Shown here: positions 1-52,813 of the stretch, piece by piece
Layout: each line of letters opens with the position of its first letter
Position numbering within the stretch: the stretch's first letter is position 1
Origin: Bryobacteraceae bacterium
GTDB taxonomy: Bacteria; Acidobacteriota; Terriglobia; Bryobacterales; Bryobacteraceae
Length of the DNA stretch: 52,813 nucleotides
Assembly: GCA_035314765.1 (NCBI GenBank)
Contig: DATFZA010000814.1
Location: 1 to 52,813, forward strand
Direction of reading: 5' to 3'
Translations under genes and position numbers: made by a program
The notes under the pieces: model-generated
Told to the model about the DNA's origin: nothing
The model's input: the letters and a program-made list of their open reading frames with translations, nothing else
Databases searched by the model: none

Positions 1-299
1 CCCTGCATTCGTGCTCCTCCCACCGGCTGGCCCACCGACCAATTATTCTGCTGCATTTGCAACAACCAAATGTTCGCCAACGGATTGGCCGCCTCTTTAG
101 CCTGGTCGGCGGCAGAGGTTTGTTCGGTAGGAGTAGGACTCGCTGCACCCGAAGATGAGGTGTCTGTCTCTTCACCTGTCCGAAGCGCCTGGGTTGACGT
201 ATTCTGCTGTGCCGACACGGGCAGACATGTGAGCAAGACAAGTAAGCACGCCAACACAGTGGCCCAGAGTTGTCTTTCTTTTCGTTCCCGGGATCTCAC
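1..299 (-). CDS. secreted / outer-membrane protein, 5' part only (gene runs off window start)
   Basis: Minus-strand frame is open from GTG at 299 to the window edge. It is absent from the ORF track because no stop lies in the window. Translation VRSRERKERQLWATVLACLLVLLTCLPVSAQQ... is a classic signal peptide, followed by a Ser/Thr/Pro linker and NPLANIWLLQMQQN. Confidence 0.45.
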   Translation of the reverse strand, partial: MRSRERKERQLWATVLACLLVLLTCLPVSAQQNTSTQALRTGEETDTSSSGAASPTPTEQTSAADQAKEAANPLANIWLLQMQQNNWSVGQPVGGARMQ

Positions 300-577
300 G
301 AGGGAAGTCCCGTAGGTAAGGGCGCCAACGGCGAGCGCCAGTCTATAGCAAACCTGGGATTGTGACATTTTTCTAATCTCGTATAGCTTCTTTTCCACTC
401 AAGGCCAGCTAATAGTGGCAGCGACGACCCGCCGGGAAGTCCGCCGGCGGAGCCGTACGCCCGGAACTCCGTTGTTCTACGAGCAAGGGGCCATCTTCAA
501 TCGCGTTACGATGGAGGTTAGCTGATGTCCTGCTCGTCGAGCGTCCACTTGTAACAAACCAAACACTTCACAAGTAA

Positions 578-1702
578 TTAGGCAATGCTCATCGCAATTG
601 CACGTTCGGGAGTATCGCTGGGCGCATCCACCAGGGTCGTGCCCGCAATATCCCGGAACAAGCGCGGCAAAGGCATGCTTTCGACAAACCCCATGCCGCC
701 CTCCACCTGACAGCTGTCCACCAGGAGCTTCGTCCCGAGCCGCGCCAGGAAAGACTTCACCATGGCACTCTCGACTTCAAACGGCTCGCCGTCGTCAACC
801 AGTTGGGCGGCATGGTACAGCGCGAGCCGCGCCACATGGCAATCGGTATTAGAATCCGACAGCAGGGTTTGCACCGCCGGGAAGTTAAAGACCGGCATAC
901 CGAACTGCACCCGCTGCTTGGCGTAGGCCGATGCGTGGTCGATGGCCGCCTGGCCGATGCCCACGGTCTGTGCCGCATCCCCTAGCGCACCGAGCGCGAG
1001 GGTCCGGTTTACGATTTCCACACCGCGCGCAGCGAGCACGGAGCTTTCCGGCGCGACAACGTTGTCGAAAATTACATCGGCCACCGGGCATCCCCGCAGT
1101 CCCATAGTGGCGATCCTCTGGCCCACCTTCACACCGGCTGTATGGGCATCCACCACAAACGCCACAGCCGTCTTCGGACGATCGGCCTCCATTACCGCGG
1201 TGACCACGTACACGCCCGCTTCGCCCGCGTTGCGTACGTACGCCTTGGTGCCCTTCAGCACATAGCCGGCGTCCGTCTTAGTGGCGACCACAGCATTGGG
1301 GCCAATCCCCGGAGTCGGACCCTTCTCATAAATCGCGAGGGCCCCGAGCACTTTCCCCTCGACCATTGCCGGCAGGAACTGCTTTCTGAGTGCCTCGCTG
1401 CCCCAGTGCTGAATGGCGTAGCTTGCCATCGCATGATTGTTCATGATCGAGGCGACCGACCCGCACCACCCCGAGAGCGCCTCAATGACAGCGATGTAGG
1501 TGACACAGCCGCCCTGCACACCGCCCCAGTCAGCGGACAAGTGCAGACCCAGGAAGTCATGACTCGCCATTGCCGTAATGACTTCCCGCGGAAACTCACG
1601 GGTCTCGTCCATCTTGACGACGATCGGCTCCAGGTACTCCTTGCCGAAGTCGTGAGCGCTCTGCTTGATGAGTTGCTGCTCTTCATTAAGGTTGAAGTTC
1701 AT
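578..1702 (-). CDS. acyl-CoA dehydrogenase family protein (probably the non-catalytic partner subunit)
   Basis: 374-aa ORF with ACAD-like C-terminal helices (QRVQFGMPVFNFPAVQ, VDSCQVEGGMGF). The position of the catalytic Glu motif I-Y-E-G-T reads D-I-A-G-T. ATGA start/stop overlap with the upstream ACAD gene (1699-1702). Confidence 0.8.
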   Translation of the reverse strand: MNFNLNEEQQLIKQSAHDFGKEYLEPIVVKMDETREFPREVITAMASHDFLGLHLSADWGGVQGGCVTYIAVIEALSGWCGSVASIMNNHAMASYAIQHWGSEALRKQFLPAMVEGKVLGALAIYEKGPTPGIGPNAVVATKTDAGYVLKGTKAYVRNAGEAGVYVVTAVMEADRPKTAVAFVVDAHTAGVKVGQRIATMGLRGCPVADVIFDNVVAPESSVLAARGVEIVNRTLALGALGDAAQTVGIGQAAIDHASAYAKQRVQFGMPVFNFPAVQTLLSDSNTDCHVARLALYHAAQLVDDGEPFEVESAMVKSFLARLGTKLLVDSCQVEGGMGFVESMPLPRLFRDIAGTTLVDAPSDTPERAIAMSIA

Positions 1703-2850
1703 GACTTACCCCCCTTCTGCATGCGCTGGGCCGCCTGAGTTAATAAACCGCGGGCGATTACCAGGCGCTGAATTTGATTGGTTCCTTCGTAAATCTGCAT
1801 GATCTTCGCATCGCGCATCAGCTTCTCGATCGTCGAGGTATACCCGTACGAGCCCATCAGGCTCACCGCCTGCGTGGTCACCGACATCACCATGTCGCCG
1901 CCAACCAGCTTGCTGATCGCCGACTCCATCGAATAACTGGTAGTCGTGTCGCGCAGCTCCATGGCGTGATGCGCCATCTGGCGTGCGGCTTCCACCTGAG
2001 CATGCATTTCCGCGAGCTTGAACTGCATGGTCTGCGGAGGCGGGTACTTTGCAGTGAAACGCTCCGTCAGGTGTTTGAGGCACTCATCGACCGCCCGGCG
2101 GGCGATGCCAACCGCTGCGCAGGCAACGGGCGGCCGAGCCATGTCCAGCGTGAGCATGGCGATCTTCATGCCGTCGCCTTCCGCGCCAACCAGGTTGCTG
2201 ACCGGAATGTGCGCATCCTTGAAATGAAGCTCGACGGTATTGGACGAGCGAATACCGAGCTTGTGCTCCGCCGTGCCCACATTGAATCCCGGCGTGCCCT
2301 TCTCAACGATGAAGGCGCTCAGACCCTTGAGTCCCTTGCTCGGATCTGTACTTGCTACAATCAGATATACGCTGGCATAAGCACCATTCGTGATGAAGCA
2401 CTTGGTGCCGTTCAGAATGTATTCGTTACCGCTGTGGACTGCAGTGGTCTTGACTCCTCCGGCGTCAGAACCGGCACCCGGTTCGGTCAGGCCGAAAGCC
2501 GCCAACCCGCCACTAACGATCGGCGCAAAATACATTTTTTTCTGCTCGGGGGTGCCCACTACCAGCAGCGGATCGGTTCCCAGCAGGCTCGCGCCCAGTG
2601 TTGTACCCATGCCGGCGCAGCCATAACCCCACTCTTCGCACACCAATGCTTGCGTGAGGCTGTCGTATTCAAGCCCGCCGTACTTCTTCGGGATCGCCAT
2701 GGCGAAAATCTTGCTCTCCTTCGCTGCCCCAAGCAGGTGCGAAGGAAACTCCCCGGTTCTGTCGTACTCGGCAGCGTAAGGGATGATGTACTTAGCAACG
2801 AACGCCCTCGCTGCCTTTTGAACTTCCAATTGCTCCGGTTTGAATATCAT
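1699..2850 (-). CDS. acyl-CoA dehydrogenase
   Basis: ORF-track frame with the start trimmed to ATG 2850 (MIFKPEQLEV) and a GGAAGAGG SD just upstream. Motifs GLTEPGAGSD and IYEGTNQIQRLVIAR. Confidence 0.9.
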   Translation of the reverse strand: MIFKPEQLEVQKAARAFVAKYIIPYAAEYDRTGEFPSHLLGAAKESKIFAMAIPKKYGGLEYDSLTQALVCEEWGYGCAGMGTTLGASLLGTDPLLVVGTPEQKKMYFAPIVSGGLAAFGLTEPGAGSDAGGVKTTAVHSGNEYILNGTKCFITNGAYASVYLIVASTDPSKGLKGLSAFIVEKGTPGFNVGTAEHKLGIRSSNTVELHFKDAHIPVSNLVGAEGDGMKIAMLTLDMARPPVACAAVGIARRAVDECLKHLTERFTAKYPPPQTMQFKLAEMHAQVEAARQMAHHAMELRDTTTSYSMESAISKLVGGDMVMSVTTQAVSLMGSYGYTSTIEKLMRDAKIMQIYEGTNQIQRLVIARGLLTQAAQRMQKGGKS

Positions 2851-2887
2851 GGTTCCTCTTCCTTTGTTACCGTTTTGGCCACCCAGC

Positions 2888-3676
2888 TCAGGCCACATGT
2901 CCCTCAGTCGTTTGTGACTTAGTGAAGTCGGGCAGTCTTTTCTCGAAGAACGCCGAAAACGCTTCCTTGGCGTCGGCCGAGCGCAATCTGGCGGTGAACT
3001 CCTCGGTTTCGCATTTCGCTGCTTGCTCGAGCTGCTCGCGAGTGGGTCGTCGCATGAGCCTTTTGCAGGCCTGCAAGGCGCCGGCAGGCTTTTCCGCCAG
3101 TTTCTGGGCCGTCTCAGTGGCCGTGGCCAACAGCCGGTTTTCCGGGATGACGCGGGTCACAAGTCCGAGATCCTCAGCCCGTTTCGCATCGAAGGGTATG
3201 CCTAGCTGGATCAGTTCGGCGGCCCGTAGATATCCGATGCGCGCCGGAAAAGAGTACGTGCTACCGAACTCCGGGACCACTGCGATATTGATAAAGGGCA
3301 ATTGGAACTTGGCGCTCTCAGCCGCGTACACGAAGTCGCAGTGAGTGAGCATCGTAGTTCCGCCGCCGACGGCCGCGCCGTTAACGGCCGCGACGATCGG
3401 TTTGTCGAAGTTGATCATGGCATTGATCAACTTTTGCTGGGGGCTCTCGCCAGGGCCCGGAGGGTTCTTGACGAAGTCCTCTAAGTCGTTACCAGCGCAG
3501 AACGAGCCGCCGGAGCCGTGCCACAGCACTACACGGGTGCGATCGTCTTTTGCCGCGTCGTTCAGCAGTTCCGCCATGACCGTGTACATGCCGGATGTCA
3601 TGGCGTTCTTTTTCTCGGGACGATTGAATTGAAGCCGCAGGATAAAACCCGAATGTTCGGTAAGAATGTCACTCAT
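2888..3676 (-). CDS. enoyl-CoA hydratase/isomerase (crotonase family)
   Basis: Start trimmed to ATG 3676 (MSDILTEHSGF) with a GGAGG SD. Motifs FNRPEKKNAM and GSGGSFCAGNDL. Confidence 0.85.
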   Translation of the reverse strand: MSDILTEHSGFILRLQFNRPEKKNAMTSGMYTVMAELLNDAAKDDRTRVVLWHGSGGSFCAGNDLEDFVKNPPGPGESPQQKLINAMINFDKPIVAAVNGAAVGGGTTMLTHCDFVYAAESAKFQLPFINIAVVPEFGSTYSFPARIGYLRAAELIQLGIPFDAKRAEDLGLVTRVIPENRLLATATETAQKLAEKPAGALQACKRLMRRPTREQLEQAAKCETEEFTARLRSADAKEAFSAFFEKRLPDFTKSQTTEGHVA

Positions 3677-3687
3677 TTTCGCCTCCG

Positions 3688-4929
3688 TTAAACAGCTTCC
3701 GGCAAGTGCCACACGTGAGGGATAGCTCCTCCCGCGCGGAAGTCTTCGATTTCGGAATCGGCGAAACCCAACTCGCGCAAGACTTCGACCGTATGCTCTC
3801 CCAACGCCGGTGCCACGCGGGCTGCGACCTTGGGACATTCCTTTATAGTCAGCGGACTATCGACCGTTTGCGAGCCGGGAGCGCCGTTCTCAACCGGTAC
3901 AATAATCTTGTTCGCCACGAGCTGCGGGTCCCGCACGATCTCGTCGGGGATCTGCACGACGCCGTAAACGACGCGCGCTGCATCAAGAACTACCTTCCAG
4001 TACGCCAGGGGTTGAGCGGCGAACAAACGATCTAATTCAGCAACCAAAAGAGCGGCATTGGCGTGCCGGGATTTCGCATCCGCGAACCTCGGGTCACTCG
4101 TGAGAGAAGGCTGGCCCATAGCTTTGACGAATGGCGGCCAGCTCTTGTCCTCATCCGCAAATGCAAGAAGGATCCACCGCTGGTCCGAGGTCTGGTAGCT
4201 GGCGCCGGTGAGCGCATTCGCCGGATTCGCCCTGTCGATTTCGCCGGAGAATTTTGCGCCTGAAAGAGCGGCTTGCAGCCAGGCTGCGGTGGCCCAAGCT
4301 CCATTCGCGATCAGAGACGTCGAGACATTGCAGCCCTTGCCCGTCCGCTCCCGCCGGTAGAGTGCCGTTACAATTCCCGCATAAAGAGAAATGGCTGTCG
4401 CGTGGTCCCCGATTCCGGGGACCGGAACCGCGGGTGGGCTGCCCGCATTTCGCGTAAATTGCATGAGTCCCGAGCGCGCCCAATACGCCGTGACATCAAA
4501 GCCAGGCTTGTCTGCTTCCGGCCCCTCTTCACCGTAGCCCGTAATGTCCGCATAAATGAGCCGAGGATTCAGCGGAGAGATATCTTCGTAGTTCAGCTTC
4601 AAACCCTTTCGAACCCGGGGAGGAAAATTTGTTACCAGGACATCCGCCCAGCCCACGAGCCGTGCCAGGATTGTCCGCGACTCCGGATTCTTCAGGTCTA
4701 CTGTCAGGCTGCGTTTGTTGCGGTTCGTAACCTGCCAGGTGTAGTTCTCCTTCGAAGCCGGATTCGGCGGCAGCCGGTATATGAATCGATAAGGGTCGCC
4801 TGTCCCCGGCGGTTCAAGCTTGATCACGTCCGCTCCGAAATCCGACAGCACGGTTGTTGCGGCCGGTCCGGCGATGAAGCTCGCGACGTCCAGCACCTTA
4901 AGTCCTGAAAATACGCTTTCTAATGCCAT
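3688..4929 (-). CDS. family III CoA-transferase (CaiB/BaiF-like)
   Basis: Start trimmed to ATG 4929 (MALESVFSGLKVLDV). LKVLDVASFIAGPAATTVLSDFGADVIKLEPPGTGD is the typical N-terminal signature. Confidence 0.85.
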   Translation of the reverse strand: MALESVFSGLKVLDVASFIAGPAATTVLSDFGADVIKLEPPGTGDPYRFIYRLPPNPASKENYTWQVTNRNKRSLTVDLKNPESRTILARLVGWADVLVTNFPPRVRKGLKLNYEDISPLNPRLIYADITGYGEEGPEADKPGFDVTAYWARSGLMQFTRNAGSPPAVPVPGIGDHATAISLYAGIVTALYRRERTGKGCNVSTSLIANGAWATAAWLQAALSGAKFSGEIDRANPANALTGASYQTSDQRWILLAFADEDKSWPPFVKAMGQPSLTSDPRFADAKSRHANAALLVAELDRLFAAQPLAYWKVVLDAARVVYGVVQIPDEIVRDPQLVANKIIVPVENGAPGSQTVDSPLTIKECPKVAARVAPALGEHTVEVLRELGFADSEIEDFRAGGAIPHVWHLPEAV

Positions 4930-5399
4930 ATCATCTCCTGTAGTAACTGCGCAAAAGCTCCCAAAACTCTCCTGCCGTCTAATGCTCCGCCACTGGCGGC
5001 TCATCTCTTCTTAGGGAAGAGAAGCTGGAACCGATATCAGGGTGCGAAACTCTAACTTTACTCCGCTCGGTCGCACTGCCTGATCGCATTCCTGTACGCA
5101 CTAAGACAAGTGCACTCTGGAAGCCATTCCGCGAATGCCAACCAAGGAACGAAAGAGGTGATACTAAGGTGCTGATATTGTGGCGCGACATGCATTTCGC
5201 GACGATTGAGAGTCACTCTCACGAAGAAGTCTCATGCTGGGCACACGCCGAAAGATTCGTCATCTGACGTAGCAGGTGCCGAGGGTCCGCTAACAGGTCC
5301 CGCGTTCCGGATCTTTTTCATTCAAGGCTTTACAGGCCTTCATCTCCTATACTTAAGCGGCATCCGTCGTGCTCTCTTAGACAGCGGAGCCCAAAGTCA

Positions 5400-5690
5400 G
5401 TGTGCAGAGTGACGGTGGAAGACCTCGGACATGCTCTTCGCCTGAAAGTGGAGGGCAGGTTGGGCGCGACGTGGGTCCCCGAACTGGAACAATCCTGGCG
5501 TACTTTGATTCGACGCTCGCCTGGTGTGGGTCTGATTGTGGATCTGACCGGTACGGAGTTCATCGATCTGGCTGGGACTTACCTGCTTTCTCTCATGCAC
5601 CGAAGCGGAGTCGAGCTGATGGCAAATTCACCATACATGAAAAGTGTGATCGCGGAGATTACGGGACAACCTCGAGCGGAGCGCATATGA
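5400..5690 (+). CDS. STAS-domain protein (anti-sigma-antagonist-like)
   Basis: 96-aa ORF with a GTG start. LKVEGRLGATWVPELEQ...LIVDLTGTEFIDLAGTYLLSLM resembles the STAS fold. Its stop overlaps the next ATG (ATGA 5687-5690). Confidence 0.55.
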   Translation: MCRVTVEDLGHALRLKVEGRLGATWVPELEQSWRTLIRRSPGVGLIVDLTGTEFIDLAGTYLLSLMHRSGVELMANSPYMKSVIAEITGQPRAERI

Positions 5691-7165
5691 GAAAGCAAAT
5701 GAGTCGTTGTCGATGTGCGGCGCTGGTCTTCCTAGTGGCGGCAACGGCGTCCCGTGCGGGTGCTCAATGCCAGGGCAAGCTCTCCTCTTTAGATACGGCA
5801 GCCAACTGTACGGCGCGAAACAACGCGCCGATGTCCAAAGCTGATATCGATCCGAAGAAGTCTTACAGCCTCGAGGAGTTGATCGACCTCGCCGAGATGA
5901 ACAACCCCCAGACGCGCATTGCCTGGGAGTCCGCAAAACAGGCGGCGGAACGCCTGGGGATGGCGCGGAGCGAATACTATCCCCACTTAGCTGCCCTGGC
6001 GCTCGCCGGAGACGAACGCGCGGTCATACCCTGGCCCAAACCGTTGGGCGCGGCTAACGGGTATTTTGTATCCGAAGCCCCGGTAATCCAGTCGGGTGTG
6101 GATCTCATCTACAACGTCTACGACTTCGGGAGGCGAGCCGCGAGGGTGGAGGCGAGCAAGGCCATTCGCCTGGCCGCCGCCGCCGGATTCCAGCGGACCA
6201 ATCAGGCCGTCGCGTTTCGCGTCGTGACCGCCTATTACAACCTCATCACGGCTGAAGAACGGCTGGAGGCCTCGCGTCAGATCGTGAAAACTGCGCAGAC
6301 CACGCAGGATGCCGCCGAGGCCCAGCGAGCGAACGGCAGGGCCACCCTTCCCGACGTCCTGAACGCCAGATCCGCCACTGCGCAGTCCCTTTATGATCTC
6401 GAAGCCAGTATCGGGGCCGTGGACACCGCGCGGGTGGTATTGCGGGAGGCCATCGGAGTTGAACCTTCAGATGAAATCCAGGTGGCAGACCCCGCGGGAT
6501 TGCCACTGCCAACCGAGGTCGCCCAATCGACGTTAGACCTGGTGAAGACCGCGAAGCAGCAGCGCCCCGATTTGCGCGCCATCTCCGAAAAGCTGGAGGC
6601 GGCGAACGCAGAGCTAAAGGGCGCCAAATCCGAATATTGGCCAACGATTCATTTCGGGGCGTCTGCCGGCCAACAGGCACTGTGGCCGAGTATCAATGCG
6701 CCCGGGCCCAATCCGCTTGGTCATTCCAATGAACCAGTGTGGAACGTGGGGATCAGCCTTCGTTGGAATATTTTCGATGGCGGATTGCGCCGTCATGAAG
6801 TTGAGGCGGCCGACTCGAGGCGCCGCGAAGCCGAGCATGAGAAGCGGGAGTTGGAAGATGCGATTGGCCGTGAAGTCTGGACTTCCTACGTCCAATTCCG
6901 AACCGCGGTGCGCCAGCACGAAGCTGCCGAGACGCTGCTGACGTCGGCCACTACTTCTTACGACGCCTCGCTGGACGCTTACCGGTACGGCGTGAAGAAC
7001 CTGGTCGACCTGGTAACTGCCGAAAACCAGCTCGCGCAAGCCCGACTGGCAGTTGTGCAGTCGCGCTCGGCAGTGCGGATCGATGCAGCGAATCTCGACT
7101 ACACCACGGGGAATCTGCTGCGCCAGCAGCCGCCCGTAGCTCAACCCATGGTGAAAAAACCCTGA
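5687..7165 (+). CDS. TolC-family outer membrane efflux protein (MdtP-like)
   Basis: Start set at ATG 5687 (MRKQMSRCRCAALVFLVAATASRAGAQ, a signal peptide). It has the long two-repeat coiled OMF-like sequence and sits in an operon with MFP and FUSC genes. Confidence 0.85.
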   Translation: MRKQMSRCRCAALVFLVAATASRAGAQCQGKLSSLDTAANCTARNNAPMSKADIDPKKSYSLEELIDLAEMNNPQTRIAWESAKQAAERLGMARSEYYPHLAALALAGDERAVIPWPKPLGAANGYFVSEAPVIQSGVDLIYNVYDFGRRAARVEASKAIRLAAAAGFQRTNQAVAFRVVTAYYNLITAEERLEASRQIVKTAQTTQDAAEAQRANGRATLPDVLNARSATAQSLYDLEASIGAVDTARVVLREAIGVEPSDEIQVADPAGLPLPTEVAQSTLDLVKTAKQQRPDLRAISEKLEAANAELKGAKSEYWPTIHFGASAGQQALWPSINAPGPNPLGHSNEPVWNVGISLRWNIFDGGLRRHEVEAADSRRREAEHEKRELEDAIGREVWTSYVQFRTAVRQHEAAETLLTSATTSYDASLDAYRYGVKNLVDLVTAENQLAQARLAVVQSRSAVRIDAANLDYTTGNLLRQQPPVAQPMVKKP

Positions 7166-7185
7166 AATTTGAAAAGGAGACGTTT

Positions 7186-7449
7186 GTGCGCGAATTCAGA
7201 AAAACCTGGTTACCTTGCCTGGCCCTGGTCGGCTGTTCCGGGTGCTCGAGATCCCCCTCCCTAGAGTTCCTCGGAACCTTTTTCCCAGTGTGGATGGTGT
7301 GCATCCTTGCAGCCCTGACTATCACCGGGTTGATCCGGGCCGGGCTGGTGCACCTGGGATTGGAGCAGAAACTTGGGCCGCTGGTCGTGTTTTATCCGAG
7401 CCTGACGGTGGCAATTTCATGTCTGCTCTGGCTCGTCAATTTTTCGTAA
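7186..7449 (+). CDS. YtcA-family small membrane lipoprotein
   Basis: GTG start preceded by AAAGGAGA. Lipobox LVGC, then two hydrophobic helices. Size, position and sequence pattern match my recollection of E. coli YtcA, encoded upstream of mdtNOP. Confidence 0.6.
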   Translation: MREFRKTWLPCLALVGCSGCSRSPSLEFLGTFFPVWMVCILAALTITGLIRAGLVHLGLEQKLGPLVVFYPSLTVAISCLLWLVNFS

Positions 7450-7460
7450 GGAGAGGTCGC

Positions 7461-7754
7461 ATGTTGAGTAACAATAGGCAAGTCAGATTGATAGGAGATC
7501 TTATTTCGTCGTCAGTTTTGGCGATTGCTGCTGGAGCCGTGATTGTGGTGCTACATCGTCTGAACGTTCACCGTCCTCACGATGCGAGCATGCGCGCGCT
7601 GTTGTGCATGCTTTTTGCTCTTTTGTTTACCAAAGTGATCCGCAAGGCGATTGATCGCTGGGCACAGGAGCAGAGGCTCATTCCATTGTTGGTGTTCGAT
7701 GGGGGCGTTGCGACAGCAATCTCTTGTCTGTTGTGGCTGGTTTTCTACTCATAA
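7461..7754 (+). CDS. YtcA-like paralogue with an MFP-like N-terminal membrane anchor
   Basis: 97-aa ORF (ATG 7461, GGAGAGG SD). Residues 45-97 align with the YtcA body (PLLVFDGGVATAISCLLWLVFYS vs PLVVFYPSLTVAISCLLWLVNFS). Residues 1-45 align with the N-terminus of the downstream HlyD protein (MLSNNRQVRLIGDLISSSVLAIAAGAVIVVLHRLNVHRPHDASMRA vs MLNNKNPQAKSKYLLAGSIVLALAVGTVVLVLQRLERQPRTDDASVRA). Confidence 0.5.
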   Translation: MLSNNRQVRLIGDLISSSVLAIAAGAVIVVLHRLNVHRPHDASMRALLCMLFALLFTKVIRKAIDRWAQEQRLIPLLVFDGGVATAISCLLWLVFYS

Positions 7755-7764
7755 AAGGGGCGGT

Positions 7765-8961
7765 ATGTTGAACAACAAGAATCCTCAAGCCAAATCGAAA
7801 TATCTGCTGGCAGGCTCGATAGTGTTAGCGCTGGCTGTTGGGACGGTAGTCCTCGTGCTCCAGCGCCTGGAACGCCAGCCACGTACAGACGACGCGAGCG
7901 TGCGGGCCAATTATGTTCAGTTTGCCCCTGAAGTCAGTGGACGTGTTGTCACGCTGGCCGCAAAAGACAATGCTTTGGTGCATAAAGGGAACCTGCTGTT
8001 CGCGATTGATTCCCGCCAATACGAGTATGCACTCCAGCAGGCGCTTGCCGACCAGAGGCTGCTGGAAGCTCAGATCACCGATGCGCGGCGCAGAATCGCC
8101 TCTGAGACCAGTGCCGTGGAGGCGGCGCGCGCGGGTTTGAGCGGTTCCAAGACGCAGACGAAGGTGAGCGAGAGCAGCGTGGACGCGGCTCTCGCGGCGG
8201 TGGAGCGGGCAAAGGCCGCGGTGCAAGCCGCCGAGGCTCAGAAGGAGTTGGCCGCGAGCAACTTGCGGCGCATCGAACCGCTGCTGGCGAAGGAATACGT
8301 AACTCCAGAACAGGTCGACGAGTCGCGCACCAAAGCCCGGATTACGGAGCGCAGTTATGAGGAGGCGCTTTCCGCGCTTCAGCAGGCGCAGGCCACCGCG
8401 AGCCAGGCGCGCTTCGCTCACGATGAATCGAAGATCTCGGTCACGGCGTCCGAAGCCCGCGTGGAGCAAAGTGTGCACGCGGTGGAGATCCTCGACACCT
8501 TGCTGGCACAGAGGCCGGCCAAGGCTGCGAAAGTGAGTGACGCACAACTGAATCTGGAGCGGTGTACCGTACGGGCGCCATTCGATGGGTACGTCACCAA
8601 TCTCAATATCTCGGAAGGCGAGTATGCCAAGCCGGGCGTACCGATCTTCACGCTGATCGATAACCGCACGTGGTATGTAGTTTCCAATTACCGGGAGTCG
8701 GAGTTAAAGGGGATCCGGCCCGGGAAGCACGTGGACGTGTACGTGATGAGCCAACCCTCGCGGCGCTTCGACGGCATCGTGGAGAGCCTTGGTTTTGGCG
8801 TCGCCCCCGACGACACGCGGCTCAATAACGGCCTTCCCGACATTGAGCACACCTTGAACTGGGTGCACATCGCCGCGCGGTTTCCCGTGCGCATTCGCGT
8901 TCAAAACCCTGACACGGCGTTGTTCCGCATCGGGGAAACAGCCACCACGATTGTGAGGTAA
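7765..8961 (+). CDS. HlyD-family membrane fusion protein (MdtN/AaeA-like)
   Basis: Start trimmed to ATG 7765. N-terminal TM anchor, long coiled-coil middle, and a C-terminal beta-barrel region (CTVRAPFDGYVTNLNISEGEYAKPG). Confidence 0.85.
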   Translation: MLNNKNPQAKSKYLLAGSIVLALAVGTVVLVLQRLERQPRTDDASVRANYVQFAPEVSGRVVTLAAKDNALVHKGNLLFAIDSRQYEYALQQALADQRLLEAQITDARRRIASETSAVEAARAGLSGSKTQTKVSESSVDAALAAVERAKAAVQAAEAQKELAASNLRRIEPLLAKEYVTPEQVDESRTKARITERSYEEALSALQQAQATASQARFAHDESKISVTASEARVEQSVHAVEILDTLLAQRPAKAAKVSDAQLNLERCTVRAPFDGYVTNLNISEGEYAKPGVPIFTLIDNRTWYVVSNYRESELKGIRPGKHVDVYVMSQPSRRFDGIVESLGFGVAPDDTRLNNGLPDIEHTLNWVHIAARFPVRIRVQNPDTALFRIGETATTIVR

Positions 8962-8965
8962 GCAC

Positions 8966-11050
8966 GTGTCACTTTTCAGCACAGAAGACGTTTCGGAACT
9001 GGATCGATTCTGGAGGGAGATGGCGCCCGTTCCAGGCCGGATGGCGGGGAGTCTACGTTTCGCGCTGGCGGCGGCAGTGGCGACTCTGCTGCTGCTGATT
9101 CTACAACCTCCCGTGGGATTTATCGCGCCCTCGCTGTTCATGTTGTTTCTGGTCTCGCACGATTCCCCATACGCGTGCTTTAGAGATTGCCTCACGCTGC
9201 TCGGTGGCGCCGCACTGGGAACCGCAGCCGCGCTGCTGCTCATGGGCGCGAGCGGCGATCATCCGGTGGCACGAGTGGTGGGGCTGGCAGTATTTACCTT
9301 TATTGCGGCGTTTTTCTTCAGGACGAGCGCGATTCCGGCATTCCCGATGGCCTTCGGATGCTTGACGTACATGGTGATTTCGCTATGGGAGTATAAAATC
9401 CGGGCAGAGAGAATCCTACACCTTTCCTTGTGGCCCATGGGCACGGTGGCGACAGTCGCCTTGTCCGCCGTAGTAGTGGAGTACCTGTTTAATCGCAGCG
9501 ATCCCCTGGTCAGGTTACGTCGCGAGATCAAGGCCCGATGCGCCGCCCTCAATGGTCTGCTCCAGTTGTTCGGGGCCCGTGCCGAAGCCGGGGAAATCGA
9601 ACGCCAGTCCGCCATCGTGCGGCGCTACGCCGTCACCGGCAGGGGGCAGCTTCACGTACTTCTGGAGCGTATAGCAAAAGACAGGCTGTGCGACACAGGG
9701 GAATCGAGGCGTCTCAGCGCCCTAACGCTCGCTCTAGACCGGCTTCTGGTCCTAGGCGCGGGTATTGCAGTCACTCAGGATTTTGAACGAATGGATCCGG
9801 CGCGGCTGCAACGCATCGGGAAAGCGATCGTGGCCGCCGAAGAAGGCCGGCTAGAGGAAGTTCAGAGCACCCTCGGCGATTCGCCCATTGCAGGTTACAG
9901 CGAATGGGATCGTATCGAGCAGACGCTGCACAATCTGGCGGCTCCCACCGAGGCGAGCGAAGCGGGGCCCACGATTGAAACTCCGCAAGCCGCGCCTTCC
10001 GGCGGGTCCTGGAGGGACTCCCTCAAGCACCTGCTGCTTCCGGACGCGTTCACCAACTCCGACTATTTCATGTATGCGCTGAAACTGAGTTTGTGCGCGA
10101 CGATCTGCTATGTGATCTACAACGGACTCGGTTGGCCCGGGATCTCTACCGCGTTCTTCACCGTATACTTCACCGGCCTTAGTACCACCGGCACCAGCAA
10201 TCGCAAGCTACTCATCCGCATCATCGGTTCGACGGTCGGAGGGATGATTCTGGGGATCGGCTGCCTGGTTTTCGTATACCCGAACCTGGAGGGAGTCCAG
10301 GGGTTCCTTCTGGTCATCGCCGCGCTTTCATTCATTGGGGCATGGTGCGCGGCCAGTCCGTACTACGGGTACATCGGGCTGCAAATTGTCTTTTCCTTTA
10401 ACCTGCTCGCTTTTGAACGGCTTGGCGCTCCCAACCAGATGACCCCGGCGCGGGACCGGCTGCTCGGAATCGCACTGGGATTTCTCGTGATGTTTCTGAT
10501 CTTCCACCAGGTGCGGCCCGAGCGCACGGTGGACACCATGCGGCGGCTGCTGGCGCGGCTGCTTGGCGCGAGCGCCGAACTCGTTCGCTTGTTCGGTTTG
10601 GAGCCGGATAGCGCCGCGAGCGCGAAGATTGCCACAATGAGACAACAGATCACCGGCGTGGTATTGAATCTGCCGAACTTCGCGCATGCGGTCAAGTTCG
10701 AATTTCCGCCCGATCGCGCGGCGGATATGAGACTGAGCAACGAGATCCTGAAGGCCGTAACGACCGCGGGTGACCTTCTGTTTTGCGTGGGAACATGGCC
10801 GCAAAAAGCGGAAGGGAAGCGGGAAGCCGAGCACCTGAGGCAAATCCGCGATTCGGTCGAAAAGGGCCTGCGCGGGTTAGCTCGAAATTTAGAAGAAGGT
10901 CCGGAGCCTCAGGGGAACGGTCCGAGGAAAATCGAGGCTGCATCGGTGGAACAGCTCCGGAGCGAGAAGCCCTCCGCTGTGGCGAAGGCGATTGACAATT
11001 TTCGGGAGTTGCAGATGGCATGCGCCGCCATCGCAAGTGCGGCGGAGTAA
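8966..11050 (+). CDS. FUSC-family inner-membrane efflux protein (MdtO/AaeB-like)
   Basis: 694-aa ORF with a GTG start 5 nt after the MFP stop. Two multi-TM blocks are separated by a soluble region, and it sits in the operon with MFP and OMF genes. Confidence 0.8.
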   Translation: MSLFSTEDVSELDRFWREMAPVPGRMAGSLRFALAAAVATLLLLILQPPVGFIAPSLFMLFLVSHDSPYACFRDCLTLLGGAALGTAAALLLMGASGDHPVARVVGLAVFTFIAAFFFRTSAIPAFPMAFGCLTYMVISLWEYKIRAERILHLSLWPMGTVATVALSAVVVEYLFNRSDPLVRLRREIKARCAALNGLLQLFGARAEAGEIERQSAIVRRYAVTGRGQLHVLLERIAKDRLCDTGESRRLSALTLALDRLLVLGAGIAVTQDFERMDPARLQRIGKAIVAAEEGRLEEVQSTLGDSPIAGYSEWDRIEQTLHNLAAPTEASEAGPTIETPQAAPSGGSWRDSLKHLLLPDAFTNSDYFMYALKLSLCATICYVIYNGLGWPGISTAFFTVYFTGLSTTGTSNRKLLIRIIGSTVGGMILGIGCLVFVYPNLEGVQGFLLVIAALSFIGAWCAASPYYGYIGLQIVFSFNLLAFERLGAPNQMTPARDRLLGIALGFLVMFLIFHQVRPERTVDTMRRLLARLLGASAELVRLFGLEPDSAASAKIATMRQQITGVVLNLPNFAHAVKFEFPPDRAADMRLSNEILKAVTTAGDLLFCVGTWPQKAEGKREAEHLRQIRDSVEKGLRGLARNLEEGPEPQGNGPRKIEAASVEQLRSEKPSAVAKAIDNFRELQMACAAIASAAE

Positions 11051-11081
11051 CACCGGCCCGCACCCATAGACTGGAGAAGGT

Positions 11082-12665
11082 ATGAACGGCCCTGTGGAAA
11101 CCTCTTCGAATGTGGCGCGCGGCGCGTTCGCGTATCGCGACCTGGAGCGGGAACACGACCGGTTGCGGACGCTGTTCGATATCACCAATGCACTGGTGTC
11201 AAAACTGGGGCGGGACGAATTATTCTCCGCAATATCCGAACAGGTCTCGAACATCATTCGGCACGATTACGCGCTGCTGACGCTCTGCACGCAGACCGGA
11301 GGTCTGGACGTGTTCGCGCTGCACTGCACGCGCCCGGAGTTCCTGCATCTGCTGAAGGGACCGATTGAGTCTGAAGGAATGCCCTCGTCCGAGGTGCTGG
11401 CGACCGGGAAGGCCGTTGTGGTTCGCGATGCCGATATCGACCGCTTTCCCAATCCGCGTTTTGCGCGGTATGTGGAACTGGGAGTCAAGTCCGCTTGCCT
11501 CGTTCCTCTGACCGCGCGGGATCGCACGATCGGCACCCTGGACCTGGGTCGAATGACGGATGATCCCTGGACTCCCGACGACGTCGAGTTTCTCGTAGAG
11601 GTCGCAAAACAGGTTTCGCTGGCCGTGCAGAATGCACTCTCTTACAGAGAACTGGAGGAACTCAAGGATCGGCTGGCAACGGAGAAACTTAACCTGGAAG
11701 ACGAGATTCGCCTTGACCAAAACATCGGCAACATGGTGGGGGAGGCGCCGGCATTTCAAACCGTCCTGAAGAGCATTCAAATCGTGGCGCCGACGGACTC
11801 GACCGTTCTGATCACAGGCGAAACAGGCACGGGCAAGGAACTCGTCGCGCGGGCGATTCACGAATTAAGCGGCCGCGGCAAGGGCAGCTTCGTCAAGGTA
11901 AACTGCGCGGCCATTCCCGCCAGCCTGCTCGAAAGCGAATTGTTCGGGCACGAGAAGGGATCGTTTACCGGAGCGGTGGCGCAGAAGATCGGACGCTTTG
12001 AACTGGCGCATCAGGGAACGCTGTTCCTGGACGAAATCGGCGAAATGCCGCTGGAACTGCAACCGAAGCTCCTCCGGGCCATTCAGGACCAGGAGTTCGA
12101 GCGCGTTGGCGGCAGCCGCACGATCCGCACCGACGCCCGGCTCGTTGCCGCCACCAATCGGGACTTGAAGGCGATGGTGGAGGATAACAGGTTTCGCGCG
12201 GACCTCTACTACCGGCTGCATGTTTTTCCGGTGCATGTTCCGCCACTGCGGGAGCGCCGGGAAGACATACCGCTGCTGACGCGCTACTTCATCCAGAAAC
12301 ATGCGCAGCGTATGGGCCGCAATATCGATACGATCCCCTCGTCCGTCTTCGAGGTGCTGACGAATTACGACTGGCCGGGCAATATTCGGGAACTGCAGAA
12401 TGTGGTGGAGCGATCCGTAATCCTTACCAGGGGAAGCGTGCTTCAGGTGGCCATGCCCGAGTTGACCACCAAGCCAGGTGAAGTTAAATTGCGCGGCGGA
12501 GCGGCCAACTCGGATCGTGCCGAAAGGGAAAGGATTCTGAAAGCCCTGGAGGAAGCAAAGGGCAAAGTCGGAGGCCCGGGTGGCGCGGCGGCACGCCTGG
12601 GACTCAGACGGACGACGCTGCAGTCCCGGATGCGGAAATACAACATCTCACGCCAGTTTTGTTGA
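11082..12665 (+). CDS. sigma-54-dependent transcriptional activator with N-terminal GAF domain
   Basis: GAF-like N-terminus. AAA+ core with Walker A GETGTGKE, the GAFTGA-type loop [13 protein letters not shown] and [10 protein letters not shown]-terminal Fis-type HTH ([19 protein letters not shown]). Confidence 0.9.
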
Positions 12666-13138
12666 GGGACAAGTGCCGCAGTCGTCCCTGGAAGCAAGCG
12701 CCGTCAAGTTGTCGTAAGATTCAATAGAGCTACGGCGCCGTGGGTCCACGGGACTGCGATCGTCCGAGGACCAGGAGCTCGAGGTTCAGGAGAAGCCGAA
12801 GTGCAGGGTCAGTGGGAGCCTCCGTATACTCTGCAAAGCAAGAGCTGAATACCGGATATGCCTCAATCCGAAATTGCAAACCAGAAGCTTGGGATTGGCG
12901 GTGGCACAAGTGAACACCTCGGGTATTGCCGCGAATGAGTCCGTAGCCCATCCGCTATTGAAGACTCTGCGAATATACGGAACAGCGGTTATCGCCGTCG
13001 TTGTCGCACTAGTACCGCGACCGCATGACCAAGTGCGCCTGCTCGAAGCATTCCCCAATTAGGGCCTTGCTTCCCTGACGTTCTTGCGAAAGTTTTCACG
13101 CGGTCAGGGACCTAGGCCTGGCATTATTCCTGCAGCAT

Positions 13139-13489
13139 TTGCAGTTCCGGGACATCGCTGTGCCGCTGCTGCTGTTTGCGATCGCCATAGCATCCTGGTA
13201 CGGAGGCCGGGGGCCTTCGGCTTTGGCGGCTATTCTAAGCATTAGCAGCTTCTACTGGTACTTCGTGGAGCCGGTCCGCACGATTGAGACTTACCCTTCC
13301 CAGATCCCCTACTTCATCGTTTTTGCAGCATTTGCTTCGCTGTTGTCGTGGTTCGCCACGACCCGGCGGCGTGCCGAGGCGGTTCTACGGGAGCGGGCAA
13401 ACCTGCTCGATCTCACGCACGACAGCGTTTTTGTGATGGATATGGAGGGGGTGATCCAGTACTGGAACCGCGGCGCCGGGGAACGGTAG
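13139..13489 (+). pseudogene. sensor histidine kinase fragment (DUF4118-like TM region plus start of PAS), truncated
   Basis: Only a TTG start is available. Membrane region ASWYGGRGPSALAAILSISSFYWYFVEP, then LLDLTHDSVFVMDMEGVIQYWNRGAGER followed by a stop. No kinase core follows. Confidence 0.55.
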
Positions 13490-13494
13490 TGCCT

Positions 13495-13809
13495 TCGCTC
13501 GGAGTTCCGCGAGCGGTGGCTCCGATGCTGGTGGCGGCGTTGGGGGTCTATCGCGCGCCGGCGCCATACCTGATCCTGGTGGCAGTGGTGGCGCTGTTTC
13601 ATCTTCTGGCGATCAACCTGCTCTACCCCAAGATCGTCGGCCGGCGGGTGCATCTGAACCCTGTGGTGGTAGCGATCGCGATGATGTTCTGGGGCGTGTT
13701 ATGGGGGGCCGCCGGCCTGATCCTCGCAATCCCTCTGACGGCCGGGATCAAGGCAGTCTGCGAGCATGTGAAAACCCTGGAGCGTTACGCGCGACTGCTG
13801 GGGGATTGA
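13495..13809 (+). pseudogene. AI-2E (PerM/YhhT-like) transporter C-terminal fragment
   Basis: Different frame from the kinase fragment. LILVAVVALFHLLAINLLYPKIVGRRVHLNPVVVAIAMMFWGVLWGAAGLILAIPLTAGIK looks like the last TM helices of AI-2E transporters. No matching N-terminal half is present. Confidence 0.5.
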
Positions 13810-14661
13810 TCATTGCGGCGGTACACAGGCAATATTATCGATCAGCCGCGTAGCGCCGACCCACATGGCTGCCGCCGCACGCACCGGCCTATCGATTACG
13901 TCGACTGGGGTAAGAGTCTCCGGATCGACCAAGTCGAAATACTCCAAACGAATCTCAGGGACATCCAGCAGTACCATCTCCGCTTGGCGTTTAACGGCAG
14001 CCGGGCTCGTCTCTCCGCAGACGATCGCATCCCGGGCTACGATCAATGCGCCGTATAAGCGGGCAGCGAGCGAACGCTCCCTCTGGTTTAAACGCCGGTT
14101 TCGGGAACTCATCGCCAGTCCATCAGCTTCCCGCATGGTAGGCACGCCCACCACTTCGAGCGCCATGTTGAGATCACGCACGAGCCGCCGCACAATTGCC
14201 AACTGCTGGTAGTCTTTTTCGCCGAAAAACGCATAAGCAGGCCGTAGGATATGGAAGAGCTTCAAGACCACCGTCGCTACACCACGAAAGTGTCCGGGGC
14301 GATACCGGCCGCACAGGTGTTCCGAAAGTCCCTCGACTTCCACGAAGACATGCTGCGGATGCGGATACAGGTCGCTGACAGAAGGCGCGAATACATAGTC
14401 CACGCCTCTGGCTTCGCAGAATGCGAGGTCTTCAGCGAGAGTTCTCGGATAAAGGTCGAAATCGCTTGCCTGATTGAACTGGAGGGGATTCACGAAAATA
14501 CTGGCGGCCACCACCGAGCATCGACGGCGCGCTTCCTCCAGTAGAGCGCCGTGGCCGTCGTGAAGTGCCCCCATCGTGGGCACCAATCCCAATACGTGGC
14601 CCGCCGGGAGGCCCGCGGCCACAGTGTTCCATTCAGCGATACGGCGAATAATCGTGGTCAT
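13810..14661 (-). CDS. panC: pantoate--beta-alanine ligase
   Basis: 283-aa ORF. LVPTMGALHDGHGALL (HIGH-type motif) and GEKDYQQL. Overlaps panB by 4 nt. Confidence 0.92.
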   Translation of the reverse strand: MTTIIRRIAEWNTVAAGLPAGHVLGLVPTMGALHDGHGALLEEARRRCSVVAASIFVNPLQFNQASDFDLYPRTLAEDLAFCEARGVDYVFAPSVSDLYPHPQHVFVEVEGLSEHLCGRYRPGHFRGVATVVLKLFHILRPAYAFFGEKDYQQLAIVRRLVRDLNMALEVVGVPTMREADGLAMSSRNRRLNQRERSLAARLYGALIVARDAIVCGETSPAAVKRQAEMVLLDVPEIRLEYFDLVDPETLTPVDVIDRPVRAAAAMWVGATRLIDNIACVPPQ

Positions 14662-15497
14662 ATTATCGCGGCGGCCGGCGGCTTTTCCGGATGGGACTCG
14701 GACACTTCCGGGTATAGGCCGCGGCGCACTTCGTCCGCGTAAGTTCTGGTCGCCCGCAGAATATCGTCTCCGAGGCGGGCATATTGCTTGACAAACGGCG
14801 GGACCCCAGCTTCATAGAGCCCCAGGAGATCGTAGCTGACCAGCACCTGACCGTCGCAATGCGGTCCCGCTCCTATGCCAATTGTCGGAATACAAAGTCG
14901 CGCGGTCACGGCCTCTGCCACGCTGTCCGGAATCGCCTCGAGGACAATTGCGAATGCTCCTGCCTCTTCCAGGGCCATTGCGTCGCGAAGCAGTTCCTGC
15001 GCTGCTTGCTCGTCGCGCGCCTGACGCCGCATTCCGCCCAGCCGATGCACGTGCTGGGGCGTCAAGCCGACATGACCCATCACAGGCAGACCGGCCGCGG
15101 TGAGCCGGCGCACCGTTTCGGCGACCGCCGATCCTCCCTCGATCTTGACCGCCGCGGCGCCGCCTTCCTGAAAAAGCTTCGCCGCATTGCGCATCGCTTG
15201 TTCCGCCGAAACCTGGTACGTGAGAAAGGGCATGTCGGCCACTACGAGCGCGCGGCTCGCGCCCCGTGTCACTGCCCGAGTATGGTGAATCACGGCATCG
15301 AGAGTGACGTGAATCGTGGTGTTCAGTCCCAAAATCACGTGCCCAAGTGAGTCGCCAACCAGCAAGATGTCCACATTTGCCTGATCAAACAGCCGGGCCA
15401 TGGTGGCGTCGTAGGCGGTGAGCATGACGATGCGTTGACCTCGCTGTTTCATAGATGCGAGGTCGGGCACCCGAATCTTCTTCGGCATGACATTCAT
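14658..15497 (-). CDS. panB: 3-methyl-2-oxobutanoate hydroxymethyltransferase
   Basis: 279-aa ORF. MLTAYDATMARL, LLVGDSLG and VKIEGG motifs. 4-nt overlaps on both sides. Confidence 0.92.
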   Translation of the reverse strand: MNVMPKKIRVPDLASMKQRGQRIVMLTAYDATMARLFDQANVDILLVGDSLGHVILGLNTTIHVTLDAVIHHTRAVTRGASRALVVADMPFLTYQVSAEQAMRNAAKLFQEGGAAAVKIEGGSAVAETVRRLTAAGLPVMGHVGLTPQHVHRLGGMRRQARDEQAAQELLRDAMALEEAGAFAIVLEAIPDSVAEAVTARLCIPTIGIGAGPHCDGQVLVSYDLLGLYEAGVPPFVKQYARLGDDILRATRTYADEVRRGLYPEVSESHPEKPPAAAII

Positions 15498-16381
15498 TGC
15501 GCTAAAAGAATTCCCTCTATTTGTGCTGCTTCCGACTCCGGCAATCCACGCCGCCTAGCCATTTCGGCCGCCAGCCGTCCCGCTGAGCAATACAGGCTTT
15601 CCACCGCACCCGGCTGCTTTTTCAACTCGTTCAGATGAGTGATCACAGTCGCGAGATCGCCTCTTTGAATCGGACCGGTTAAGGCCTTAATCGGTCCCAC
15701 TTGAAAACAGTTCTCCACCGAGGTGCGAACGAGAGGCGCCAAGGCATTCAGCGCCGTCAGGTTCTCGATGCCGGCCGCCTGCAACAGTTCCACGGCCGAA
15801 TGCACAAGAGCTGCGACATAGTTGCCTGCCATCACGCTGGCTGCGTGATACAAGCATCGATTTTCGGGAGAAACCCGGATACTTCGGCCACGCAGAAGCC
15901 AAACGAGCACGGAAGCCCACTGGAGCGCCGCGGAGTCTCCATCGATCGCGAAAAACGACCCGGGCAGACTGGTCAGGCCTTGTTCCGGTGTGGCGAATGA
16001 CTGCATGGGATGCAAGGAGCCGCAGTGCACGCCGCGCCTGGCAAGAACGTTCAGAAGCTCGGGGCCTTTCGCACCGCACGTGTGCAGCGCAATGCCGTGA
16101 CGGAATCCGGATCGAGCCAGGAGCCCGGCGACTGGCTCGACGGCCGCATCCGAGACAGCGATCAGAATGTGGGAGGCAATGGAGGGGAGGTCTTGAATCT
16201 TTACAGGCGTGGTGCACGGGTTGAGGAAACTCGCGGCTTGGGCCGTTCGTTCCGGATTCCGGCCCCCAATCGCCATCACGGGCTGGCCGCGTTCGATGAG
16301 GAACCGTCCCAGCGCCTTTGCGACCCTGCCGGTGCCCGCGATTCCGATGTAACCAAAACGTCTAGTACCAGCTTTTGTCAC
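15494..16381 (-). CDS. Rossmann-fold / DUF2520-like oxidoreductase, candidate ketopantoate reductase (PanG-like)
   Basis: N-terminal GIAGTGRVAKALG dinucleotide-binding loop. Length and context (translationally coupled between ribBA and panB) match the DUF2520 class. Confidence 0.65.
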   Translation of the reverse strand: MTKAGTRRFGYIGIAGTGRVAKALGRFLIERGQPVMAIGGRNPERTAQAASFLNPCTTPVKIQDLPSIASHILIAVSDAAVEPVAGLLARSGFRHGIALHTCGAKGPELLNVLARRGVHCGSLHPMQSFATPEQGLTSLPGSFFAIDGDSAALQWASVLVWLLRGRSIRVSPENRCLYHAASVMAGNYVAALVHSAVELLQAAGIENLTALNALAPLVRTSVENCFQVGPIKALTGPIQRGDLATVITHLNELKKQPGAVESLYCSAGRLAAEMARRRGLPESEAAQIEGILLAQ

Positions 16382-17558
16382 GAGTCAGGCGCCTTTCACG
16401 CCATGTCTCTCCGAACGTGAATTGACCCTCGCCAATGGGAACATGCTGTGCGATTTCAATGCCATAGCCTTCGAGAGCCGCTACCGGGCGGGGGTGGTTC
16501 GTGAGTAGCCGGATTCGGCGCAGGTTCAAATCGCGCAGAATCTGTGCACCCACTCCGATCTCACGTTGGACTTGACGATCGCGGTCCAGTTGCGAAATGC
16601 TTTTCGGATCCGGATGCAGCCCCAGCAAGCCCGCGGCGCCGGTTGCATTCCGGTGGAGGTAAACGACCACGCCAGTGCCCTCCGCCGCTATGCGGTCCAG
16701 CGAACGCCGAAGGTTGACGGAACACTCGCAGGTGTTTGCGCCGAAAACGTCGCCGGAGATGCAGGACTTATGCATCCGCACAAGTGCGGGTTGGCCGCCA
16801 TCCTCGGTATTACCGAGGACCATCGCAAGATGGGATTCACCATCGATTTCGGACCTGTACGCCAGCATGCGGAATGTGCCGCGATCCGTGGGAACCAGCG
16901 CCTCTCCAACGCGCTCGACGCAGCGTTCATGCGCCATCCGATATCGGACCAGCTCGGCCACGGTGAGCATCTTCAAGTCATGCAAACCGCAGAAGTGGAT
17001 CAGTTCGGGCACCCTGGCCATCGTGCCGTCCTGGTTCATGATTTCGCAGATCACCGCTGCCGGGGTGAGACCTGCCAGGCGGGCCAAGTCCACTGAGGCT
17101 TCGGTTTGACCGGCGCGCACCAGCACTCCGCCTTTTCTCGCACGTAAAGGGAAAATGTGTCCCGGCCGGGCCAGGTCCTGCGGGCGAGTCAGCGGATCGA
17201 TGGCGGCGAGAATCGTCTGGGCGCGATCGAATGCTGAAATGCCGGTGGTGACTCCCCGTCCCATCGCATCGATGGACTCGGTGAATGCCGTTCCGTATTG
17301 AGACGTGTTCCGCGCCGTCATCGGTCCAAGTTCGAGGGAATCGGCTCGTTCCCCCGGCATCGCGAGGCATATAAGCCCACGGCCGTAAGTCGCCATAAAG
17401 TTGATGGCTTCGGGCGTTACCTTCTCGGCTGCGAGCGTCAGGTCGCCTTCGTTTTCGCGATCGGCGTCGTCCACCAGGACTACCATCCGCCCCACTCGCA
17501 TTTCTCGCACGGCTGTTTCTATGTCGATGAATGGCGTCTGTACTGGCATCTCATGCAA
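16362..17558 (-). CDS. ribBA: bifunctional 3,4-dihydroxy-2-butanone-4-phosphate synthase / GTP cyclohydrolase II
   Basis: 398-aa ORF. DHBP synthase motifs ([17 protein letters not shown]) followed by a GCH-II region ([14 protein letters not shown]). Confidence 0.92.
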
Positions 17559-17585
17559 CCTCGGGAATGTTCGCCAATGTCGATG

Positions 17586-17804
17586 CTAAGAGGTGGCTGC
17601 ACCTTTCCCTCTTCGTTTCCAGGTAATGCCGCGCAAAGGGCGGAGCGTCAACCTCACAGGGAATTCGTTCGACCACGCGAATGCCGGCTCTCTCGAGTGC
17701 GCGGCGGATGCCTCTCGGATCTCGCATTCGAAGTCGGCAATTGCCTCCCGTATCAATTCCCTGTTTGCAGCATGATCGTCGACGATGAGAATTGTCTTGG
17801 ACAT
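17586..17804 (-). pseudogene. response-regulator receiver fragment
   Basis: MSKTILIVDDHAANRELIREAI is a typical receiver start, but the remaining 50 aa have no receiver features and no output domain follows. Confidence 0.3.
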
Positions 17805-18204
17805 AGAACCCTTTCACGTTGCTCCTTCCTGGGCCTGGTTCAGCTTGACGGAGATGCAACCGTCATGCCGGGCACGCCGCCTGGCGTGATTTCCCGATAA
17901 GGCGATACGTCATAAGACGATCTTGTTGGCTGCCTGCGATTCTCTGGAGCGTGCGCTTGTCAACTGCCATGTCACGTGCCGATGACGCCTCGGCGCGTGC
18001 CGAAGAGGGCAGGTCAGCGTTCATTCGCAGTGAGGGAACCAGGCTGACCGATAGCGCCCGAGTGGCGCGGGCAAAGGGACGGAATCCACTCCTCCATATC
18101 TCTGGGAAGCTGTTAATGCCCGATCTTTCAAGTGAAAACGGCTGAGTCCACATGTCCGATTGCGGAAGTGAGTGGATCAAAGTGGTCGTCGAATTGCTTT
18201 GCTA

Positions 18205-18362
18205 TGTGCGGAGCGGAGCTGTTTACGAAAATGCCCGCCAGGGGCATTCTACCGTTCCGCACCCGACCGACGGTAGCGGCGCCGTGGGGTCTAGCCATCA
18301 CCGAAGGGACGGCCGGCGCAGATGTCGCCTGGGAAATCCGCCAGGCGTGGCGGGAGTGATCG
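18205..18362 (+). pseudogene. relic of a second [NiFe]-hydrogenase small-subunit 5' end (Tat signal region)
   Basis: Translation ...RPTVAAPWGLAITEGTAGADVAWEIRQAWRE* aligns with HybO residues LMVAAPWGLAITEKATAAEVAREIGQVRRP, roughly 70% DNA identity by eye. It ends 1 nt before the hypA ATG. Confidence 0.55.
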
Positions 18363-18363
18363 C

Positions 18364-18717
18364 ATGCACGAACTGGGTGTAGTGGAGGGGATCCGCGAGA
18401 TTGCGCTGAGTCACGCCCGCTCGGCGGGCGCATCGCGCATTCTCTCGGTTCGGGTGGCAATCGCCAAATCTTCGAGGTATCTCGAGGATGCCCTGGCGAT
18501 GTTTTGGGATGAAGTCTGCGGGACTTCGGAAGCCTCCGGCGCGCAGATCGAGTTTGTCCATGTCCCTGGGGAGTGGCTGTGTCTGGCATGCTCGAAGAGC
18601 TTCGCGGGCGGCCGAGAAGTCTGCCGATGTCCCGAGTGTGGCAGCCAATGGGTGAAGCCCGTCGACGCCCCGGAATGCTACGTGGAGTCGATTGAGGTAG
18701 AGACCGGTGCAGGTTGA
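18364..18717 (+). CDS. hypA: hydrogenase nickel incorporation protein HypA
   Basis: Start trimmed to ATG 18364. N-terminal MHE nickel motif and CLAC...CPEC zinc motif. Confidence 0.9.
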   Translation: MHELGVVEGIREIALSHARSAGASRILSVRVAIAKSSRYLEDALAMFWDEVCGTSEASGAQIEFVHVPGEWLCLACSKSFAGGREVCRCPECGSQWVKPVDAPECYVESIEVETGAG

Positions 18718-19396
18718 AATGACCGTCAAGACGATTCATGTTGCTCAGAATGCGCTGAACGCGAACCGCGAAATCGCCCTACAGAACCGCGCGGCGTTGG
18801 ATTCCGCCGGGGTGGTGGCGGTAAACCTGATGGCCTCTCCGGGCGCAGGCAAGACTTCGCTGATCGAGAGGACCATCGAGGAACTTAAGGGCCAAATACG
18901 CATCGGCATGATCAACAGCGACACAAGCCCGGCGGTGATGGACGCCGAACGCGCCGAGAGGGCGGGCGCTGTCGCGGTGCATCTGAATACCGCCGACAGA
19001 TGCCATCTCGACGCGGGCATGATACGGGACGCGATCGCTTGCTTGCCGTTGCGGGAGATCGACCTCCTGTTTGTCGAGAACATCGGCAATCTGGTTTGCC
19101 CCGCGGCCTGGCAACTGGGCACGCATTTGAGCGTGCTCATCGCTTCGACGCCGGAAGGCGACGATAAGCCGTACAAGTACCCGAGAATGTATAGCGGCGC
19201 GGAGGCCCTCGTGATCAATAAGATCGACCTGCTGCCCTATGTAACTTTCAACGTCGACTACTTCAGGCGGGGCGTTGAGGCCTTGAATCAAGGACTGAGG
19301 ACGTTTGCGCTCTCATGCCGATCCGGTGCGGGCCTGATCCCCTGGTTTGATTGGATTGCGTTCCTAGCCGCTCGCGAGACAACCGTATTGCAGTGA
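18707..19396 (+). CDS. hypB: hydrogenase nickel-insertion GTPase HypB
   Basis: GTG 18707 (GAGGTAG SD). ATG 18719 is an alternative start. P-loop SPGAGKTSLI, plus ENIGNLVCP and NKIDL. Confidence 0.9.
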   Translation: MQVEMTVKTIHVAQNALNANREIALQNRAALDSAGVVAVNLMASPGAGKTSLIERTIEELKGQIRIGMINSDTSPAVMDAERAERAGAVAVHLNTADRCHLDAGMIRDAIACLPLREIDLLFVENIGNLVCPAAWQLGTHLSVLIASTPEGDDKPYKYPRMYSGAEALVINKIDLLPYVTFNVDYFRRGVEALNQGLRTFALSCRSGAGLIPWFDWIAFLAARETTVLQ

Positions 19397-19407
19397 GGAA
19401 TAAATAT

Positions 19408-20598
19408 ATGATCTGGTCGGGGAAGTCGAAACCAACTGTCGCCGCCCACTTGAAACGCTGTGGAGTTCCCCGGCGCGATTTTCTCCAGTTCTGCACGCAA
19501 CTGATGGTTGCCGCCCCTTGGGGTCTCGCGATTACCGAGAAGGCAACTGCTGCCGAGGTCGCGCGGGAAATCGGCCAGGTGCGGCGGCCATCCGTGATCT
19601 GGCTCCATTTTCAAGACTGCACCGGGTGCTCGGAAACGCTTTTGCGCACGTCCAAACCGGACTTGGCTGACTTGATTCTGCATGTAATCTCGCTCGATTA
19701 TCACGAGACCCTCATGGCCGCGTGCGGACATCAGGCGGAAGCTGCGCTGAGCCAGGCCGTCAAAAACAACGCAGGCAAGTTCGTGCTGGTGGTGGAAGGC
19801 TCGATCCCCACCCGGGATCAGGGCATCTATATGAAGCTGGCAGGCAAGCCGGCCCTCAACGTCTTGAAAGATGTCGCCGCCCAGGCCGGAGCGATTATCG
19901 CGATCGGGTCGTGCGCGTCGTGGGGCGGAATTCCGTCGGCTGACCCCAATCCGACCGGCGCGGTGGGAGTAGACGAGATCATCAGGAACAAGCCGGTCGT
20001 CAATCTGCCCGGCTGTCCGCCCAATCCCTACACGTTACTCGGGGTTGTCTTTCAGTTTGCCCGCAAGGGAACGCTGCCCGAACTGGACGATCAGCACCGG
20101 CCGAAGTTCGCTTATGACCGTGTGATTCACGATCACTGCCCGCGGCGCGCCCATTTCGATGCTGGGCGATTCGTTCATCAGTACGGCGACGAGGGACATC
20201 GCCATGGCTGGTGCCTTTACAAGCTCGGCTGCAAAGGACCGGACACGCACGCCGGATGTTCGACACGGCATTTCAATGAGATTCCCGACGTGTGGCCAAT
20301 TGGCATCGGCGCGCCGTGTATTGGCTGCACCGAGAAGCATCTGGCTTTCCGGGTGCCGCTCTTCGAAGAGGTTCCCATCCACGCGGCCACACCGCCCGAC
20401 ACCTACCCTCCGGTCCACACCACGACCGCCTCGATTTCCGCGCCAGGCGTGGCGGTCGTGAGCATGATTGGCGGGGCCCTCGGCGGGGCTGCGTGGGTTG
20501 CGGCGAGACGGTTCCGAAGCGAAGAAGAGACAGCCGCGATCATCAAAGCCAGCCTCCCAAGCTCGCAAAAAGACAACCCGAATGCGGAGGGCCGGTAA
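19408..20598 (+). CDS. hybO: [NiFe]-hydrogenase small subunit, Tat-exported, C-terminal membrane anchor
   Basis: Start trimmed to ATG 19408. Twin-arginine motif PRRDFLQF, proximal cluster motif FQDCTGCSES, and a C-terminal hydrophobic tail. Confidence 0.92.
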   Translation: MIWSGKSKPTVAAHLKRCGVPRRDFLQFCTQLMVAAPWGLAITEKATAAEVAREIGQVRRPSVIWLHFQDCTGCSETLLRTSKPDLADLILHVISLDYHETLMAACGHQAEAALSQAVKNNAGKFVLVVEGSIPTRDQGIYMKLAGKPALNVLKDVAAQAGAIIAIGSCASWGGIPSADPNPTGAVGVDEIIRNKPVVNLPGCPPNPYTLLGVVFQFARKGTLPELDDQHRPKFAYDRVIHDHCPRRAHFDAGRFVHQYGDEGHRHGWCLYKLGCKGPDTHAGCSTRHFNEIPDVWPIGIGAPCIGCTEKHLAFRVPLFEEVPIHAATPPDTYPPVHTTTASISAPGVAVVSMIGGALGGAAWVAARRFRSEEETAAIIKASLPSSQKDNPNAEGR

Positions 20599-21522
20599 AT
20601 GGAACTGACCCGCCGGGAAGCACTGCTAGGCGTCGTTTCGCGATGCGTTCCGGTCGCGGCAGCGTTGGCCCTTCCCGCGGCGCAGGCTGCCGAGGAGTCG
20701 CCTTCTCAGCCGAAGGCGCCGGTAGGGATGCTCTACGATGCGACCTTGTGCATCGGCTGTAAGGCGTGTGTGGTCGCGTGCGCGGAGGCAAACGACCTTC
20801 CGAGGGACGTCTCGCTCGATGGTCTGCATCAGGCGCCCGAAGATCTGAATGCGTTCACCAAGAACATCATCAAGCTCTACAAACCCACTGACAACAGCCC
20901 GGACTCGTTCGTGAAACAGCAGTGCATGCACTGCCTGGATCCGGCTTGCGTCGCTGCTTGCCCCTTCAAAGCGCTCTGGAAGAACGACGGCAACGGCCTG
21001 GTTGCCTGGGAGCCTTCGCGCTGCATCGGATGCCGTTATTGCGAGATCGCCTGTCCGTACCATGTGCCGAAGTTCGAGTGGGACAGGATCAACCCGAAAA
21101 TCGTGAAATGCGAGCTCTGCCGGCCGCGGCTTGCCAAAGGGTACGAACCGGCTTGCACGTCGGTATGTCCGACGCATGCGGTGATCTTCGGCCCGAGGGA
21201 AGGTCTGCTGACCGAGGCCAAGGACCGGATTGCACAGTCGCCCGACAAGTACTTTGAGAACCGAGTATATGGCCAACACGAGGCGGGCGGGACACAGGTG
21301 CTGTATCTCTCGCATGTGCCGTTCGAGGACCTGGGTCTGCCCAACCTGGGGACTGAGCCGATTCCCGCCAGGTTGAAATGGCAGAAGCGCGTCTACAAGT
21401 TCCTTGCCGTGCCGCTACTGCTCTACGCTGGGTTGGCCAGCTTGATGAAGAAGAACTGGATCGATCACCGCAAAGAGATGGTGGAAGAAGAAAGGCGAAC
21501 GGGATTGAGGCCGCAACTGTGA
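20599..21522 (+). CDS. hybA: hydrogenase 4Fe-4S ferredoxin-type subunit (HybA-like)
   Basis: Tat-like TRREALLG, several CxxCxxCxxxCP motifs, and a C-terminal TM helix. Confidence 0.88.
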   Translation: MELTRREALLGVVSRCVPVAAALALPAAQAAEESPSQPKAPVGMLYDATLCIGCKACVVACAEANDLPRDVSLDGLHQAPEDLNAFTKNIIKLYKPTDNSPDSFVKQQCMHCLDPACVAACPFKALWKNDGNGLVAWEPSRCIGCRYCEIACPYHVPKFEWDRINPKIVKCELCRPRLAKGYEPACTSVCPTHAVIFGPREGLLTEAKDRIAQSPDKYFENRVYGQHEAGGTQVLYLSHVPFEDLGLPNLGTEPIPARLKWQKRVYKFLAVPLLLYAGLASLMKKNWIDHRKEMVEEERRTGLRPQL

Positions 21523-22811
21523 AGAACCACATTATTGTTCGCTGGCAGCGGGGCGTGCCCGTCTACGCCATAGCCAAGATCACGCCGTTTTTCATATTCC
21601 TTTGTGCGATGGGTGGGTTGGCGATCGTGCTGAGCATCTATCGCGAGCTGACCGGTTTGGGCCGTGTCAGCGGCCTGAACGATATCTACGCATGGGGAAT
21701 TTGGAAAACCTTCAACACCATGGTCCTGACTGGTCTGGGATCCGGCGGATTCTCGATCGGCATCGCGGCGTGGATCTTCTTTCGCAGGAAGCTGCACTCG
21801 GTAATGCGGACGGCGGTCCTCACCAGCTTCGTGGCTTACTTTAGCGGCCTGATCGCGCTCGGCGTTGACGTCGGACGGCCGTGGAACTTCTACCAGGTGC
21901 TGATGCCATGGAGATGGAACGGCCATTCGCCATTGTTGGAAGTGTGCTTCTGCATGCCGCTTTATGCATGTTTCCCGCTATTCCTGGAGAACACCCCGCC
22001 CCTTTTCGAGCGCTGGTTCTACACGTGGCCAAAGTTTCGGCCGATCCTGATGAAGTACGTGGTGCCCGTGACTCGCGTGACTTACCCTTATGTAATTGCC
22101 CTGGCTTACGCGCTACCGATGATGCACCAATCGTCGCTCGGCGCTCTGATGTTGCTTGCAGGACCGCGCGTTCATGTCCTCTGGCAGACGCCGTTCTTGC
22201 CGCTTCTGTACGTCTGGGCCGCGGCATTTCTCGGCTACTCCTGCGTGCTCGGGGTGCTGATGGTGTCTTGCCTTTCCTGGAAGCGCCCCTTGGACACGTC
22301 GATTCTCGGGGAACTGGCGCGCATCATGTGCTGGCTGGTTCTGAGTTGGAACATTTTCCGTTTTCTGGACATACTCGCGCGCGGCCAGATCGGCGCAGCG
22401 TTCGCATTCGACCGTTTCAGCCTGTTGTTTTGGCTGGAAACTCTGCTACTGGTTGTTCCCTCCGTCTATCTACTTGCGGGTAGCCATTGGCGGGTTCCGA
22501 GCCGCTTATTCCTGGCCGACGTGCTGATTGCCGTGGGTGGAATGCTTTACCGGTTCGATCCAACCAGCTTTGCCTTTGCTGCCCGGCCGGGAGCGATGTA
22601 TTTCCCGTCCGCAATCGAAGCCCTCATCGGCGCCGGCGCCGTCTGCTTCGCGCTTGCGACTTTTATCGTCGCGGTAAAGTACTTGCCGATTTTGCCGGCA
22701 CCGGTTACGGCTTGGCATGACCTGCAGGAATATGCAGGAGCGGTCCACCAGAATTGGAGCCTCAAGACTCATGACTTCTCGCATAAAAATCGATCCAATC
22801 TCGCGGATTGA
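21519..22811 (+). CDS. hybB: hydrogenase integral membrane subunit (HybB / NrfD family)
   Basis: GTG 21519 overlaps the hybA stop (GTGA). About 430 aa and polytopic throughout. Confidence 0.85.
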   Translation: MKNHIIVRWQRGVPVYAIAKITPFFIFLCAMGGLAIVLSIYRELTGLGRVSGLNDIYAWGIWKTFNTMVLTGLGSGGFSIGIAAWIFFRRKLHSVMRTAVLTSFVAYFSGLIALGVDVGRPWNFYQVLMPWRWNGHSPLLEVCFCMPLYACFPLFLENTPPLFERWFYTWPKFRPILMKYVVPVTRVTYPYVIALAYALPMMHQSSLGALMLLAGPRVHVLWQTPFLPLLYVWAAAFLGYSCVLGVLMVSCLSWKRPLDTSILGELARIMCWLVLSWNIFRFLDILARGQIGAAFAFDRFSLLFWLETLLLVVPSVYLLAGSHWRVPSRLFLADVLIAVGGMLYRFDPTSFAFAARPGAMYFPSAIEALIGAGAVCFALATFIVAVKYLPILPAPVTAWHDLQEYAGAVHQNWSLKTHDFSHKNRSNLAD

Positions 22812-24459
22812 AGGCCATCTACGCATAGACGCCGAGGTAGACGGCGGCCTTGTCTCCAAGGCGTGGGCATCCTGCACCATGTGGCGCGGCATCGAGAACA
22901 TCCTGATTGGCCGCGACCCGCGCGAGGCATGGCTGTTCGCGCAGCGCTTTTGCGGCGTATGCACCACCGTTCACGCGCTGGCCAGCGTGCGCGCCGTCGA
23001 AGACGCCCTGAAGCTGCCAATACCGCCGAACGCGCAATACATTCGCAATCTCATTCTGATCCTTCACGCGCTCCACGACCACATTGTGCACTTCTACCAT
23101 CTTTCGGCGCTGGATTGGATCGATGTGATGCAGATCCCCAAGGCCGATCCCGTTAAGACCGCCTCCCTGGCGCAGAGCCTGTCCTCGTGGACCCGAAACT
23201 CGCCCCAGGAATTCAAGTCGGCTCAGGACAAAGTAAAAGCTCTCGCCGCCAGCGGGCAGCTTGGAATCTTCGCCAACGGCTATTGGGGCCATCCGGCCAT
23301 GCACCTGCCGCCGGAGGTTAACCTGCTCGGCTTCACTCATTATCTGCAGGCGCTGGAATTTCAGCGCAAGTCGAACCAGGTGGTCGCAATCCTCGGCGGG
23401 AAGACGCCGCATATCCAGAACCTGACAGTGGGCGGCGTCGCCAATGCCATCGATCTGGACAGCCTGGGCACGCTCACGATGGACCGGCTCACCATGATCC
23501 GCTCCCTCATCGACGAGGTCATTCCGTTCGTTCATGAGGTCTACTTCCCGGACGTGTGCGCGATTGCCGGAATGTACCCGGAGTGGTTCGATGTCGGCGG
23601 CGGTGCGAGAAATTACCTTGCGGTCCCGGACCTTCCGAACGGATCCGGCTTCGATCTCCCCGGAGGTGTTATTCTCTCCGGAGATTTGAATGCCGCGAAG
23701 AAGTTTGAGACTGCGGCCGATCCGGACTTCCGTCGGGCTGTAACGGAAGACGCGACGCGCGCCTGGTACAAGGGCGGCGCCCTCCATCCGTGGAAGGGCA
23801 AGACGCAACCGGATTACACCGATTTCCAGGACAACGGCAAGTACACCTGGGTGAAGGCGCCGCGCTACGACGGGCGCCCGATGGAGGTGGGGCCGCTCGC
23901 CAACGTTTTGGTGGGATACGCTCAGGGGCATCCGCTCACGCGGAAGTGGACGGATGAGGCGATCGCCCGCGTCTCCGCGGTGGCCAAGCGTAAGGTCACG
24001 GTCGACAAACTGGAATCCACGATGGGCCGCTATGCGGCACGCGCTATCCGCTCGGCTATGCTGGCCGACCTCGCGGTGAAGCATTGCGAGTTGCTGACCA
24101 ATAACATACTGAATGGCGATGTGGCCACGCACAACCCGCCGCAATTCCCCAAGGGCGAGGTCGAGGGGGTCGGAACGCACGAAGCGCCGCGCGGCACGCT
24201 TTCGCACTGGGTCGTGGTCAGGGACGGGAAGCTCGCCAACTACCAGGCGGTGGTCCCCACCACGTGGAACGCGAGCCCGCGCGACGCGCAGGGCAACGTC
24301 GGGCCTTATGAGGCGTCGCTCATGCGCAACCCGGTAGCTGATCCGGAGCGGCCGCTCGAACTGCTGCGCACCGTGCATTCATTTGACCCCTGTATGGCGT
24401 GCGCGTGTCACACCTTCGATCCGGATGGCCGGGAAATTGCGACGGTGAAGATCCTATGA
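22771..24459 (+). CDS. hybC: [NiFe]-hydrogenase large subunit
   Basis: Start trimmed to ATG 22771 (MTSRIKIDPISRIEGH). N-terminal Ni-ligand motif RFCGVCTTVH and C-terminal DPCMACACH, followed by a 15-aa extension that is the protease substrate. Confidence 0.93.
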   Translation: MTSRIKIDPISRIEGHLRIDAEVDGGLVSKAWASCTMWRGIENILIGRDPREAWLFAQRFCGVCTTVHALASVRAVEDALKLPIPPNAQYIRNLILILHALHDHIVHFYHLSALDWIDVMQIPKADPVKTASLAQSLSSWTRNSPQEFKSAQDKVKALAASGQLGIFANGYWGHPAMHLPPEVNLLGFTHYLQALEFQRKSNQVVAILGGKTPHIQNLTVGGVANAIDLDSLGTLTMDRLTMIRSLIDEVIPFVHEVYFPDVCAIAGMYPEWFDVGGGARNYLAVPDLPNGSGFDLPGGVILSGDLNAAKKFETAADPDFRRAVTEDATRAWYKGGALHPWKGKTQPDYTDFQDNGKYTWVKAPRYDGRPMEVGPLANVLVGYAQGHPLTRKWTDEAIARVSAVAKRKVTVDKLESTMGRYAARAIRSAMLADLAVKHCELLTNNILNGDVATHNPPQFPKGEVEGVGTHEAPRGTLSHWVVVRDGKLANYQAVVPTTWNASPRDAQGNVGPYEASLMRNPVADPERPLELLRTVHSFDPCMACACHTFDPDGREIATVKIL

Positions 24460-24989
24460 GAAAGCTGCTGATCGCTGGAATCGGGAATGTGCTGCTCGGA
24501 GATGATGGAGTCGGACCATTTGTCATCAAACTGCTCGAGGCCCGATATGAGTTTGGCGAAGGTGTGGAACTCGCGGATCTCGGAACACCCGCGCTGGACT
24601 TGCCCATGCACCTTGATGGCTTGGATGCGGTGATTCTCATCGATTCTGCAAATTTCGGTGGGGTGCCGGGAGATATCCGCCTGTTCCGTAAAAAGGAAAT
24701 CCTGAGGATTCCGCCGCGGGCCCGCATCGATCCTCATTCCCCCGCGCTGAGGGAATCGCTCTCTCAGTTGGAGTTGATGGGAAAGATGCCGGATGATCTG
24801 GTACTGATTGGCATTCAGGGCAGCCGGTTCGTCGCTGGATCGGCCCTTTCGCCGCCCGTCCGGCAGTGCGTTCCTCACGTCATTGATTCCGTGCTGAGGG
24901 AAGTTCACAGGCTTAAACTCTGGGGCGCGCAGAGGGTGAATGCCAGGCGGCCAGGCATTTGGTGGGATCAGGCCGAAACTGCGGTATGA
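24456..24989 (+). CDS. hybD: hydrogenase maturation endopeptidase
   Basis: ATG 24456 overlaps the hybC stop (ATGA). GIGNVLLGDDGVGPFV motif. Confidence 0.88.
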   Translation: MRKLLIAGIGNVLLGDDGVGPFVIKLLEARYEFGEGVELADLGTPALDLPMHLDGLDAVILIDSANFGGVPGDIRLFRKKEILRIPPRARIDPHSPALRESLSQLELMGKMPDDLVLIGIQGSRFVAGSALSPPVRQCVPHVIDSVLREVHRLKLWGAQRVNARRPGIWWDQAETAV

Positions 24990-24990
24990 G
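24858..24990 (+). repeat. direct repeat copy 1 (3' end of hybD)
   Basis: 133 bp, 130/133 identical to 26551-26683 by manual alignment. Confidence 0.9.
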
Positions 24991-25071
24991 ATTCGTCACC
25001 GTCAGACAAAACCGCCTCCGCTGCAGGAGGGAGGACCGGTCCGATTATTTTCATGAACCGGAGGGCACGCG

Positions 25072-26415
25072 ATGATCGAAGGAGAGCAGTCCTTGGCGAG
25101 CGGGGCCGCTAACGCATCCGCCGCGTATCTATACCCTGAGGACCTGGCCCGATTTGTTCGAGCAAGATGGACGGACGTATCGGTAGGACCTGTCGCACTC
25201 GACCTCTTGCCTGAAGCAGCATCCCTGGAAGAGTTTTTCTCAGTGTGCTATCACGCAAGCATGCTGCGCGAGGAAAAGGCCCCGGTGACGTTCCGCGCCA
25301 TCCTTGCAGCACCTTCGATGTTCCCCGTGGACGGGCGGCCTCCAGACGGAGTCGAGCGTCTTGATTTTACGAGCTCGCTTCCCTTCGACCCGGACGGACT
25401 CAGACGGCTTTCAGTGGCGGCGGATCCGACACGCACGCTAATCGGCGTGCGGGCCGAAGCCCTGGGTCCGCGGATATGGGGTCTAATCAATTCGGGCACG
25501 CGCTGGCTGCGCAATATTCAGGGTGGCAGGCGGGCTGGGGGTTCACTGCCTCCCGTGCCGGTCGTCCACGTCGACGCGCCTGCGGCGATATACGCGTACA
25601 AAGGGAACGAGTTCCTCGGAAAGCTGCGTGGTGGGAAGATCTCAGGGGCGCGGGTAGACCTCTTCGAATCGAAATGGCTGCCGAGCGAGTTCGCCGGATT
25701 CAGGGCGGAACTGATGCAGCGGCACGCCGCCGCTCGGGGCCGCGCGACTGAGTTCGGCGGCGAACGGTGGGCAACACTCGACGCGACGCTCCCGCGCCGG
25801 ATTGCCGAGCGTATGACGAAGCGCGTGATCTCCGTTCTCCGCGACTCGCGCCACGGAGGAACGATTGTGTTTCTCCCACCCGAGTATGTCGGCAGAACCT
25901 CCGACGATGATGCCTACATCGATCTCAAATATCCGTTCGCGGAGGGCGCGTCCCGGCGCTCGTTCTCGGATCTGATAGTCGATATTCTCAACCGCCTTGC
26001 CCAGCTCTACGGCGCGGCCGGCGACGCGGGGCCAATTGGCTGGCGAGAGTTCGAGAAGACGACGGACGACAAGATTGCAACGCTCGATGAAGGCCTATTC
26101 GATTTTGCCTGCATGATTGCTGGGCAGGCCGCGACGGATGGCGCCGTGGTCATGAGCACACACCACGAATACCTGGGCTTCGGCGGGATGATTTCCGGGA
26201 GGCTCCCCGCCATCAGGAGCGTCGCCCGGGCACTGGACCTTGAAGCCGAGCAGGTATGTGAAGAAAACACCGGGAACGTCGGGGCGCGGCACCGCTCGGC
26301 ATATCGGCTGGCGGGCGCGGTGCCTGGCTCGGTTGTGATCGTCATCTCGCAAGATGGCGGCGTGCGCTTCGTATGTCAAAAAGGCCACGCTGTTACCTAC
26401 TGGGAACAGGAGTAA
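25072..26415 (+). CDS. soluble protein with C-terminal DisA_N/DAC (diadenylate cyclase)-fold domain and unknown N-terminal (sensor?) domain
   Basis: 447-aa ORF with a GGAGGG SD. Ordered DAC-like motifs: RHGGTIVFLPP, TDGAVVM (26137-), NVGARHRSAYRLA (26281-), VVIVISQDGGVRFV. No TM segment. Confidence 0.6.
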   Translation: MIEGEQSLASGAANASAAYLYPEDLARFVRARWTDVSVGPVALDLLPEAASLEEFFSVCYHASMLREEKAPVTFRAILAAPSMFPVDGRPPDGVERLDFTSSLPFDPDGLRRLSVAADPTRTLIGVRAEALGPRIWGLINSGTRWLRNIQGGRRAGGSLPPVPVVHVDAPAAIYAYKGNEFLGKLRGGKISGARVDLFESKWLPSEFAGFRAELMQRHAAARGRATEFGGERWATLDATLPRRIAERMTKRVISVLRDSRHGGTIVFLPPEYVGRTSDDDAYIDLKYPFAEGASRRSFSDLIVDILNRLAQLYGAAGDAGPIGWREFEKTTDDKIATLDEGLFDFACMIAGQAATDGAVVMSTHHEYLGFGGMISGRLPAIRSVARALDLEAEQVCEENTGNVGARHRSAYRLAGAVPGSVVIVISQDGGVRFVCQKGHAVTYWEQE

Positions 26416-26550
26416 CCTTAGGGTGGAACTTCCATCCTCGGAGTTCAATTCTTCGCGCGATTGCGGCAGCAAGCGGGCTCCTGCTCGGGGGCCGGGTCAC
26501 GTGGGCTACCCTGGCCTGCCAGCATGCTGGCAGCTGGCACACCCCAGCTC

Positions 26551-26683
26551 GTCCGGCAGTGCGTTCCTCACGTCATTGATGCCGTGCTGAGGGAAGTTCA
26601 CAGGCTTAAAGTCTGGGGCGCGCCGAGGGTGAATGCCAGGCGGCCAGGCATTTGGTGGGATCAGGCCGAAACTGCGGTATGAG
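26551..26683 (+). repeat. direct repeat copy 2 (orphan hybD 3' fragment)
   Basis: Encodes VRQCVPHVIDAVLREVHRLKVWGAPRVNARRPGIWWDQAETAV*, which duplicates the HybD C-terminus. It has no protease N-terminal domain. Confidence 0.9.
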
Positions 26684-26693
26684 GTGAACGAAC

Positions 26694-26963
26694 ATGTGTC
26701 TCGCGATTCCCGGCAAAATCGTCGCTCTTGAGGAGCGGTCCTGCATGCGCATGGGCCGCATCGACTACGGCGGAATCACCCGCGAAGCTTGCCTCGAGTA
26801 CATTCCCGACCCACAGATTGGCGATTACGTCATGGTGCACGTCGGATTTGCCATCAGCAAGGTCGATGCGGAGGAAGCTGCGCGAACGTACCAATATCTG
26901 GCCGAGATGGATCAATTGGACGAGATCGCCGGGCCGGAGCAGCCGCGGGACAAAACGACATGA
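26694..26963 (+). CDS. hypC: hydrogenase assembly chaperone HypC
   Basis: [11 protein letters not shown]-terminus; 89 aa. Confidence 0.92.
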
Positions 26964-28078
26964 AGTATGTGGACGAGTACCGCGATCAGAAGATGGCCGA
27001 AAAACTCGCCGCAGAAATCCGGCGCGCGGTCACGAGGCCGTGGGCCATTATGGAGGTCTGCGGCGGGCAGACGCACTCCATTGTCAAGTACGGAATCGAC
27101 TACTTGCTGCCAAAAGAGGTGGAACTGGTTCACGGACCCGGCTGCCCGGTTTGCGTTACGCCGCTCGAAATGATCGACCGCGCTCACGCCATCGCACGGC
27201 GGCCGGAGGTCATCTTCTGTTCTTTCGGTGACATGCTGCGTGTCCCCGGGTCGACCGGCGACCTCTTTCAGGTGAAGGCCGGCGGGGCCGATGTTCGGAT
27301 CGTCTATTCGCCGCTGGACTGCCTCAAAATCGCCAGCTCCAACCCTGCCAGGAAGGTCGTCTTTTTTGCAATCGGTTTTGAGACTACGGCGCCGGCGAAT
27401 GCCATGGCGGTGTGGCAAGCCAGACAGCAAGGGATCCGGAACTTTTCGGTACTCGTGTCTCACGTCCTCGTCCCTCCGGCGATGACCGGCATTCTGGAAT
27501 CGCCCGACAACCGAGTGCAGGCATTCCTGGGGCCGGGACATGTGTGCGCGGTCATGGGCTATCGGGAATACGAACCCATTCCGCCGCGCTACGGGACGCC
27601 GATCGTCATCACGGGCTTTGAGCCGATCGACCTGCTCGAAGGAACGCTTATGGCGGTGCGCCAGCTCGAACAAGGCCGCGCGGAAGTTGAAAATCAGTAC
27701 GTGCGCGCCGTGGACGCCGACGGAAATACGGACGCTCAGAAGATGATTGATCGCGTGTTCGAGGTTTGCGACCGCGCCTGGCGTGGAATCGGCATTATCC
27801 CGCGGAGTGGCTATCGCTTGAAGGACGAGTTTCGCGATTACGACGCCGAGCAGATTTTCCAACTGGGACCGATCCACGCGCCGGAGCCGGCGATCTGCAT
27901 CAGCGGGCAGGTGTTGACGGGCCTGAAAAAGCCGCACGATTGCCCTGCGTTCGGCAAGGAATGCACACCGCAGAACCCCCTGGGGGCCACCATGGTATCG
28001 GCCGAAGGAGCTTGCGCCGCTTACTACAACTATGGACGGCATCTGGTGGCGCTGCCGTCCGCGATGGGGAAGGTCTGA
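26960..28078 (+). CDS. hypD: hydrogenase Fe(CN)2CO assembly protein HypD
   Basis: ATG 26960 overlaps the hypC stop (MKYVDEYRD). GPGCPVCV motif. Confidence 0.92.
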
Positions 28079-29124
28079 TGTCACTTTCATTCACGCTCAC
28101 GTGTCCCGTACCCGTTACTCAGCACAAGGCAATCGTGCTCGGCCACGGAAGCGGTGGCCGGCTCACGGCGCAACTGGTGCGCGAGCTCTTCCTGCCGGCG
28201 TTCGACAACCCGGCGCTGCGCAAGCTGGACGACCAGGCGGTGTTAGAGGTCGCGCCCGGGCGGATCGCCATGACCACGGATGCCTACGTGGTGACACCTC
28301 TCTTCTTTCCGGGCGGCGACATCGGACGTCTGGCGGTCAACGGAACCGTTAACGACCTGGCCATGAGCGGCGCCCGCCCCCTGTATCTGACAGCCGCCTT
28401 CATTATTGAGGAGGGGCTTCCCCTAGAGGACCTGGAGCGGGTGGTGCACTCCATGGCGCAGGCCGCCGCAGACGCTGGTGTGGCGATCGTGACCGGCGAC
28501 ACGAAGGTGGTCAATCGCGGTTGCGCCGATAAGCTTTTTATTACAACCGCCGGCGTCGGGTTGGTTCCCGATGGGACTTCGATCTCCGCCTCGAACGCCA
28601 GGCCCGGCGACGTGGTGATCGTCAGCGGCCCCATCGGCGATCATGGCATCACGATCTGGTCCACGCGCGAGGGCATTGACTTCACCGGCAGCCTGCAATC
28701 CGATACCGCTCCGCTGCATGCGCTCGTCGAAGCCATGATCGCGGCGGGCGATGTTCACGTGCTGCGCGATCCGACCCGCGGCGGTCTGGGCACCTCGCTG
28801 TGCGAGATTGCCGCCTCCTCCTCGGTCGGCGTCGAATTGGAAGCAAGCGCCGTGCCTGTACGCGAGGAGGTGAAGGCCGCTTGCGAGATCCTCGGGATGG
28901 ACCCTTTGTTCGTCGCTAACGAAGGACGGCTGGTGGCGATGGTCGCGGAATCGAGCGCCGACGCGGTGCTGCAGGCCATGCGGAGGATTCCTGAAGGCCG
29001 CGACGCTTGCCGCATTGGGCGGATTGTGGCAGAACACGCAGGCATGGTGCTCGTGAAGACCGAGGTCGGCGGCTCGCGCATTCTTGACGTCCCGTTTGCG
29101 GAGCAGTTGCCCCGGATCTGCTGA
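28078..29124 (+). CDS. hypE: hydrogenase maturation protein HypE (carbamoyl dehydratase)
   Basis: ATG 28078 overlaps the hypD stop. AIR-synthase-like fold and a C-terminal PRIC motif. Confidence 0.92.
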   Translation: MSLSFTLTCPVPVTQHKAIVLGHGSGGRLTAQLVRELFLPAFDNPALRKLDDQAVLEVAPGRIAMTTDAYVVTPLFFPGGDIGRLAVNGTVNDLAMSGARPLYLTAAFIIEEGLPLEDLERVVHSMAQAAADAGVAIVTGDTKVVNRGCADKLFITTAGVGLVPDGTSISASNARPGDVVIVSGPIGDHGITIWSTREGIDFTGSLQSDTAPLHALVEAMIAAGDVHVLRDPTRGGLGTSLCEIAASSSVGVELEASAVPVREEVKAACEILGMDPLFVANEGRLVAMVAESSADAVLQAMRRIPEGRDACRIGRIVAEHAGMVLVKTEVGGSRILDVPFAEQLPRIC

Positions 29125-29345
29125 CCATGGATGCGAGTCCGCGGAATAGTCGAAACAACGTGGGGGCCTACGAAGGCTTCCTGAGGCGCAATCCGGTGAC
29201 TGGTCCGGAAAGTCCGCCGGAGCTGTTGCGGACGGCCCACTCCTTCGATGCTGCGGTGCGGAGGGAGCTATACAAGGTGAGCGCCTGCTGCGAACCGAAG
29301 GTGAGTGCCGGAACGCCGGCCGTTTGGTGGGATCCCTGGGCGGCG
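29125..29345 (+). pseudogene. relic of a second [NiFe] large-subunit C-terminus plus a remnant of a protease tail
   Basis: DASPRNSRNNVGAYEGFLRRNPVTGPESPPELLRTAHSFDAAV aligns with HybC NASPRDAQGNVGPYEASLMRNPVADPERPLELLRTVHSFDPCM, but the DPCxxCxxH Ni-ligand motif is destroyed. 29323-29334 (TTTGGTGGGATC) is identical to the IWWD codons of the hybD tail. Confidence 0.55.
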
Positions 29346-29398
29346 CGGCTGGAAAGGTCCGCCGATCGGGAGCGCTGGGAATCGATTGGTGAGCAGCG

Positions 29399-31050
29399 AT
29401 GTATCGAACTTGTAGATTGATCGTCACCGTGCTCTTCGCATCGGCCGTTCTGGCGGACGATTCCACTGCCCGCCTGCCAAACCAGGTGGCTTTCGAACAG
29501 CAAGTGCTGACGTTCATCGCCGATACGATCGACTGGTATCGCCACCTCCCTACCGCCCAGCGAATCGGGACGGAGCCGGGCGACTCGTTATTTCTGGAGA
29601 GCAACCGGTCCATCGCTGTGGAAATCGTGCGGCTATCGTTTGAATTCGGCAAAGCCGTCGCGGCCATCGAAGGGCAGCAGAATTCGGCGGACCACCCGGA
29701 ATCCGCCGCCCGTAGTGACTTGCGTGATTTGATGGCGGAGAGAGCGAAGCTGGATGCAAACACCAAAGAGGCTGTCGATCAACTGAAATCGGTCACACAA
29801 GTAACGCCCACGGCTAGTCCTGCTGATTCGAAGAAGCTGCATACTCAAATGGCTGCGTTTCAAAGCCGCATTGAACTGCTGAAGGCGATGTCAGCAAATT
29901 ACGATGAGCTGATTGGTTTTGTTCGAACCGCCAGTGCCGAAGCGGATGGCGTCACCAATATGGCGGTACTGGTCGAAAACCTGGAGCGGACGGTTCCGGA
30001 GTATCCGAGGCGGCTCCTCCTTCACAGACCTCGAATTTCCCCGCCGAAGCTTCGCGTGCATCTCACGGCATTATGGGAATGATCTCCCGGGCGTCCATGC
30101 TGGCGCGCAAGGAGCAGATTATTGCGGAAATGATCGAGCGAACGGATACATTAATTAACCAAATCTCTCCAGAGCGTGCGAACTCCTCTTACGGAGCCGT
30201 TTCGGAAACAGCTCTTGACGTTCCTGGAGCGGGAGCAATCGCGGCTGACTCATCTGCTCGCGGCAGTAAGAACGGCGTCGTTCCCCATCGCCGCCCTGAG
30301 CAAGCAGCAGATGCTCCCGAACCTATACAGGTCACACCTCGCCGAGCGGCGTTCTGAAATTCAAAAGGAAGATCTGGCTACCTGGAAGGCGCTGATCAGG
30401 CATCTGATTGTTTTGGGGGTGGCCATTACAATGCTGCTGGCAACCAGCGTTGTGGTGCGCAGGCTCGCGAACCGGCATGTGCACGAGGGCCACAGGCGCC
30501 AGATGTGGCTGCTTGGCAGCCGGGTTTTGTTGTAGCTGATCATCCTTGTCCTGGTTCTGTACACTTTTGCGTTCGATCTGAGTTCATTGGCGACATTCCT
30601 CGGACTTCTATCCGCCGGCCTGGCGGTGGGCCTTCACGATGTGCTTCTGGCAATCGGCGGCTACCTGCTGATCGTTCGGAGATTTAACGTACGGATTGGT
30701 GACCAGGTTCAGATATCGGAGGTGACCGGCGAAGTGACAAATCTCGGGCTCCAGGAGATTGAGCTGAGCGAAATCGATACGGCATCGGGGCAGTGGACCG
30801 GCCGGGTCGCATTCTTCTCGAATTCGTACGTCTTCGTCTCACCAGCCACGCCCCTCGTCAGGCAGTTCAGTGTGCCAGCGTGAGGTGTCCGTTGGCGACA
30901 GAACTGCCGAGACTGGGGAACTCAGCGGAAACTCGTTGTTTCGGACGAAGCTCACCGTCGGAACCACAGGTCACCGTGAGTGGACCAACCACTTCCGGAT
31001 CCGAAAGCGCCAACGCTCGCCACTGTGCGCTGATCGAACGTTACGCCTAG
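29399..31050 (+). pseudogene. MscS-family mechanosensitive channel with long periplasmic N-domain, multiply disrupted
   Basis: Signal peptide and coiled N-domain (29399-30082). Homologous reading continues in other frames (30073-, 30176-). An in-frame TAG lies at 30533-30535 inside a TM helix. The MscS core follows: LLSAGLAVGLHDVLLAIGGYLLIVRRFNVRIGDQVQISEVTGEVTNLGL. The C-terminal domain after 30883 is scrambled. Confidence 0.7.
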
Positions 31051-31584
31051 CCAATTCTTCCCGTTGCGGATTCGCGATAATAGAAAGGGCGGTCCTCGAG
31101 GAAGGTGCGCACCGGGGGCCGCGAGCGCGCCAAACACATCGCGGGTGCGGTTGAAACTCTGGAGTGGCCTGGCGCCGGGCGCGGAAGGGGAGTTGGCCGT
31201 TCCGGGCCGAATCGCTTACGGCACAGCGCATCGCCGTGAGGGATTGTGGGCTGTTTGGTAAGAGCGAAGGTGTTCACACCGAGTTTTTCCGGATAAACTT
31301 TGGCTTCTCCGAGAGTGCCCATCTCTAAAACGGCCGCGTCCGGAGTCGGCGCCGTCGTGGCACAACAATGGCGCACTCCAGTGGGCTGCAGTGGGTTATT
31401 CAGACTGATTCTTGGAGACTTATGGAAGTTAGGACTGATCCGGGTTCAGTCGTCATAGGGCGCCCTGCGAGGAGCGAGAAAACGGGCGTGGCGCTTCTCC
31501 CATCCACTGCTGATCGATTGGGTGGACGCGCCACCCCCCGGCCGCGACTCTGAGTGGCGCGTACATCCCGTCAAACCTCAGGCG

Positions 31585-32705
31585 TCATTCAAGCACTTCG
31601 AGCAGCAGCGCTTGTACTTTTTCGGCGGCGGCATCCTGCATATGGGGCAGAACGTGAGAATAAACATCGAGCGTGAACGCCACGCTGGCATGGCCCAGTT
31701 GTTCACTGATCACCGTTGGGGAGACTCCCGCGATCAATGAAATGGTTGCGGCCGTATGGCGCAGGTCGTACAGCCGTATCGCCGGCAGTTCCGCCGACCT
31801 AAGCAAGGGCTTGAAATAGTCCTGCACGAAACGCGGCTCGCGGATTGGTCCCCAGCGTCGGGCACGAAACAGCAGGATGTCGCCACGGGCTTCCAGTTCC
31901 TCTCCGCTTGTTTTCGGAAGAGGGCCACGACCCAAGCCTGGAGCTTTATCAAGCGGCGGCTTCGTGCCCGCTTCGTTTCGGCGAACTGCCAACCACCTTT
32001 TCGCCATTCAAGCGTGTGGGAAACACTAACCGTTCCACGGTCGAGATCGATGTCGTTCCATGTCAGGCCAAGGTATTCACTGGGCCGCATTCCGGTTGTC
32101 ACGGCGAGTGCGAACAGGGAATGGTAGCGATGGCCCGAGATCGCCTTGACGAATGTTCTCGCTTGTTCGACGTTTAGTACTCCAAATTGTCGTCGGTCCT
32201 GTCTGGGCAGATCAACTGCGTCGGCCGGGTTCGACAGGATGAGGTTCCAGCGCGCCGCCTGCTTCAAAGCCGAGCACAAAACTGCGTGGGGGGTATAGCG
32301 GATCGAACGTGCCGAGAGCCTCCGGGCTAGAAGATCTCCGAAGAGCGTCTGAATGTCGAACGCTGAAATAGATGCCAATGCTTTTGGCCCAAGTCCAGGG
32401 CGCACGTAACGGCGTAGCAGCCCTTCGTAGTCTTTGAGACTCTTCGCGCGCAACCGCGGCTTCGCACAGAGTTCGATCCAGCGGTTCAAGTATTGATCGA
32501 GAGTTTGCTTCGACGAGTTGAGCTTTCGCCCACGGTCTCGCTCGCCGAGCATTTTGTTCAGGTGAGCCTGAGCCTCCCGGAGTCCGCCGTGGATAGTTTG
32601 GTTCAAATAGGTTCGCCTCTTAGTTTCTGAGTCGCGGCCGGTGTACACTCGCACCAGCCAGGTAGAACTGCCGCGTCGGACGATCTGGCCGACTTTTCGT
32701 GCCAT
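31585..32705 (-). pseudogene. tyrosine recombinase / phage-type integrase, frameshifted
   Basis: The N-terminal part (ATG 32705, MARKVGQIVRRGSSTWLVRVY..., SAM-like and core-binding regions) is in one frame. The catalytic C-terminus (IRLYDLRHTAATISL...GHASVAFTLDVYSHV) is in another. The switch lies between about 31900 and 31960. Confidence 0.8.
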
Positions 32706-32814
32706 AGGGCACCTCCGGCAGTGCGGGGAAAACAAATGGCACGTGGTTTGGTGGGCGGACGCCGCAATCCACCTCCCAACCCAGAAATGAAACTGGCATC
32801 GAGCGACCGCGGCC

Positions 32815-33083
32815 ATGCATCGCGTACCCGGAACCACCCTGGTTGAGTATACGAAAGCCAAATGCATCGGCTGCCGGATGTGCACCATTGCGTGCCCGTT
32901 CGGCAATGCGGTCTACGACAGCTTCACGGAATCGATCTTGAAATGCGCACCTGTGGCGGCGACCCGGCGTGTGTCGCCTACTGCCCCAGCCATGCGCTCG
33001 AATTCGTGGACGACAACATCTCGACGCGGACGCGGAAAAAGGCGTTCGCATCCAGATTCAAGGAAGCATTCCAGGAGGCATAG
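32815..33083 (+). pseudogene. 4Fe-4S dicluster ferredoxin-type subunit, 5'-truncated and frameshifted
   Basis: KCIGCRMCTIACPFGNAV in one frame, [18 protein letters not shown] in the next, with a 1-nt lesion near 32948. Only about 85 aa remain and the N-terminus abuts the integrase upstream region. Confidence 0.6.
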
Positions 33084-33085
33084 CC

Positions 33086-34815
33086 ATGAGCGGATGGAGC
33101 GGCACGATTGCCCGAATCAACCTGACGACCGGCGCCATCAAGAAAGAACGAACCAATCTCAAGGACGCCGCCCTGTTCCTGGGCGCGCGCGGACTGGGCG
33201 TCAAGATTCTCAGCGACGAGATCGACGCCACCATCGAGCCCCTGTCGCCGGAGAACAAGCTGATCTTTGCACCCGGACCTTTCTCCGGCACCTTTGCGCC
33301 TTCGGCCGGCCGGTATCACGTAGTGACCAAAAGCCCTTTGACGGGAGCCATCGCGGGATCGAACTCCGGCGGAGTGTGGGGGCCGCAGTTGAGATACGCC
33401 GGGTATGACGCATTGATATTCGAAGGCAAAGCAGAGAAACCCGTCTACCTCTGGATCAAGGACGGCCACATGGAACTACGAGATGCGTCGCATCTCTGGG
33501 GCAAATGGGTGCCGGACACGACTGAGGCTGTGCGCGCCGAAACCGACGACGATGCCAGTGTCGCGTGCATCGGTCCGGCCGGCGAGAAGCAGGTGCTGAT
33601 CGCCGCCATCATGAACGAGATGCATCGCGCCGCCGGACGTTCGGGTGTGGGCGCCGTCATGGGCTCCAAAAAACCTCAAGGCTGTGGCCGTGGTCGGGAC
33701 GAGAGCGATTCCGTTAGCGTTAGCAGCCCCCAAGGCCTTCGAAGCCGCCGTGCTGGAGGCGCGCAAAAAGATCGCGGCGAACCCGGTGGCTCAGGGCCTG
33801 GGGACCTATGGCACTGAGGTACTGGTTAACATCCTGAATCAGATCGGCTCTCTGCCTACGCACAACTTCCGGGAGGGATATTTCCCGGCGGCCGACAAGA
33901 CGGGCGGAGAATCCTTGAAGGCTACACTGCTAGTGCGCCCCAAAGGCTGTTTCTCGTGTGTGATCAGTTGCGGGCGCGTCACCAAGATCAAGAACCCCAA
34001 GTACGCCAGCGAAGGGGAAGGCCCGGAATACGAAGCCGGGTGGTGCATGGGGGCGGATAGCGGGATCGACGACCTGGAAGCGATCACCAAGGCCAATCAC
34101 CTGTGCAACGAGCTTGGACTTGACAGCATTTCCATGGGCGCGACCGTCGCCTGTGCCATGGATCTGTATGAGCACGGCTTCATTCCCAAGGAGGACGCGG
34201 ACGGCCTCGACCTTCACTTCGGCAACGCCGAAACCATGGTGAAGCTGACCAGGATGACCGGTCTGCGCGAGGGCATCGGCGACAAGCTGGCGCTGGGCTC
34301 CTTCCGGTTCGCTTCGCTTTATGGCCATCCCGAGTACTCGATGACGGTGAAGAAGCAGGAAATCCCTGCCTACGATCCGCGCGGAGTGCAGGGTATCGGC
34401 CTCGAATATGCCACCTGTAATCGCGGCGGCTGCCACGTTAAGGGCTACACCATCTCGGTCGAAGTGCTCGGTCAAGGGCCCAATCTCGACCCGCGGGTTA
34501 TTACCGCCAAGCCATTCTGGGTAAAGCTGTTCCAGGACGTGACGGCGGCGGTGGACGCCGCTGGTGGCTGCATCTTCGGCACGTTCGGCATGGATGTTGG
34601 AGCGCAAAATCGGCCAACAAGCGTTGGATCTGGAGTTTTTGACAAGAGCCTTCAAGCTTGTAAAGGAGTCACGCCAGAAGAACACCGGCACTGGCGAGAC
34701 AGCATCTACGGAGAAATCCGAAGCATGATGCGGCGGAAAGGCTTCGAAGCCAGTCACGCCTGCCAGATCGCCAAGGCAGCCGCGCGGTTTCTATCGCCAC
34801 TGTGCATAACACGAA
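33086..34815 (+). pseudogene. aldehyde:ferredoxin oxidoreductase (AOR family), frameshifted and 3'-truncated
   Basis: N-terminus [16 protein letters not shown]...[13 protein letters not shown]. The frame breaks in the A6 run 33668-33673 (expected reading [16 protein letters not shown]). It continues through CFSCVISCGR and EYATCNRGGCHVKGY. The last roughly 50 aa are replaced by the IS3 fragment. Confidence 0.8.
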
Positions 34816-34827
34816 CCGCGCCAGGCC

Positions 34828-34989
34828 GATGTGGCCTTGCGGGACCTGATTCAAAAAGTCGCGCTGGAGAACCGCTTTTACGGATACCGCCGGGTGACGG
34901 CAGAACTGCAACACCGCGGCACTGTGGTGAACCACAAACGGGTATTGCGGTTGATGCGCGCCGACAACAGACAGAAACGCGGGACCTGA
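34828..34989 (+). mobile_element. IS3-family transposase (OrfB N-terminal region) fragment
   Basis: Frame-1 translation DVALRDLIQKVALENRFYGYRRVTAELQHRGTVVNHKRVLRLMRADN matches my recollection of the region preceding the DDE core of IS3 OrfB. There is no start codon, no DDE core and no inverted repeats. Confidence 0.6.
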
Positions 34990-35560
34990 AACGCCACTTT
35001 TTTTCACGGGTTGGATGGCCCCAGAAAGTCGCCAGTTAGACTGTTTCTTTCAGGTGGTCAGCGCAGGTGGTCACCCATTGGGAATCGTGCAATCTCATCT
35101 GGCTCATAGGTTTACGGCGAGATCCAATCCGTTCACTCGACAACCAGGCTGGGCCGACGGCTCGCAGTCCGGTGGCAGTTCGGGAACGGCAAAAAGAGGA
35201 AGGCCGCGTACCTGTCCGCGCACCTGCCCTGCGCACCTGAAAAAGTCACTGTAACTAACCTGCTCGCGCAGCAGGCCAAGCGGCTGAAAATAATGGAGTT
35301 CCAGGTCCCACGATTTGAGCCGGCGATGACTCGTCTCGCGCCGGATGCCACCCGTGGGCAACGTGGTACGGCGTGTTGCGGTGTCTGGCTCCGGGTTGGC
35401 TGGATGTTGGTCCCACCTCCTCGGGAGCCCCTGGGGCCCCTGACCGGCATGGCCGATCCCAGACCACTGCGGAAATTCCGCAGTCGCTGATGTCACATGG
35501 GAGTTTCCCAAGCGGCCATGTCGGAACGGCGTCGGGACCGACTCCTGGGTGGTGATGGGA

Positions 35561-35654
35561 GGCGAAGGCGAAGGCGACGCCAACTACAACTTGTGGGATA
35601 TTTGGCACAAGTCGGTCGCGGTTGGAGATCTGAGGCAACCTCGGCAACCTCGGC
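35561..35654. repeat. cluster of short tandem and inverted repeats in non-coding relic DNA
   Basis: Three elements: (GGCGAA)2GGCGAC at 35561-35578; inverted repeat ACTTGTG-N10-CACAAGT at 35589-35612; (GGCAACCTC)2GGC at 35634-35654. Confidence 0.7.
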
Positions 35655-35693
35655 GCAATTACGCCGAAGCGGCGCGAGCCCATCCTGAATGGT

Positions 35694-35770
35694 CGGGCGG
35701 GGATGCCGGCAGGGGTTTTGTAGGTTTTGTAGGTTCGAGTTTGGCGATTGCCTCCAAGATTCAACGGCAG
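35694..35770 (-). repeat. ~70-bp intergenic element, copy a (contains 2 x GGTTTTGTA at 35714-35733)
   Basis: Read on the minus strand it aligns with copy b: CTGCCGTT(T)GAAT..GG.GGCAATCGCCAA...CCTACAAAACCTACAAAACCCCTGC.GGCATCCC. Confidence 0.75.
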
Positions 35771-35936
35771 CATCGCCGCCCGCAAAATTGACAGGTCCGG
35801 CATGGATCTCGGGCGATCCCTCGGACGTGGCACCCACAAAACCTACAGAACCGGTTTTGATGGTCTTGCAGGTACGCTTCCTGCCGAATCCGCCGAGGTG
35901 GGGAGCGTCGGTTTCAATCCAGCCGCTGGCCCCGCT
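35771..35936 (-). pseudogene. degenerate N-terminal fragment of a paralogue of gene X (37417-38040)
   Basis: Minus-strand translation WIETDAPHLGGFGRKRTCKTIKTGSVGFVGATSEGSPEIHAGP aligns with X WLDWNSKVCISGDSAGGEPTKPSKPGFVGFVGTTSPESPKIDAEP. It has no start codon. The body is deleted, so it runs straight into element copy a. It includes the degenerate palindrome 35833-35872. Confidence 0.45.
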
Positions 35937-36722
35937 TCACCGAAAACGTCTCAACTGGGGAAATTCCCCAGTCGGTGACAAACCGCAATCGCCCTGTGCC
36001 TCGACGAGGCAGCCCAGCGCGACCTTCACCAATGCCGCCGCCACTTCTTCGGCGCGATACACCGGCACGCGCCGGATCACCGCCACCTGCTCGTTGATGA
36101 CGTATGAGTGCCGGCCCTTCGGATCGAATTCCGCGAACACCGCCAGTATCGCCGCCACCGCTTCTCGGGTGAGACGCTGGCCCGCCGGCTCCACGTCCAG
36201 ACTGATCTGCGCCAAGTGTCTGGTCCGAATCACCACGACCTCAGGACGATGCTCCTGCCGGCACGCCCGGTTGTGCTCCTGCGCTCGCAGCCCTTGCGCC
36301 CCTTCGAGGACCTCGTAACCCTTCTCGCGCCATCGATTCCGTACCAGCCATCCGCGACCGTACAGCCTCCGCTGGTGCTTCTCCCAGAGGCTCAGTTCAC
36401 TGGCGGGCTTCACGCGAAAGCGCCAGTTCAACTCGCCCTCATCCACAGGAAGAAAGCCCGCCGCCAGCATGGCGCCCTTGAACGCGCCGTTGTAGACATA
36501 GAACCCGTCCGGCTCGCGATCGAAGTCGTGTTTCATGCCGTAGCTATTGCGTCGAAAGACGGTCTTGGCAGGTACGAGCACGGCGAGGATCCAGTCCACC
36601 AGGGCGGACTGCTGCTCGGGTTCGAGCTTCTGGAATCCGTCCGGGTCGTTGGCCTCCCAATCCTTCTCGGCCAGCTCATCCCTTCGGCGTCCTCTCGCCA
36701 TGTAGATCGCTTTGTAATCCAT
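35937..36722 (-). CDS. hypothetical protein (gene Z of primase operon)
   Basis: 261-aa ORF starting 3 nt after the stop of gene Y. I recognise no motif. Confidence 0.6.
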   Translation of the reverse strand: MDYKAIYMARGRRRDELAEKDWEANDPDGFQKLEPEQQSALVDWILAVLVPAKTVFRRNSYGMKHDFDREPDGFYVYNGAFKGAMLAAGFLPVDEGELNWRFRVKPASELSLWEKHQRRLYGRGWLVRNRWREKGYEVLEGAQGLRAQEHNRACRQEHRPEVVVIRTRHLAQISLDVEPAGQRLTREAVAAILAVFAEFDPKGRHSYVINEQVAVIRRVPVYRAEEVAAALVKVALGCLVEAQGDCGLSPTGEFPQLRRFR

Positions 36723-36725
36723 ATT

Positions 36726-37325
36726 TCAGTTCACCTCCAAGGCCGCGCCATCAAAGTAGTTGAACGATCCGAGCCAGCAGTTCACCCAAGGGATGCCGCG
36801 ACCTGTCAACGAGTGGAATTGAAGATCTTCCATCTGACAGCGCAAGAATTGGACCAGGTGGAGGGCGCGGATCGCGTCGTCCATAATCCGAACCGGGAGA
36901 TGCCTGCGCAGCCGGATGATGTCCAGGAAGCGGCGTACCGCGGGTTGTGCTGGCCCCAATGCCCTCGCCGCCGTGATGTGCTGGTCCACCGCCCACAGGC
37001 CGGCGGCCTGCGGGACGATGGCGGCCGATTCCAAGGTGGCTCCTTCCATCCAACAGCCAACGGATTCCGCATCGCCAGACAGGGTGCGCAACTGAAGTGC
37101 TCCCATGCCGGCCTGAATTCTGTCGAGGGCTTGATGGATGCCCTTCACGGTGCCCGGAATCCGGCGACAAACATCTGCTGCCGATCGGCCGGCCCGGCGT
37201 CCATCTTTAAGAGTTTTCAAGATGGCGTTCTCGAACTCGGCTACCGAACGGTGGATCGTGGACCACTCGTGCGCGGCGGCGCGATGGTCGTCGATGGTCA
37301 TGACGGTATAGTGTTTTCTGTTCAT
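36726..37325 (-). CDS. hypothetical protein (gene Y of primase operon)
   Basis: 199-aa ORF with a GGAGGAA SD 7 nt upstream of ATG 37325. I recognise no motif. Confidence 0.6.
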   Translation of the reverse strand: MNRKHYTVMTIDDHRAAAHEWSTIHRSVAEFENAILKTLKDGRRAGRSAADVCRRIPGTVKGIHQALDRIQAGMGALQLRTLSGDAESVGCWMEGATLESAAIVPQAAGLWAVDQHITAARALGPAQPAVRRFLDIIRLRRHLPVRIMDDAIRALHLVQFLRCQMEDLQFHSLTGRGIPWVNCWLGSFNYFDGAALEVN

Positions 37326-37347
37326 AGCAATTCCTCCTATCGTGGTT

Positions 37348-37414
37348 GGGCGGGATGCCCGCAGGGGTTTTGAAGGTTTGGGCTTGGCGATTGCCGCCAG
37401 AATTCAAACGGCAG
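37348..37414 (-). repeat. ~70-bp intergenic element, copy b (degenerate 9-mers at 37366-37383)
   Basis: Lies between the stop of X and the SD of Y. Homologous to copy a. Confidence 0.75.
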
Positions 37415-37416
37415 AG

Positions 37417-38040
37417 TCACCGCCCGTTCCGTTTGCGCTCACCGTGTAGAACCGTCGCGGCCGTAATCCGTCCGGACCGCCTGGTGACGCCTTGTTCCAA
37501 GAAGAGCCGGTTCAGCGCCGCGGCTTTCCCGTCCGCCCAAGAACTGGCTTTCGAGCACCAGCCCATTTCTTGCAGCATCCGGTCCCGGACTTTCCAGGGC
37601 TCGTCCGGGTGCCGTTCCATTTCCGCCAGCACGTCCAGGGGCACGGGCTCGCCCTCTACGCGCCGCAGTTTGTATCGGGCCGGTACGCCGGCGCCATCCA
37701 GGTATCGCACAGGAAGTTGGTCCGATCCGAAAGTGCGCAGTGCCTTTCGAATCTCGGGCCCGTCCAGATCGCTCCAGATGCCGATAGTCGTAACGCCGTC
37801 GAGTTGCATGATGCGAACGCCGCCCCGGTTCAGAACTGAGGATGCCCGGGCCAATACCGCCGGGGCCGGTTCGGCATCAATCTTGGGAGATTCAGGGGAA
37901 GTGGTACCTACAAAACCTACAAAACCCGGTTTTGATGGTTTTGTAGGCTCGCCTCCTGCCGAATCCCCCGAGATACAAACCTTCGAGTTCCAATCCAGCC
38001 ACCGGCTCCGCTTTTCCGGGCCGGCCGCCGTGGCACTCAT
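37417..38040 (-). CDS. hypothetical protein (gene X) with PTKPSKPGFVGFVG motif
   Basis: Start ATG 38040 overlaps the primase stop (ATGA). 207 aa. The motif is encoded by the 41-bp palindrome 37907-37947. Confidence 0.65.
   Translation of the reverse strand: MSATAAGPEKRSRWLDWNSKVCISGDSAGGEPTKPSKPGFVGFVGTTSPESPKIDAEPAPAVLARASSVLNRGGVRIMQLDGVTTIGIWSDLDGPEIRKALRTFGSDQLPVRYLDGAGVPARYKLRRVEGEPVPLDVLAEMERHPDEPWKVRDRMLQEMGWCSKASSWADGKAAALNRLFLEQGVTRRSGRITAATVLHGERKRNGR
37907..37947. repeat. 41-bp near-perfect palindrome made of four 9-bp units (2 x CCTACAAAA, C, GGTTTTGAT GGTTTTGTA GG)
   Basis: The arms match at 18/20 positions. It lies inside the gene X coding sequence. Confidence 0.85.
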
Positions 38041-40565
38041 TCCCACACCGCCGGATTCACTTGGAACCGGTTGGAGGGGCGCCCGCCATAGGGCCCCGGT
38101 TCCCCGGACAGATCGCGGACCCACCCCGCATCCTGAAGGACCTCCGCCGCCAGTTTCACGGCTTCCGGAGTATCCAGGCCGCTCCACCCTTTCAGGTACA
38201 CCTCGCGGCAGGCGAAGGAACCGCTACCGCCTACCTTGCGCTTCCTGATCTTCTCCGCCAACTCACGGGCGGCCCGAAGTTGTGGAGTCACCACGCACGA
38301 ATAAACCCGCTGCGAGTGCGATTCCAGATACTCACAACACGCCGCGGCCTGCCTTGTGTGCTCCAGCGAAACGGTATCGGCGCTGCCATTGCCCGCCGCC
38401 CATTCCGCCAACTCGAACAGAACCGACAACGCCGGCATCAGCTTGCGGTACTTGCTCAAGTGCGAAACGAGAGCGGGATGCAGTTCATCGCCGCGCACCT
38501 TCGCCTCAAGCTCGGCCAACCATTCCACGAACAGTTCCTGCGCTTCCGGTGCATAGCGGTACCGCACAGGTTGTTCGGGGTCCAACTGCACCAGCTTGTT
38601 GAACACCAGCGCGGCCTGCTCTTCCGAGGACGCGTCTGGAGCCCGGTCTACGTATTGCCAGCCCGGCTCCGTATCCGGCCAGACCAGCAATTGAAACCGC
38701 TGGATCAAACCGTCGTTGCTCGGGCCATCTTCGAGCGCCTCTGCTAAATAGGAACGCAGGCGACCAGGTTGGATGCCGCCCAACATCGACATGCAGCACG
38801 CTTCCACGTGAATGGTGCCGCGGCCGATTCTATCTATGGTGTGACCGGTGTCGCCGTTCCAAGCTTGCAGACAGAATGCGCGTTCGCCTTCGCGGCCGGC
38901 ACGGTCCAGTTGACTCCACCATCCGGTCAGTTCATCCCGGATCACCAGAATGCCGGCCGGATTCTCGCTCATCGTCTGATGCATCGCTTCGAAGGTGGCG
39001 TCATTCACGATCAGGCGCCGAAGCGTGGGTTCTTCCGGTTCATCCTCTGGTCTGTCAGGCGCCGATCTTCCTTTCTTGGCATTTGCCTTGTACTGCTCCT
39101 TCCATGCCGCGCGGCGGAGTTCATATTCTTCTTTGCCGCGGGCGTATTCTTCACTTGCCTCCTCCTGCGCCTGCCGCCACTCGGTCTGAATCTGATGCAG
39201 CGGACGGGTAGCAGCCTGTATGACGGGCGACTTCATGAATCCCGGTGGCGCGATGATGCCACCCCAGAGATTGGGCACCACCACCCAACCCGTGTCATTC
39301 GCCTTCGGCTGGATGACAGCCCGGCGGTTTACCGCTCCCGCGAGGCAGAGCATGGTCACCGTGGCTGGATAGTCCATCGGGACTTGCATCCGCTCCGTCA
39401 CATCCCGCACCAGGGGACGGAACAGAACGGGCAGAAGGTCTTCGGAAAAGGCCTGCACGGGCGGAAGTTCGCTTTGGATCGGCTCCAGCTTCGGCCAATC
39501 GTCCGTGACTTCCACGCGCGCCGCCTGGCGTTTGGGTTCTTCGTTTGCGATGCTCCACCGTGACCGCAGTGCTGCAAGGGATGACGCGTCCAAAAGCGCC
39601 ACAGCATCGACGGCTTCACGGAGTTGATCGAGCGTGCCGCCGGAGTTGCGCCAATCGGTCACGTCACCCTTCTCTGATAAGCCGGGAAGTTCCACCATGC
39701 GGATCGAAGCGGCCGCGGACAACAACGCCGTGGCCACAGCCAGGGCGTGCTTCCTGCCGGGATCGTCGTTATCGGGAAGGATGACGACGTGGCGGTTCCG
39801 AAAATAGTCCGCCCACCCCGTATAGAGATGACTCTCGCCGGAGCCGCCCGGATTGCAGGAAGCCACCAACCCCCAGGACTCCAAGGTGTGAACGTCCTTC
39901 TCGCCCTCGGGGAGGTAGACCGTCTCCGCTCCGACTACCTTCGGGAGACGGTACGGCACCCGCGGAGAGTCGCGAAAGCGATATTCCGCCCCGTCGTAGT
40001 CAACCTGGTCGCTCGCTCTTTTCCAGGTGGGTTTGCCGGTTGCGCGCTCGGCCTTCGGGTCGGGAAGGTACTTGCCGTTCGACAGACCGACGACGATCCC
40101 GCCGGTGGGAACGCCCCCGATCCGCTCCGGGTCGGTCGTTCCGGCTGCTTCAACTCCGCTCGGACGGACTTGAATGAACGTCTTCTTCCCGTCCGGTTTC
40201 AGATAACGGACGACCTCCAAAAGCAGGTTGCCGTCCGGGTCTGTGTAAGGGTAGCGCTCAATCTCGCGCCACCCGCCGGTTGTGTGCCTGGGTTCGATCC
40301 TGCCCACGAGGCGGAAGACCTCGGCTTTCGCCGTTTTGAAATCCACGCCCGTGAGCGCCATTTCGAGGTCGATGATGTCGCCGCCGCAACCGCAAACCGA
40401 ATGACAATACCATCGGCCTGTCGCGGCTTCCACTTTGAAGTTCGCGTCCTTGCCGCCGTGCCTGGGACAGCCGCAACTCCACTGCGTGCCCTTCTGCTTC
40501 AGGTGGGGGACGCGTTCGTCGTAGAAACGGGACACTTCGCCGGATGTGAATGTGATGATGTTCAT
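38037..40565 (-). CDS. P4-alpha-like primase: zinc-finger + TOPRIM primase fused to DUF3987-type (helicase-like) C-terminal domain
   Basis: Start trimmed to ATG 40565 (MNIITFTSGEV). Cys/His zinc motif CGCPRHGG...WYCHSVCGCGGD. TOPRIM region VYLPEGEKDV...VILPDNDDPGRKHA. The C-terminal 450 aa resemble DUF3987 proteins of integrative elements. Confidence 0.8.
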   Translation of the reverse strand: MNIITFTSGEVSRFYDERVPHLKQKGTQWSCGCPRHGGKDANFKVEAATGRWYCHSVCGCGGDIIDLEMALTGVDFKTAKAEVFRLVGRIEPRHTTGGWREIERYPYTDPDGNLLLEVVRYLKPDGKKTFIQVRPSGVEAAGTTDPERIGGVPTGGIVVGLSNGKYLPDPKAERATGKPTWKRASDQVDYDGAEYRFRDSPRVPYRLPKVVGAETVYLPEGEKDVHTLESWGLVASCNPGGSGESHLYTGWADYFRNRHVVILPDNDDPGRKHALAVATALLSAAASIRMVELPGLSEKGDVTDWRNSGGTLDQLREAVDAVALLDASSLAALRSRWSIANEEPKRQAARVEVTDDWPKLEPIQSELPPVQAFSEDLLPVLFRPLVRDVTERMQVPMDYPATVTMLCLAGAVNRRAVIQPKANDTGWVVVPNLWGGIIAPPGFMKSPVIQAATRPLHQIQTEWRQAQEEASEEYARGKEEYELRRAAWKEQYKANAKKGRSAPDRPEDEPEEPTLRRLIVNDATFEAMHQTMSENPAGILVIRDELTGWWSQLDRAGREGERAFCLQAWNGDTGHTIDRIGRGTIHVEACCMSMLGGIQPGRLRSYLAEALEDGPSNDGLIQRFQLLVWPDTEPGWQYVDRAPDASSEEQAALVFNKLVQLDPEQPVRYRYAPEAQELFVEWLAELEAKVRGDELHPALVSHLSKYRKLMPALSVLFELAEWAAGNGSADTVSLEHTRQAAACCEYLESHSQRVYSCVVTPQLRAARELAEKIRKRKVGGSGSFACREVYLKGWSGLDTPEAVKLAAEVLQDAGWVRDLSGEPGPYGGRPSNRFQVNPAVWE

Positions 40566-40579
40566 GCGGCGCCTGCCCC

Positions 40580-40789
40580 TCAGGCCTGCTGCCCGCCGCC
40601 GGTGGGCCGCGTTTCCAGCCACGCGGAAACGTCTTCCGGCTTGTAGCGGACAGCGGCGCCGATCTTGATGTACTTCGGCCCCTGCCGCAGGAGCCGCCAC
40701 CGCCGGACGGAGGCCACCGAGAGGCCCGTGATTCGGGCCACATCGTGCTCGTTCAGCAGCCTTTCGAGAACACTATTCAACGTTGCCAT
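40580..40789 (-). CDS. AlpA/excisionase-family helix-turn-helix protein
   Basis: Start trimmed to ATG 40789. 69 aa. LLNEHDVARITGLSVASVRRWRLLRQGPKYIKIGAAVRYKPEDVSAWLE is the typical AlpA/MerR-like HTH. Confidence 0.8.
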   Translation of the reverse strand: MATLNSVLERLLNEHDVARITGLSVASVRRWRLLRQGPKYIKIGAAVRYKPEDVSAWLETRPTGGGQQA

Positions 40790-40983
40790 TTCGCTCCTTT
40801 TGTGATCTCCAAAACTGTTGTGCTTGAGCCCGGCGCGATGCCGGGACAAATGGATTGCACGATCACGCAAGGCGTTTGCGAAGGCATTTCCGGGTGTCCG
40901 CTCGGCTTCGAAGGCGTCATCGAAGACTGTCCGTACTTTGGGCTTCCCGGCCGGCGTGATCTATTCGGTTTTCAATGATCGTG

Positions 40984-41004
40984 ATGGGCGTCGCGATCGC
41001 CCAT
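40984..41004. promoter_or_regulatory. candidate operator: inverted repeat ATGGGCG-N7-CGCCCAT upstream of the alpA-primase operon
   Basis: Perfect 7-bp arms in the 319-bp intergenic region. Function not demonstrated. Confidence 0.25.
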
Positions 41005-41108
41005 ACGCAATCATCGGGACCGAGAATTGTTTTGAAAACTTTCTCCGGGAAAATGCAGCAATACGGCGCTTCCGTGAGCAACCGCTGTGGTGCGAAAATT
41101 CGCGGAAA

Positions 41109-42131
41109 TTAGGAGAGAGTTTCGGGGGTGTCTTTCTTTCTCGAACGCGCCTGGCCAAGCCTATAACCGATAGCCTTGACGATTAGGTCACGGTCATCGC
41201 AGAGGCTCCACTGGGTGCATTTTCTGTTGCGCCGCCAAGTCCTCGGAACCGGGATGTGTTCTTCGTCCAGGGCTTCGCAGATGTCATCCAGGTTCGAGCG
41301 CCAGTCGCCGTCGGCCGCGATCCGCGCGACCACGTCAGCTACGCGAACGGCGGTGTCGTGATCGGGTTTCGGTCCGCGCTTCCGCGGCGCGGTCGGTGCG
41401 GCGACACCGCTACCCGCAACGGGATCGGCGGTCTCTGGAAGCGCTGGCAGGCCTTCGCTGGCTGGCGGCGCAACGGTATCGGCCATCTGGCGATACGCCT
41501 GCCCTTCCCAGAATTTTCGGGACACGGAGAGATGCAGACAAAGGCGGTGGTGGAATACTCGTCGGGTAGTGAATAGTCGAAGGTGAAAGAGGTACTTCAA
41601 CCAGAACAGCGCCCTGAAGTTCCTTACGGCGGCATCCCTGTCCGGCGTCATTGTCGTGATTTTGCCTTTAAGGAACCGCCGGCTGAAGCTGTGGTCCAGG
41701 TAGTTCTCCCAGTCTCCTGAGATTTGCCCAAATTCCCCGAGCGCGCTCTTCCGGCCCGACTCTGCGGCGCGTGCCTTCACGATGCGATAAAGGTCTTTCC
41801 AATCCGTTGCCCGAGAATCATCGGGAATCACCGTCTGGGCCGGGCAGATTCTGTCGGCAATCGCCATCCGCAGCATGGCCACGTGCGCGGTGTACGCTCC
41901 CGGATCCGTGAAACAAGCCAGCCACTCCCTGGATTCGGCCTCGAACAACTTCTCGGCGTACCGCTCGAAAAACGGCATCAACTCGGATGGATCGTGTTCC
42001 CTGAGCGCCTTCGTGCTCATGCCAATACCGCACCAAAACGCGTCGAGGCCGTTCAGGAGGTCGGCTCCGGCTTCCAGTTTTACCGCCTTGATTCGCCGGA
42101 GGGCCGGTTCTGAAAGAGAAGGCTTGTCCAT
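41109..42131 (-). CDS. hypothetical protein
   Basis: Start trimmed to ATG 42131 (MDKPSLSEPAL); 340 aa. The C-terminal segment RKRGPKPDHDTAVRVADVVARIA...IVKAIGYRL is basic and possibly DNA-binding. Confidence 0.55.
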   Translation of the reverse strand: MDKPSLSEPALRRIKAVKLEAGADLLNGLDAFWCGIGMSTKALREHDPSELMPFFERYAEKLFEAESREWLACFTDPGAYTAHVAMLRMAIADRICPAQTVIPDDSRATDWKDLYRIVKARAAESGRKSALGEFGQISGDWENYLDHSFSRRFLKGKITTMTPDRDAAVRNFRALFWLKYLFHLRLFTTRRVFHHRLCLHLSVSRKFWEGQAYRQMADTVAPPASEGLPALPETADPVAGSGVAAPTAPRKRGPKPDHDTAVRVADVVARIAADGDWRSNLDDICEALDEEHIPVPRTWRRNRKCTQWSLCDDRDLIVKAIGYRLGQARSRKKDTPETLS

Positions 42132-42391
42132 CGCTCCCTTTGCGATTCCCTGAAATTGAAATAGCCGCCACTGGGTAGGGTTTCCCAGCCTTCGCGCCGG
42201 CACATGGTGCCGGGAACGGGCGGCCAACCCCAACCATAACACGGTGGTTCCTGCGGCCAGCCGCGGGACGGATTCGGCCGTCTGGCGGAAGAAACTATGG
42301 CGGCAGCGCGCGCTGTGCGTTCCAGATAGCGACGGCTGCCGATCCGGCCCGTACCGAGTGTCGAATTATACCGATTCCCCGGCAGTTGGAG

Positions 42392-42411
42392 CCTACAAAA
42401 CCTACAAAACC
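42392..42411 (+). repeat. 9-bp repeat pair, copy e (CCTACAAAACCTACAAAACC)
   Basis: Same units as copies a-d and inverted relative to copies a and b. The flanking GCATGCCCCG resembles the GCATCCCCG of copy a. Confidence 0.75.
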
Positions 42412-42539
42412 TCGCATGCCCCGTGCGTGCAGCCGCGTTCAGATGTGGGGCTAACCGCCCACGATGGAGGCCCCAACTTCTGCATGCGCAGGCTACGAGC
42501 GCTGGTACGGCCGCCGCGCCTGCGGATGATCCGGCAGGG

Positions 42540-42631
42540 CATCGGCTCGTTTGAAGGATCGTGAGACTCGGGCCGTCCGTGCGGCGGATCAGTTCGAGGG
42601 AGATGGCCTTCTTGCTGCCATCGCGCGCCAT
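42540..42631 (-). pseudogene. DUF3489-like fragment
   Basis: MARDGSKKAISLELIRRTDGPSLTIL aligns with TREGSKKAIVLELIRRADGASLKEI of the 47254-47871 protein. The rest of that ORF has no similarity. Confidence 0.45.
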
Positions 42632-42666
42632 GGGCGCGACAGATGTCCGGCGGAATTCTGCCTTTG

Positions 42667-42695
42667 TTGAGCTAGCGTCAATAAAGTTGTAGTAT
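42667..42695 (+). promoter_or_regulatory. candidate sigma-70 promoter of abiEi (TTGAGC-17 nt-TAGTAT)
   Basis: The -10 box ends 6 nt before ATG 42702, implying a near-leaderless mRNA. Sequence match only. Confidence 0.3.
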
Positions 42696-42701
42696 TGTGT
42701 T

Positions 42702-43313
42702 ATGGCACAGTCTCACCGTGAAGCGGCGCGGCGGCTCTTCGAGTTTGCTGAGCAGCAGCAAGGTTACTTCACCACGAAGCAGGCCAAGGCTGCCGGATTC
42801 GCCGAAAACACCCATCCCTACCACGTCCAGGTCGGAAACTGGGTCCGTGAGCACCGCGGTATCTACCGGCTCGCCCTGTTTCCCACAACTGATAGGCCCG
42901 AACTCGTACTTTGGGCGCTGTGGTCCCGGAACCGGAATGAGGAAATCGAGGGCGTATACAGCCACCACACGGCGCTCAGTCTTTACGACCTGTCAGATCT
43001 GAATCCATCGAAGCTCCACATGACCGTTCCGACGGACTTCCGGCGCAACAGCGAGATTCCTGGAATCCTCGTACTTCATTTTGCCGACCTGCCCGCGAGT
43101 GACGTACAGACAGCACAAGGCTACAAGCTTACTCGCCCTCTGCGAGCGGTCCTCGACTTGATCGAGGCCGGCACCGTCGAGCGGAACTTCATTCGCCAGG
43201 CACTCAGGCAGGCTGTTGACCGTGGTCTGATCACTCGTCAACAGATTCGGAACACGCAAATGAGCGGATCTGCGCGCAAGATCGTGGAGGAAACGCTGCG
43301 GCGAGTTGCGTAA
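42702..43313 (+). CDS. abiEi: type IV toxin-antitoxin / abortive-infection antitoxin AbiEi family
   Basis: 203 aa. N-terminal winged-helix-like LFEFAEQQQGYFTTKQAKAAG...GIYRL. Overlaps the downstream nucleotidyltransferase gene by 1 nt. Confidence 0.75.
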   Translation: MAQSHREAARRLFEFAEQQQGYFTTKQAKAAGFAENTHPYHVQVGNWVREHRGIYRLALFPTTDRPELVLWALWSRNRNEEIEGVYSHHTALSLYDLSDLNPSKLHMTVPTDFRRNSEIPGILVLHFADLPASDVQTAQGYKLTRPLRAVLDLIEAGTVERNFIRQALRQAVDRGLITRQQIRNTQMSGSARKIVEETLRRVA

Positions 43314-44191
43314 TGCCGTCACCCAGGACATATGCGACGGCGGGAGCATTCCGAAGGGCTTTGGAAGAACGCCTGAAGAGGGCATCTCTGACCGATCAGA
43401 TCGACCCTAACCGCCTCCGCCGACAGGTATCATTCGACCGTCTGCTTGCAAGGCTGTTCCGGGAAGAATCAGCGCCCTGGGTTTTGAAGGGCGGGTACGC
43501 GTTGGAGCTACGCTTCAAGGCGGCTCGATCAACGGTAGACATCGACTTGACGGTGCAGCGGGTCGCAGCATCCGCCAGCGGCGACCAGAACCAGATCGTT
43601 CGGGAGATGCTCCAGAGCGCGGCCGATATCTCTCTCGGTGACTGGTTCGAGTTCGTGGTCGGGCCGGCGTCAATGGATTTGACCGCGGCGCCGTACGGCG
43701 GCGCCCGCTATCCGGTCGAAGCTCGAATGGACGAACGAACGTTCGCCCGATTCCACCTGGACGCGGGCGTTGGTGACGTAGTTATGCGACCGCTGGAAAC
43801 AATCGTGTGCCGGGACTGGTTGGGATTCGCCGGCATCGAATCGTCGCGTGTCCTGATGATCGCTCGCGAACAGCAGTTCGCCGAGAAGATTCACGCATAC
43901 ACGCTCCCGCGGAACGCGGCGAACAGCAGGGTGAAGGACTTGGTGGACCTGGCTCTTCTGATCGGATCAGGTGGGCTGGATAAGCACCGGATTATGGAAG
44001 CTTTGCGTCTGACCTTTGAGAGAAGAGGAACACACGATTTGCCGGCGAACTTGGTTCCACCGCCAGCAGATTGGCAGGTCCCGTTTCACGCATTGGCGGA
44101 GGAATGCGGGCTCTCGACAGATGTCGCTGGGGTGTTTGCGGGTGTTCAGAAGTTCGTCGAAGAAGTGCTGGCACAACGCACAGAGCGGTGA
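43313..44191 (+). CDS. abiEii: nucleotidyltransferase toxin AbiEii/AbiGii (DUF1814) family
   Basis: 292 aa. VLKGGYALELRF...RSTVDIDL is the NTase G-x-...-D-x-D region typical of AbiEii. Confidence 0.75.
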   Translation: MPSPRTYATAGAFRRALEERLKRASLTDQIDPNRLRRQVSFDRLLARLFREESAPWVLKGGYALELRFKAARSTVDIDLTVQRVAASASGDQNQIVREMLQSAADISLGDWFEFVVGPASMDLTAAPYGGARYPVEARMDERTFARFHLDAGVGDVVMRPLETIVCRDWLGFAGIESSRVLMIAREQQFAEKIHAYTLPRNAANSRVKDLVDLALLIGSGGLDKHRIMEALRLTFERRGTHDLPANLVPPPADWQVPFHALAEECGLSTDVAGVFAGVQKFVEEVLAQRTER

Positions 44192-44198
44192 ACGCGGT

Positions 44199-46661
44199 AT
44201 GACCGAGAACGGTTCAGACTCTCTTCCATTCGAACCTCCTGACCAGGAAAATGTTCGCCTCCGCGAGGAGAATGCCCGCCTGCGGCGGCTTCTGGCAGTT
44301 CACAGCATTCCTATACCGCAACTTCCGGCAGAGAACCCACCTACAACCAAAACCGTCGAGCCGGCGCCGCCGGTGGACAAGGAGGAGCGCGCCAGACAGA
44401 GGATCGCGCTGTTTCGAAGCCTGTTTCGCGGAAGAGAAGATGTCTACTCTCGGCGATGGGAGAATGCTGATGGCCGGCACGGATATATGCCGGTGGTCGT
44501 AAAGGACTGGAAGGCCATCAACAAAAGCCGCCCGGAGGATCGAAAGAAAGTCGACCAGAAGACCCGGAGGTTCCTTCCGCTGACCGACGCCGCCATCGAG
44601 GACCACCTCTTGGGCAAGGAAACCATCGGCGTATACGCTCTCCTGCCGGACGAAACCTGCTGGTTTCTGGCGGCAGACTTCGACAAGAAGACGTGGGAGT
44701 ATGACTCCCTGGCTTTCCTGGAAACGTGCCGGGAGTTGAACGTGCCCGCGGCCTTGGAACGTTCTCGTTCGGGAAAAGGCGGCCACATTTGGATCTTCTT
44801 TGAGCGTGCGTTGCCGGCGATCACCGCGCGCAAACTCGGATGCGTGCTGCTTACGCGAACTATGGAGCGCAGGCATCAGGTCGGTCTTGATTCCTACGAT
44901 CGATTTTTCCCCAACCAGGACACGATGCCCAAGGGAGGGTTCGGGAACCTGATTGCACTGCCGTTACAGCGGGCGCCCCGCAAGCAGGACAACAGCGTAT
45001 TCATTGACCACGACTTCCACCCGTACCCGGACCAGTGGCAGTTCCTTTCGACGATCCGACGAATGCCGGTCGACGCCGCGGAGGAGATCGTCGCCGAAGC
45101 TCAGCGCAAAGGCGACCTGATTGGCGTCCGGATGAGTATCGCCGATGATGAGGATGCACAAGACCCGTGGACGCTACCGCCATCCCGCAAGCGAAAGGAG
45201 CGGCCGATCGAAGGACCGCTGCCAAAGACCGTCCAGATCGTTCGCGCGAATCTTGTTTACGTGGAAAGTAAGGATCTGCCGCCAGCTATGCTGAATCGGC
45301 TTCTGCGGCTGGCAGCCTTTCAGAATCCGGAGTTCTACAAGGCTCAGGCCATGCGGCTTTCGACGTACGACAAGCCGCGCGTGATCGCATGCGGCACGGA
45401 ATTTGTCCAGCATATCGCGGTGCCTCGAGGATGTCTGACGGAGACCCTGGCTCTTCTCGAAGCCCACAAGATCCGGCCCGAAGTTCGGGACGAACGGTAT
45501 GCCGGCACGGCGATTGAAGCGGTGTTCCAGGGTCAGCTTCGGCCGTTCCAGGAGGAAGCCGTCGCGAAGATCACCGCCCACGACGAAGGCATCCTCTGCG
45601 CTCCCACGGCATTCGGAAAAACTGCCGTAGCGGCATGGCTGATCGCCAAACGCAAGGTCAACACCCTGGTTGTGGTTCACCGGCAGCAGTTGCTCGATCA
45701 ATGGCAGGAGCGCCTTGCGATGTTCTTGGATTTACCTGCCAAATCGATCGGGCATATCGGCGGTGGAAAAATGGACCGGACGGGCTGCGTAGATGTCGCC
45801 GTCATCCAAAGTCTGTACCGAAAAGACGAGGTGAAGGACTTCGTAGCTGAGTACGGTTAGGTGATCGTCGACGAATGCCACCACATATCCGCTTTCACCT
45901 TCGAACAAGTGATGCGGCAGGTGAAGGCCAAATATGTTGTCGGTTTGACCGCCACGCCGACCCGGAAAGACGGACACCATCCGATCATTTACATGCAGTG
46001 TGGCCCCGTGCGGTTCAGCATGAGCGCCAAGACGATGACCGAAACGACTCCCTTCGAGCATAAGGTCACTCCCCGCCATACGGAGTTTCGGATGGCGCCG
46101 GAACTCACCGAAGTCACGATTACGGATATCTACGCCGCGCTCGTGACTGATGTCCCGCGTAACGAGATGATCGCCAATGACATCGTGCGCGCCATAGAAT
46201 CTGGACGGTGCCCACTGCTTCTGACTGGCCGGACTGAGCATCTGCAGTATTTCGCAGCCAAGCTTGCAGGTGTTGCCAAGCACGTCTTCGTCTTGAAGGG
46301 CGGCATGGGAAAAAAGCAGCGTCGGGAAATATCGGCAGCCTTGGCGGCAGTGCCGGAAACCGAATCGCGAGTGATTCTGGCGACGGGAAGCTACATCGGA
46401 GAAGGGTTTGACGACGCGCGTCTCGACACGCTATTTCTGGCCATGCCGATCTCCTGGAAGGGCACACTGCAACAGTATGTAGGCCGGTTGCATCGTCTCC
46501 ACGACAACAAACGATTCGTGCAGGTCTACGATTATGTGGACAACTACGTCCTAATGCTGGCCAGGATGTACGAGCGCAGGCTGAAGGGCTATGCCGCGAT
46601 TGGTTACGTGATCGAGCAGGAAACCTCTCCACCTCACCCCCCGGCGACGGCACGCCCGTAG
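44199..46661 (+). pseudogene. AEP (PrimPol-type primase-polymerase) - SF2 helicase fusion, interrupted by in-frame TAG at 45858-45860
   Basis: AEP motifs: LAADFDKK (DxD), SRSGKGGHIWIFF (sGxGxH), SYDRFFPNQ. Helicase motifs: I APTAFGKT; then TAG; II VIVDECHH; III GLTATPTR; VI QQYVGRLHR. The two ORFs (44199-45860 and 45861-46661) are one continuous frame. Confidence 0.8.
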
Positions 46662-46868
46662 AATAGACGGTTTCAGAACGTAACACCATGGCGTCGGTCT
46701 CGGCCCGACTGAGCTTTTCACAGGAGGCGCGGCAGGCCGTTGAAAAAGTCCGGTCTGCCGGCCTCACTCGGCGCGTGGGCTGCGGGCGCGAGAACGTGAG
46801 CGGTCGTTATTCCAGCCGGAAGCCCCATTGCCCCGCCTGGTTGCGGGCTACCAGAAGAGGATGGCGAA

Positions 46869-47198
46869 ATGAAGAACACTCGTACAAGCAAGCAGCGGAA
46901 GCCGAGCGCCGGCAGCCGGATCATTGCCAGCCTGCGGGAAGCGGTGGACTGGGTGGAAGGAAAGGACGTGCCGGTCCGCGTCACCACGGTGGAGGTCCCT
47001 ACGATCGACGTTCGCGCCACCCGGAAACGGCTGGGGTTGAGTCAGGCGGCGTTTGCTGCGAAGTTCGGCTTCCAGCCAGCAACCCTGAGGAATTGGGAGC
47101 AGGGCCGAACGCGACCAGACGGTCCGGCGCGAGTGCTGCTCGCCGTCATCGCGCGCCATCCCGAAGCCGTTGAGGATGCCCTCCGCAGAGCGAGTTGA
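46869..47198 (+). CDS. XRE-family HTH protein (antitoxin-like), no intact partner
   Basis: 109 aa. RKRLGLSQAAFAAKFGFQPATLRNWEQGRTRPDGPARVLL is the typical HTH of HigA/NadS-type antitoxins. Confidence 0.7.
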   Translation: MKNTRTSKQRKPSAGSRIIASLREAVDWVEGKDVPVRVTTVEVPTIDVRATRKRLGLSQAAFAAKFGFQPATLRNWEQGRTRPDGPARVLLAVIARHPEAVEDALRRAS

Positions 47199-47253
47199 AT
47201 GAAAGAAGCCGCCAAGCCCAGGGGCCGGCGGCGTGGAGAGTGCCTGAGGGGTT

Positions 47254-47871
47254 CTACTTGGCGGCGGTGCGGTAGGCGCGTTCGCCATCGGCCCGTTTGA
47301 AGGACTCGACCGCAAGCCCCATCTTCTTACCGAGACTGCCGGAGATGAAGCCGCGGATGCTGTGGGCCTGCCACTCGGTGACATCCGCGATCTCCTTAAG
47401 GCTGGCACCGTCGGCACGGCGGATGAGTTCCAGGACGATGGCCTTCTTGCTGCCCTCGCGCGTCGTGGGCTGCGTGTCCTTCGCGGTGGTGCCCTTGGCC
47501 GCCTTGGCCTTCTTTGGCGCGACGTGGGCCGTCTGCCGCGCGGGGGGGGGCACCGTCCGGGCAGCTTTCAACTTGGCTTCCGCGTCGCGAATGCTGGCGC
47601 GCAGCAGTTCCTCCCCCAGCGTCTGGATGGCCTTCCAGATCCGGGAGACCGCCGTCTTGCGGTCGGTGAACTTCTTGACCGGCTTGAGGTCGCCGAAGGG
47701 CGGGGCGCCGGCGAACGCATTCCAGACTTCGACGAACCGCGTGATGGGCCAGTCGGCGGAGAGTTTGGCGAACTCCTTTTCTGTGGCGAAACGGTCTTGG
47801 CCTTCGGGAACCTGCTCGGCGGCGGTGAAGGCAGTGATGTTGTTGTCGGTGGCGATTGCGAACGTGGTCAT
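47254..47871 (-). CDS. DUF3489-domain protein
   Basis: 205 aa. C-terminal KKAIVLELIRRADGASLKEIADVTEWQAHSIRGFISG matches my recollection of the DUF3489 winged-helix signature. Confidence 0.7.
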   Translation of the reverse strand: MTTFAIATDNNITAFTAAEQVPEGQDRFATEKEFAKLSADWPITRFVEVWNAFAGAPPFGDLKPVKKFTDRKTAVSRIWKAIQTLGEELLRASIRDAEAKLKAARTVPPPARQTAHVAPKKAKAAKGTTAKDTQPTTREGSKKAIVLELIRRADGASLKEIADVTEWQAHSIRGFISGSLGKKMGLAVESFKRADGERAYRTAAK

Positions 47872-47877
47872 GGCTTG

Positions 47878-47901
47878 CTCCTGTTTCAGAATTCGATCTT
47901 G
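47878..47901 (-). repeat. 24-nt gene-junction repeat, copy 1
   Basis: CTCCTGTTTCAGAATTCGATCTTG, identical to 48120-48143. On the minus strand it reads ..K I E F stop followed by AACAGGAG (SD). Confidence 0.85.
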
Positions 47902-48113
47902 GGGATTAGGTCCTGCACGAAGGCGGCTTTGCCGGAATCCTCACAAGCCGCGGTGAAGCTGTGGCTGCCCTCGATTGCACCCAGGATCTGGGACGGCGGA
48001 TCGTTGCCAGCGGCAACCTTCCGCATCGCTTCGTGGGGGCCGTCGGCGGTCAGGTTCTCGGCGTATACCACGCCTGTGTCGTCCCAAAGTCCGACTACGG
48101 TGTATGTCTGCAT
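47886..48113 (-). CDS. hypothetical small protein (75 aa)
   Basis: Start trimmed to ATG 48113 (MQTYTVVGLWDD) with a GGAGAC SD. Ends ..PKIEF. Confidence 0.55.
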   Translation of the reverse strand: MQTYTVVGLWDDTGVVYAENLTADGPHEAMRKVAAGNDPPSQILGAIEGSHSFTAACEDSGKAAFVQDLIPKIEF

Positions 48114-48119
48114 TCTGGT

Positions 48120-48143
48120 CTCCTGTTTCAGAATTCGATCTTG
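48120..48143 (-). repeat. 24-nt gene-junction repeat, copy 2
   Basis: Identical to 47878-47901. Confidence 0.85.
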
Positions 48144-48640
48144 TCGACGATCCGGCGCGTTTCGTCGTCGGTGAGGCGTTCTCTCAAGCTTCCCTGTTTG
48201 ATCCATCCGTCAACGGCAGTCTGGACAGCGTTCCAGAAGTCCGTTTCGTTGATGTCGAAGGGACGCTCGAACGCCCCGCCGTAGCCATTGGCATCCGTGT
48301 AGTCGTGCAGTTCGCTGAAGGAGGCGCAGGTGCTGGGGACGGTCCCGGCGGCAACGTCGGCGAGGATTTCGGCCTTGGCTCGTTCCACAACTTGGTGCAA
48401 CTCGCCGGCGCTGAAGTCCGGCGAGCGCGGGTTGCGGTTTTGCGTTGGGCATCCTCCTACCGCCGGTTTCACCTCCGAGCGGAGGCGGGCGGCTGTCCGG
48501 ATGCGGATCTCGCGGCCGGTGGCGAGGTTGGTTCCATACCACCCGCCGCGCGGGTGTTCGCGGGTGAGGCGGACTCTGGCCAGCGTGCCGCTGACCTTCA
48601 CGACGTAGGTCGTTCCGACGTGTACGTTTTGCTTTTGCAT
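48128..48640 (-). CDS. hypothetical protein (170 aa)
   Basis: Start trimmed to ATG 48640 (MQKQNVHVGTTYVVKVSG), 2 nt after the upstream stop. Ends ..DKIEF. Confidence 0.55.
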   Translation of the reverse strand: MQKQNVHVGTTYVVKVSGTLARVRLTREHPRGGWYGTNLATGREIRIRTAARLRSEVKPAVGGCPTQNRNPRSPDFSAGELHQVVERAKAEILADVAAGTVPSTCASFSELHDYTDANGYGGAFERPFDINETDFWNAVQTAVDGWIKQGSLRERLTDDETRRIVDKIEF

Positions 48641-48642
48641 GG

Positions 48643-48897
48643 TTAGTAGTCCAGTCCTTTGGCATCCACCGCGCTGCGGTCGCTGAGGCTGGCGAGGACG
48701 TAGGCGAGTTCCTCGGTGATGCGGCCCAGGTCGCCGGGGTACCCCCAGTTGGCGGGTTCCTGCGCCTGGTCCTTCTGGTGCTGCTCCAGGCGGCTGGCGA
48801 TGCGCTTCAGCAGGTCCTGGCACTCGGTGTGGCGTTCCGCGTAGCAGGCGGCGGCAGTTTGCTTGGTGTTCTTGGCGGTGCGTTGCATCGAACACAT
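48643..48897 (-). CDS. hypothetical small protein (84 aa)
   Basis: First gene of the co-directional 48897-47254 cluster. No motif recognised. Confidence 0.45.
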   Translation of the reverse strand: MCSMQRTAKNTKQTAAACYAERHTECQDLLKRIASRLEQHQKDQAQEPANWGYPGDLGRITEELAYVLASLSDRSAVDAKGLDY

Positions 48898-48971
48898 ACA
48901 TCACTCCGGTGGCGGCGGAAGGCAAGGGATAACGCGCACGGGCCGCATCTTCGCCGTGGCTCTTTCAAATG

Positions 48972-48981
48972 GCCAATTGGC
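48972..48981. promoter_or_regulatory. perfect palindrome GCCAATTGGC (candidate operator)
   Basis: Lies in the 312-bp intergenic region upstream of the 48897 operon. A related site, GGCCAATTTGGCC, is at 49125-49137. Confidence 0.25.
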
Positions 48982-49124
48982 GGCTTGCTTCGAGCGCCGC
49001 TTCCCGCCGCGCAGCGCGATTTCACTCCCTTGGGGCCGCCCCCTGGGCGTTCCCCGGTAAGGTCGGGATCGTGCCTCACTTTGGTGGCGGCGAAACGCAA
49101 GGGAAGGGCGGGCGTGGCTGGAAT

Positions 49125-49137
49125 GGCCAATTTGGCC
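49125..49137. promoter_or_regulatory. near-palindrome GGCCAATTTGGCC (candidate operator)
   Basis: Shares the context (A)ATGGCCAATT with the 48972 site. Confidence 0.25.
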
Positions 49138-49209
49138 GACCGGCTATGCCCGCACGCTGGTGCGAACTTCCGCACAATATTGCGGAGCTCAAGCGCATCT
49201 ATGAAACTC

Positions 49210-49587
49210 CTAGTGATGGTTGCCATCCTGGAGCCGAGCCCACACCTCCCGTTGCTCCCCCCACAGCATCTTCGAAGCAACTTGGCGGAGCGCGACTTCG
49301 CCCAGATGGAATCGGCCGAGCGATGTCCGTGGCAGGGTCAGGATCTCCTGCTGGATGTCAGGCGCCAGCCAGACCAGCCGCATGATCTGGCTGACCCGTT
49401 CCTTGCTGATGCAGCCCAACCGGGCCAGATCGGAGTGGTCCCTCGCCAGGCCACGCCGGATCATGTCGTCGAAGCCGATAGCCAGCGCCAGTACTTCGGC
49501 AACCCGCGGAAGCTTGCCGCGCTCGGTCCCCGGCGCCGCCGCTTCCTTCTTCGAGTGCGGCCGTAGTTGAAACTGGATCTCGTGCAT
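49210..49587 (-). CDS. hypothetical protein downstream of serine recombinase (HTH-like middle segment)
   Basis: 125 aa. DHSDLARLGCISKERVSQIMRLVWLAPDIQQEIL resembles an HTH. Starts 5 nt after the recombinase stop. Confidence 0.55.
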   Translation of the reverse strand: MHEIQFQLRPHSKKEAAAPGTERGKLPRVAEVLALAIGFDDMIRRGLARDHSDLARLGCISKERVSQIMRLVWLAPDIQQEILTLPRTSLGRFHLGEVALRQVASKMLWGEQREVWARLQDGNHH

Positions 49588-49592
49588 GTTCG

Positions 49593-50948
49593 TTATACCT
49601 CCTGCTGCAATAGACAGAGTTGCTTCACGCCGGCGGACCGGAAGCCGACCGTCACCGTGCCAGTGCTCCCGTCATAGCTGACGGTTTCCACCAGCGCCTT
49701 AATCAACTGCTCTTGCTCGCGCGGTGAGAGGTGTTTCCACAGGCCGTCAAACTCGCGAAGCGCCTGGGCCACGTCCTCTCGTGGCACGTCCTCGAGGCCA
49801 GATCCCTCCAACTGCCGCATCACCGCCGTGAGCATCATCGGATTCCGGCCGATACCCCGGATTTGCTCGATCACCGCCTGTTCCAATTCCGGCGCCGACA
49901 CCGACCGGGTGGCGCACTGCGTCCAACCGCGCTGGTGGGCCTTGACGCAAACGTAGTAGCGGTAGAGCCGGGCATCCTTCTGCGTGTAGGTGTGAACCAT
50001 GCCGACATTGCAGGTGGCACAGCGGACGGTCCCTTTGAGCAGCGCGCCGTGCTTGTTCCGCAGGTTCCGGGTGCTACCCGGCGCGTTGGCCTTGAGTTGC
50101 GCGTGGACCTGATCCCACGTCTCGCGATCGACGATGGCATCGTGCTCACCGGGATAGGTCTCACCGCGATGCCGGACTTGGCCCGTGTAAATAACGTTGG
50201 TGAGAATCTGGTGAAGCCGTGGGCGCGTGAACGGCTTGCCGCCGACCGTCTTGCTGTCCCGCGTGGTCCAACGTTTCAGCGTCCAGCCGCGATGGTCCAA
50301 TTCGCGCACCACCGGGAGCAGGGAACCATGCTCCAGGTACAACCCGAAGATCGTGCGCACGCGGGCGGCCTCCTCCGCATTCACCACCAGGGAGCCGCCG
50401 TCGGGATGCACATCGTACCCAAGCACCGGATTGCCGCCGACCCACTTGCCCTTGCGCCGTGCCGCCGACATCTTGTCGCGGGTGCGTTCGGAAATCATCT
50501 CCCGTTCGAACTGCGCGAAGCTGAGCAGGATGTTCAACGTGAGGCGGCCCAGCGATGCGGTGGTGTTGAACTGCTGGGTGACCGACACGAAGGTGGTGCC
50601 GTGCTTGTCCAAGACCTCCATGATGCGGGCGAAGTCGAGAAGCGACCTCGTCAAGCGATCTACCTTGTAGACCACCACGCAGTTCACCAGCCCGCTCCGG
50701 ACATCGGCGAGCAGCCGCTGCATTGCCGGCCGATCCATGTTGGCGCCGGTGAAACCGCCGTCGTCATACTTCTCGGGCAACGCCAACCAGCCCTCGTGCC
50801 TTTGGCTGACGATGAACGCCTCGGCGGACTCGCGCTGGGCGTCCAACGTATTGAAGTCTGAGTCGAGCCCTTCGTCGGTGGACTTCCGGGTGTAGATGGC
50901 GCAGCGAATCGCTGCCAGCATCGGGCGCAATTTGTTAACGGCGGCCAT
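49593..50948 (-). CDS. large serine recombinase
   Basis: Start trimmed to ATG 50948. Resolvase catalytic N-terminus CAIYTRKSTDEG...VVYKVDRLTRS, a recombinase domain, and a zinc-ribbon CATCNVGM...YYVC. Confidence 0.88.
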   Translation of the reverse strand: MAAVNKLRPMLAAIRCAIYTRKSTDEGLDSDFNTLDAQRESAEAFIVSQRHEGWLALPEKYDDGGFTGANMDRPAMQRLLADVRSGLVNCVVVYKVDRLTRSLLDFARIMEVLDKHGTTFVSVTQQFNTTASLGRLTLNILLSFAQFEREMISERTRDKMSAARRKGKWVGGNPVLGYDVHPDGGSLVVNAEEAARVRTIFGLYLEHGSLLPVVRELDHRGWTLKRWTTRDSKTVGGKPFTRPRLHQILTNVIYTGQVRHRGETYPGEHDAIVDRETWDQVHAQLKANAPGSTRNLRNKHGALLKGTVRCATCNVGMVHTYTQKDARLYRYYVCVKAHQRGWTQCATRSVSAPELEQAVIEQIRGIGRNPMMLTAVMRQLEGSGLEDVPREDVAQALREFDGLWKHLSPREQEQLIKALVETVSYDGSTGTVTVGFRSAGVKQLCLLQQEV

Positions 50949-51477
50949 GTGCAACCTCCTTAGCGATTCCAAAGAACAAATACCCATTCCACTTCGTACC
51001 CGTGATTTCCTGGGCGATGGCGGACAGAGATCGATAAAGCCGCCCGTCGTAGTCGAATCCGTTGTCGAGCACCTTCACGACGTGCGTCTCGCCCTTGTGC
51101 TCTTTCGCCAGCAGTCCGCCCGGCATCGGTAGGCGGGCGTCGTGGTTGCTGGCCAGGCGCGTGGTAGCAGTGCGGTCCGCCTCCGCAGCACCCCGTGTGG
51201 CGGCGCTCTCAATTCTGATTCTCAGCGGAGCATCCCGAGCGACGGCCAGCGCAAGTTGCCGGGTCTCCTCCGGCAGCCCACCTTCCGACTCGGCCTGCAG
51301 TCGCCAGGCGATCTGCCGCGCCAGGAACTCCTTATGGTGCGATTTCGCCGGCGCCCCAAATAGTTCCTCGTGCCGCGCGCGCAAATCCGGCACGGTCATT
51401 CTGGCCAGCCGAGCAACCTCGGCGGCAATGCTGATTGGTTTCTCTGTCTTCTCCAACGGCGTCAACCTCGTGTCCAT
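50935..51477 (-). CDS. DUF2924-like protein (typical partner upstream of large serine recombinases)
   Basis: Start trimmed to ATG 51477 (MDTRLTPLEK). LARMTVPDLRARHEELFG...HKEFLARQIAWRLQ and GRLYRSLSAIAQEITGTKWNGYLFFG. Overlaps the recombinase start by 14 nt. Confidence 0.7.
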   Translation of the reverse strand: MDTRLTPLEKTEKPISIAAEVARLARMTVPDLRARHEELFGAPAKSHHKEFLARQIAWRLQAESEGGLPEETRQLALAVARDAPLRIRIESAATRGAAEADRTATTRLASNHDARLPMPGGLLAKEHKGETHVVKVLDNGFDYDGRLYRSLSAIAQEITGTKWNGYLFFGIAKEVAHGRR

Positions 51478-51830
51478 GAACGCTTCCTTCGCGCCGGTTA
51501 TCAAGCCAGGGAGTGGATGCAGGTGGGGACCAGCCGACCGGATCTGCGACCACGAACTCGAAGTGGCCGGTCGTCCCGATTGACGATCCGCACCCACATC
51601 GGAGTCCGCTTGGCGGTCGTCCGGCTGTCTGGTGTCGTGGAAACGACCGTGTGATCGCCTCCGTGTACTATATACGCCAAAAGTTCGAAAACTGTACAGC
51701 TCCTGGCGCACTTTTTCCCGCGTCTGCAAAACTGCCCCTATCAACTAATACTCAGCGAGTCGGAAAACTGTCTAATCTTTTCTCCGCGCCGGCCTGGACG
51801 GGCTGTCAAGCAGAAGTTTGAAATGGGGGC

Positions 51831-52339
51831 GTCAACTGCGGAGTTCGAAATCGAATCAGGCCGGACCCCGGCCCGAACACCCGTCAACATGAGCGAGGCG
51901 TCAACAAGAGAAGACAGAGAATTCGAAGCCAAAATGTGGGGCCCCAAGCCAAACCATGGGGGTTCGGGCCGGTCTCCAAGCCGATGATTTTCCAACTGGA
52001 GAATGGCTGGAACTCGTAGAAGTCAACGAATGTGAGGCATATGCGCGGACCCGCGCACGGCGATGCCGTCCACAAAAACGAGGCTGGAATTTAGGAAGGA
52101 AAAATGGTGGCTCCCCGGCATGGATTCGAACCCCGTTTGACGGGGTTCGACGCGAAAGGCAAAGATGGTTGTCACGTTGATAATAGACCCACGCACAATC
52201 GCGCTGGCGTCTATCCATCTTTCCGAATGAGACAAAACTCGATTTCGGCCAAGGCGCGGAGACCCGATGGGAGGAGTCGAGCGGATCAGTGCCGGGCACG
52301 TGCTGCGTTCCCATATTCGACCCGGGTTGACTGGTTGAC
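51831..52339. repeat. dispersed GTCAAC/GTTGAC hexamer cluster in non-coding DNA
   Basis: GTCAAC at 51831, 51883, 51900 and 52022. GTTGAC at 52326 and 52334. The first three sit in the context (G/C)CGTCAAC. Confidence 0.6.
52126..52150. other. perfect 10-bp-stem hairpin TCGAACCCCG-TTTGA-CGGGGTTCGA
   Basis: Seen directly in the sequence. No flanking T-run on either strand, so it is not an obvious intrinsic terminator. Confidence 0.7.
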
Positions 52340-52420
52340 TGACTGGTGGTCAGCGGGTAGAGCATGCTGCGGTCGCGGAACTCCGCGCATGAGAGTCCGA
52401 AATGTAGTGCTCGCTCGTTG

Positions 52421-52786
52421 TCAGTCCGTGCCCGGTTTTGATGCGTCGCCGGCCAGGAGCCTGGGCTCTTTCCACTGTGGCAGGGGATCGCGATGCGCCA
52501 GACGGAGCAGGAGTTCGCCGCCGGTGTTCTCGTCGAAGAGCGTGTGGATGAAGCGGTACGTTCGATCGACGACGTCGATCATCAGCCGCTTCATTTCGTC
52601 GTCGTTCAATCGCGACACTTTCGGCCATGGAACGGCACCATATGGACTGATGACCGTAACGTCGGAATAATCACCGGAAGCTGACGATGGGGAGATGCCC
52701 GCGTGAAAATCCTCAAGGGTGGAATTGCGGAAGCACTGTAGGACCAGATACTTCGCCAATCGCTGCTGGAGCACGGGATCCGTCAT
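52421..52786 (-). CDS. hypothetical protein (121 aa)
   Basis: ORF with a plausible globular composition (MTDPVLQQRLAKYLVLQCFRNSTLEDFHAG...). No motif recognised. Confidence 0.4.
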   Translation of the reverse strand: MTDPVLQQRLAKYLVLQCFRNSTLEDFHAGISPSSASGDYSDVTVISPYGAVPWPKVSRLNDDEMKRLMIDVVDRTYRFIHTLFDENTGGELLLRLAHRDPLPQWKEPRLLAGDASKPGTD

Positions 52787-52813
52787 GAAAGCGCGGACTT
52801 CCTGATGAACGTT

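Follow-up and report, generated by a model that had tools for sequence, protein, structure and literature searches.

A gene for a protein with the diadenylate cyclase (DAC) fold lies between hybD and hypC of a [NiFe]-hydrogenase operon, and its position raises the question of whether the encoded enzyme takes part in hydrogen metabolism or whether the gene has only come to rest there. The locus was analyzed within a window of 52,813 nt, the whole stretch of DNA under study.

Structure of the insert between hybD and hypC

Pfam analysis of the called genes of locus L001 and of the window ORFs identified the surroundings of the gene as a Hyb-type (group 1) [NiFe]-hydrogenase operon with hyp genes. 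The operon opens with hypA-hypB and includes genes for the small subunit, a HybA-like ferredoxin, a membrane subunit, the large subunit and the endopeptidase, followed by hypCDE; the membrane subunit (430 aa) was assigned from its position because it gave no Pfam match. The hyb-hyp junctions are as tight as the initial annotation had described them, with gaps of -41 to +11 nt except on the two sides of the inserted ORF (82 nt after hybD and 278 nt before hypC). The start of hybD overlaps the stop codon of the large-subunit gene (4 nt), and the ribosome-binding site of hypC, read from the sequence as GAGGTGA, overlaps the stop codon of a hybD remnant. The features of the locus are listed in Table 1.

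Table 1. Coordinates of features at the hybD-hypC junction and nearby in the window
Feature	Position	Strand	Description
Divergent recombination tract	24260..27480	.	Large-subunit 3' end through hybD, cargo and hypC into 5' hypD; boundaries approximate
hybD	24456..24989	+	[NiFe]-hydrogenase maturation endopeptidase, 177 aa, functional copy; Pfam HycI 6e-20
Left repeat copy	24854..24990	+	Last 44 hybD codons, stop codon and one further base
Left spacer	24991..25071	+	81 nt, unique to insert; GGAGGG (25060-25065) 6 nt upstream of ATG
Cargo gene	25072..26415	+	447-aa soluble DACNV-DAC protein
DACNV domain	aa 44-139, nt 25201-25488	+	Pfam
Linker helix, long	aa 208-229	+	
DAC domain	~aa 240-447	+	Protein ends with this domain
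DGA motif	26137-26145	+	
RHR motif	26287-26295	+	
Right spacer	26416..26546	+	131 nt, unique to insert; 18-nt perfect palindrome CTGCCAGCATGCTGGCAG
Right repeat copy	26547..26683	+	Truncated hybD 3' remnant directly upstream of hypC
hypC	26694..26963	+	89 aa; Pfam HupF_HypC 1.5e-26
Relic ORF after hypE	29127..29420	+	Large-subunit C-terminal fragment (equivalent to residues 500-539) fused to HybD C-terminal tail

The repeat search found the 3' end of hybD repeated upstream of hypC (137 nt, 97% identity). The repeat spans 134-137 nt with 3-4 mismatches and can be aligned without a break from 24857 to 24990 with 3 mismatches, essentially the repeat that had been described earlier (24858-24990 and 26551-26683, 3 mismatches). 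A repeat of this length and identity, with its copies 1.7 kb apart, cannot be a product of chance. The earlier finding of a single 447-aa ORF between the copies was confirmed, as was the lack of an effector gene inside the repeats.

Comparison with 20 related HybD sequences indicated that the right copy has the ancestral residues (A, V and P) at the three mismatch sites and that the left copy has derived states (S, L and Q). Together with the start of hypC, the right copy is equivalent to the empty-site junction, TGAGGTGAA...ATG, of loci L122, L127 and L128. All three differences between the copies are non-synonymous and are located in the functional hybD copy, which is the opposite of what is expected when a live gene is compared with a dead remnant, but three sites are too few to be given weight.

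No match to the spacers of the insert was detected elsewhere in the window, in the loci of DAC homologues or in the hydrogenase loci, and no donor locus with the same flanks was found among the fetched loci. RNA folding of both spacers gave nothing significant (z-score of -0.98 for the right spacer), nor did terminator and promoter scans, and an Rfam search of the window identified no c-di-AMP riboswitch and no other element. A transposon, an IS element and an integron cassette were rejected as descriptions of the insert: the repeat search revealed no terminal inverted repeats at its ends, it contains one ORF, and the closest gene for a recombinase lies at a distance of 5 kb. A short target duplication of fixed length was also rejected, as duplications of 16 to 137 nt were found in different events.

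The repeat and the insert are not an assembly artefact, because six contigs, each from a separate metagenome sample (ENA ERZ27315310, ERZ27315281 and ERZ27315317; JGI 3300004152, 3300027825 and 3300027824), share an identical 2.7-kb segment (24301-27000) in which both copies of the repeat occur with unchanged mismatches. A chimera might be suspected from a seventh sample (JGI 3300003368), where the locus is split near the repeat into two contigs, one beginning 146 nt upstream of hypC and the other containing hybD and the left repeat and stopping inside the DAC gene. Against the shared structure in six samples, including the three mismatches that tell the copies apart, this explanation can practically be dismissed.

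Domains, fold and relatives of the encoded protein

The inserted ORF encodes a soluble member of the DACNV-DAC family. Its N-terminal domain, in which the initial annotation had recognized no motif that could be named, matched Pfam DACNV (PF21751; 6.3e-23, 81 bits against a cut-off of 27) over profile positions 4-97 of 98, and it is therefore not nameless, the DACNV family being already defined and named. The domain reportedly goes back to the 2023 survey of DAC architectures by Galperin in J Bacteriol. Relatives are named 'putative sensor domain DACNV-containing protein' by NCBI, and DACNV is taken here to be a putative sensor. Members of the family, typically ~425-460 aa long, occur widely among soil bacteria and fall into at least 1,559 representative clusters; more than 1,400 of them could be aligned over the full length of the cargo protein. 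A search of the available literature for DACNV found no paper, and we know of no member of the DACNV-DAC family that has been tested biochemically.

The Pfam DAC profile (PF02457), a check proposed earlier, scored 22.1 bits (1.2e-4) with the cargo protein itself, under the 27-bit cut-off, and matched 74 of 79 aligned family members (E<=1e-3), all 79 of which also matched DACNV. The four motifs quoted in the initial annotation were all found (at aa 260, 355, 402 and 421). Among 35 representatives, the most distant of which share 27% identity, residues D356, G357, G404, R406, H407, S426 and D428 do not vary, and A358 and R408 are nearly invariant. DGA and RHR are presumably separated by ~18 residues more than in CdaA. 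In agreement with the reported absence of a transmembrane (TM) segment, the Kyte-Doolittle mean over 19 residues peaked at 1.35, in the DAC core.

A PDB sequence search with family profiles gave only weak DAC matches, in the RHR region (E 0.13-0.9), and the fold assignment was therefore taken from structure prediction. In a first AlphaFold run with 21 close homologues (pLDDT 54), the top Foldseek matches were DACs in 50 cases out of 50, and an AlphaFold2 model built with 79 more diverse members reached a pLDDT of 88.4 and a pTM of 0.82. A Foldseek probability of 1.0 was obtained only for CdaA (6hvn_A; TM 0.48, target-normalised) and M. tuberculosis DisA, and TM-scores against solved DACs were only about 0.5. 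No structural match to the N-terminal domain was found in the PDB. The proposal of a DAC fold preceded by an N-terminal sensor domain is thus supported by PF21751, by PF02457 across the family, by the invariant motifs and by the model with a pLDDT of 88.

The cargo protein shares with the DACNV-DAC family (PF21751 plus PF02457) its two-domain architecture and length, a DACNV domain above threshold, a DAC domain recognized through the family and the model, and the DGA and RHR motifs. Only its genomic setting differs, as none of seven different neighbourhoods of DAC homologues was a hydrogenase operon. Membership in the CdaA-type, DisA, Panoptoo/PanDA and CdaG/DS-2C groups was tested in each case and rejected. 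The catalytic fold (Foldseek) and the DGA and RHR signature are the same as in CdaA, DisA and CdaS, and the last strand is followed by a serine/acidic motif that can be aligned with the one in DacM, a protein called a diadenylate cyclase in the title of its PDB entry. However, the cargo protein has neither the three N-terminal TM helices of CdaA, with no CdaA model match in NCBIfam, nor the helical spine and C-terminal HhH DNA-binding domain of DisA (NCBIfam DisA, 11.3 bits against a cut-off of 201); for the characterized c-di-AMP synthases as a whole, NCBIfam scores were 11-12 bits against cut-offs of 201-225, and the N-terminal domain is different. PanS and CdaG also contain a DAC catalytic domain, and their distribution, like that of the cargo protein, is prone to horizontal transfer. 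In Panoptoo/PanDA, PanS is a minimal DAC of ~150 aa that is always accompanied by an adjacent S2TM-beta effector, whereas the cargo protein has 447 aa and its gene lies beside hybD and hypC; CdaG/DS-2C combines DACNG and DACNH in CBASS-type operons with a CD-NTase and an effector nearby, whereas DACNV is the only one of these domains found by Pfam in the cargo protein, which had no PADLOC match.

The cargo protein is a predicted diadenylate cyclase that may synthesize c-di-AMP from ATP. Following the pattern of the family, two DAC domains would pair head to head, ATP would be bound in each by a divalent metal together with the DGA and RHR motifs, and the two ATP molecules would condense into 3'3'-c-di-AMP or a closely related cyclic dinucleotide, with the N-terminal domain gating the pairing of the DAC domains. 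Points that weigh against cyclase activity are the DAC score under the Pfam cut-off, the longer DGA-RHR spacing and the modest TM-scores. The products of DACs can also differ from c-di-AMP, an example being 3'3'-cUA (bioRxiv 10.64898/2026.08.10.743927).

The best homologues are only ~68% identical, and those with names come from Rubrobacteraceae, Actinomycetota and Microvirga. No relatives were found in viral contigs, and a plasmid search gave two distant matches only. Homologous genes have varied neighbours and often follow a gene for an AraC-family regulator. The closest subfamily tends to adjoin genes for AraC regulators, aldo-keto reductases, Zn-alcohol dehydrogenases and flavodoxin-like reductases, and such neighbours hint at a redox or electrophile-stress role for this subfamily. 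The cargo gene itself adds little, being one more member of a large and already named DAC family; the recurrent neighbourhood with AraC and carbonyl or quinone reductases is a testable lead on what DACNV senses. A single homologue (L185) was found at a distance of 3-5 kb from hydrogenase genes, which are fragmented.

Variation at the hybD-hypC junction in related operons

The species genomes of GTDB contained no close relative (best HybD, 61% identical), and the informative comparison loci came from the metagenome scan. Among named matches, the RibBA protein of the host was closest to Terriglobales MAGs. When the same HybD and HypC proteins were looked up, only filled sites were found, with no empty site among these exact carriers. 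The DAC gene was present at none of 159 related hydrogenase loci (79 genome and 80 metagenome loci around HybD homologues).

The alignment of related loci proposed earlier as a search for an empty site identified five in which hybD and hypC adjoin directly (L118, L122, L126, L127 and L128). At other loci the same junction holds different genes, including a DUF3034-like outer-membrane-type gene (L021, L111, L117, L129-L132 and others), a gene for a secreted glycine-rich protein of 243-256 aa (L110, L112, L120, L121, L123 and L124), an aldehyde dehydrogenase gene together with the DUF3034-like gene (L115), and stacked combinations of cargo (L108). Junction duplications flank other cargo as well, with 68 nt at 82% identity in L140, 72 nt at 85% plus an 18-nt repeat in L108, and 16 nt in L021. 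The empty sites and the other cargo support the earlier view that the insert is a product of insertion or recombination. The DAC gene is fixed among the six long contigs and intact in each; its GC content (0.63) and GC3 (0.70) are the same as those of neighbouring genes, and composition therefore gives no evidence for or against transfer.

Sequence divergence is concentrated around the insert. A tract of ~3.2 kb is 64-85% identical to the nearest relative, L110, whereas outside the tract identity is 94-100% in the left flank and 93-100% in the right flank, and the HypE proteins are 100% identical. Among relatives, HybD is 66-71% identical while the large subunit is 97-98% and HypE 94-100% identical. 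Protein-level differences between hybD alleles amount to 15-40%, and the allele in the window is unusually divergent; because the repeat copies are 97% identical, the insertion event is considered recent by comparison. The initial picture of an insertion or recombination product holds, and a more fitting description of the structure is cargo lodged in a hypervariable slot within a recombination tract.

Slots for flexible genes are exchanged between strains by homologous recombination via conserved flanks, and genes can also enter by homology-facilitated illegitimate recombination. The hybD-hypC slot resembles such slots: conserved genes enclose alternative cargo, nearly identical flanks surround a divergent tract, and the target is duplicated at the insertion. 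It differs in lying inside a tightly packed operon rather than at a tRNA gene or an island boundary, and it is accompanied by neither an integrase nor a transposase nor an att-like site. Unrelated genes have thus been repeatedly inserted, stacked and exchanged in a hydrogenase operon slot of peat and soil Acidobacteriota, leaving duplication scars, and this mosaicism matters for those who use hydrogenase operon structure or hybD in classification or phylogeny.

Origin and possible role of the inserted gene

The reading we prefer, with a probability of about 0.7, is that the DACNV-DAC gene is a horizontally acquired passenger in a recombination-prone operon slot, with no function in H2 metabolism indicated. 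Passenger status is the most likely because related strains carry nothing or quite different genes at this spot. Of the two meanings offered in the initial annotation, a hitch-hiking single gene is accordingly favoured, and the wiring of a second messenger to H2 metabolism found no support beyond the position of the gene. The position within the operon suggests co-transcription with hyb and hyp genes, and the comparative context argues against a functional link with the hydrogenase.

As a passenger, the gene would be foreign to the operon. A foreign origin is supported by the low identity (~68%) of the best homologues and the groups to which the named ones belong, by the affinity of the host RibBA to Terriglobales, and by the absence of the gene from the 159 related loci. 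The hybD-hypC junction in an uncultured Terriglobales-like clade of Acidobacteriota is a hypervariable slot, either empty or holding unrelated genes. The insertions that survive would be those leaving both packed neighbours intact, hence the flanking junction duplications (137 nt here and 16-72 nt around other cargo). The left copy completes hybD, and the right copy is a dead remnant thanks to which hypC keeps its native upstream region and its ribosome-binding site. The hybD-cargo-hypC block would move between strains by homologous recombination via the conserved hydrogenase and hyp flanks, and the direct repeats would permit RecA-mediated loss of the cargo or its re-integration as a circle. 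The mechanism proposed for the first origin of the 137-nt duplication is inferred.

Alternatively, the operon may have gained the cyclase as a functional member that connects c-di-AMP-type signalling with H2 oxidation, or with the redox state resulting from it, and that selection has kept in this lineage. The gene is on the same strand and has its own ribosome-binding site, neither a terminator nor a promoter could be convincingly recognized between hybD and hypC, and the gene is intact and fixed in the six long contigs; the AraC regulators and reductases beside the closest subfamily, with their redox or electrophile-stress hint, and the homologue near fragmented hydrogenase genes also fit. 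Such a role nevertheless appears unlikely, given that the slot in sister strains is empty or holds unrelated genes, that no other hydrogenase locus of the 159 and no homologue neighbourhood of the seven repeats the association, and that the window holds no c-di-AMP riboswitch or other Rfam element. It is also unlikely that the junction is a true insertion hotspot, at which an undescribed mechanism places promoterless single genes into an expressed operon with duplications of variable length, and that the DACNV cyclase has been retained as a link between a cyclic-dinucleotide signal and hydrogenase expression or redox state.

DAC domains act in anti-phage systems (PanS with PanE; CdaG/DS-2C with DACNG and DACNH), and the patchy, transfer-like distribution of the gene together with the mobile-element and defence island downstream in the window could point to a one-gene module for conflict or defence, with the cyclase as guard or decoy, that landed here by chance. 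We regard this as improbable: PADLOC gave no match, no effector lies inside the repeats or is conserved beside homologues, viral contigs contained no relatives, and the 447-aa DACNV protein differs from PanS (~150 aa) and from CdaG (DACNG plus DACNH, ~550-575 aa). That the gene is instead an ancestral operon member lost in relatives, with the repeat as a secondary duplication, would agree with the presence of another gene rather than an empty site in the nearest relatives (large subunit 97-98% identical), but is very improbable, since no relative at any distance among the 159 loci carries the gene, the right repeat copy with hypC equals the empty-site junction, the copies are far more alike than the hybD alleles, and the best DAC homologues (68% identical) belong to other phyla.

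The relic ORF after hypE is a second rearrangement scar in the hydrogenase locus. It matched Pfam NiFeSe_Hases at profile positions 462-500 and by BLASTP with 65% identity over 40 aa, and its two halves match the large subunit and HybD in every relative compared. ORF 29399-30082 was tested as a counterpart of the 243-aa cargo of relatives and is not that protein. The mobile-element and defence island, 5-25 kb downstream, encodes an integrase, a DUF3987 primase, a TOTE-type AEP and a serine recombinase.

Repeats and layout of the insert

Alignment of the two repeat copies that bracket the cargo gene kept an unbroken register over 24857-24990 with three mismatches, in agreement with the 133-bp repeat reported in the initial annotation. 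The 3' end of hybD, stop codon included, forms the left copy. The remaining junctions of the hypAB-hybOABCD-hypCDE operon have gaps of -41 to +11 nt, which bears out the tight packing also claimed there. Six contigs, each from a different sample, contain the exact 2.7-kb stretch 24301-27000 with both repeat copies and the mismatches that distinguish them, so the repeat-cargo structure is real; a seventh sample has the locus divided between two contigs near the repeat.

All three mismatches are non-synonymous in the hybD frame. The left, functional copy encodes S, L and Q at these sites, which are derived states, and the right, non-functional copy encodes the ancestral A, V and P, found in nearly all of the 20 related HybD sequences compared. 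Derived residues in the live hybD and ancestral ones in the dead remnant run counter to the naive expectation; three sites (one-sided P = 0.125) are too few to conclude from.

Features of the window, with nucleotide identities to L110, its nearest relative, from a profile in 100-nt windows
Feature	Position (strand)	Remarks
Sigma-54-dependent activator	11082-12665	GAF sensor domain; ~6 kb upstream of hydrogenase operon
Structural genes to large subunit	20963-24260	94-100% to L110 in most windows
Large-subunit 3' end	about 24263-24460	83-85% to L110
hybD	24456-24989	Pfam HycI, 6e-20
hybD (profile)	24463-24990	64-78% to L110
Direct repeat	24854-24990 and 26547-26683	137 nt, 97% (repeat search)
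Left spacer		81 nt; GGAGGG ribosome-binding site 6 nt upstream of cargo ATG
Cargo ORF	25072-26415	447 aa; sole ORF between repeat copies
Right spacer		131 nt, between cargo ORF and right repeat copy
hypC	26694-26963	Pfam HupF_HypC, 1.5e-26; right repeat copy leads directly into it
hypC and 5' part of hypD	26684-27480	75-85% to L110
Remainder of hypD, hypE	27484-29180	93-100% to L110
Relic fusion ORF	29127-29420	97 aa, directly 3' of hypE
Three successive ORFs	29399-30883	227, 119 and 98 aa
Tyrosine recombinase	31734-32906 (minus)	adjoins aldehyde:ferredoxin oxidoreductase gene (region 31734-35039)
Mobile-element and defence-island genes	38037-50987	
DUF3987 protein	38037-40700 (minus)	CHC2 primase zinc finger
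TOTE-conflict-system protein	44016-45860	AEP primase-helicase fusion
Large serine recombinase	49593-50987 (minus)	

The hybD-hypC slot in related operons

The host is an uncultured acidobacterium, whose RibBA has its best named relatives in Terriglobales MAGs (69-70%). A HybD scan collected 79 loci from species-representative genomes and 80 from metagenome contigs, and tblastn with the large subunit, HybD, the diadenylate cyclase (DAC) cargo protein, HypC and HypD as queries located the DAC protein in none of these loci. In close relatives, whose large subunits are 87-98% identical, the slot is empty in loci L118, L122, L126, L127 and L128 (L128 junction ...GCGGCGTGAGGTGAATTCATCATG), and the right repeat copy of the window with the start of hypC (TGAGGTGAACGAACATG) equals this empty-site junction. 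Elsewhere the slot is occupied by a DUF3034-like gene of outer-membrane type whose 298-aa product has a signal peptide (L021, L111, L117, L119, L129-L132, L140 and others), by a gene for a secreted protein of 243-256 aa whose C-terminal segment is glycine-rich (L110, L112, L120, L121, L123, L124), by an aldehyde dehydrogenase gene plus the DUF3034-like gene (L115), or by both small cargo genes stacked (L108, 4516-6507). The empty sites and the other cargo in relatives support the proposal that the arrangement is a product of insertion or recombination. Furthermore, non-hyp genes follow hybD in L105 (724-4724), L106/L107 and L116, where the operon is broken, so that the hybD 3' end is a recurrent synteny breakpoint.

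The genes after hybD in those loci include arsenate-reductase-like fragments, a FUSC-like membrane protein and an opposite-strand alpha/beta hydrolase. Among the species-representative genomes, the closest locus is L021 (DATJYJ010000164.1), a contig of 5.4 kb assigned by binning to Verrucomicrobiia. Its large subunit shares 91% identity with that of the window and the other relatives are all Acidobacteriota; the assignment is probably a binning error.

Duplications were also found at the junctions of relatives. In L140, the DUF3034-like cargo is preceded by 68 nt that duplicate the 5' end of hypC (82% identical); in L108, a 72-nt hypC 5' pseudo-copy (85%) precedes the DUF3034-like gene between the two stacked cargo genes and an 18-nt junction repeat brackets the entire stack; and in L021 a 16-nt junction repeat alone is left. 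They resemble the scars of an older event at successive stages of decay; the 137 nt at 97% in the window is a younger scar. No transposase was found at the insert, and the repeat search revealed no terminal inverted repeats at its ends. Since only insertions that regenerate both neighbours would be expected to survive in a tightly packed operon, the duplications could be explained without a transposase. The founding event may have been homology-facilitated illegitimate recombination or, alternatively, a tandem duplication of the junction that captured foreign DNA; existing repeats would then permit RecA-mediated excision of a cargo circle, followed by re-integration.

The insertion of the DAC gene did not necessarily take place in this very genome. 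The tract from the large-subunit 3' end into hypD is divergent from L110 and its flanks are near-identical (HypE is 100% identical at the protein level), which suggests that hybD, cargo and hypC were swapped as a block by homologous recombination via the conserved flanks. Compared with L105-L140, the HybD of the window is much more divergent than the neighbouring proteins: its identity is 66-71% in loci where the figures are 97-98% for the large subunit and 94-100% for HypE. In far more distant loci, the values are ~50% for HybD versus ~70% for the large subunit. The hybD allele of the window is closest to that of L105 (85% at the protein level). The HybD C-terminal tail differs in length and sequence between the strains of L105-L140.

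Family and possible role of the cargo protein

The domain matches, architecture and catalytic motifs identify the cargo protein as a member of the DACNV-DAC family. The N-terminal half, previously described as a candidate sensor without a nameable motif, does have a name: Pfam DACNV (PF21751, 'probable sensor domain') matches residues 44-139 at 6.3e-23, in keeping with the sensor proposal. The DAC domain (DisA_N, PF02457) matches residues 379-438 at 1.2e-4, with 22 bits against a cut-off of 27; among aligned family members DAC is matched in 74 of 79 and DACNV in all 79. The NCBIfam CdaS and DisA models scored about 11 bits (cut-offs >200), and PADLOC gave no match. Homologues number >1,396 proteins in a word-indexed search, the closest ~68% identical, and an exhaustive search of 50%-identity representatives gave 1,559 matches at E<=1e-3. 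Across 35 representatives with identities as low as 27%, residues D356, G357, G404, R406, H407, S426 and D428 are invariant and A358 and R408 nearly so, corresponding exactly to the DGA and RHR catalytic signature.

A shallow alignment yielded a poor AlphaFold2 model (pLDDT 54), yet its 50 top Foldseek matches were without exception diadenylate cyclases. A second model, built from 79 sequences, reached pLDDT 88.4 and pTM 0.82, and its only probability-1.0 matches were CdaA (6hvn_A, TM 0.48 normalised to the target) and M. tuberculosis DisA; its N-terminal domain matched no solved structure. Together with the conserved signature, this model upholds the DAC fold originally recognised from motifs. 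The protein is not CdaA, which has transmembrane helices where the cargo protein has none, nor DisA, whose HhH domain it lacks. It is likewise neither PanS, a minimal defence cyclase with an adjacent S2TM-beta effector, nor of the CBASS-associated CdaG/DS-2C type with DACNG and DACNH (bioRxiv 10.64898/2026.08.10.743927, 10.64898/2026.08.10.743972). DAC domains can also make 3'3'-cUA (same preprints), and the product of the cargo enzyme is therefore uncertain. Relatives such as those in Rubrobacter, Gloeobacter and Hymenobacter are named 'putative sensor domain DACNV-containing protein' by NCBI. The names of DAC-associated domains reportedly originate from the 2023 survey of DAC architectures by Galperin, and our literature search found no paper naming DACNV.

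Of the two roles originally considered, a second messenger wired into H2 metabolism or a hitch-hiking gene, the former has no support beyond the position of the cargo inside the hydrogenase operon, and the varied, unrelated cargo held by the same slot speaks against it. The literature search returned no paper connecting diadenylate cyclases and hydrogenase operons. Among seven different neighbourhoods of DAC homologues, five of them from the closest subfamily (63-67% identical), no conserved effector partner was found; fragmented hydrogenase genes lie 3-5 kb from the homologue in L185, on the other strand, and are regarded as a coincidence. The cargo is a further member of a known family, and its location is unusual but probably incidental; of more interest than the gene itself are two by-products, namely the variable slot and the mosaic region around hybD.

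Four of the five closest-subfamily neighbourhoods include an AraC-family regulator: in L101/L102 and L103 it is the same-strand gene immediately upstream of the homologue, in L100 it is upstream with one gene in between, and in L185 it is divergent. Near these four homologues there are also aldo-keto reductases, Zn-alcohol dehydrogenases, cupins or flavodoxin-like reductases; L104 has none of these genes. Such surroundings are a possible clue to the ligand of the putative sensor domain. The distant homologues (Binatia, Gloeobacter) have unrelated neighbours. No relatives were found in viral contigs, and plasmid matches were only two and distant.

Other genes of the window

The relic ORF behind hypE joins a large-subunit C-terminal fragment, 65% identical to residues 500-539 of the window's own subunit, to the C-terminal tail of a HybD of another allele type (…CEPKVSAGTPAVWWDP), and its start is common to L110, after its hypE. 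The three ORFs that follow resemble pieces of a broken mechanosensitive-channel gene: the start of the first is signal-peptide-like and a homologue of this ORF adjoins hybD in L106 and L107, and the last matches Pfam MS_channel_2nd. The aldehyde:ferredoxin oxidoreductase gene is probably frameshifted, since AFOR_N and AFOR_C fall in two separate ORFs. The sigma-54-dependent activator, which may or may not regulate the hydrogenase operon, is preceded by an efflux cluster (outer-membrane efflux protein, HlyD-type and FUSC-type genes).

Follow-up and report, generated by a model that had tools for sequence, protein, structure and literature searches.

The window, a 52,813-nt stretch of DNA analyzed over its full length, carries a family of 9-bp repeats that are most likely, judged by sequence, DNA-level binding sites forming the replication origin and accessory sites of a small mobile element found in soil Acidobacteria. 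The best explanation, which we consider probable, is an iteron origin of the SaPI/PICI kind immediately 3' of a fused primase-helicase gene (pri-rep), accompanied by accessory sites like those of P4 crr; none of its features is categorically new.

Table 1. Positions of the repeat sites and of the surrounding genes in the window
Feature	Position	Strand	Description
Exact copies of CCTACAAAA	35716-35724, 35725-35733, 37939-37947	-	
Exact copies of CCTACAAAA	37907-37915, 37916-37924, 42392-42400, 42401-42409	+	
Site a	35714..35733		two perfect units, after the gene X relic
Gene X relic	35794..35942		remnant of another gene X copy (5' part); contains site d
Site d	35833-35872		decayed 2 + 2 palindrome inside the gene X relic
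Two cargo genes	35937..37325	-	flanked by site b and the relic; 199 aa (36726-37325) and 261 aa (35937-36722)
Site b	37366..37383		two degenerate units just past the gene X stop codon
Gene X	37417..38040	-	207 aa, function unassigned
Extended imperfect palindrome	37880..37974		47-nt arms (37880-37926 and 37928-37974) around site c
Site c, core palindrome	37907..37947		2 + 2 inverted 9-bp units; codons 32-45 of gene X, minus-strand reading; CCTACAAAA CCTACAAAA CC c GG TTTTGATGG TTTTGTAGG
Primase-helicase (pri-rep)	38037..40565	-	842 aa
Wing loop of predicted winged helix	38085..38111	-	pri-rep codons 819-827; joins the final two strands of the model
AlpA/excisionase-type helix-turn-helix gene	40580..40789	-	69 aa, directly upstream of pri-rep
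340-aa gene	41109..42131	-	first gene of the module; function unassigned
Site e	42392..42411		two perfect units, ~260 bp upstream of the 340-aa gene

The 9-mer CCTACAAAA has seven exact copies in the window, all confined to the sites in Table 1, against an expectation of 0.14, and none of 100 shuffles reached this count. When two mismatches were permitted, 79 matches were found in the window versus 73 expected, which is no enrichment; the repeat signal consists of exact, paired units. A scan of the whole window with the two-unit 20-mer (up to four mismatches) recovered sites a, c, d, and e alone and missed site b, which is more degenerate; the same scan gave zero or one match in 411 kb of shuffled sequence. 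Related loci totalling 828 kb contain 192 exact copies of the 9-mer versus 2.6 expected, and 164 of these copies adjoin a second unit, while the 20 copies listed among the remaining 28 are type-B left arms plus one single-unit site (L015). The 9-mer is not common elsewhere.

A first-pass annotation had placed the five sites exactly where we find them and taken them for candidate iterons, a reading that every proposed test that was run supports on sequence grounds. Positions and repeats are real, but the sites are not independent, because d and a are a duplicated, internally deleted, and decaying copy of c and b. As annotated, site d lies in a gene relic, which is 77%-87% identical to 37868-38018, and sites a and b are embedded in a longer homologous element (blocks 35700-35780 and 37352-37424). 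The second palindrome is intact in relatives L029 and L030, both of which also keep site a with one mismatch. Site b lies 40-60 bp upstream of the 199-aa gene; L027-L031 have an intact version of it (zero or one mismatch) at an identical offset of +559. Site e sits in a conserved ~60-bp block (42360-42440), homologous to a site just upstream of the L001 integrase gene and to what in L002 and L011 is the downstream accessory site, and is found at the matching relative position in L030. In the window, this block contains a TATAAT. A distance of 6.65 kb separates sites a and e, which are inverted repeats of each other.

Site c begins 90 bp past the pri-rep stop codon and is read on the minus strand as the peptide PTKPSKPGFVGFVG, which falls in the N-terminal ~56 residues of protein X, a segment predicted to be disordered (AF2 pLDDT <50 for residues 1-12 and 18-56) that precedes a conserved C-terminal domain. 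Gene X has 517 homologues, none of them named, of which the few with an organism label are Acidobacteriota, as are the related genome loci; it has no match in Pfam, PHROG, NCBIfam, or PDB, and no fold match was found for its AF2 model. Among 38 non-redundant homologues, synonymous codon identity is 0.948 over the palindrome (codons 32-44), the top-ranked 13-codon window of the gene, versus 0.644 elsewhere; it is 0.81 over codons 46-54, in the extended palindrome, and falls to 0.43 for the central codon. The palindrome has a GC3 of 0.07 versus 0.72 in the rest of the gene, i.e., homologues keep the DNA with A/T-ending codons that are rare for the genome and fixed at synonymous sites. Selection at the palindrome targets DNA, not peptide. 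It is extremely improbable that the conserved feature is a functional PTKPxKP-GFVGFxG peptide of which the intergenic copies are gene X debris. That peptide is indeed conserved across the family, and sites d and a truly belong to a duplicated gene X copy, but the choice of synonymous codons is fixed, frameshifted gene X copies (L011, L020, and L025) retain the DNA motif, and units also specify KPTKP of the primase linker and SFVGFDG of a helicase loop and occur in non-coding DNA as well. The peptide is replaced in repeat types C and D, which retain the repeats.

The two arms of site c match at 18 of 20 positions, as the first-pass annotation had it, and belong to an extended palindrome whose arms are 74% complementary, with an outer AATCTC-N2-3-GAGATT-like element in each arm ~13 bp beyond the units. 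Over 53 loci, the palindrome arms are 81% complementary (25%-41% in shifted register) and the outer positions 22-50 are 57% complementary (22%-35% in shifted register). Arm position 11 is always complementary, being CG in 32 loci, AT in 19, and TA in 2. Such covariation, the free variation of the loop codon, and a predicted fold of -24.4 kcal/mol (z = -4.8) for the 111-nt region might point to a hairpin or cruciform in single-stranded DNA or mRNA, serving either as a DnaG-type priming signal (compare ssiA/ssiB of RSF1010, priming sites that are inverted repeats of 40 nt; PMC8567376) or in translation or stability control between primase-helicase and gene X. We regard this as improbable. At positions 8-9 of the stem, the neighboring mismatches T.T and A.A are kept uncompensated in 48-50 of the 53 loci; the half-sites e, b, and a, and U and D of relatives, lack a partner arm yet change together with the palindrome; the two unit sets of L012 lie ~170 bp apart; and no Rfam match was found. 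A hairpin is not required, because the half-sites cannot form one and the two mismatches are conserved; of the earlier suggestion that a DNA or RNA hairpin rather than the peptide is under selection, the nucleic-acid part holds and the hairpin is not needed. The palindrome is 63% AT versus 39% in the background, and the window's repeat pairs abut around a 1-3 bp centre.

Repeat variants co-change at all sites of one element, even where these lie in a different gene or in non-coding DNA. The window and relatives have type A (unit CCTACAAAA-CC), at least 10 loci have type B (CCTACAAAA-AC), and further types are A3 (CTTACAAAA; L010), C (CYGACAAAA; L012), and D (GTGACAGAA or GTGACACAA; L022 and L100/L101). 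Wherever a relative has another variant in the palindrome position, its distal two-unit sites match that variant, for example, at the site b equivalent of L012 (6059-6085). Intergenic copies, for which a search of related elements had been proposed, are present in relatives and change in step with the coding copy. The L012 array is intergenic, running from the primase-helicase stop codon to the gene X start as 2 + 3 units, an ~80-bp AT-rich stretch, and 3 + 2 inverted units. Five loci (L014, L018, L090, L096, and L095) have other 2 + 2 inverted repeats in the same location; these and L012 are more distant relatives that share the layout with unrelated repeats. The core site always adjoins the helicase gene; the role and even the orientation of distal sites differ among lineages.

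The pri-rep product combines a DnaG-type zinc ribbon, a Toprim/RNA-polymerase domain, a DUF3987 helicase, and a C-terminal winged-helix-like domain. It matches Zn_ribbon_DnaG and DUF3987 in Pfam and primase and helicase families in PHROGs; its model matches the DnaG structure 2au3 in Foldseek (E = 1e-7), and no Rep or winged-helix match was found among solved structures, the helicase core of the model being of low confidence. Residues 761-836 have the predicted secondary structure H-b-H-H-b-loop-b, and DUF3987 proteins are MCM-like SF6 replicative helicases with a C-terminal wHTH (PMC4889955). Between type A and type B loci, there are eight fixed differences in 842 residues, six of which fall at residues 819-827, the wing (DLSGESGPFG-G versus DVCGESSDPLGRG); the other two columns are encoded by repeat site U itself. 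No residue tracking the A/B types was seen in the C-terminal domain of protein X or in AlpA. We propose the wing loop of the model as a candidate reader of the repeats, with the caveat that its correlation with repeat type is confounded by phylogeny and may reflect as few as one evolutionary event, because A and B could each correspond to one clade.

Xis/Cox/AlpA-type proteins can bind tandem direct repeats, and the units could instead be operators for a transcription regulator of the element (the AlpA-type helix-turn-helix protein, the gene X product, or another repressor) that controls the operons after e/D, b, and c. In line with this, accessory sites lie in 5' regions (e/D upstream of the L001 integrase and of the window's 340-aa gene, and b upstream of the 199-aa gene), and the e/D block is conserved over ~60 bp with its TATAAT in the window. 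We nevertheless think operators unlikely: AlpA is near-identical in elements that differ in repeat type, between-type differences in gene X are confined to its repeat-encoded part, no sigma-70-like promoter was called at the sites, and some sites lie deep within the primase coding region. The constant position of the core beside the helicase gene and the inverted clusters flanking an AT-rich centre in L012 also speak against operators.

We suggest that the repeats are iterons, i.e., short sites bound sequence-specifically by the replication initiator that the element itself encodes, and that site c, with two units per side facing each other, is the origin core. SaPI/PICI Rep proteins and viral initiator-helicases assemble head to head and open DNA. 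By analogy, the helicase would assemble head to head on the palindrome, most likely recognizing the units via the wing of its C-terminal winged-helix domain, and then open the DNA. Because the element is compact, the origin would share its DNA with the 5' part of the downstream gene X, which encodes a predicted disordered N terminus, and the mirror-image peptide PTKPSKP-GFVGFVG would be a by-product of this. Sites with two units (e and b here, U and D in relatives) would be accessory sites for the same protein that may act like P4 crr or, alternatively, couple initiator occupancy to neighboring promoters. The proposal follows a published paradigm in which the origin lies immediately 3' of rep, with at least two oppositely oriented iterons per side, and a self-loading helicase reads these through its C-terminal winged helix (PMC9371898, PMC6092414). 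Against an origin, the window has no AT-rich unwinding region between the pairs, a defining feature of SaPI/PICI origins.

The module around these sites also contains the AlpA-type gene (PHROG 66, E = 8e-10), a 340-aa gene that is collinear with L001, L002, and L011 and whose product has no match in family searches (including Pfam and PHROG), and two cargo genes that follow gene X in L012 as well, the 261-aa product matching phrog_9576 (function unassigned). In relatives, a tyrosine integrase adjoins tRNA genes, which marks the element as mobile; such small integrative elements are common in Bryobacteraceae and Solibacteraceae (Acidobacteriota). Four soil metagenomes gave neither excess copy number nor circular junctions, although coverage says little for a quiescent element. 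Repeats in a mobile element could also be recombination sites, either crossover or accessory sites of a serine recombinase or arm-type sites of a tyrosine integrase, and several placements fit: a 223-aa serine recombinase gene ends just before downstream site D in L003, L006, and L009, site D also lies upstream of the integrase operon, and sites a and e are inverted. We judge this very unlikely, given that the window, L029, and L030 keep all sites in a module without a small serine recombinase or tyrosine integrase, and that no inversion or deletion joints were found in the four metagenomes. Unlike arm-type sites, the sites are 2-8 kb apart, and in L003 more than 2 kb separates them from the tRNA attachment end. 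The accessory sites, built of direct units in tandem, lack the dimer symmetry of crossover sites.

An iteron origin finds its closest counterparts in SaPI/PICI elements, including Gram-negative PICIs with alpA, which share the order alpA, fused primase-helicase, and repeats directly 3' of the helicase gene (PMC9371898, PMC6092414). Also shared are oppositely oriented repeats (two or more on each side), lineage-specific repeat sequences, an initiator-helicase with a C-terminal winged-helix-like domain, and a small size (~9-10 kb) with an integrase and without virion genes. By contrast, pri-rep has no sequence match to any solved Rep structure, the window lineage has no AT-rich spacer between repeat sets, the putative origin lies within a coding region, additional two-unit sites lie kilobases away, and the host phylum is Acidobacteriota. 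P4 alpha likewise joins a DnaG-type primase, a helicase, and a C-terminal winged helix in one polypeptide (PMC2777425), and P4 ori/crr likewise has at least two clusters of one short repeat, direct and inverted, several kilobases apart. The resemblance to P4 noted in the first-pass annotation survives as a functional one (a putative origin and distal site beside a primase with a DNA-binding-type C terminus) and not as homology: the helicase is DUF3987 rather than SF3/D5, the repeat sequence is unrelated, and P4 ori is not within a downstream gene. In lambda, the ori repeats lie within the initiator gene O and encode a flexible linker, with a similar overlap of DNA and protein constraints; the core described here is instead in the gene after the initiator, and relatives have accessory sites in the primase linker and helicase loop. 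For the spacer-less 2 + 2 palindrome of the window, the closest analogue is the core origin of SV40 and papillomaviruses, where four short repeats form two inverted pairs with near-zero spacer and the initiator-helicase assembles as two head-to-head hexamers, although those initiators, SF3 helicases that carry an origin-binding domain, are unrelated proteins and the viruses are eukaryotic.

The repeat CCTACAAAA occurs in seven exact copies in the 52.8-kb window, against 0.14 expected, and none of 100 shuffles reached seven. All seven copies lie at a, c and e of the five sites (a to e) proposed in the first-pass annotation; the 9-mer is uncommon elsewhere, and the observation itself is real. 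Permitting two mismatches gave no enrichment in the window, which indicates that the signal consists of exact, paired units. A scan of the window with the two-unit 20-mer (at most four mismatches, a threshold that misses the more degenerate site b) returned only sites a, c, d and e, and 411 kb of shuffled sequence gave 0-1 match. Site c is the core site, a 2+2 palindrome with 18/20 matching arm positions and weaker symmetry reaching 47-nt arms. It is AT-rich (63% vs 39%), one of the module's top three 41-bp windows in this respect, and its arms are separated by 1-3 bp, as in most relatives. The palindrome lies within gene X, where its minus-strand reading gives PTKPSKPGFVGFVG, and begins 90 bp past the stop codon of the primase-helicase gene (stop at 38037; palindrome end at 37947). 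The position of the core repeats relative to this stop codon is identical in more than 50 related loci.

The positions of all five sites stand, but not their independence. Site d is inside a relic copy of the 5' end of gene X, homologous blocks contain sites a and b, and the pair d and a is a duplicate of c and b minus the body of gene X. Two related loci, L029 and L030, share this arrangement of five sites, and in them b and d remain intact; site e of the window is homologous to the downstream accessory (D) site of L001, L002 and L011. Other small elements accompany the repeats. A palindrome, AATCTC-N2-3-GAGATT, ends each extended arm of site c about 13 bp beyond the units; it is well conserved at equal offsets in related loci, with no covariation seen to judge by, and may be a site for a second protein. 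A GAAT-N4-ATTC element precedes the upstream accessory (U) sites, and a terminator-like hairpin spans the gene X stop codon. A promoter consensus scan placed no promoter at any repeat site, and a TATAAT seen by eye near site e was rejected because its spacing to any -35-like hexamer is unsuitable.

Features of the primase module, its host island and related loci
Feature	Coordinates	Strand	Details
Island homology end (…GTGGCGTTTCAGGTCCCG)	~34980	-	Within tail of aldehyde:ferredoxin oxidoreductase ORF (region 34757-35256)
36-nt inverted repeat	35034-35069 / 35221-35256		Just inside island end
Site a, exact repeats	35716-35733
Duplication match 1	35942-35794 ~ 38018-37868
Duplication match 2	35780-35700 ~ 37424-37352
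Cargo gene	35937-36722	-	261 aa; phrog_9576
Cargo gene	36726-37325	-	199 aa
Terminator-like hairpin	37410-37424		GGCGGTGACTCTGCC then GTTTGAATTC; directly before site b
Gene X	37417-38040	-	207 aa; no family match
AATCTC-N2-3-GAGATT	37958-37972 / 37882-37896
Site c	37907-37947
Primase-helicase	38037-40565	-	842 aa; DnaG zinc ribbon + Toprim, DUF3987, C-terminal tail
AlpA/excisionase-type HTH	40580-40789	-	69 aa; PHROG 66
First gene in module	41109-42131	-	340 aa
Site e, exact repeats	42392-42409
AbiEi antitoxin / AbiEii nucleotidyltransferase toxin	42702-44191	opposite	Beside site e
TOTE conflict-system protein	44016-46661		AEP-TOTE domain + ResIII/DEAD helicase; adjacent ORFs 44016-45860 and 45861-46661
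Far island part	47254-51744		DUF3489 protein, large serine recombinase, DUF2924 protein
Large serine recombinase	49593-50987		Resolvase + Recombinase + Zn_ribbon_recom
Site U, relatives	~2.2-2.4 kb upstream		In-frame, primase linker; encodes APSKPTKP
Site at -482, relatives	-482		Helicase loop; encodes SFVGFDG
Site D, relatives	2-8 kb downstream		Ahead of integrase operon
b-type site, relatives	directly after gene X
In-frame two-unit sites in primase-helicase	L003 5716-5736; L019 ~5722; L043 ~5622-5641
Other repeats	L014 7760-7850; L096 4355-4440; L018 7770-7840; L090 635-720; L095 4660-4740
Fusion in L013	1940-2130		Primase-helicase C-terminus joined to gene X C-terminal domain

All module genes are on the minus strand. 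DUF3987 proteins are described as MCM-like (SF6) replicative helicases with a C-terminal wHTH and, in many cases, a fused DnaG or AEP primase (PMC4889955). The primase-helicase has more than 1,100 homologues and gene X has 517, all unnamed, the few with an organism label being Acidobacteriota. Gene X gave no match in Pfam, PHROGs, NCBIfam or a PDB sequence search, and a Foldseek search with its AF2 model (mean pLDDT 60) found none at E <= 0.001. MAGs of Bryobacterales, Solibacteraceae and Terriglobia supplied the related loci. Many of these have, after the module, a tyrosine integrase beside a tRNA gene (for Asn, Thr, Pro, Lys, Arg or Leu), which marks them as integrative elements of about 9-10 kb, devoid of virion or conjugation genes.

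The module in the window is without this integrase. Its surroundings are a composite island that also holds AbiEi/AbiEii, a TOTE-type AEP-helicase and a large serine recombinase, the last a candidate for the integrase of the island that carries the module. L029 and L030 have an equal island end joined to different chromosomal DNA; site e was considered as an att site or element end and rejected, the boundary of homology with these two loci falling at the island end and not at the repeats. The oxidoreductase ORF at that end has a Pfam match that stops at residue 371. The AbiEi start is common to L030 and the window, at 95.5% identity. Helicase motifs of the TOTE protein run on past a stop codon, which suggests a possible pseudogene, read-through or an assembly error. 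Four soil metagenome runs confirmed the assembly, with flat depth across the element and no circular joints, a pattern that weighs neither for nor against replication or inversion.

The first-pass annotation had suggested that a DNA or RNA hairpin, rather than the peptide, is conserved at site c, and comparison of gene X homologues agrees as far as nucleic acid is concerned. First, loci with merely 60-80% protein identity keep the rare A/T-ending codons CCT ACA AAA CCA TCA AAA CCn GGT TyT GTA GGT TTT GwA GG in the motif. Second, across 38 non-redundant full-length gene X sequences, synonymous identity at codons 32-44 is 0.948, the top 13-codon window of the gene, against 0.81 at codons 46-54 and 0.644 in the remainder; the central codon 38 stands at 0.43. 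GC3 is 0.07 in the motif and 0.72 elsewhere in gene X. Third, the palindrome DNA is intact in L011, L020 and L025 despite a gene X frame broken upstream of or within the motif, breaks that may reflect indels in long-read assemblies or genuine pseudogenes. The encoded segment falls in a disordered N-terminus (AlphaFold pLDDT <50 at residues 18-56). The constraint acts on the DNA and not on the peptide, which is a caution for annotators: what looks like a conserved "peptide motif" in a disordered stretch can reflect a signal in the underlying DNA.

The part of the suggestion that seems unlikely is that selection preserves a hairpin. The site c region would fold well, and arm positions 2-21 of 53 centred sites are 81% complementary, compared with 25-41% in shifted registers (counted on ungapped centred sequences because the MAFFT alignment misaligned type-D loci). 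At position 11 the pair is CG in 32 loci, AT in 19 and TA in two, with no non-complementary case. However, two adjacent stem mismatches are conserved in the palindrome, and these, together with half-sites that have no partner arm, argue against the hairpin. An Rfam scan of 35000-43000 at E <= 1 returned no match.

How the repeats vary between lineages points instead to a protein that reads them. Five variants were distinguished: type A (CCTACAAAA then CC; the window and relatives), type B (CCTACAAAA then ACTACAGAA; ten-plus loci), type A3 (CTTACAAAA; L010), type C (CYGACAAAA; L012) and type D (GTGACAGAA or GTGACACAA; L022 and L100/L101). Type-A and type-B repeat sites read CCTACAAAACC and CCTACAAAAAC, respectively. 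Every element has two-unit accessory sites whose repeat type matches that of its own core, and the orientation of the distal sites relative to site c varies among lineages. That one variant changes jointly at four places, some of them coding (two genes) and some non-coding, favours a shared trans-acting reader over local structure. The in-protein sites fall into two classes, one in the linker after the zinc ribbon (APSKPTKP or APTKTTKS) and one in a variable loop that precedes the C-terminal domain (SFVGFDG); the primase-helicase of the window has neither.

To look for this reader, we compared 16 type-A with 10 type-B loci. In the primase-helicase, only eight alignment columns fully separate the types. 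Residues 819-827 account for six (DLSGESGPFG-G vs DVCGESSDPLGRG), and the U site itself encodes the remaining two. Residues 761-836 of the AF2 model have the order H-b-H-H-b-loop-b, with residues 822-829 forming the loop between the last two strands, i.e., the wing of a predicted winged helix. Fixed A/B differences in gene X are limited to palindrome-encoded residues, AlpA is essentially identical in both types, and the C-terminal domains of types C and D are much more divergent. This wing-repeat correlation, confounded by descent, singles out the helicase C-terminus as the candidate reader and speaks against gene X and AlpA in that role. A Pfam search limited to the last 130 aa returned no winged-helix family at E <= 10. 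Structure matches to the full-length model were DnaG primases only; the helicase core is of low confidence, so the model yielded no structural tie to SaPI Rep, MCM or the winged helix of P4 alpha.

More distant loci have repeats at the same place. In L012, the interval after the helicase stop codon is non-coding and holds 2+3 units, an AT-rich, pyrimidine-skewed stretch of about 80 bp, and 3+2 inverted units (5 + 5). Five loci with a different gene X N-terminus (L014, L018, L090, L095 and L096) have unrelated repeats, 2+2 inverted, at the equivalent place. In one class of these, two copies of CCGAAGRTGCCC and two inverted copies, with a 19-bp period, flank a short A/T-rich centre; in L095 the repeats are TTAACGCSR x2 and x2 inverted. 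L013, with the winged-helix end and the whole palindrome deleted, is apparently a dead replicon. The best-supported reading of the repeats is the one first proposed, candidate iterons, given the inverted 2+2 layout next to the helicase gene and the concerted variants across sites. A rival reading as serine invertase or resolvase target sites is improbable, as the window module has no small serine recombinase and the accessory sites are tandem, not symmetric; no joints were found in the four metagenomes.

A bolder version, which we consider improbable, is a spacer-less origin with all cis initiator sites threaded in-frame into disordered linkers (gene X N-terminus, primase linker and helicase loop). 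We know of no PICI, P4 or plasmid origin described as working by such threading. If true, this would physically couple protein sequence to replication control and to transcription and translation through the origin, and the conserved T.T/A.A asymmetry of the palindrome and the distal sites could determine when or in which direction the helicase is loaded. The iteron reading itself offers a concrete candidate origin, and a candidate code by which the initiator would recognise DNA, for small integrative elements of Acidobacteriota, a large family that lacks annotation. This phylum is dominant in soil yet genetically intractable, and replicative vectors for it could be built from a working pri-rep-ori cassette. 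Natural repeat variants and the wing changes that go with them form a ready-made specificity series for DUF3987 helicases, whose origin recognition, to our knowledge, is not characterised.

Published SaPI/PICI origins are directly downstream of rep, with at least two opposed iterons per side and an AT-rich centre between them; a self-loading helicase recognises the iterons through its C-terminal winged helix, and alpA is upstream in Gram-negative PICIs (PMC9371898, PMC6092414). The layout in the window, L012 and the distant relatives matches this description: the repeats are directly 3' of the putative initiator gene, and opposed iterons number 2 + 2 at site c and 5 + 5 in L012. Where the SaPI/PICI winged helix binds iterons, the module has a predicted H-b-H-H-b-wing-b C-terminus with type differences clustered in the wing. 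The AT-rich region between iteron sets, in contrast, is absent in the window, present in L012, and only about 13 bp of A/T-rich sequence in L014-type loci. SaPIs and PICIs also replicate autonomously from pri-rep-ori and are induced and packaged by helper phage, traits on which the flat metagenome depth of the element in the window weighs neither way. Site c would be a candidate new entry in this known class, in which satellite-like or small integrative elements have an iteron origin next to pri-rep; what sets it apart is a proposed origin that overlaps a coding region, the missing AT-rich spacer and distal paired sites.

These traits have counterparts elsewhere. The likeness to phage P4 noted in the first-pass annotation survives in part: both have a DnaG-like primase, and the distal two-unit sites with the core's repeat variant recall crr, the second, cis-required iteron cluster kilobases from the P4 ori. 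The helicase, however, is DUF3987 with no D5 family reported, whereas P4 alpha joins a DnaG-type primase to an SF3 (D5-like) helicase and a winged helix. The distal sites could be crr-like enhancers, handcuffing sites or operators. In lambda, the iterons lie within the initiator's own gene, while the core here is in gene X; only the relatives' accessory sites, in the primase linker or helicase loop, have a lambda-like location. The closest analogue of the spacer-less 2+2 site is the SV40/papillomavirus core origin. By analogy, then, the precedents would be lambda for the coding overlap, SV40 for the lack of an AT-rich spacer and P4 for the distal paired sites.
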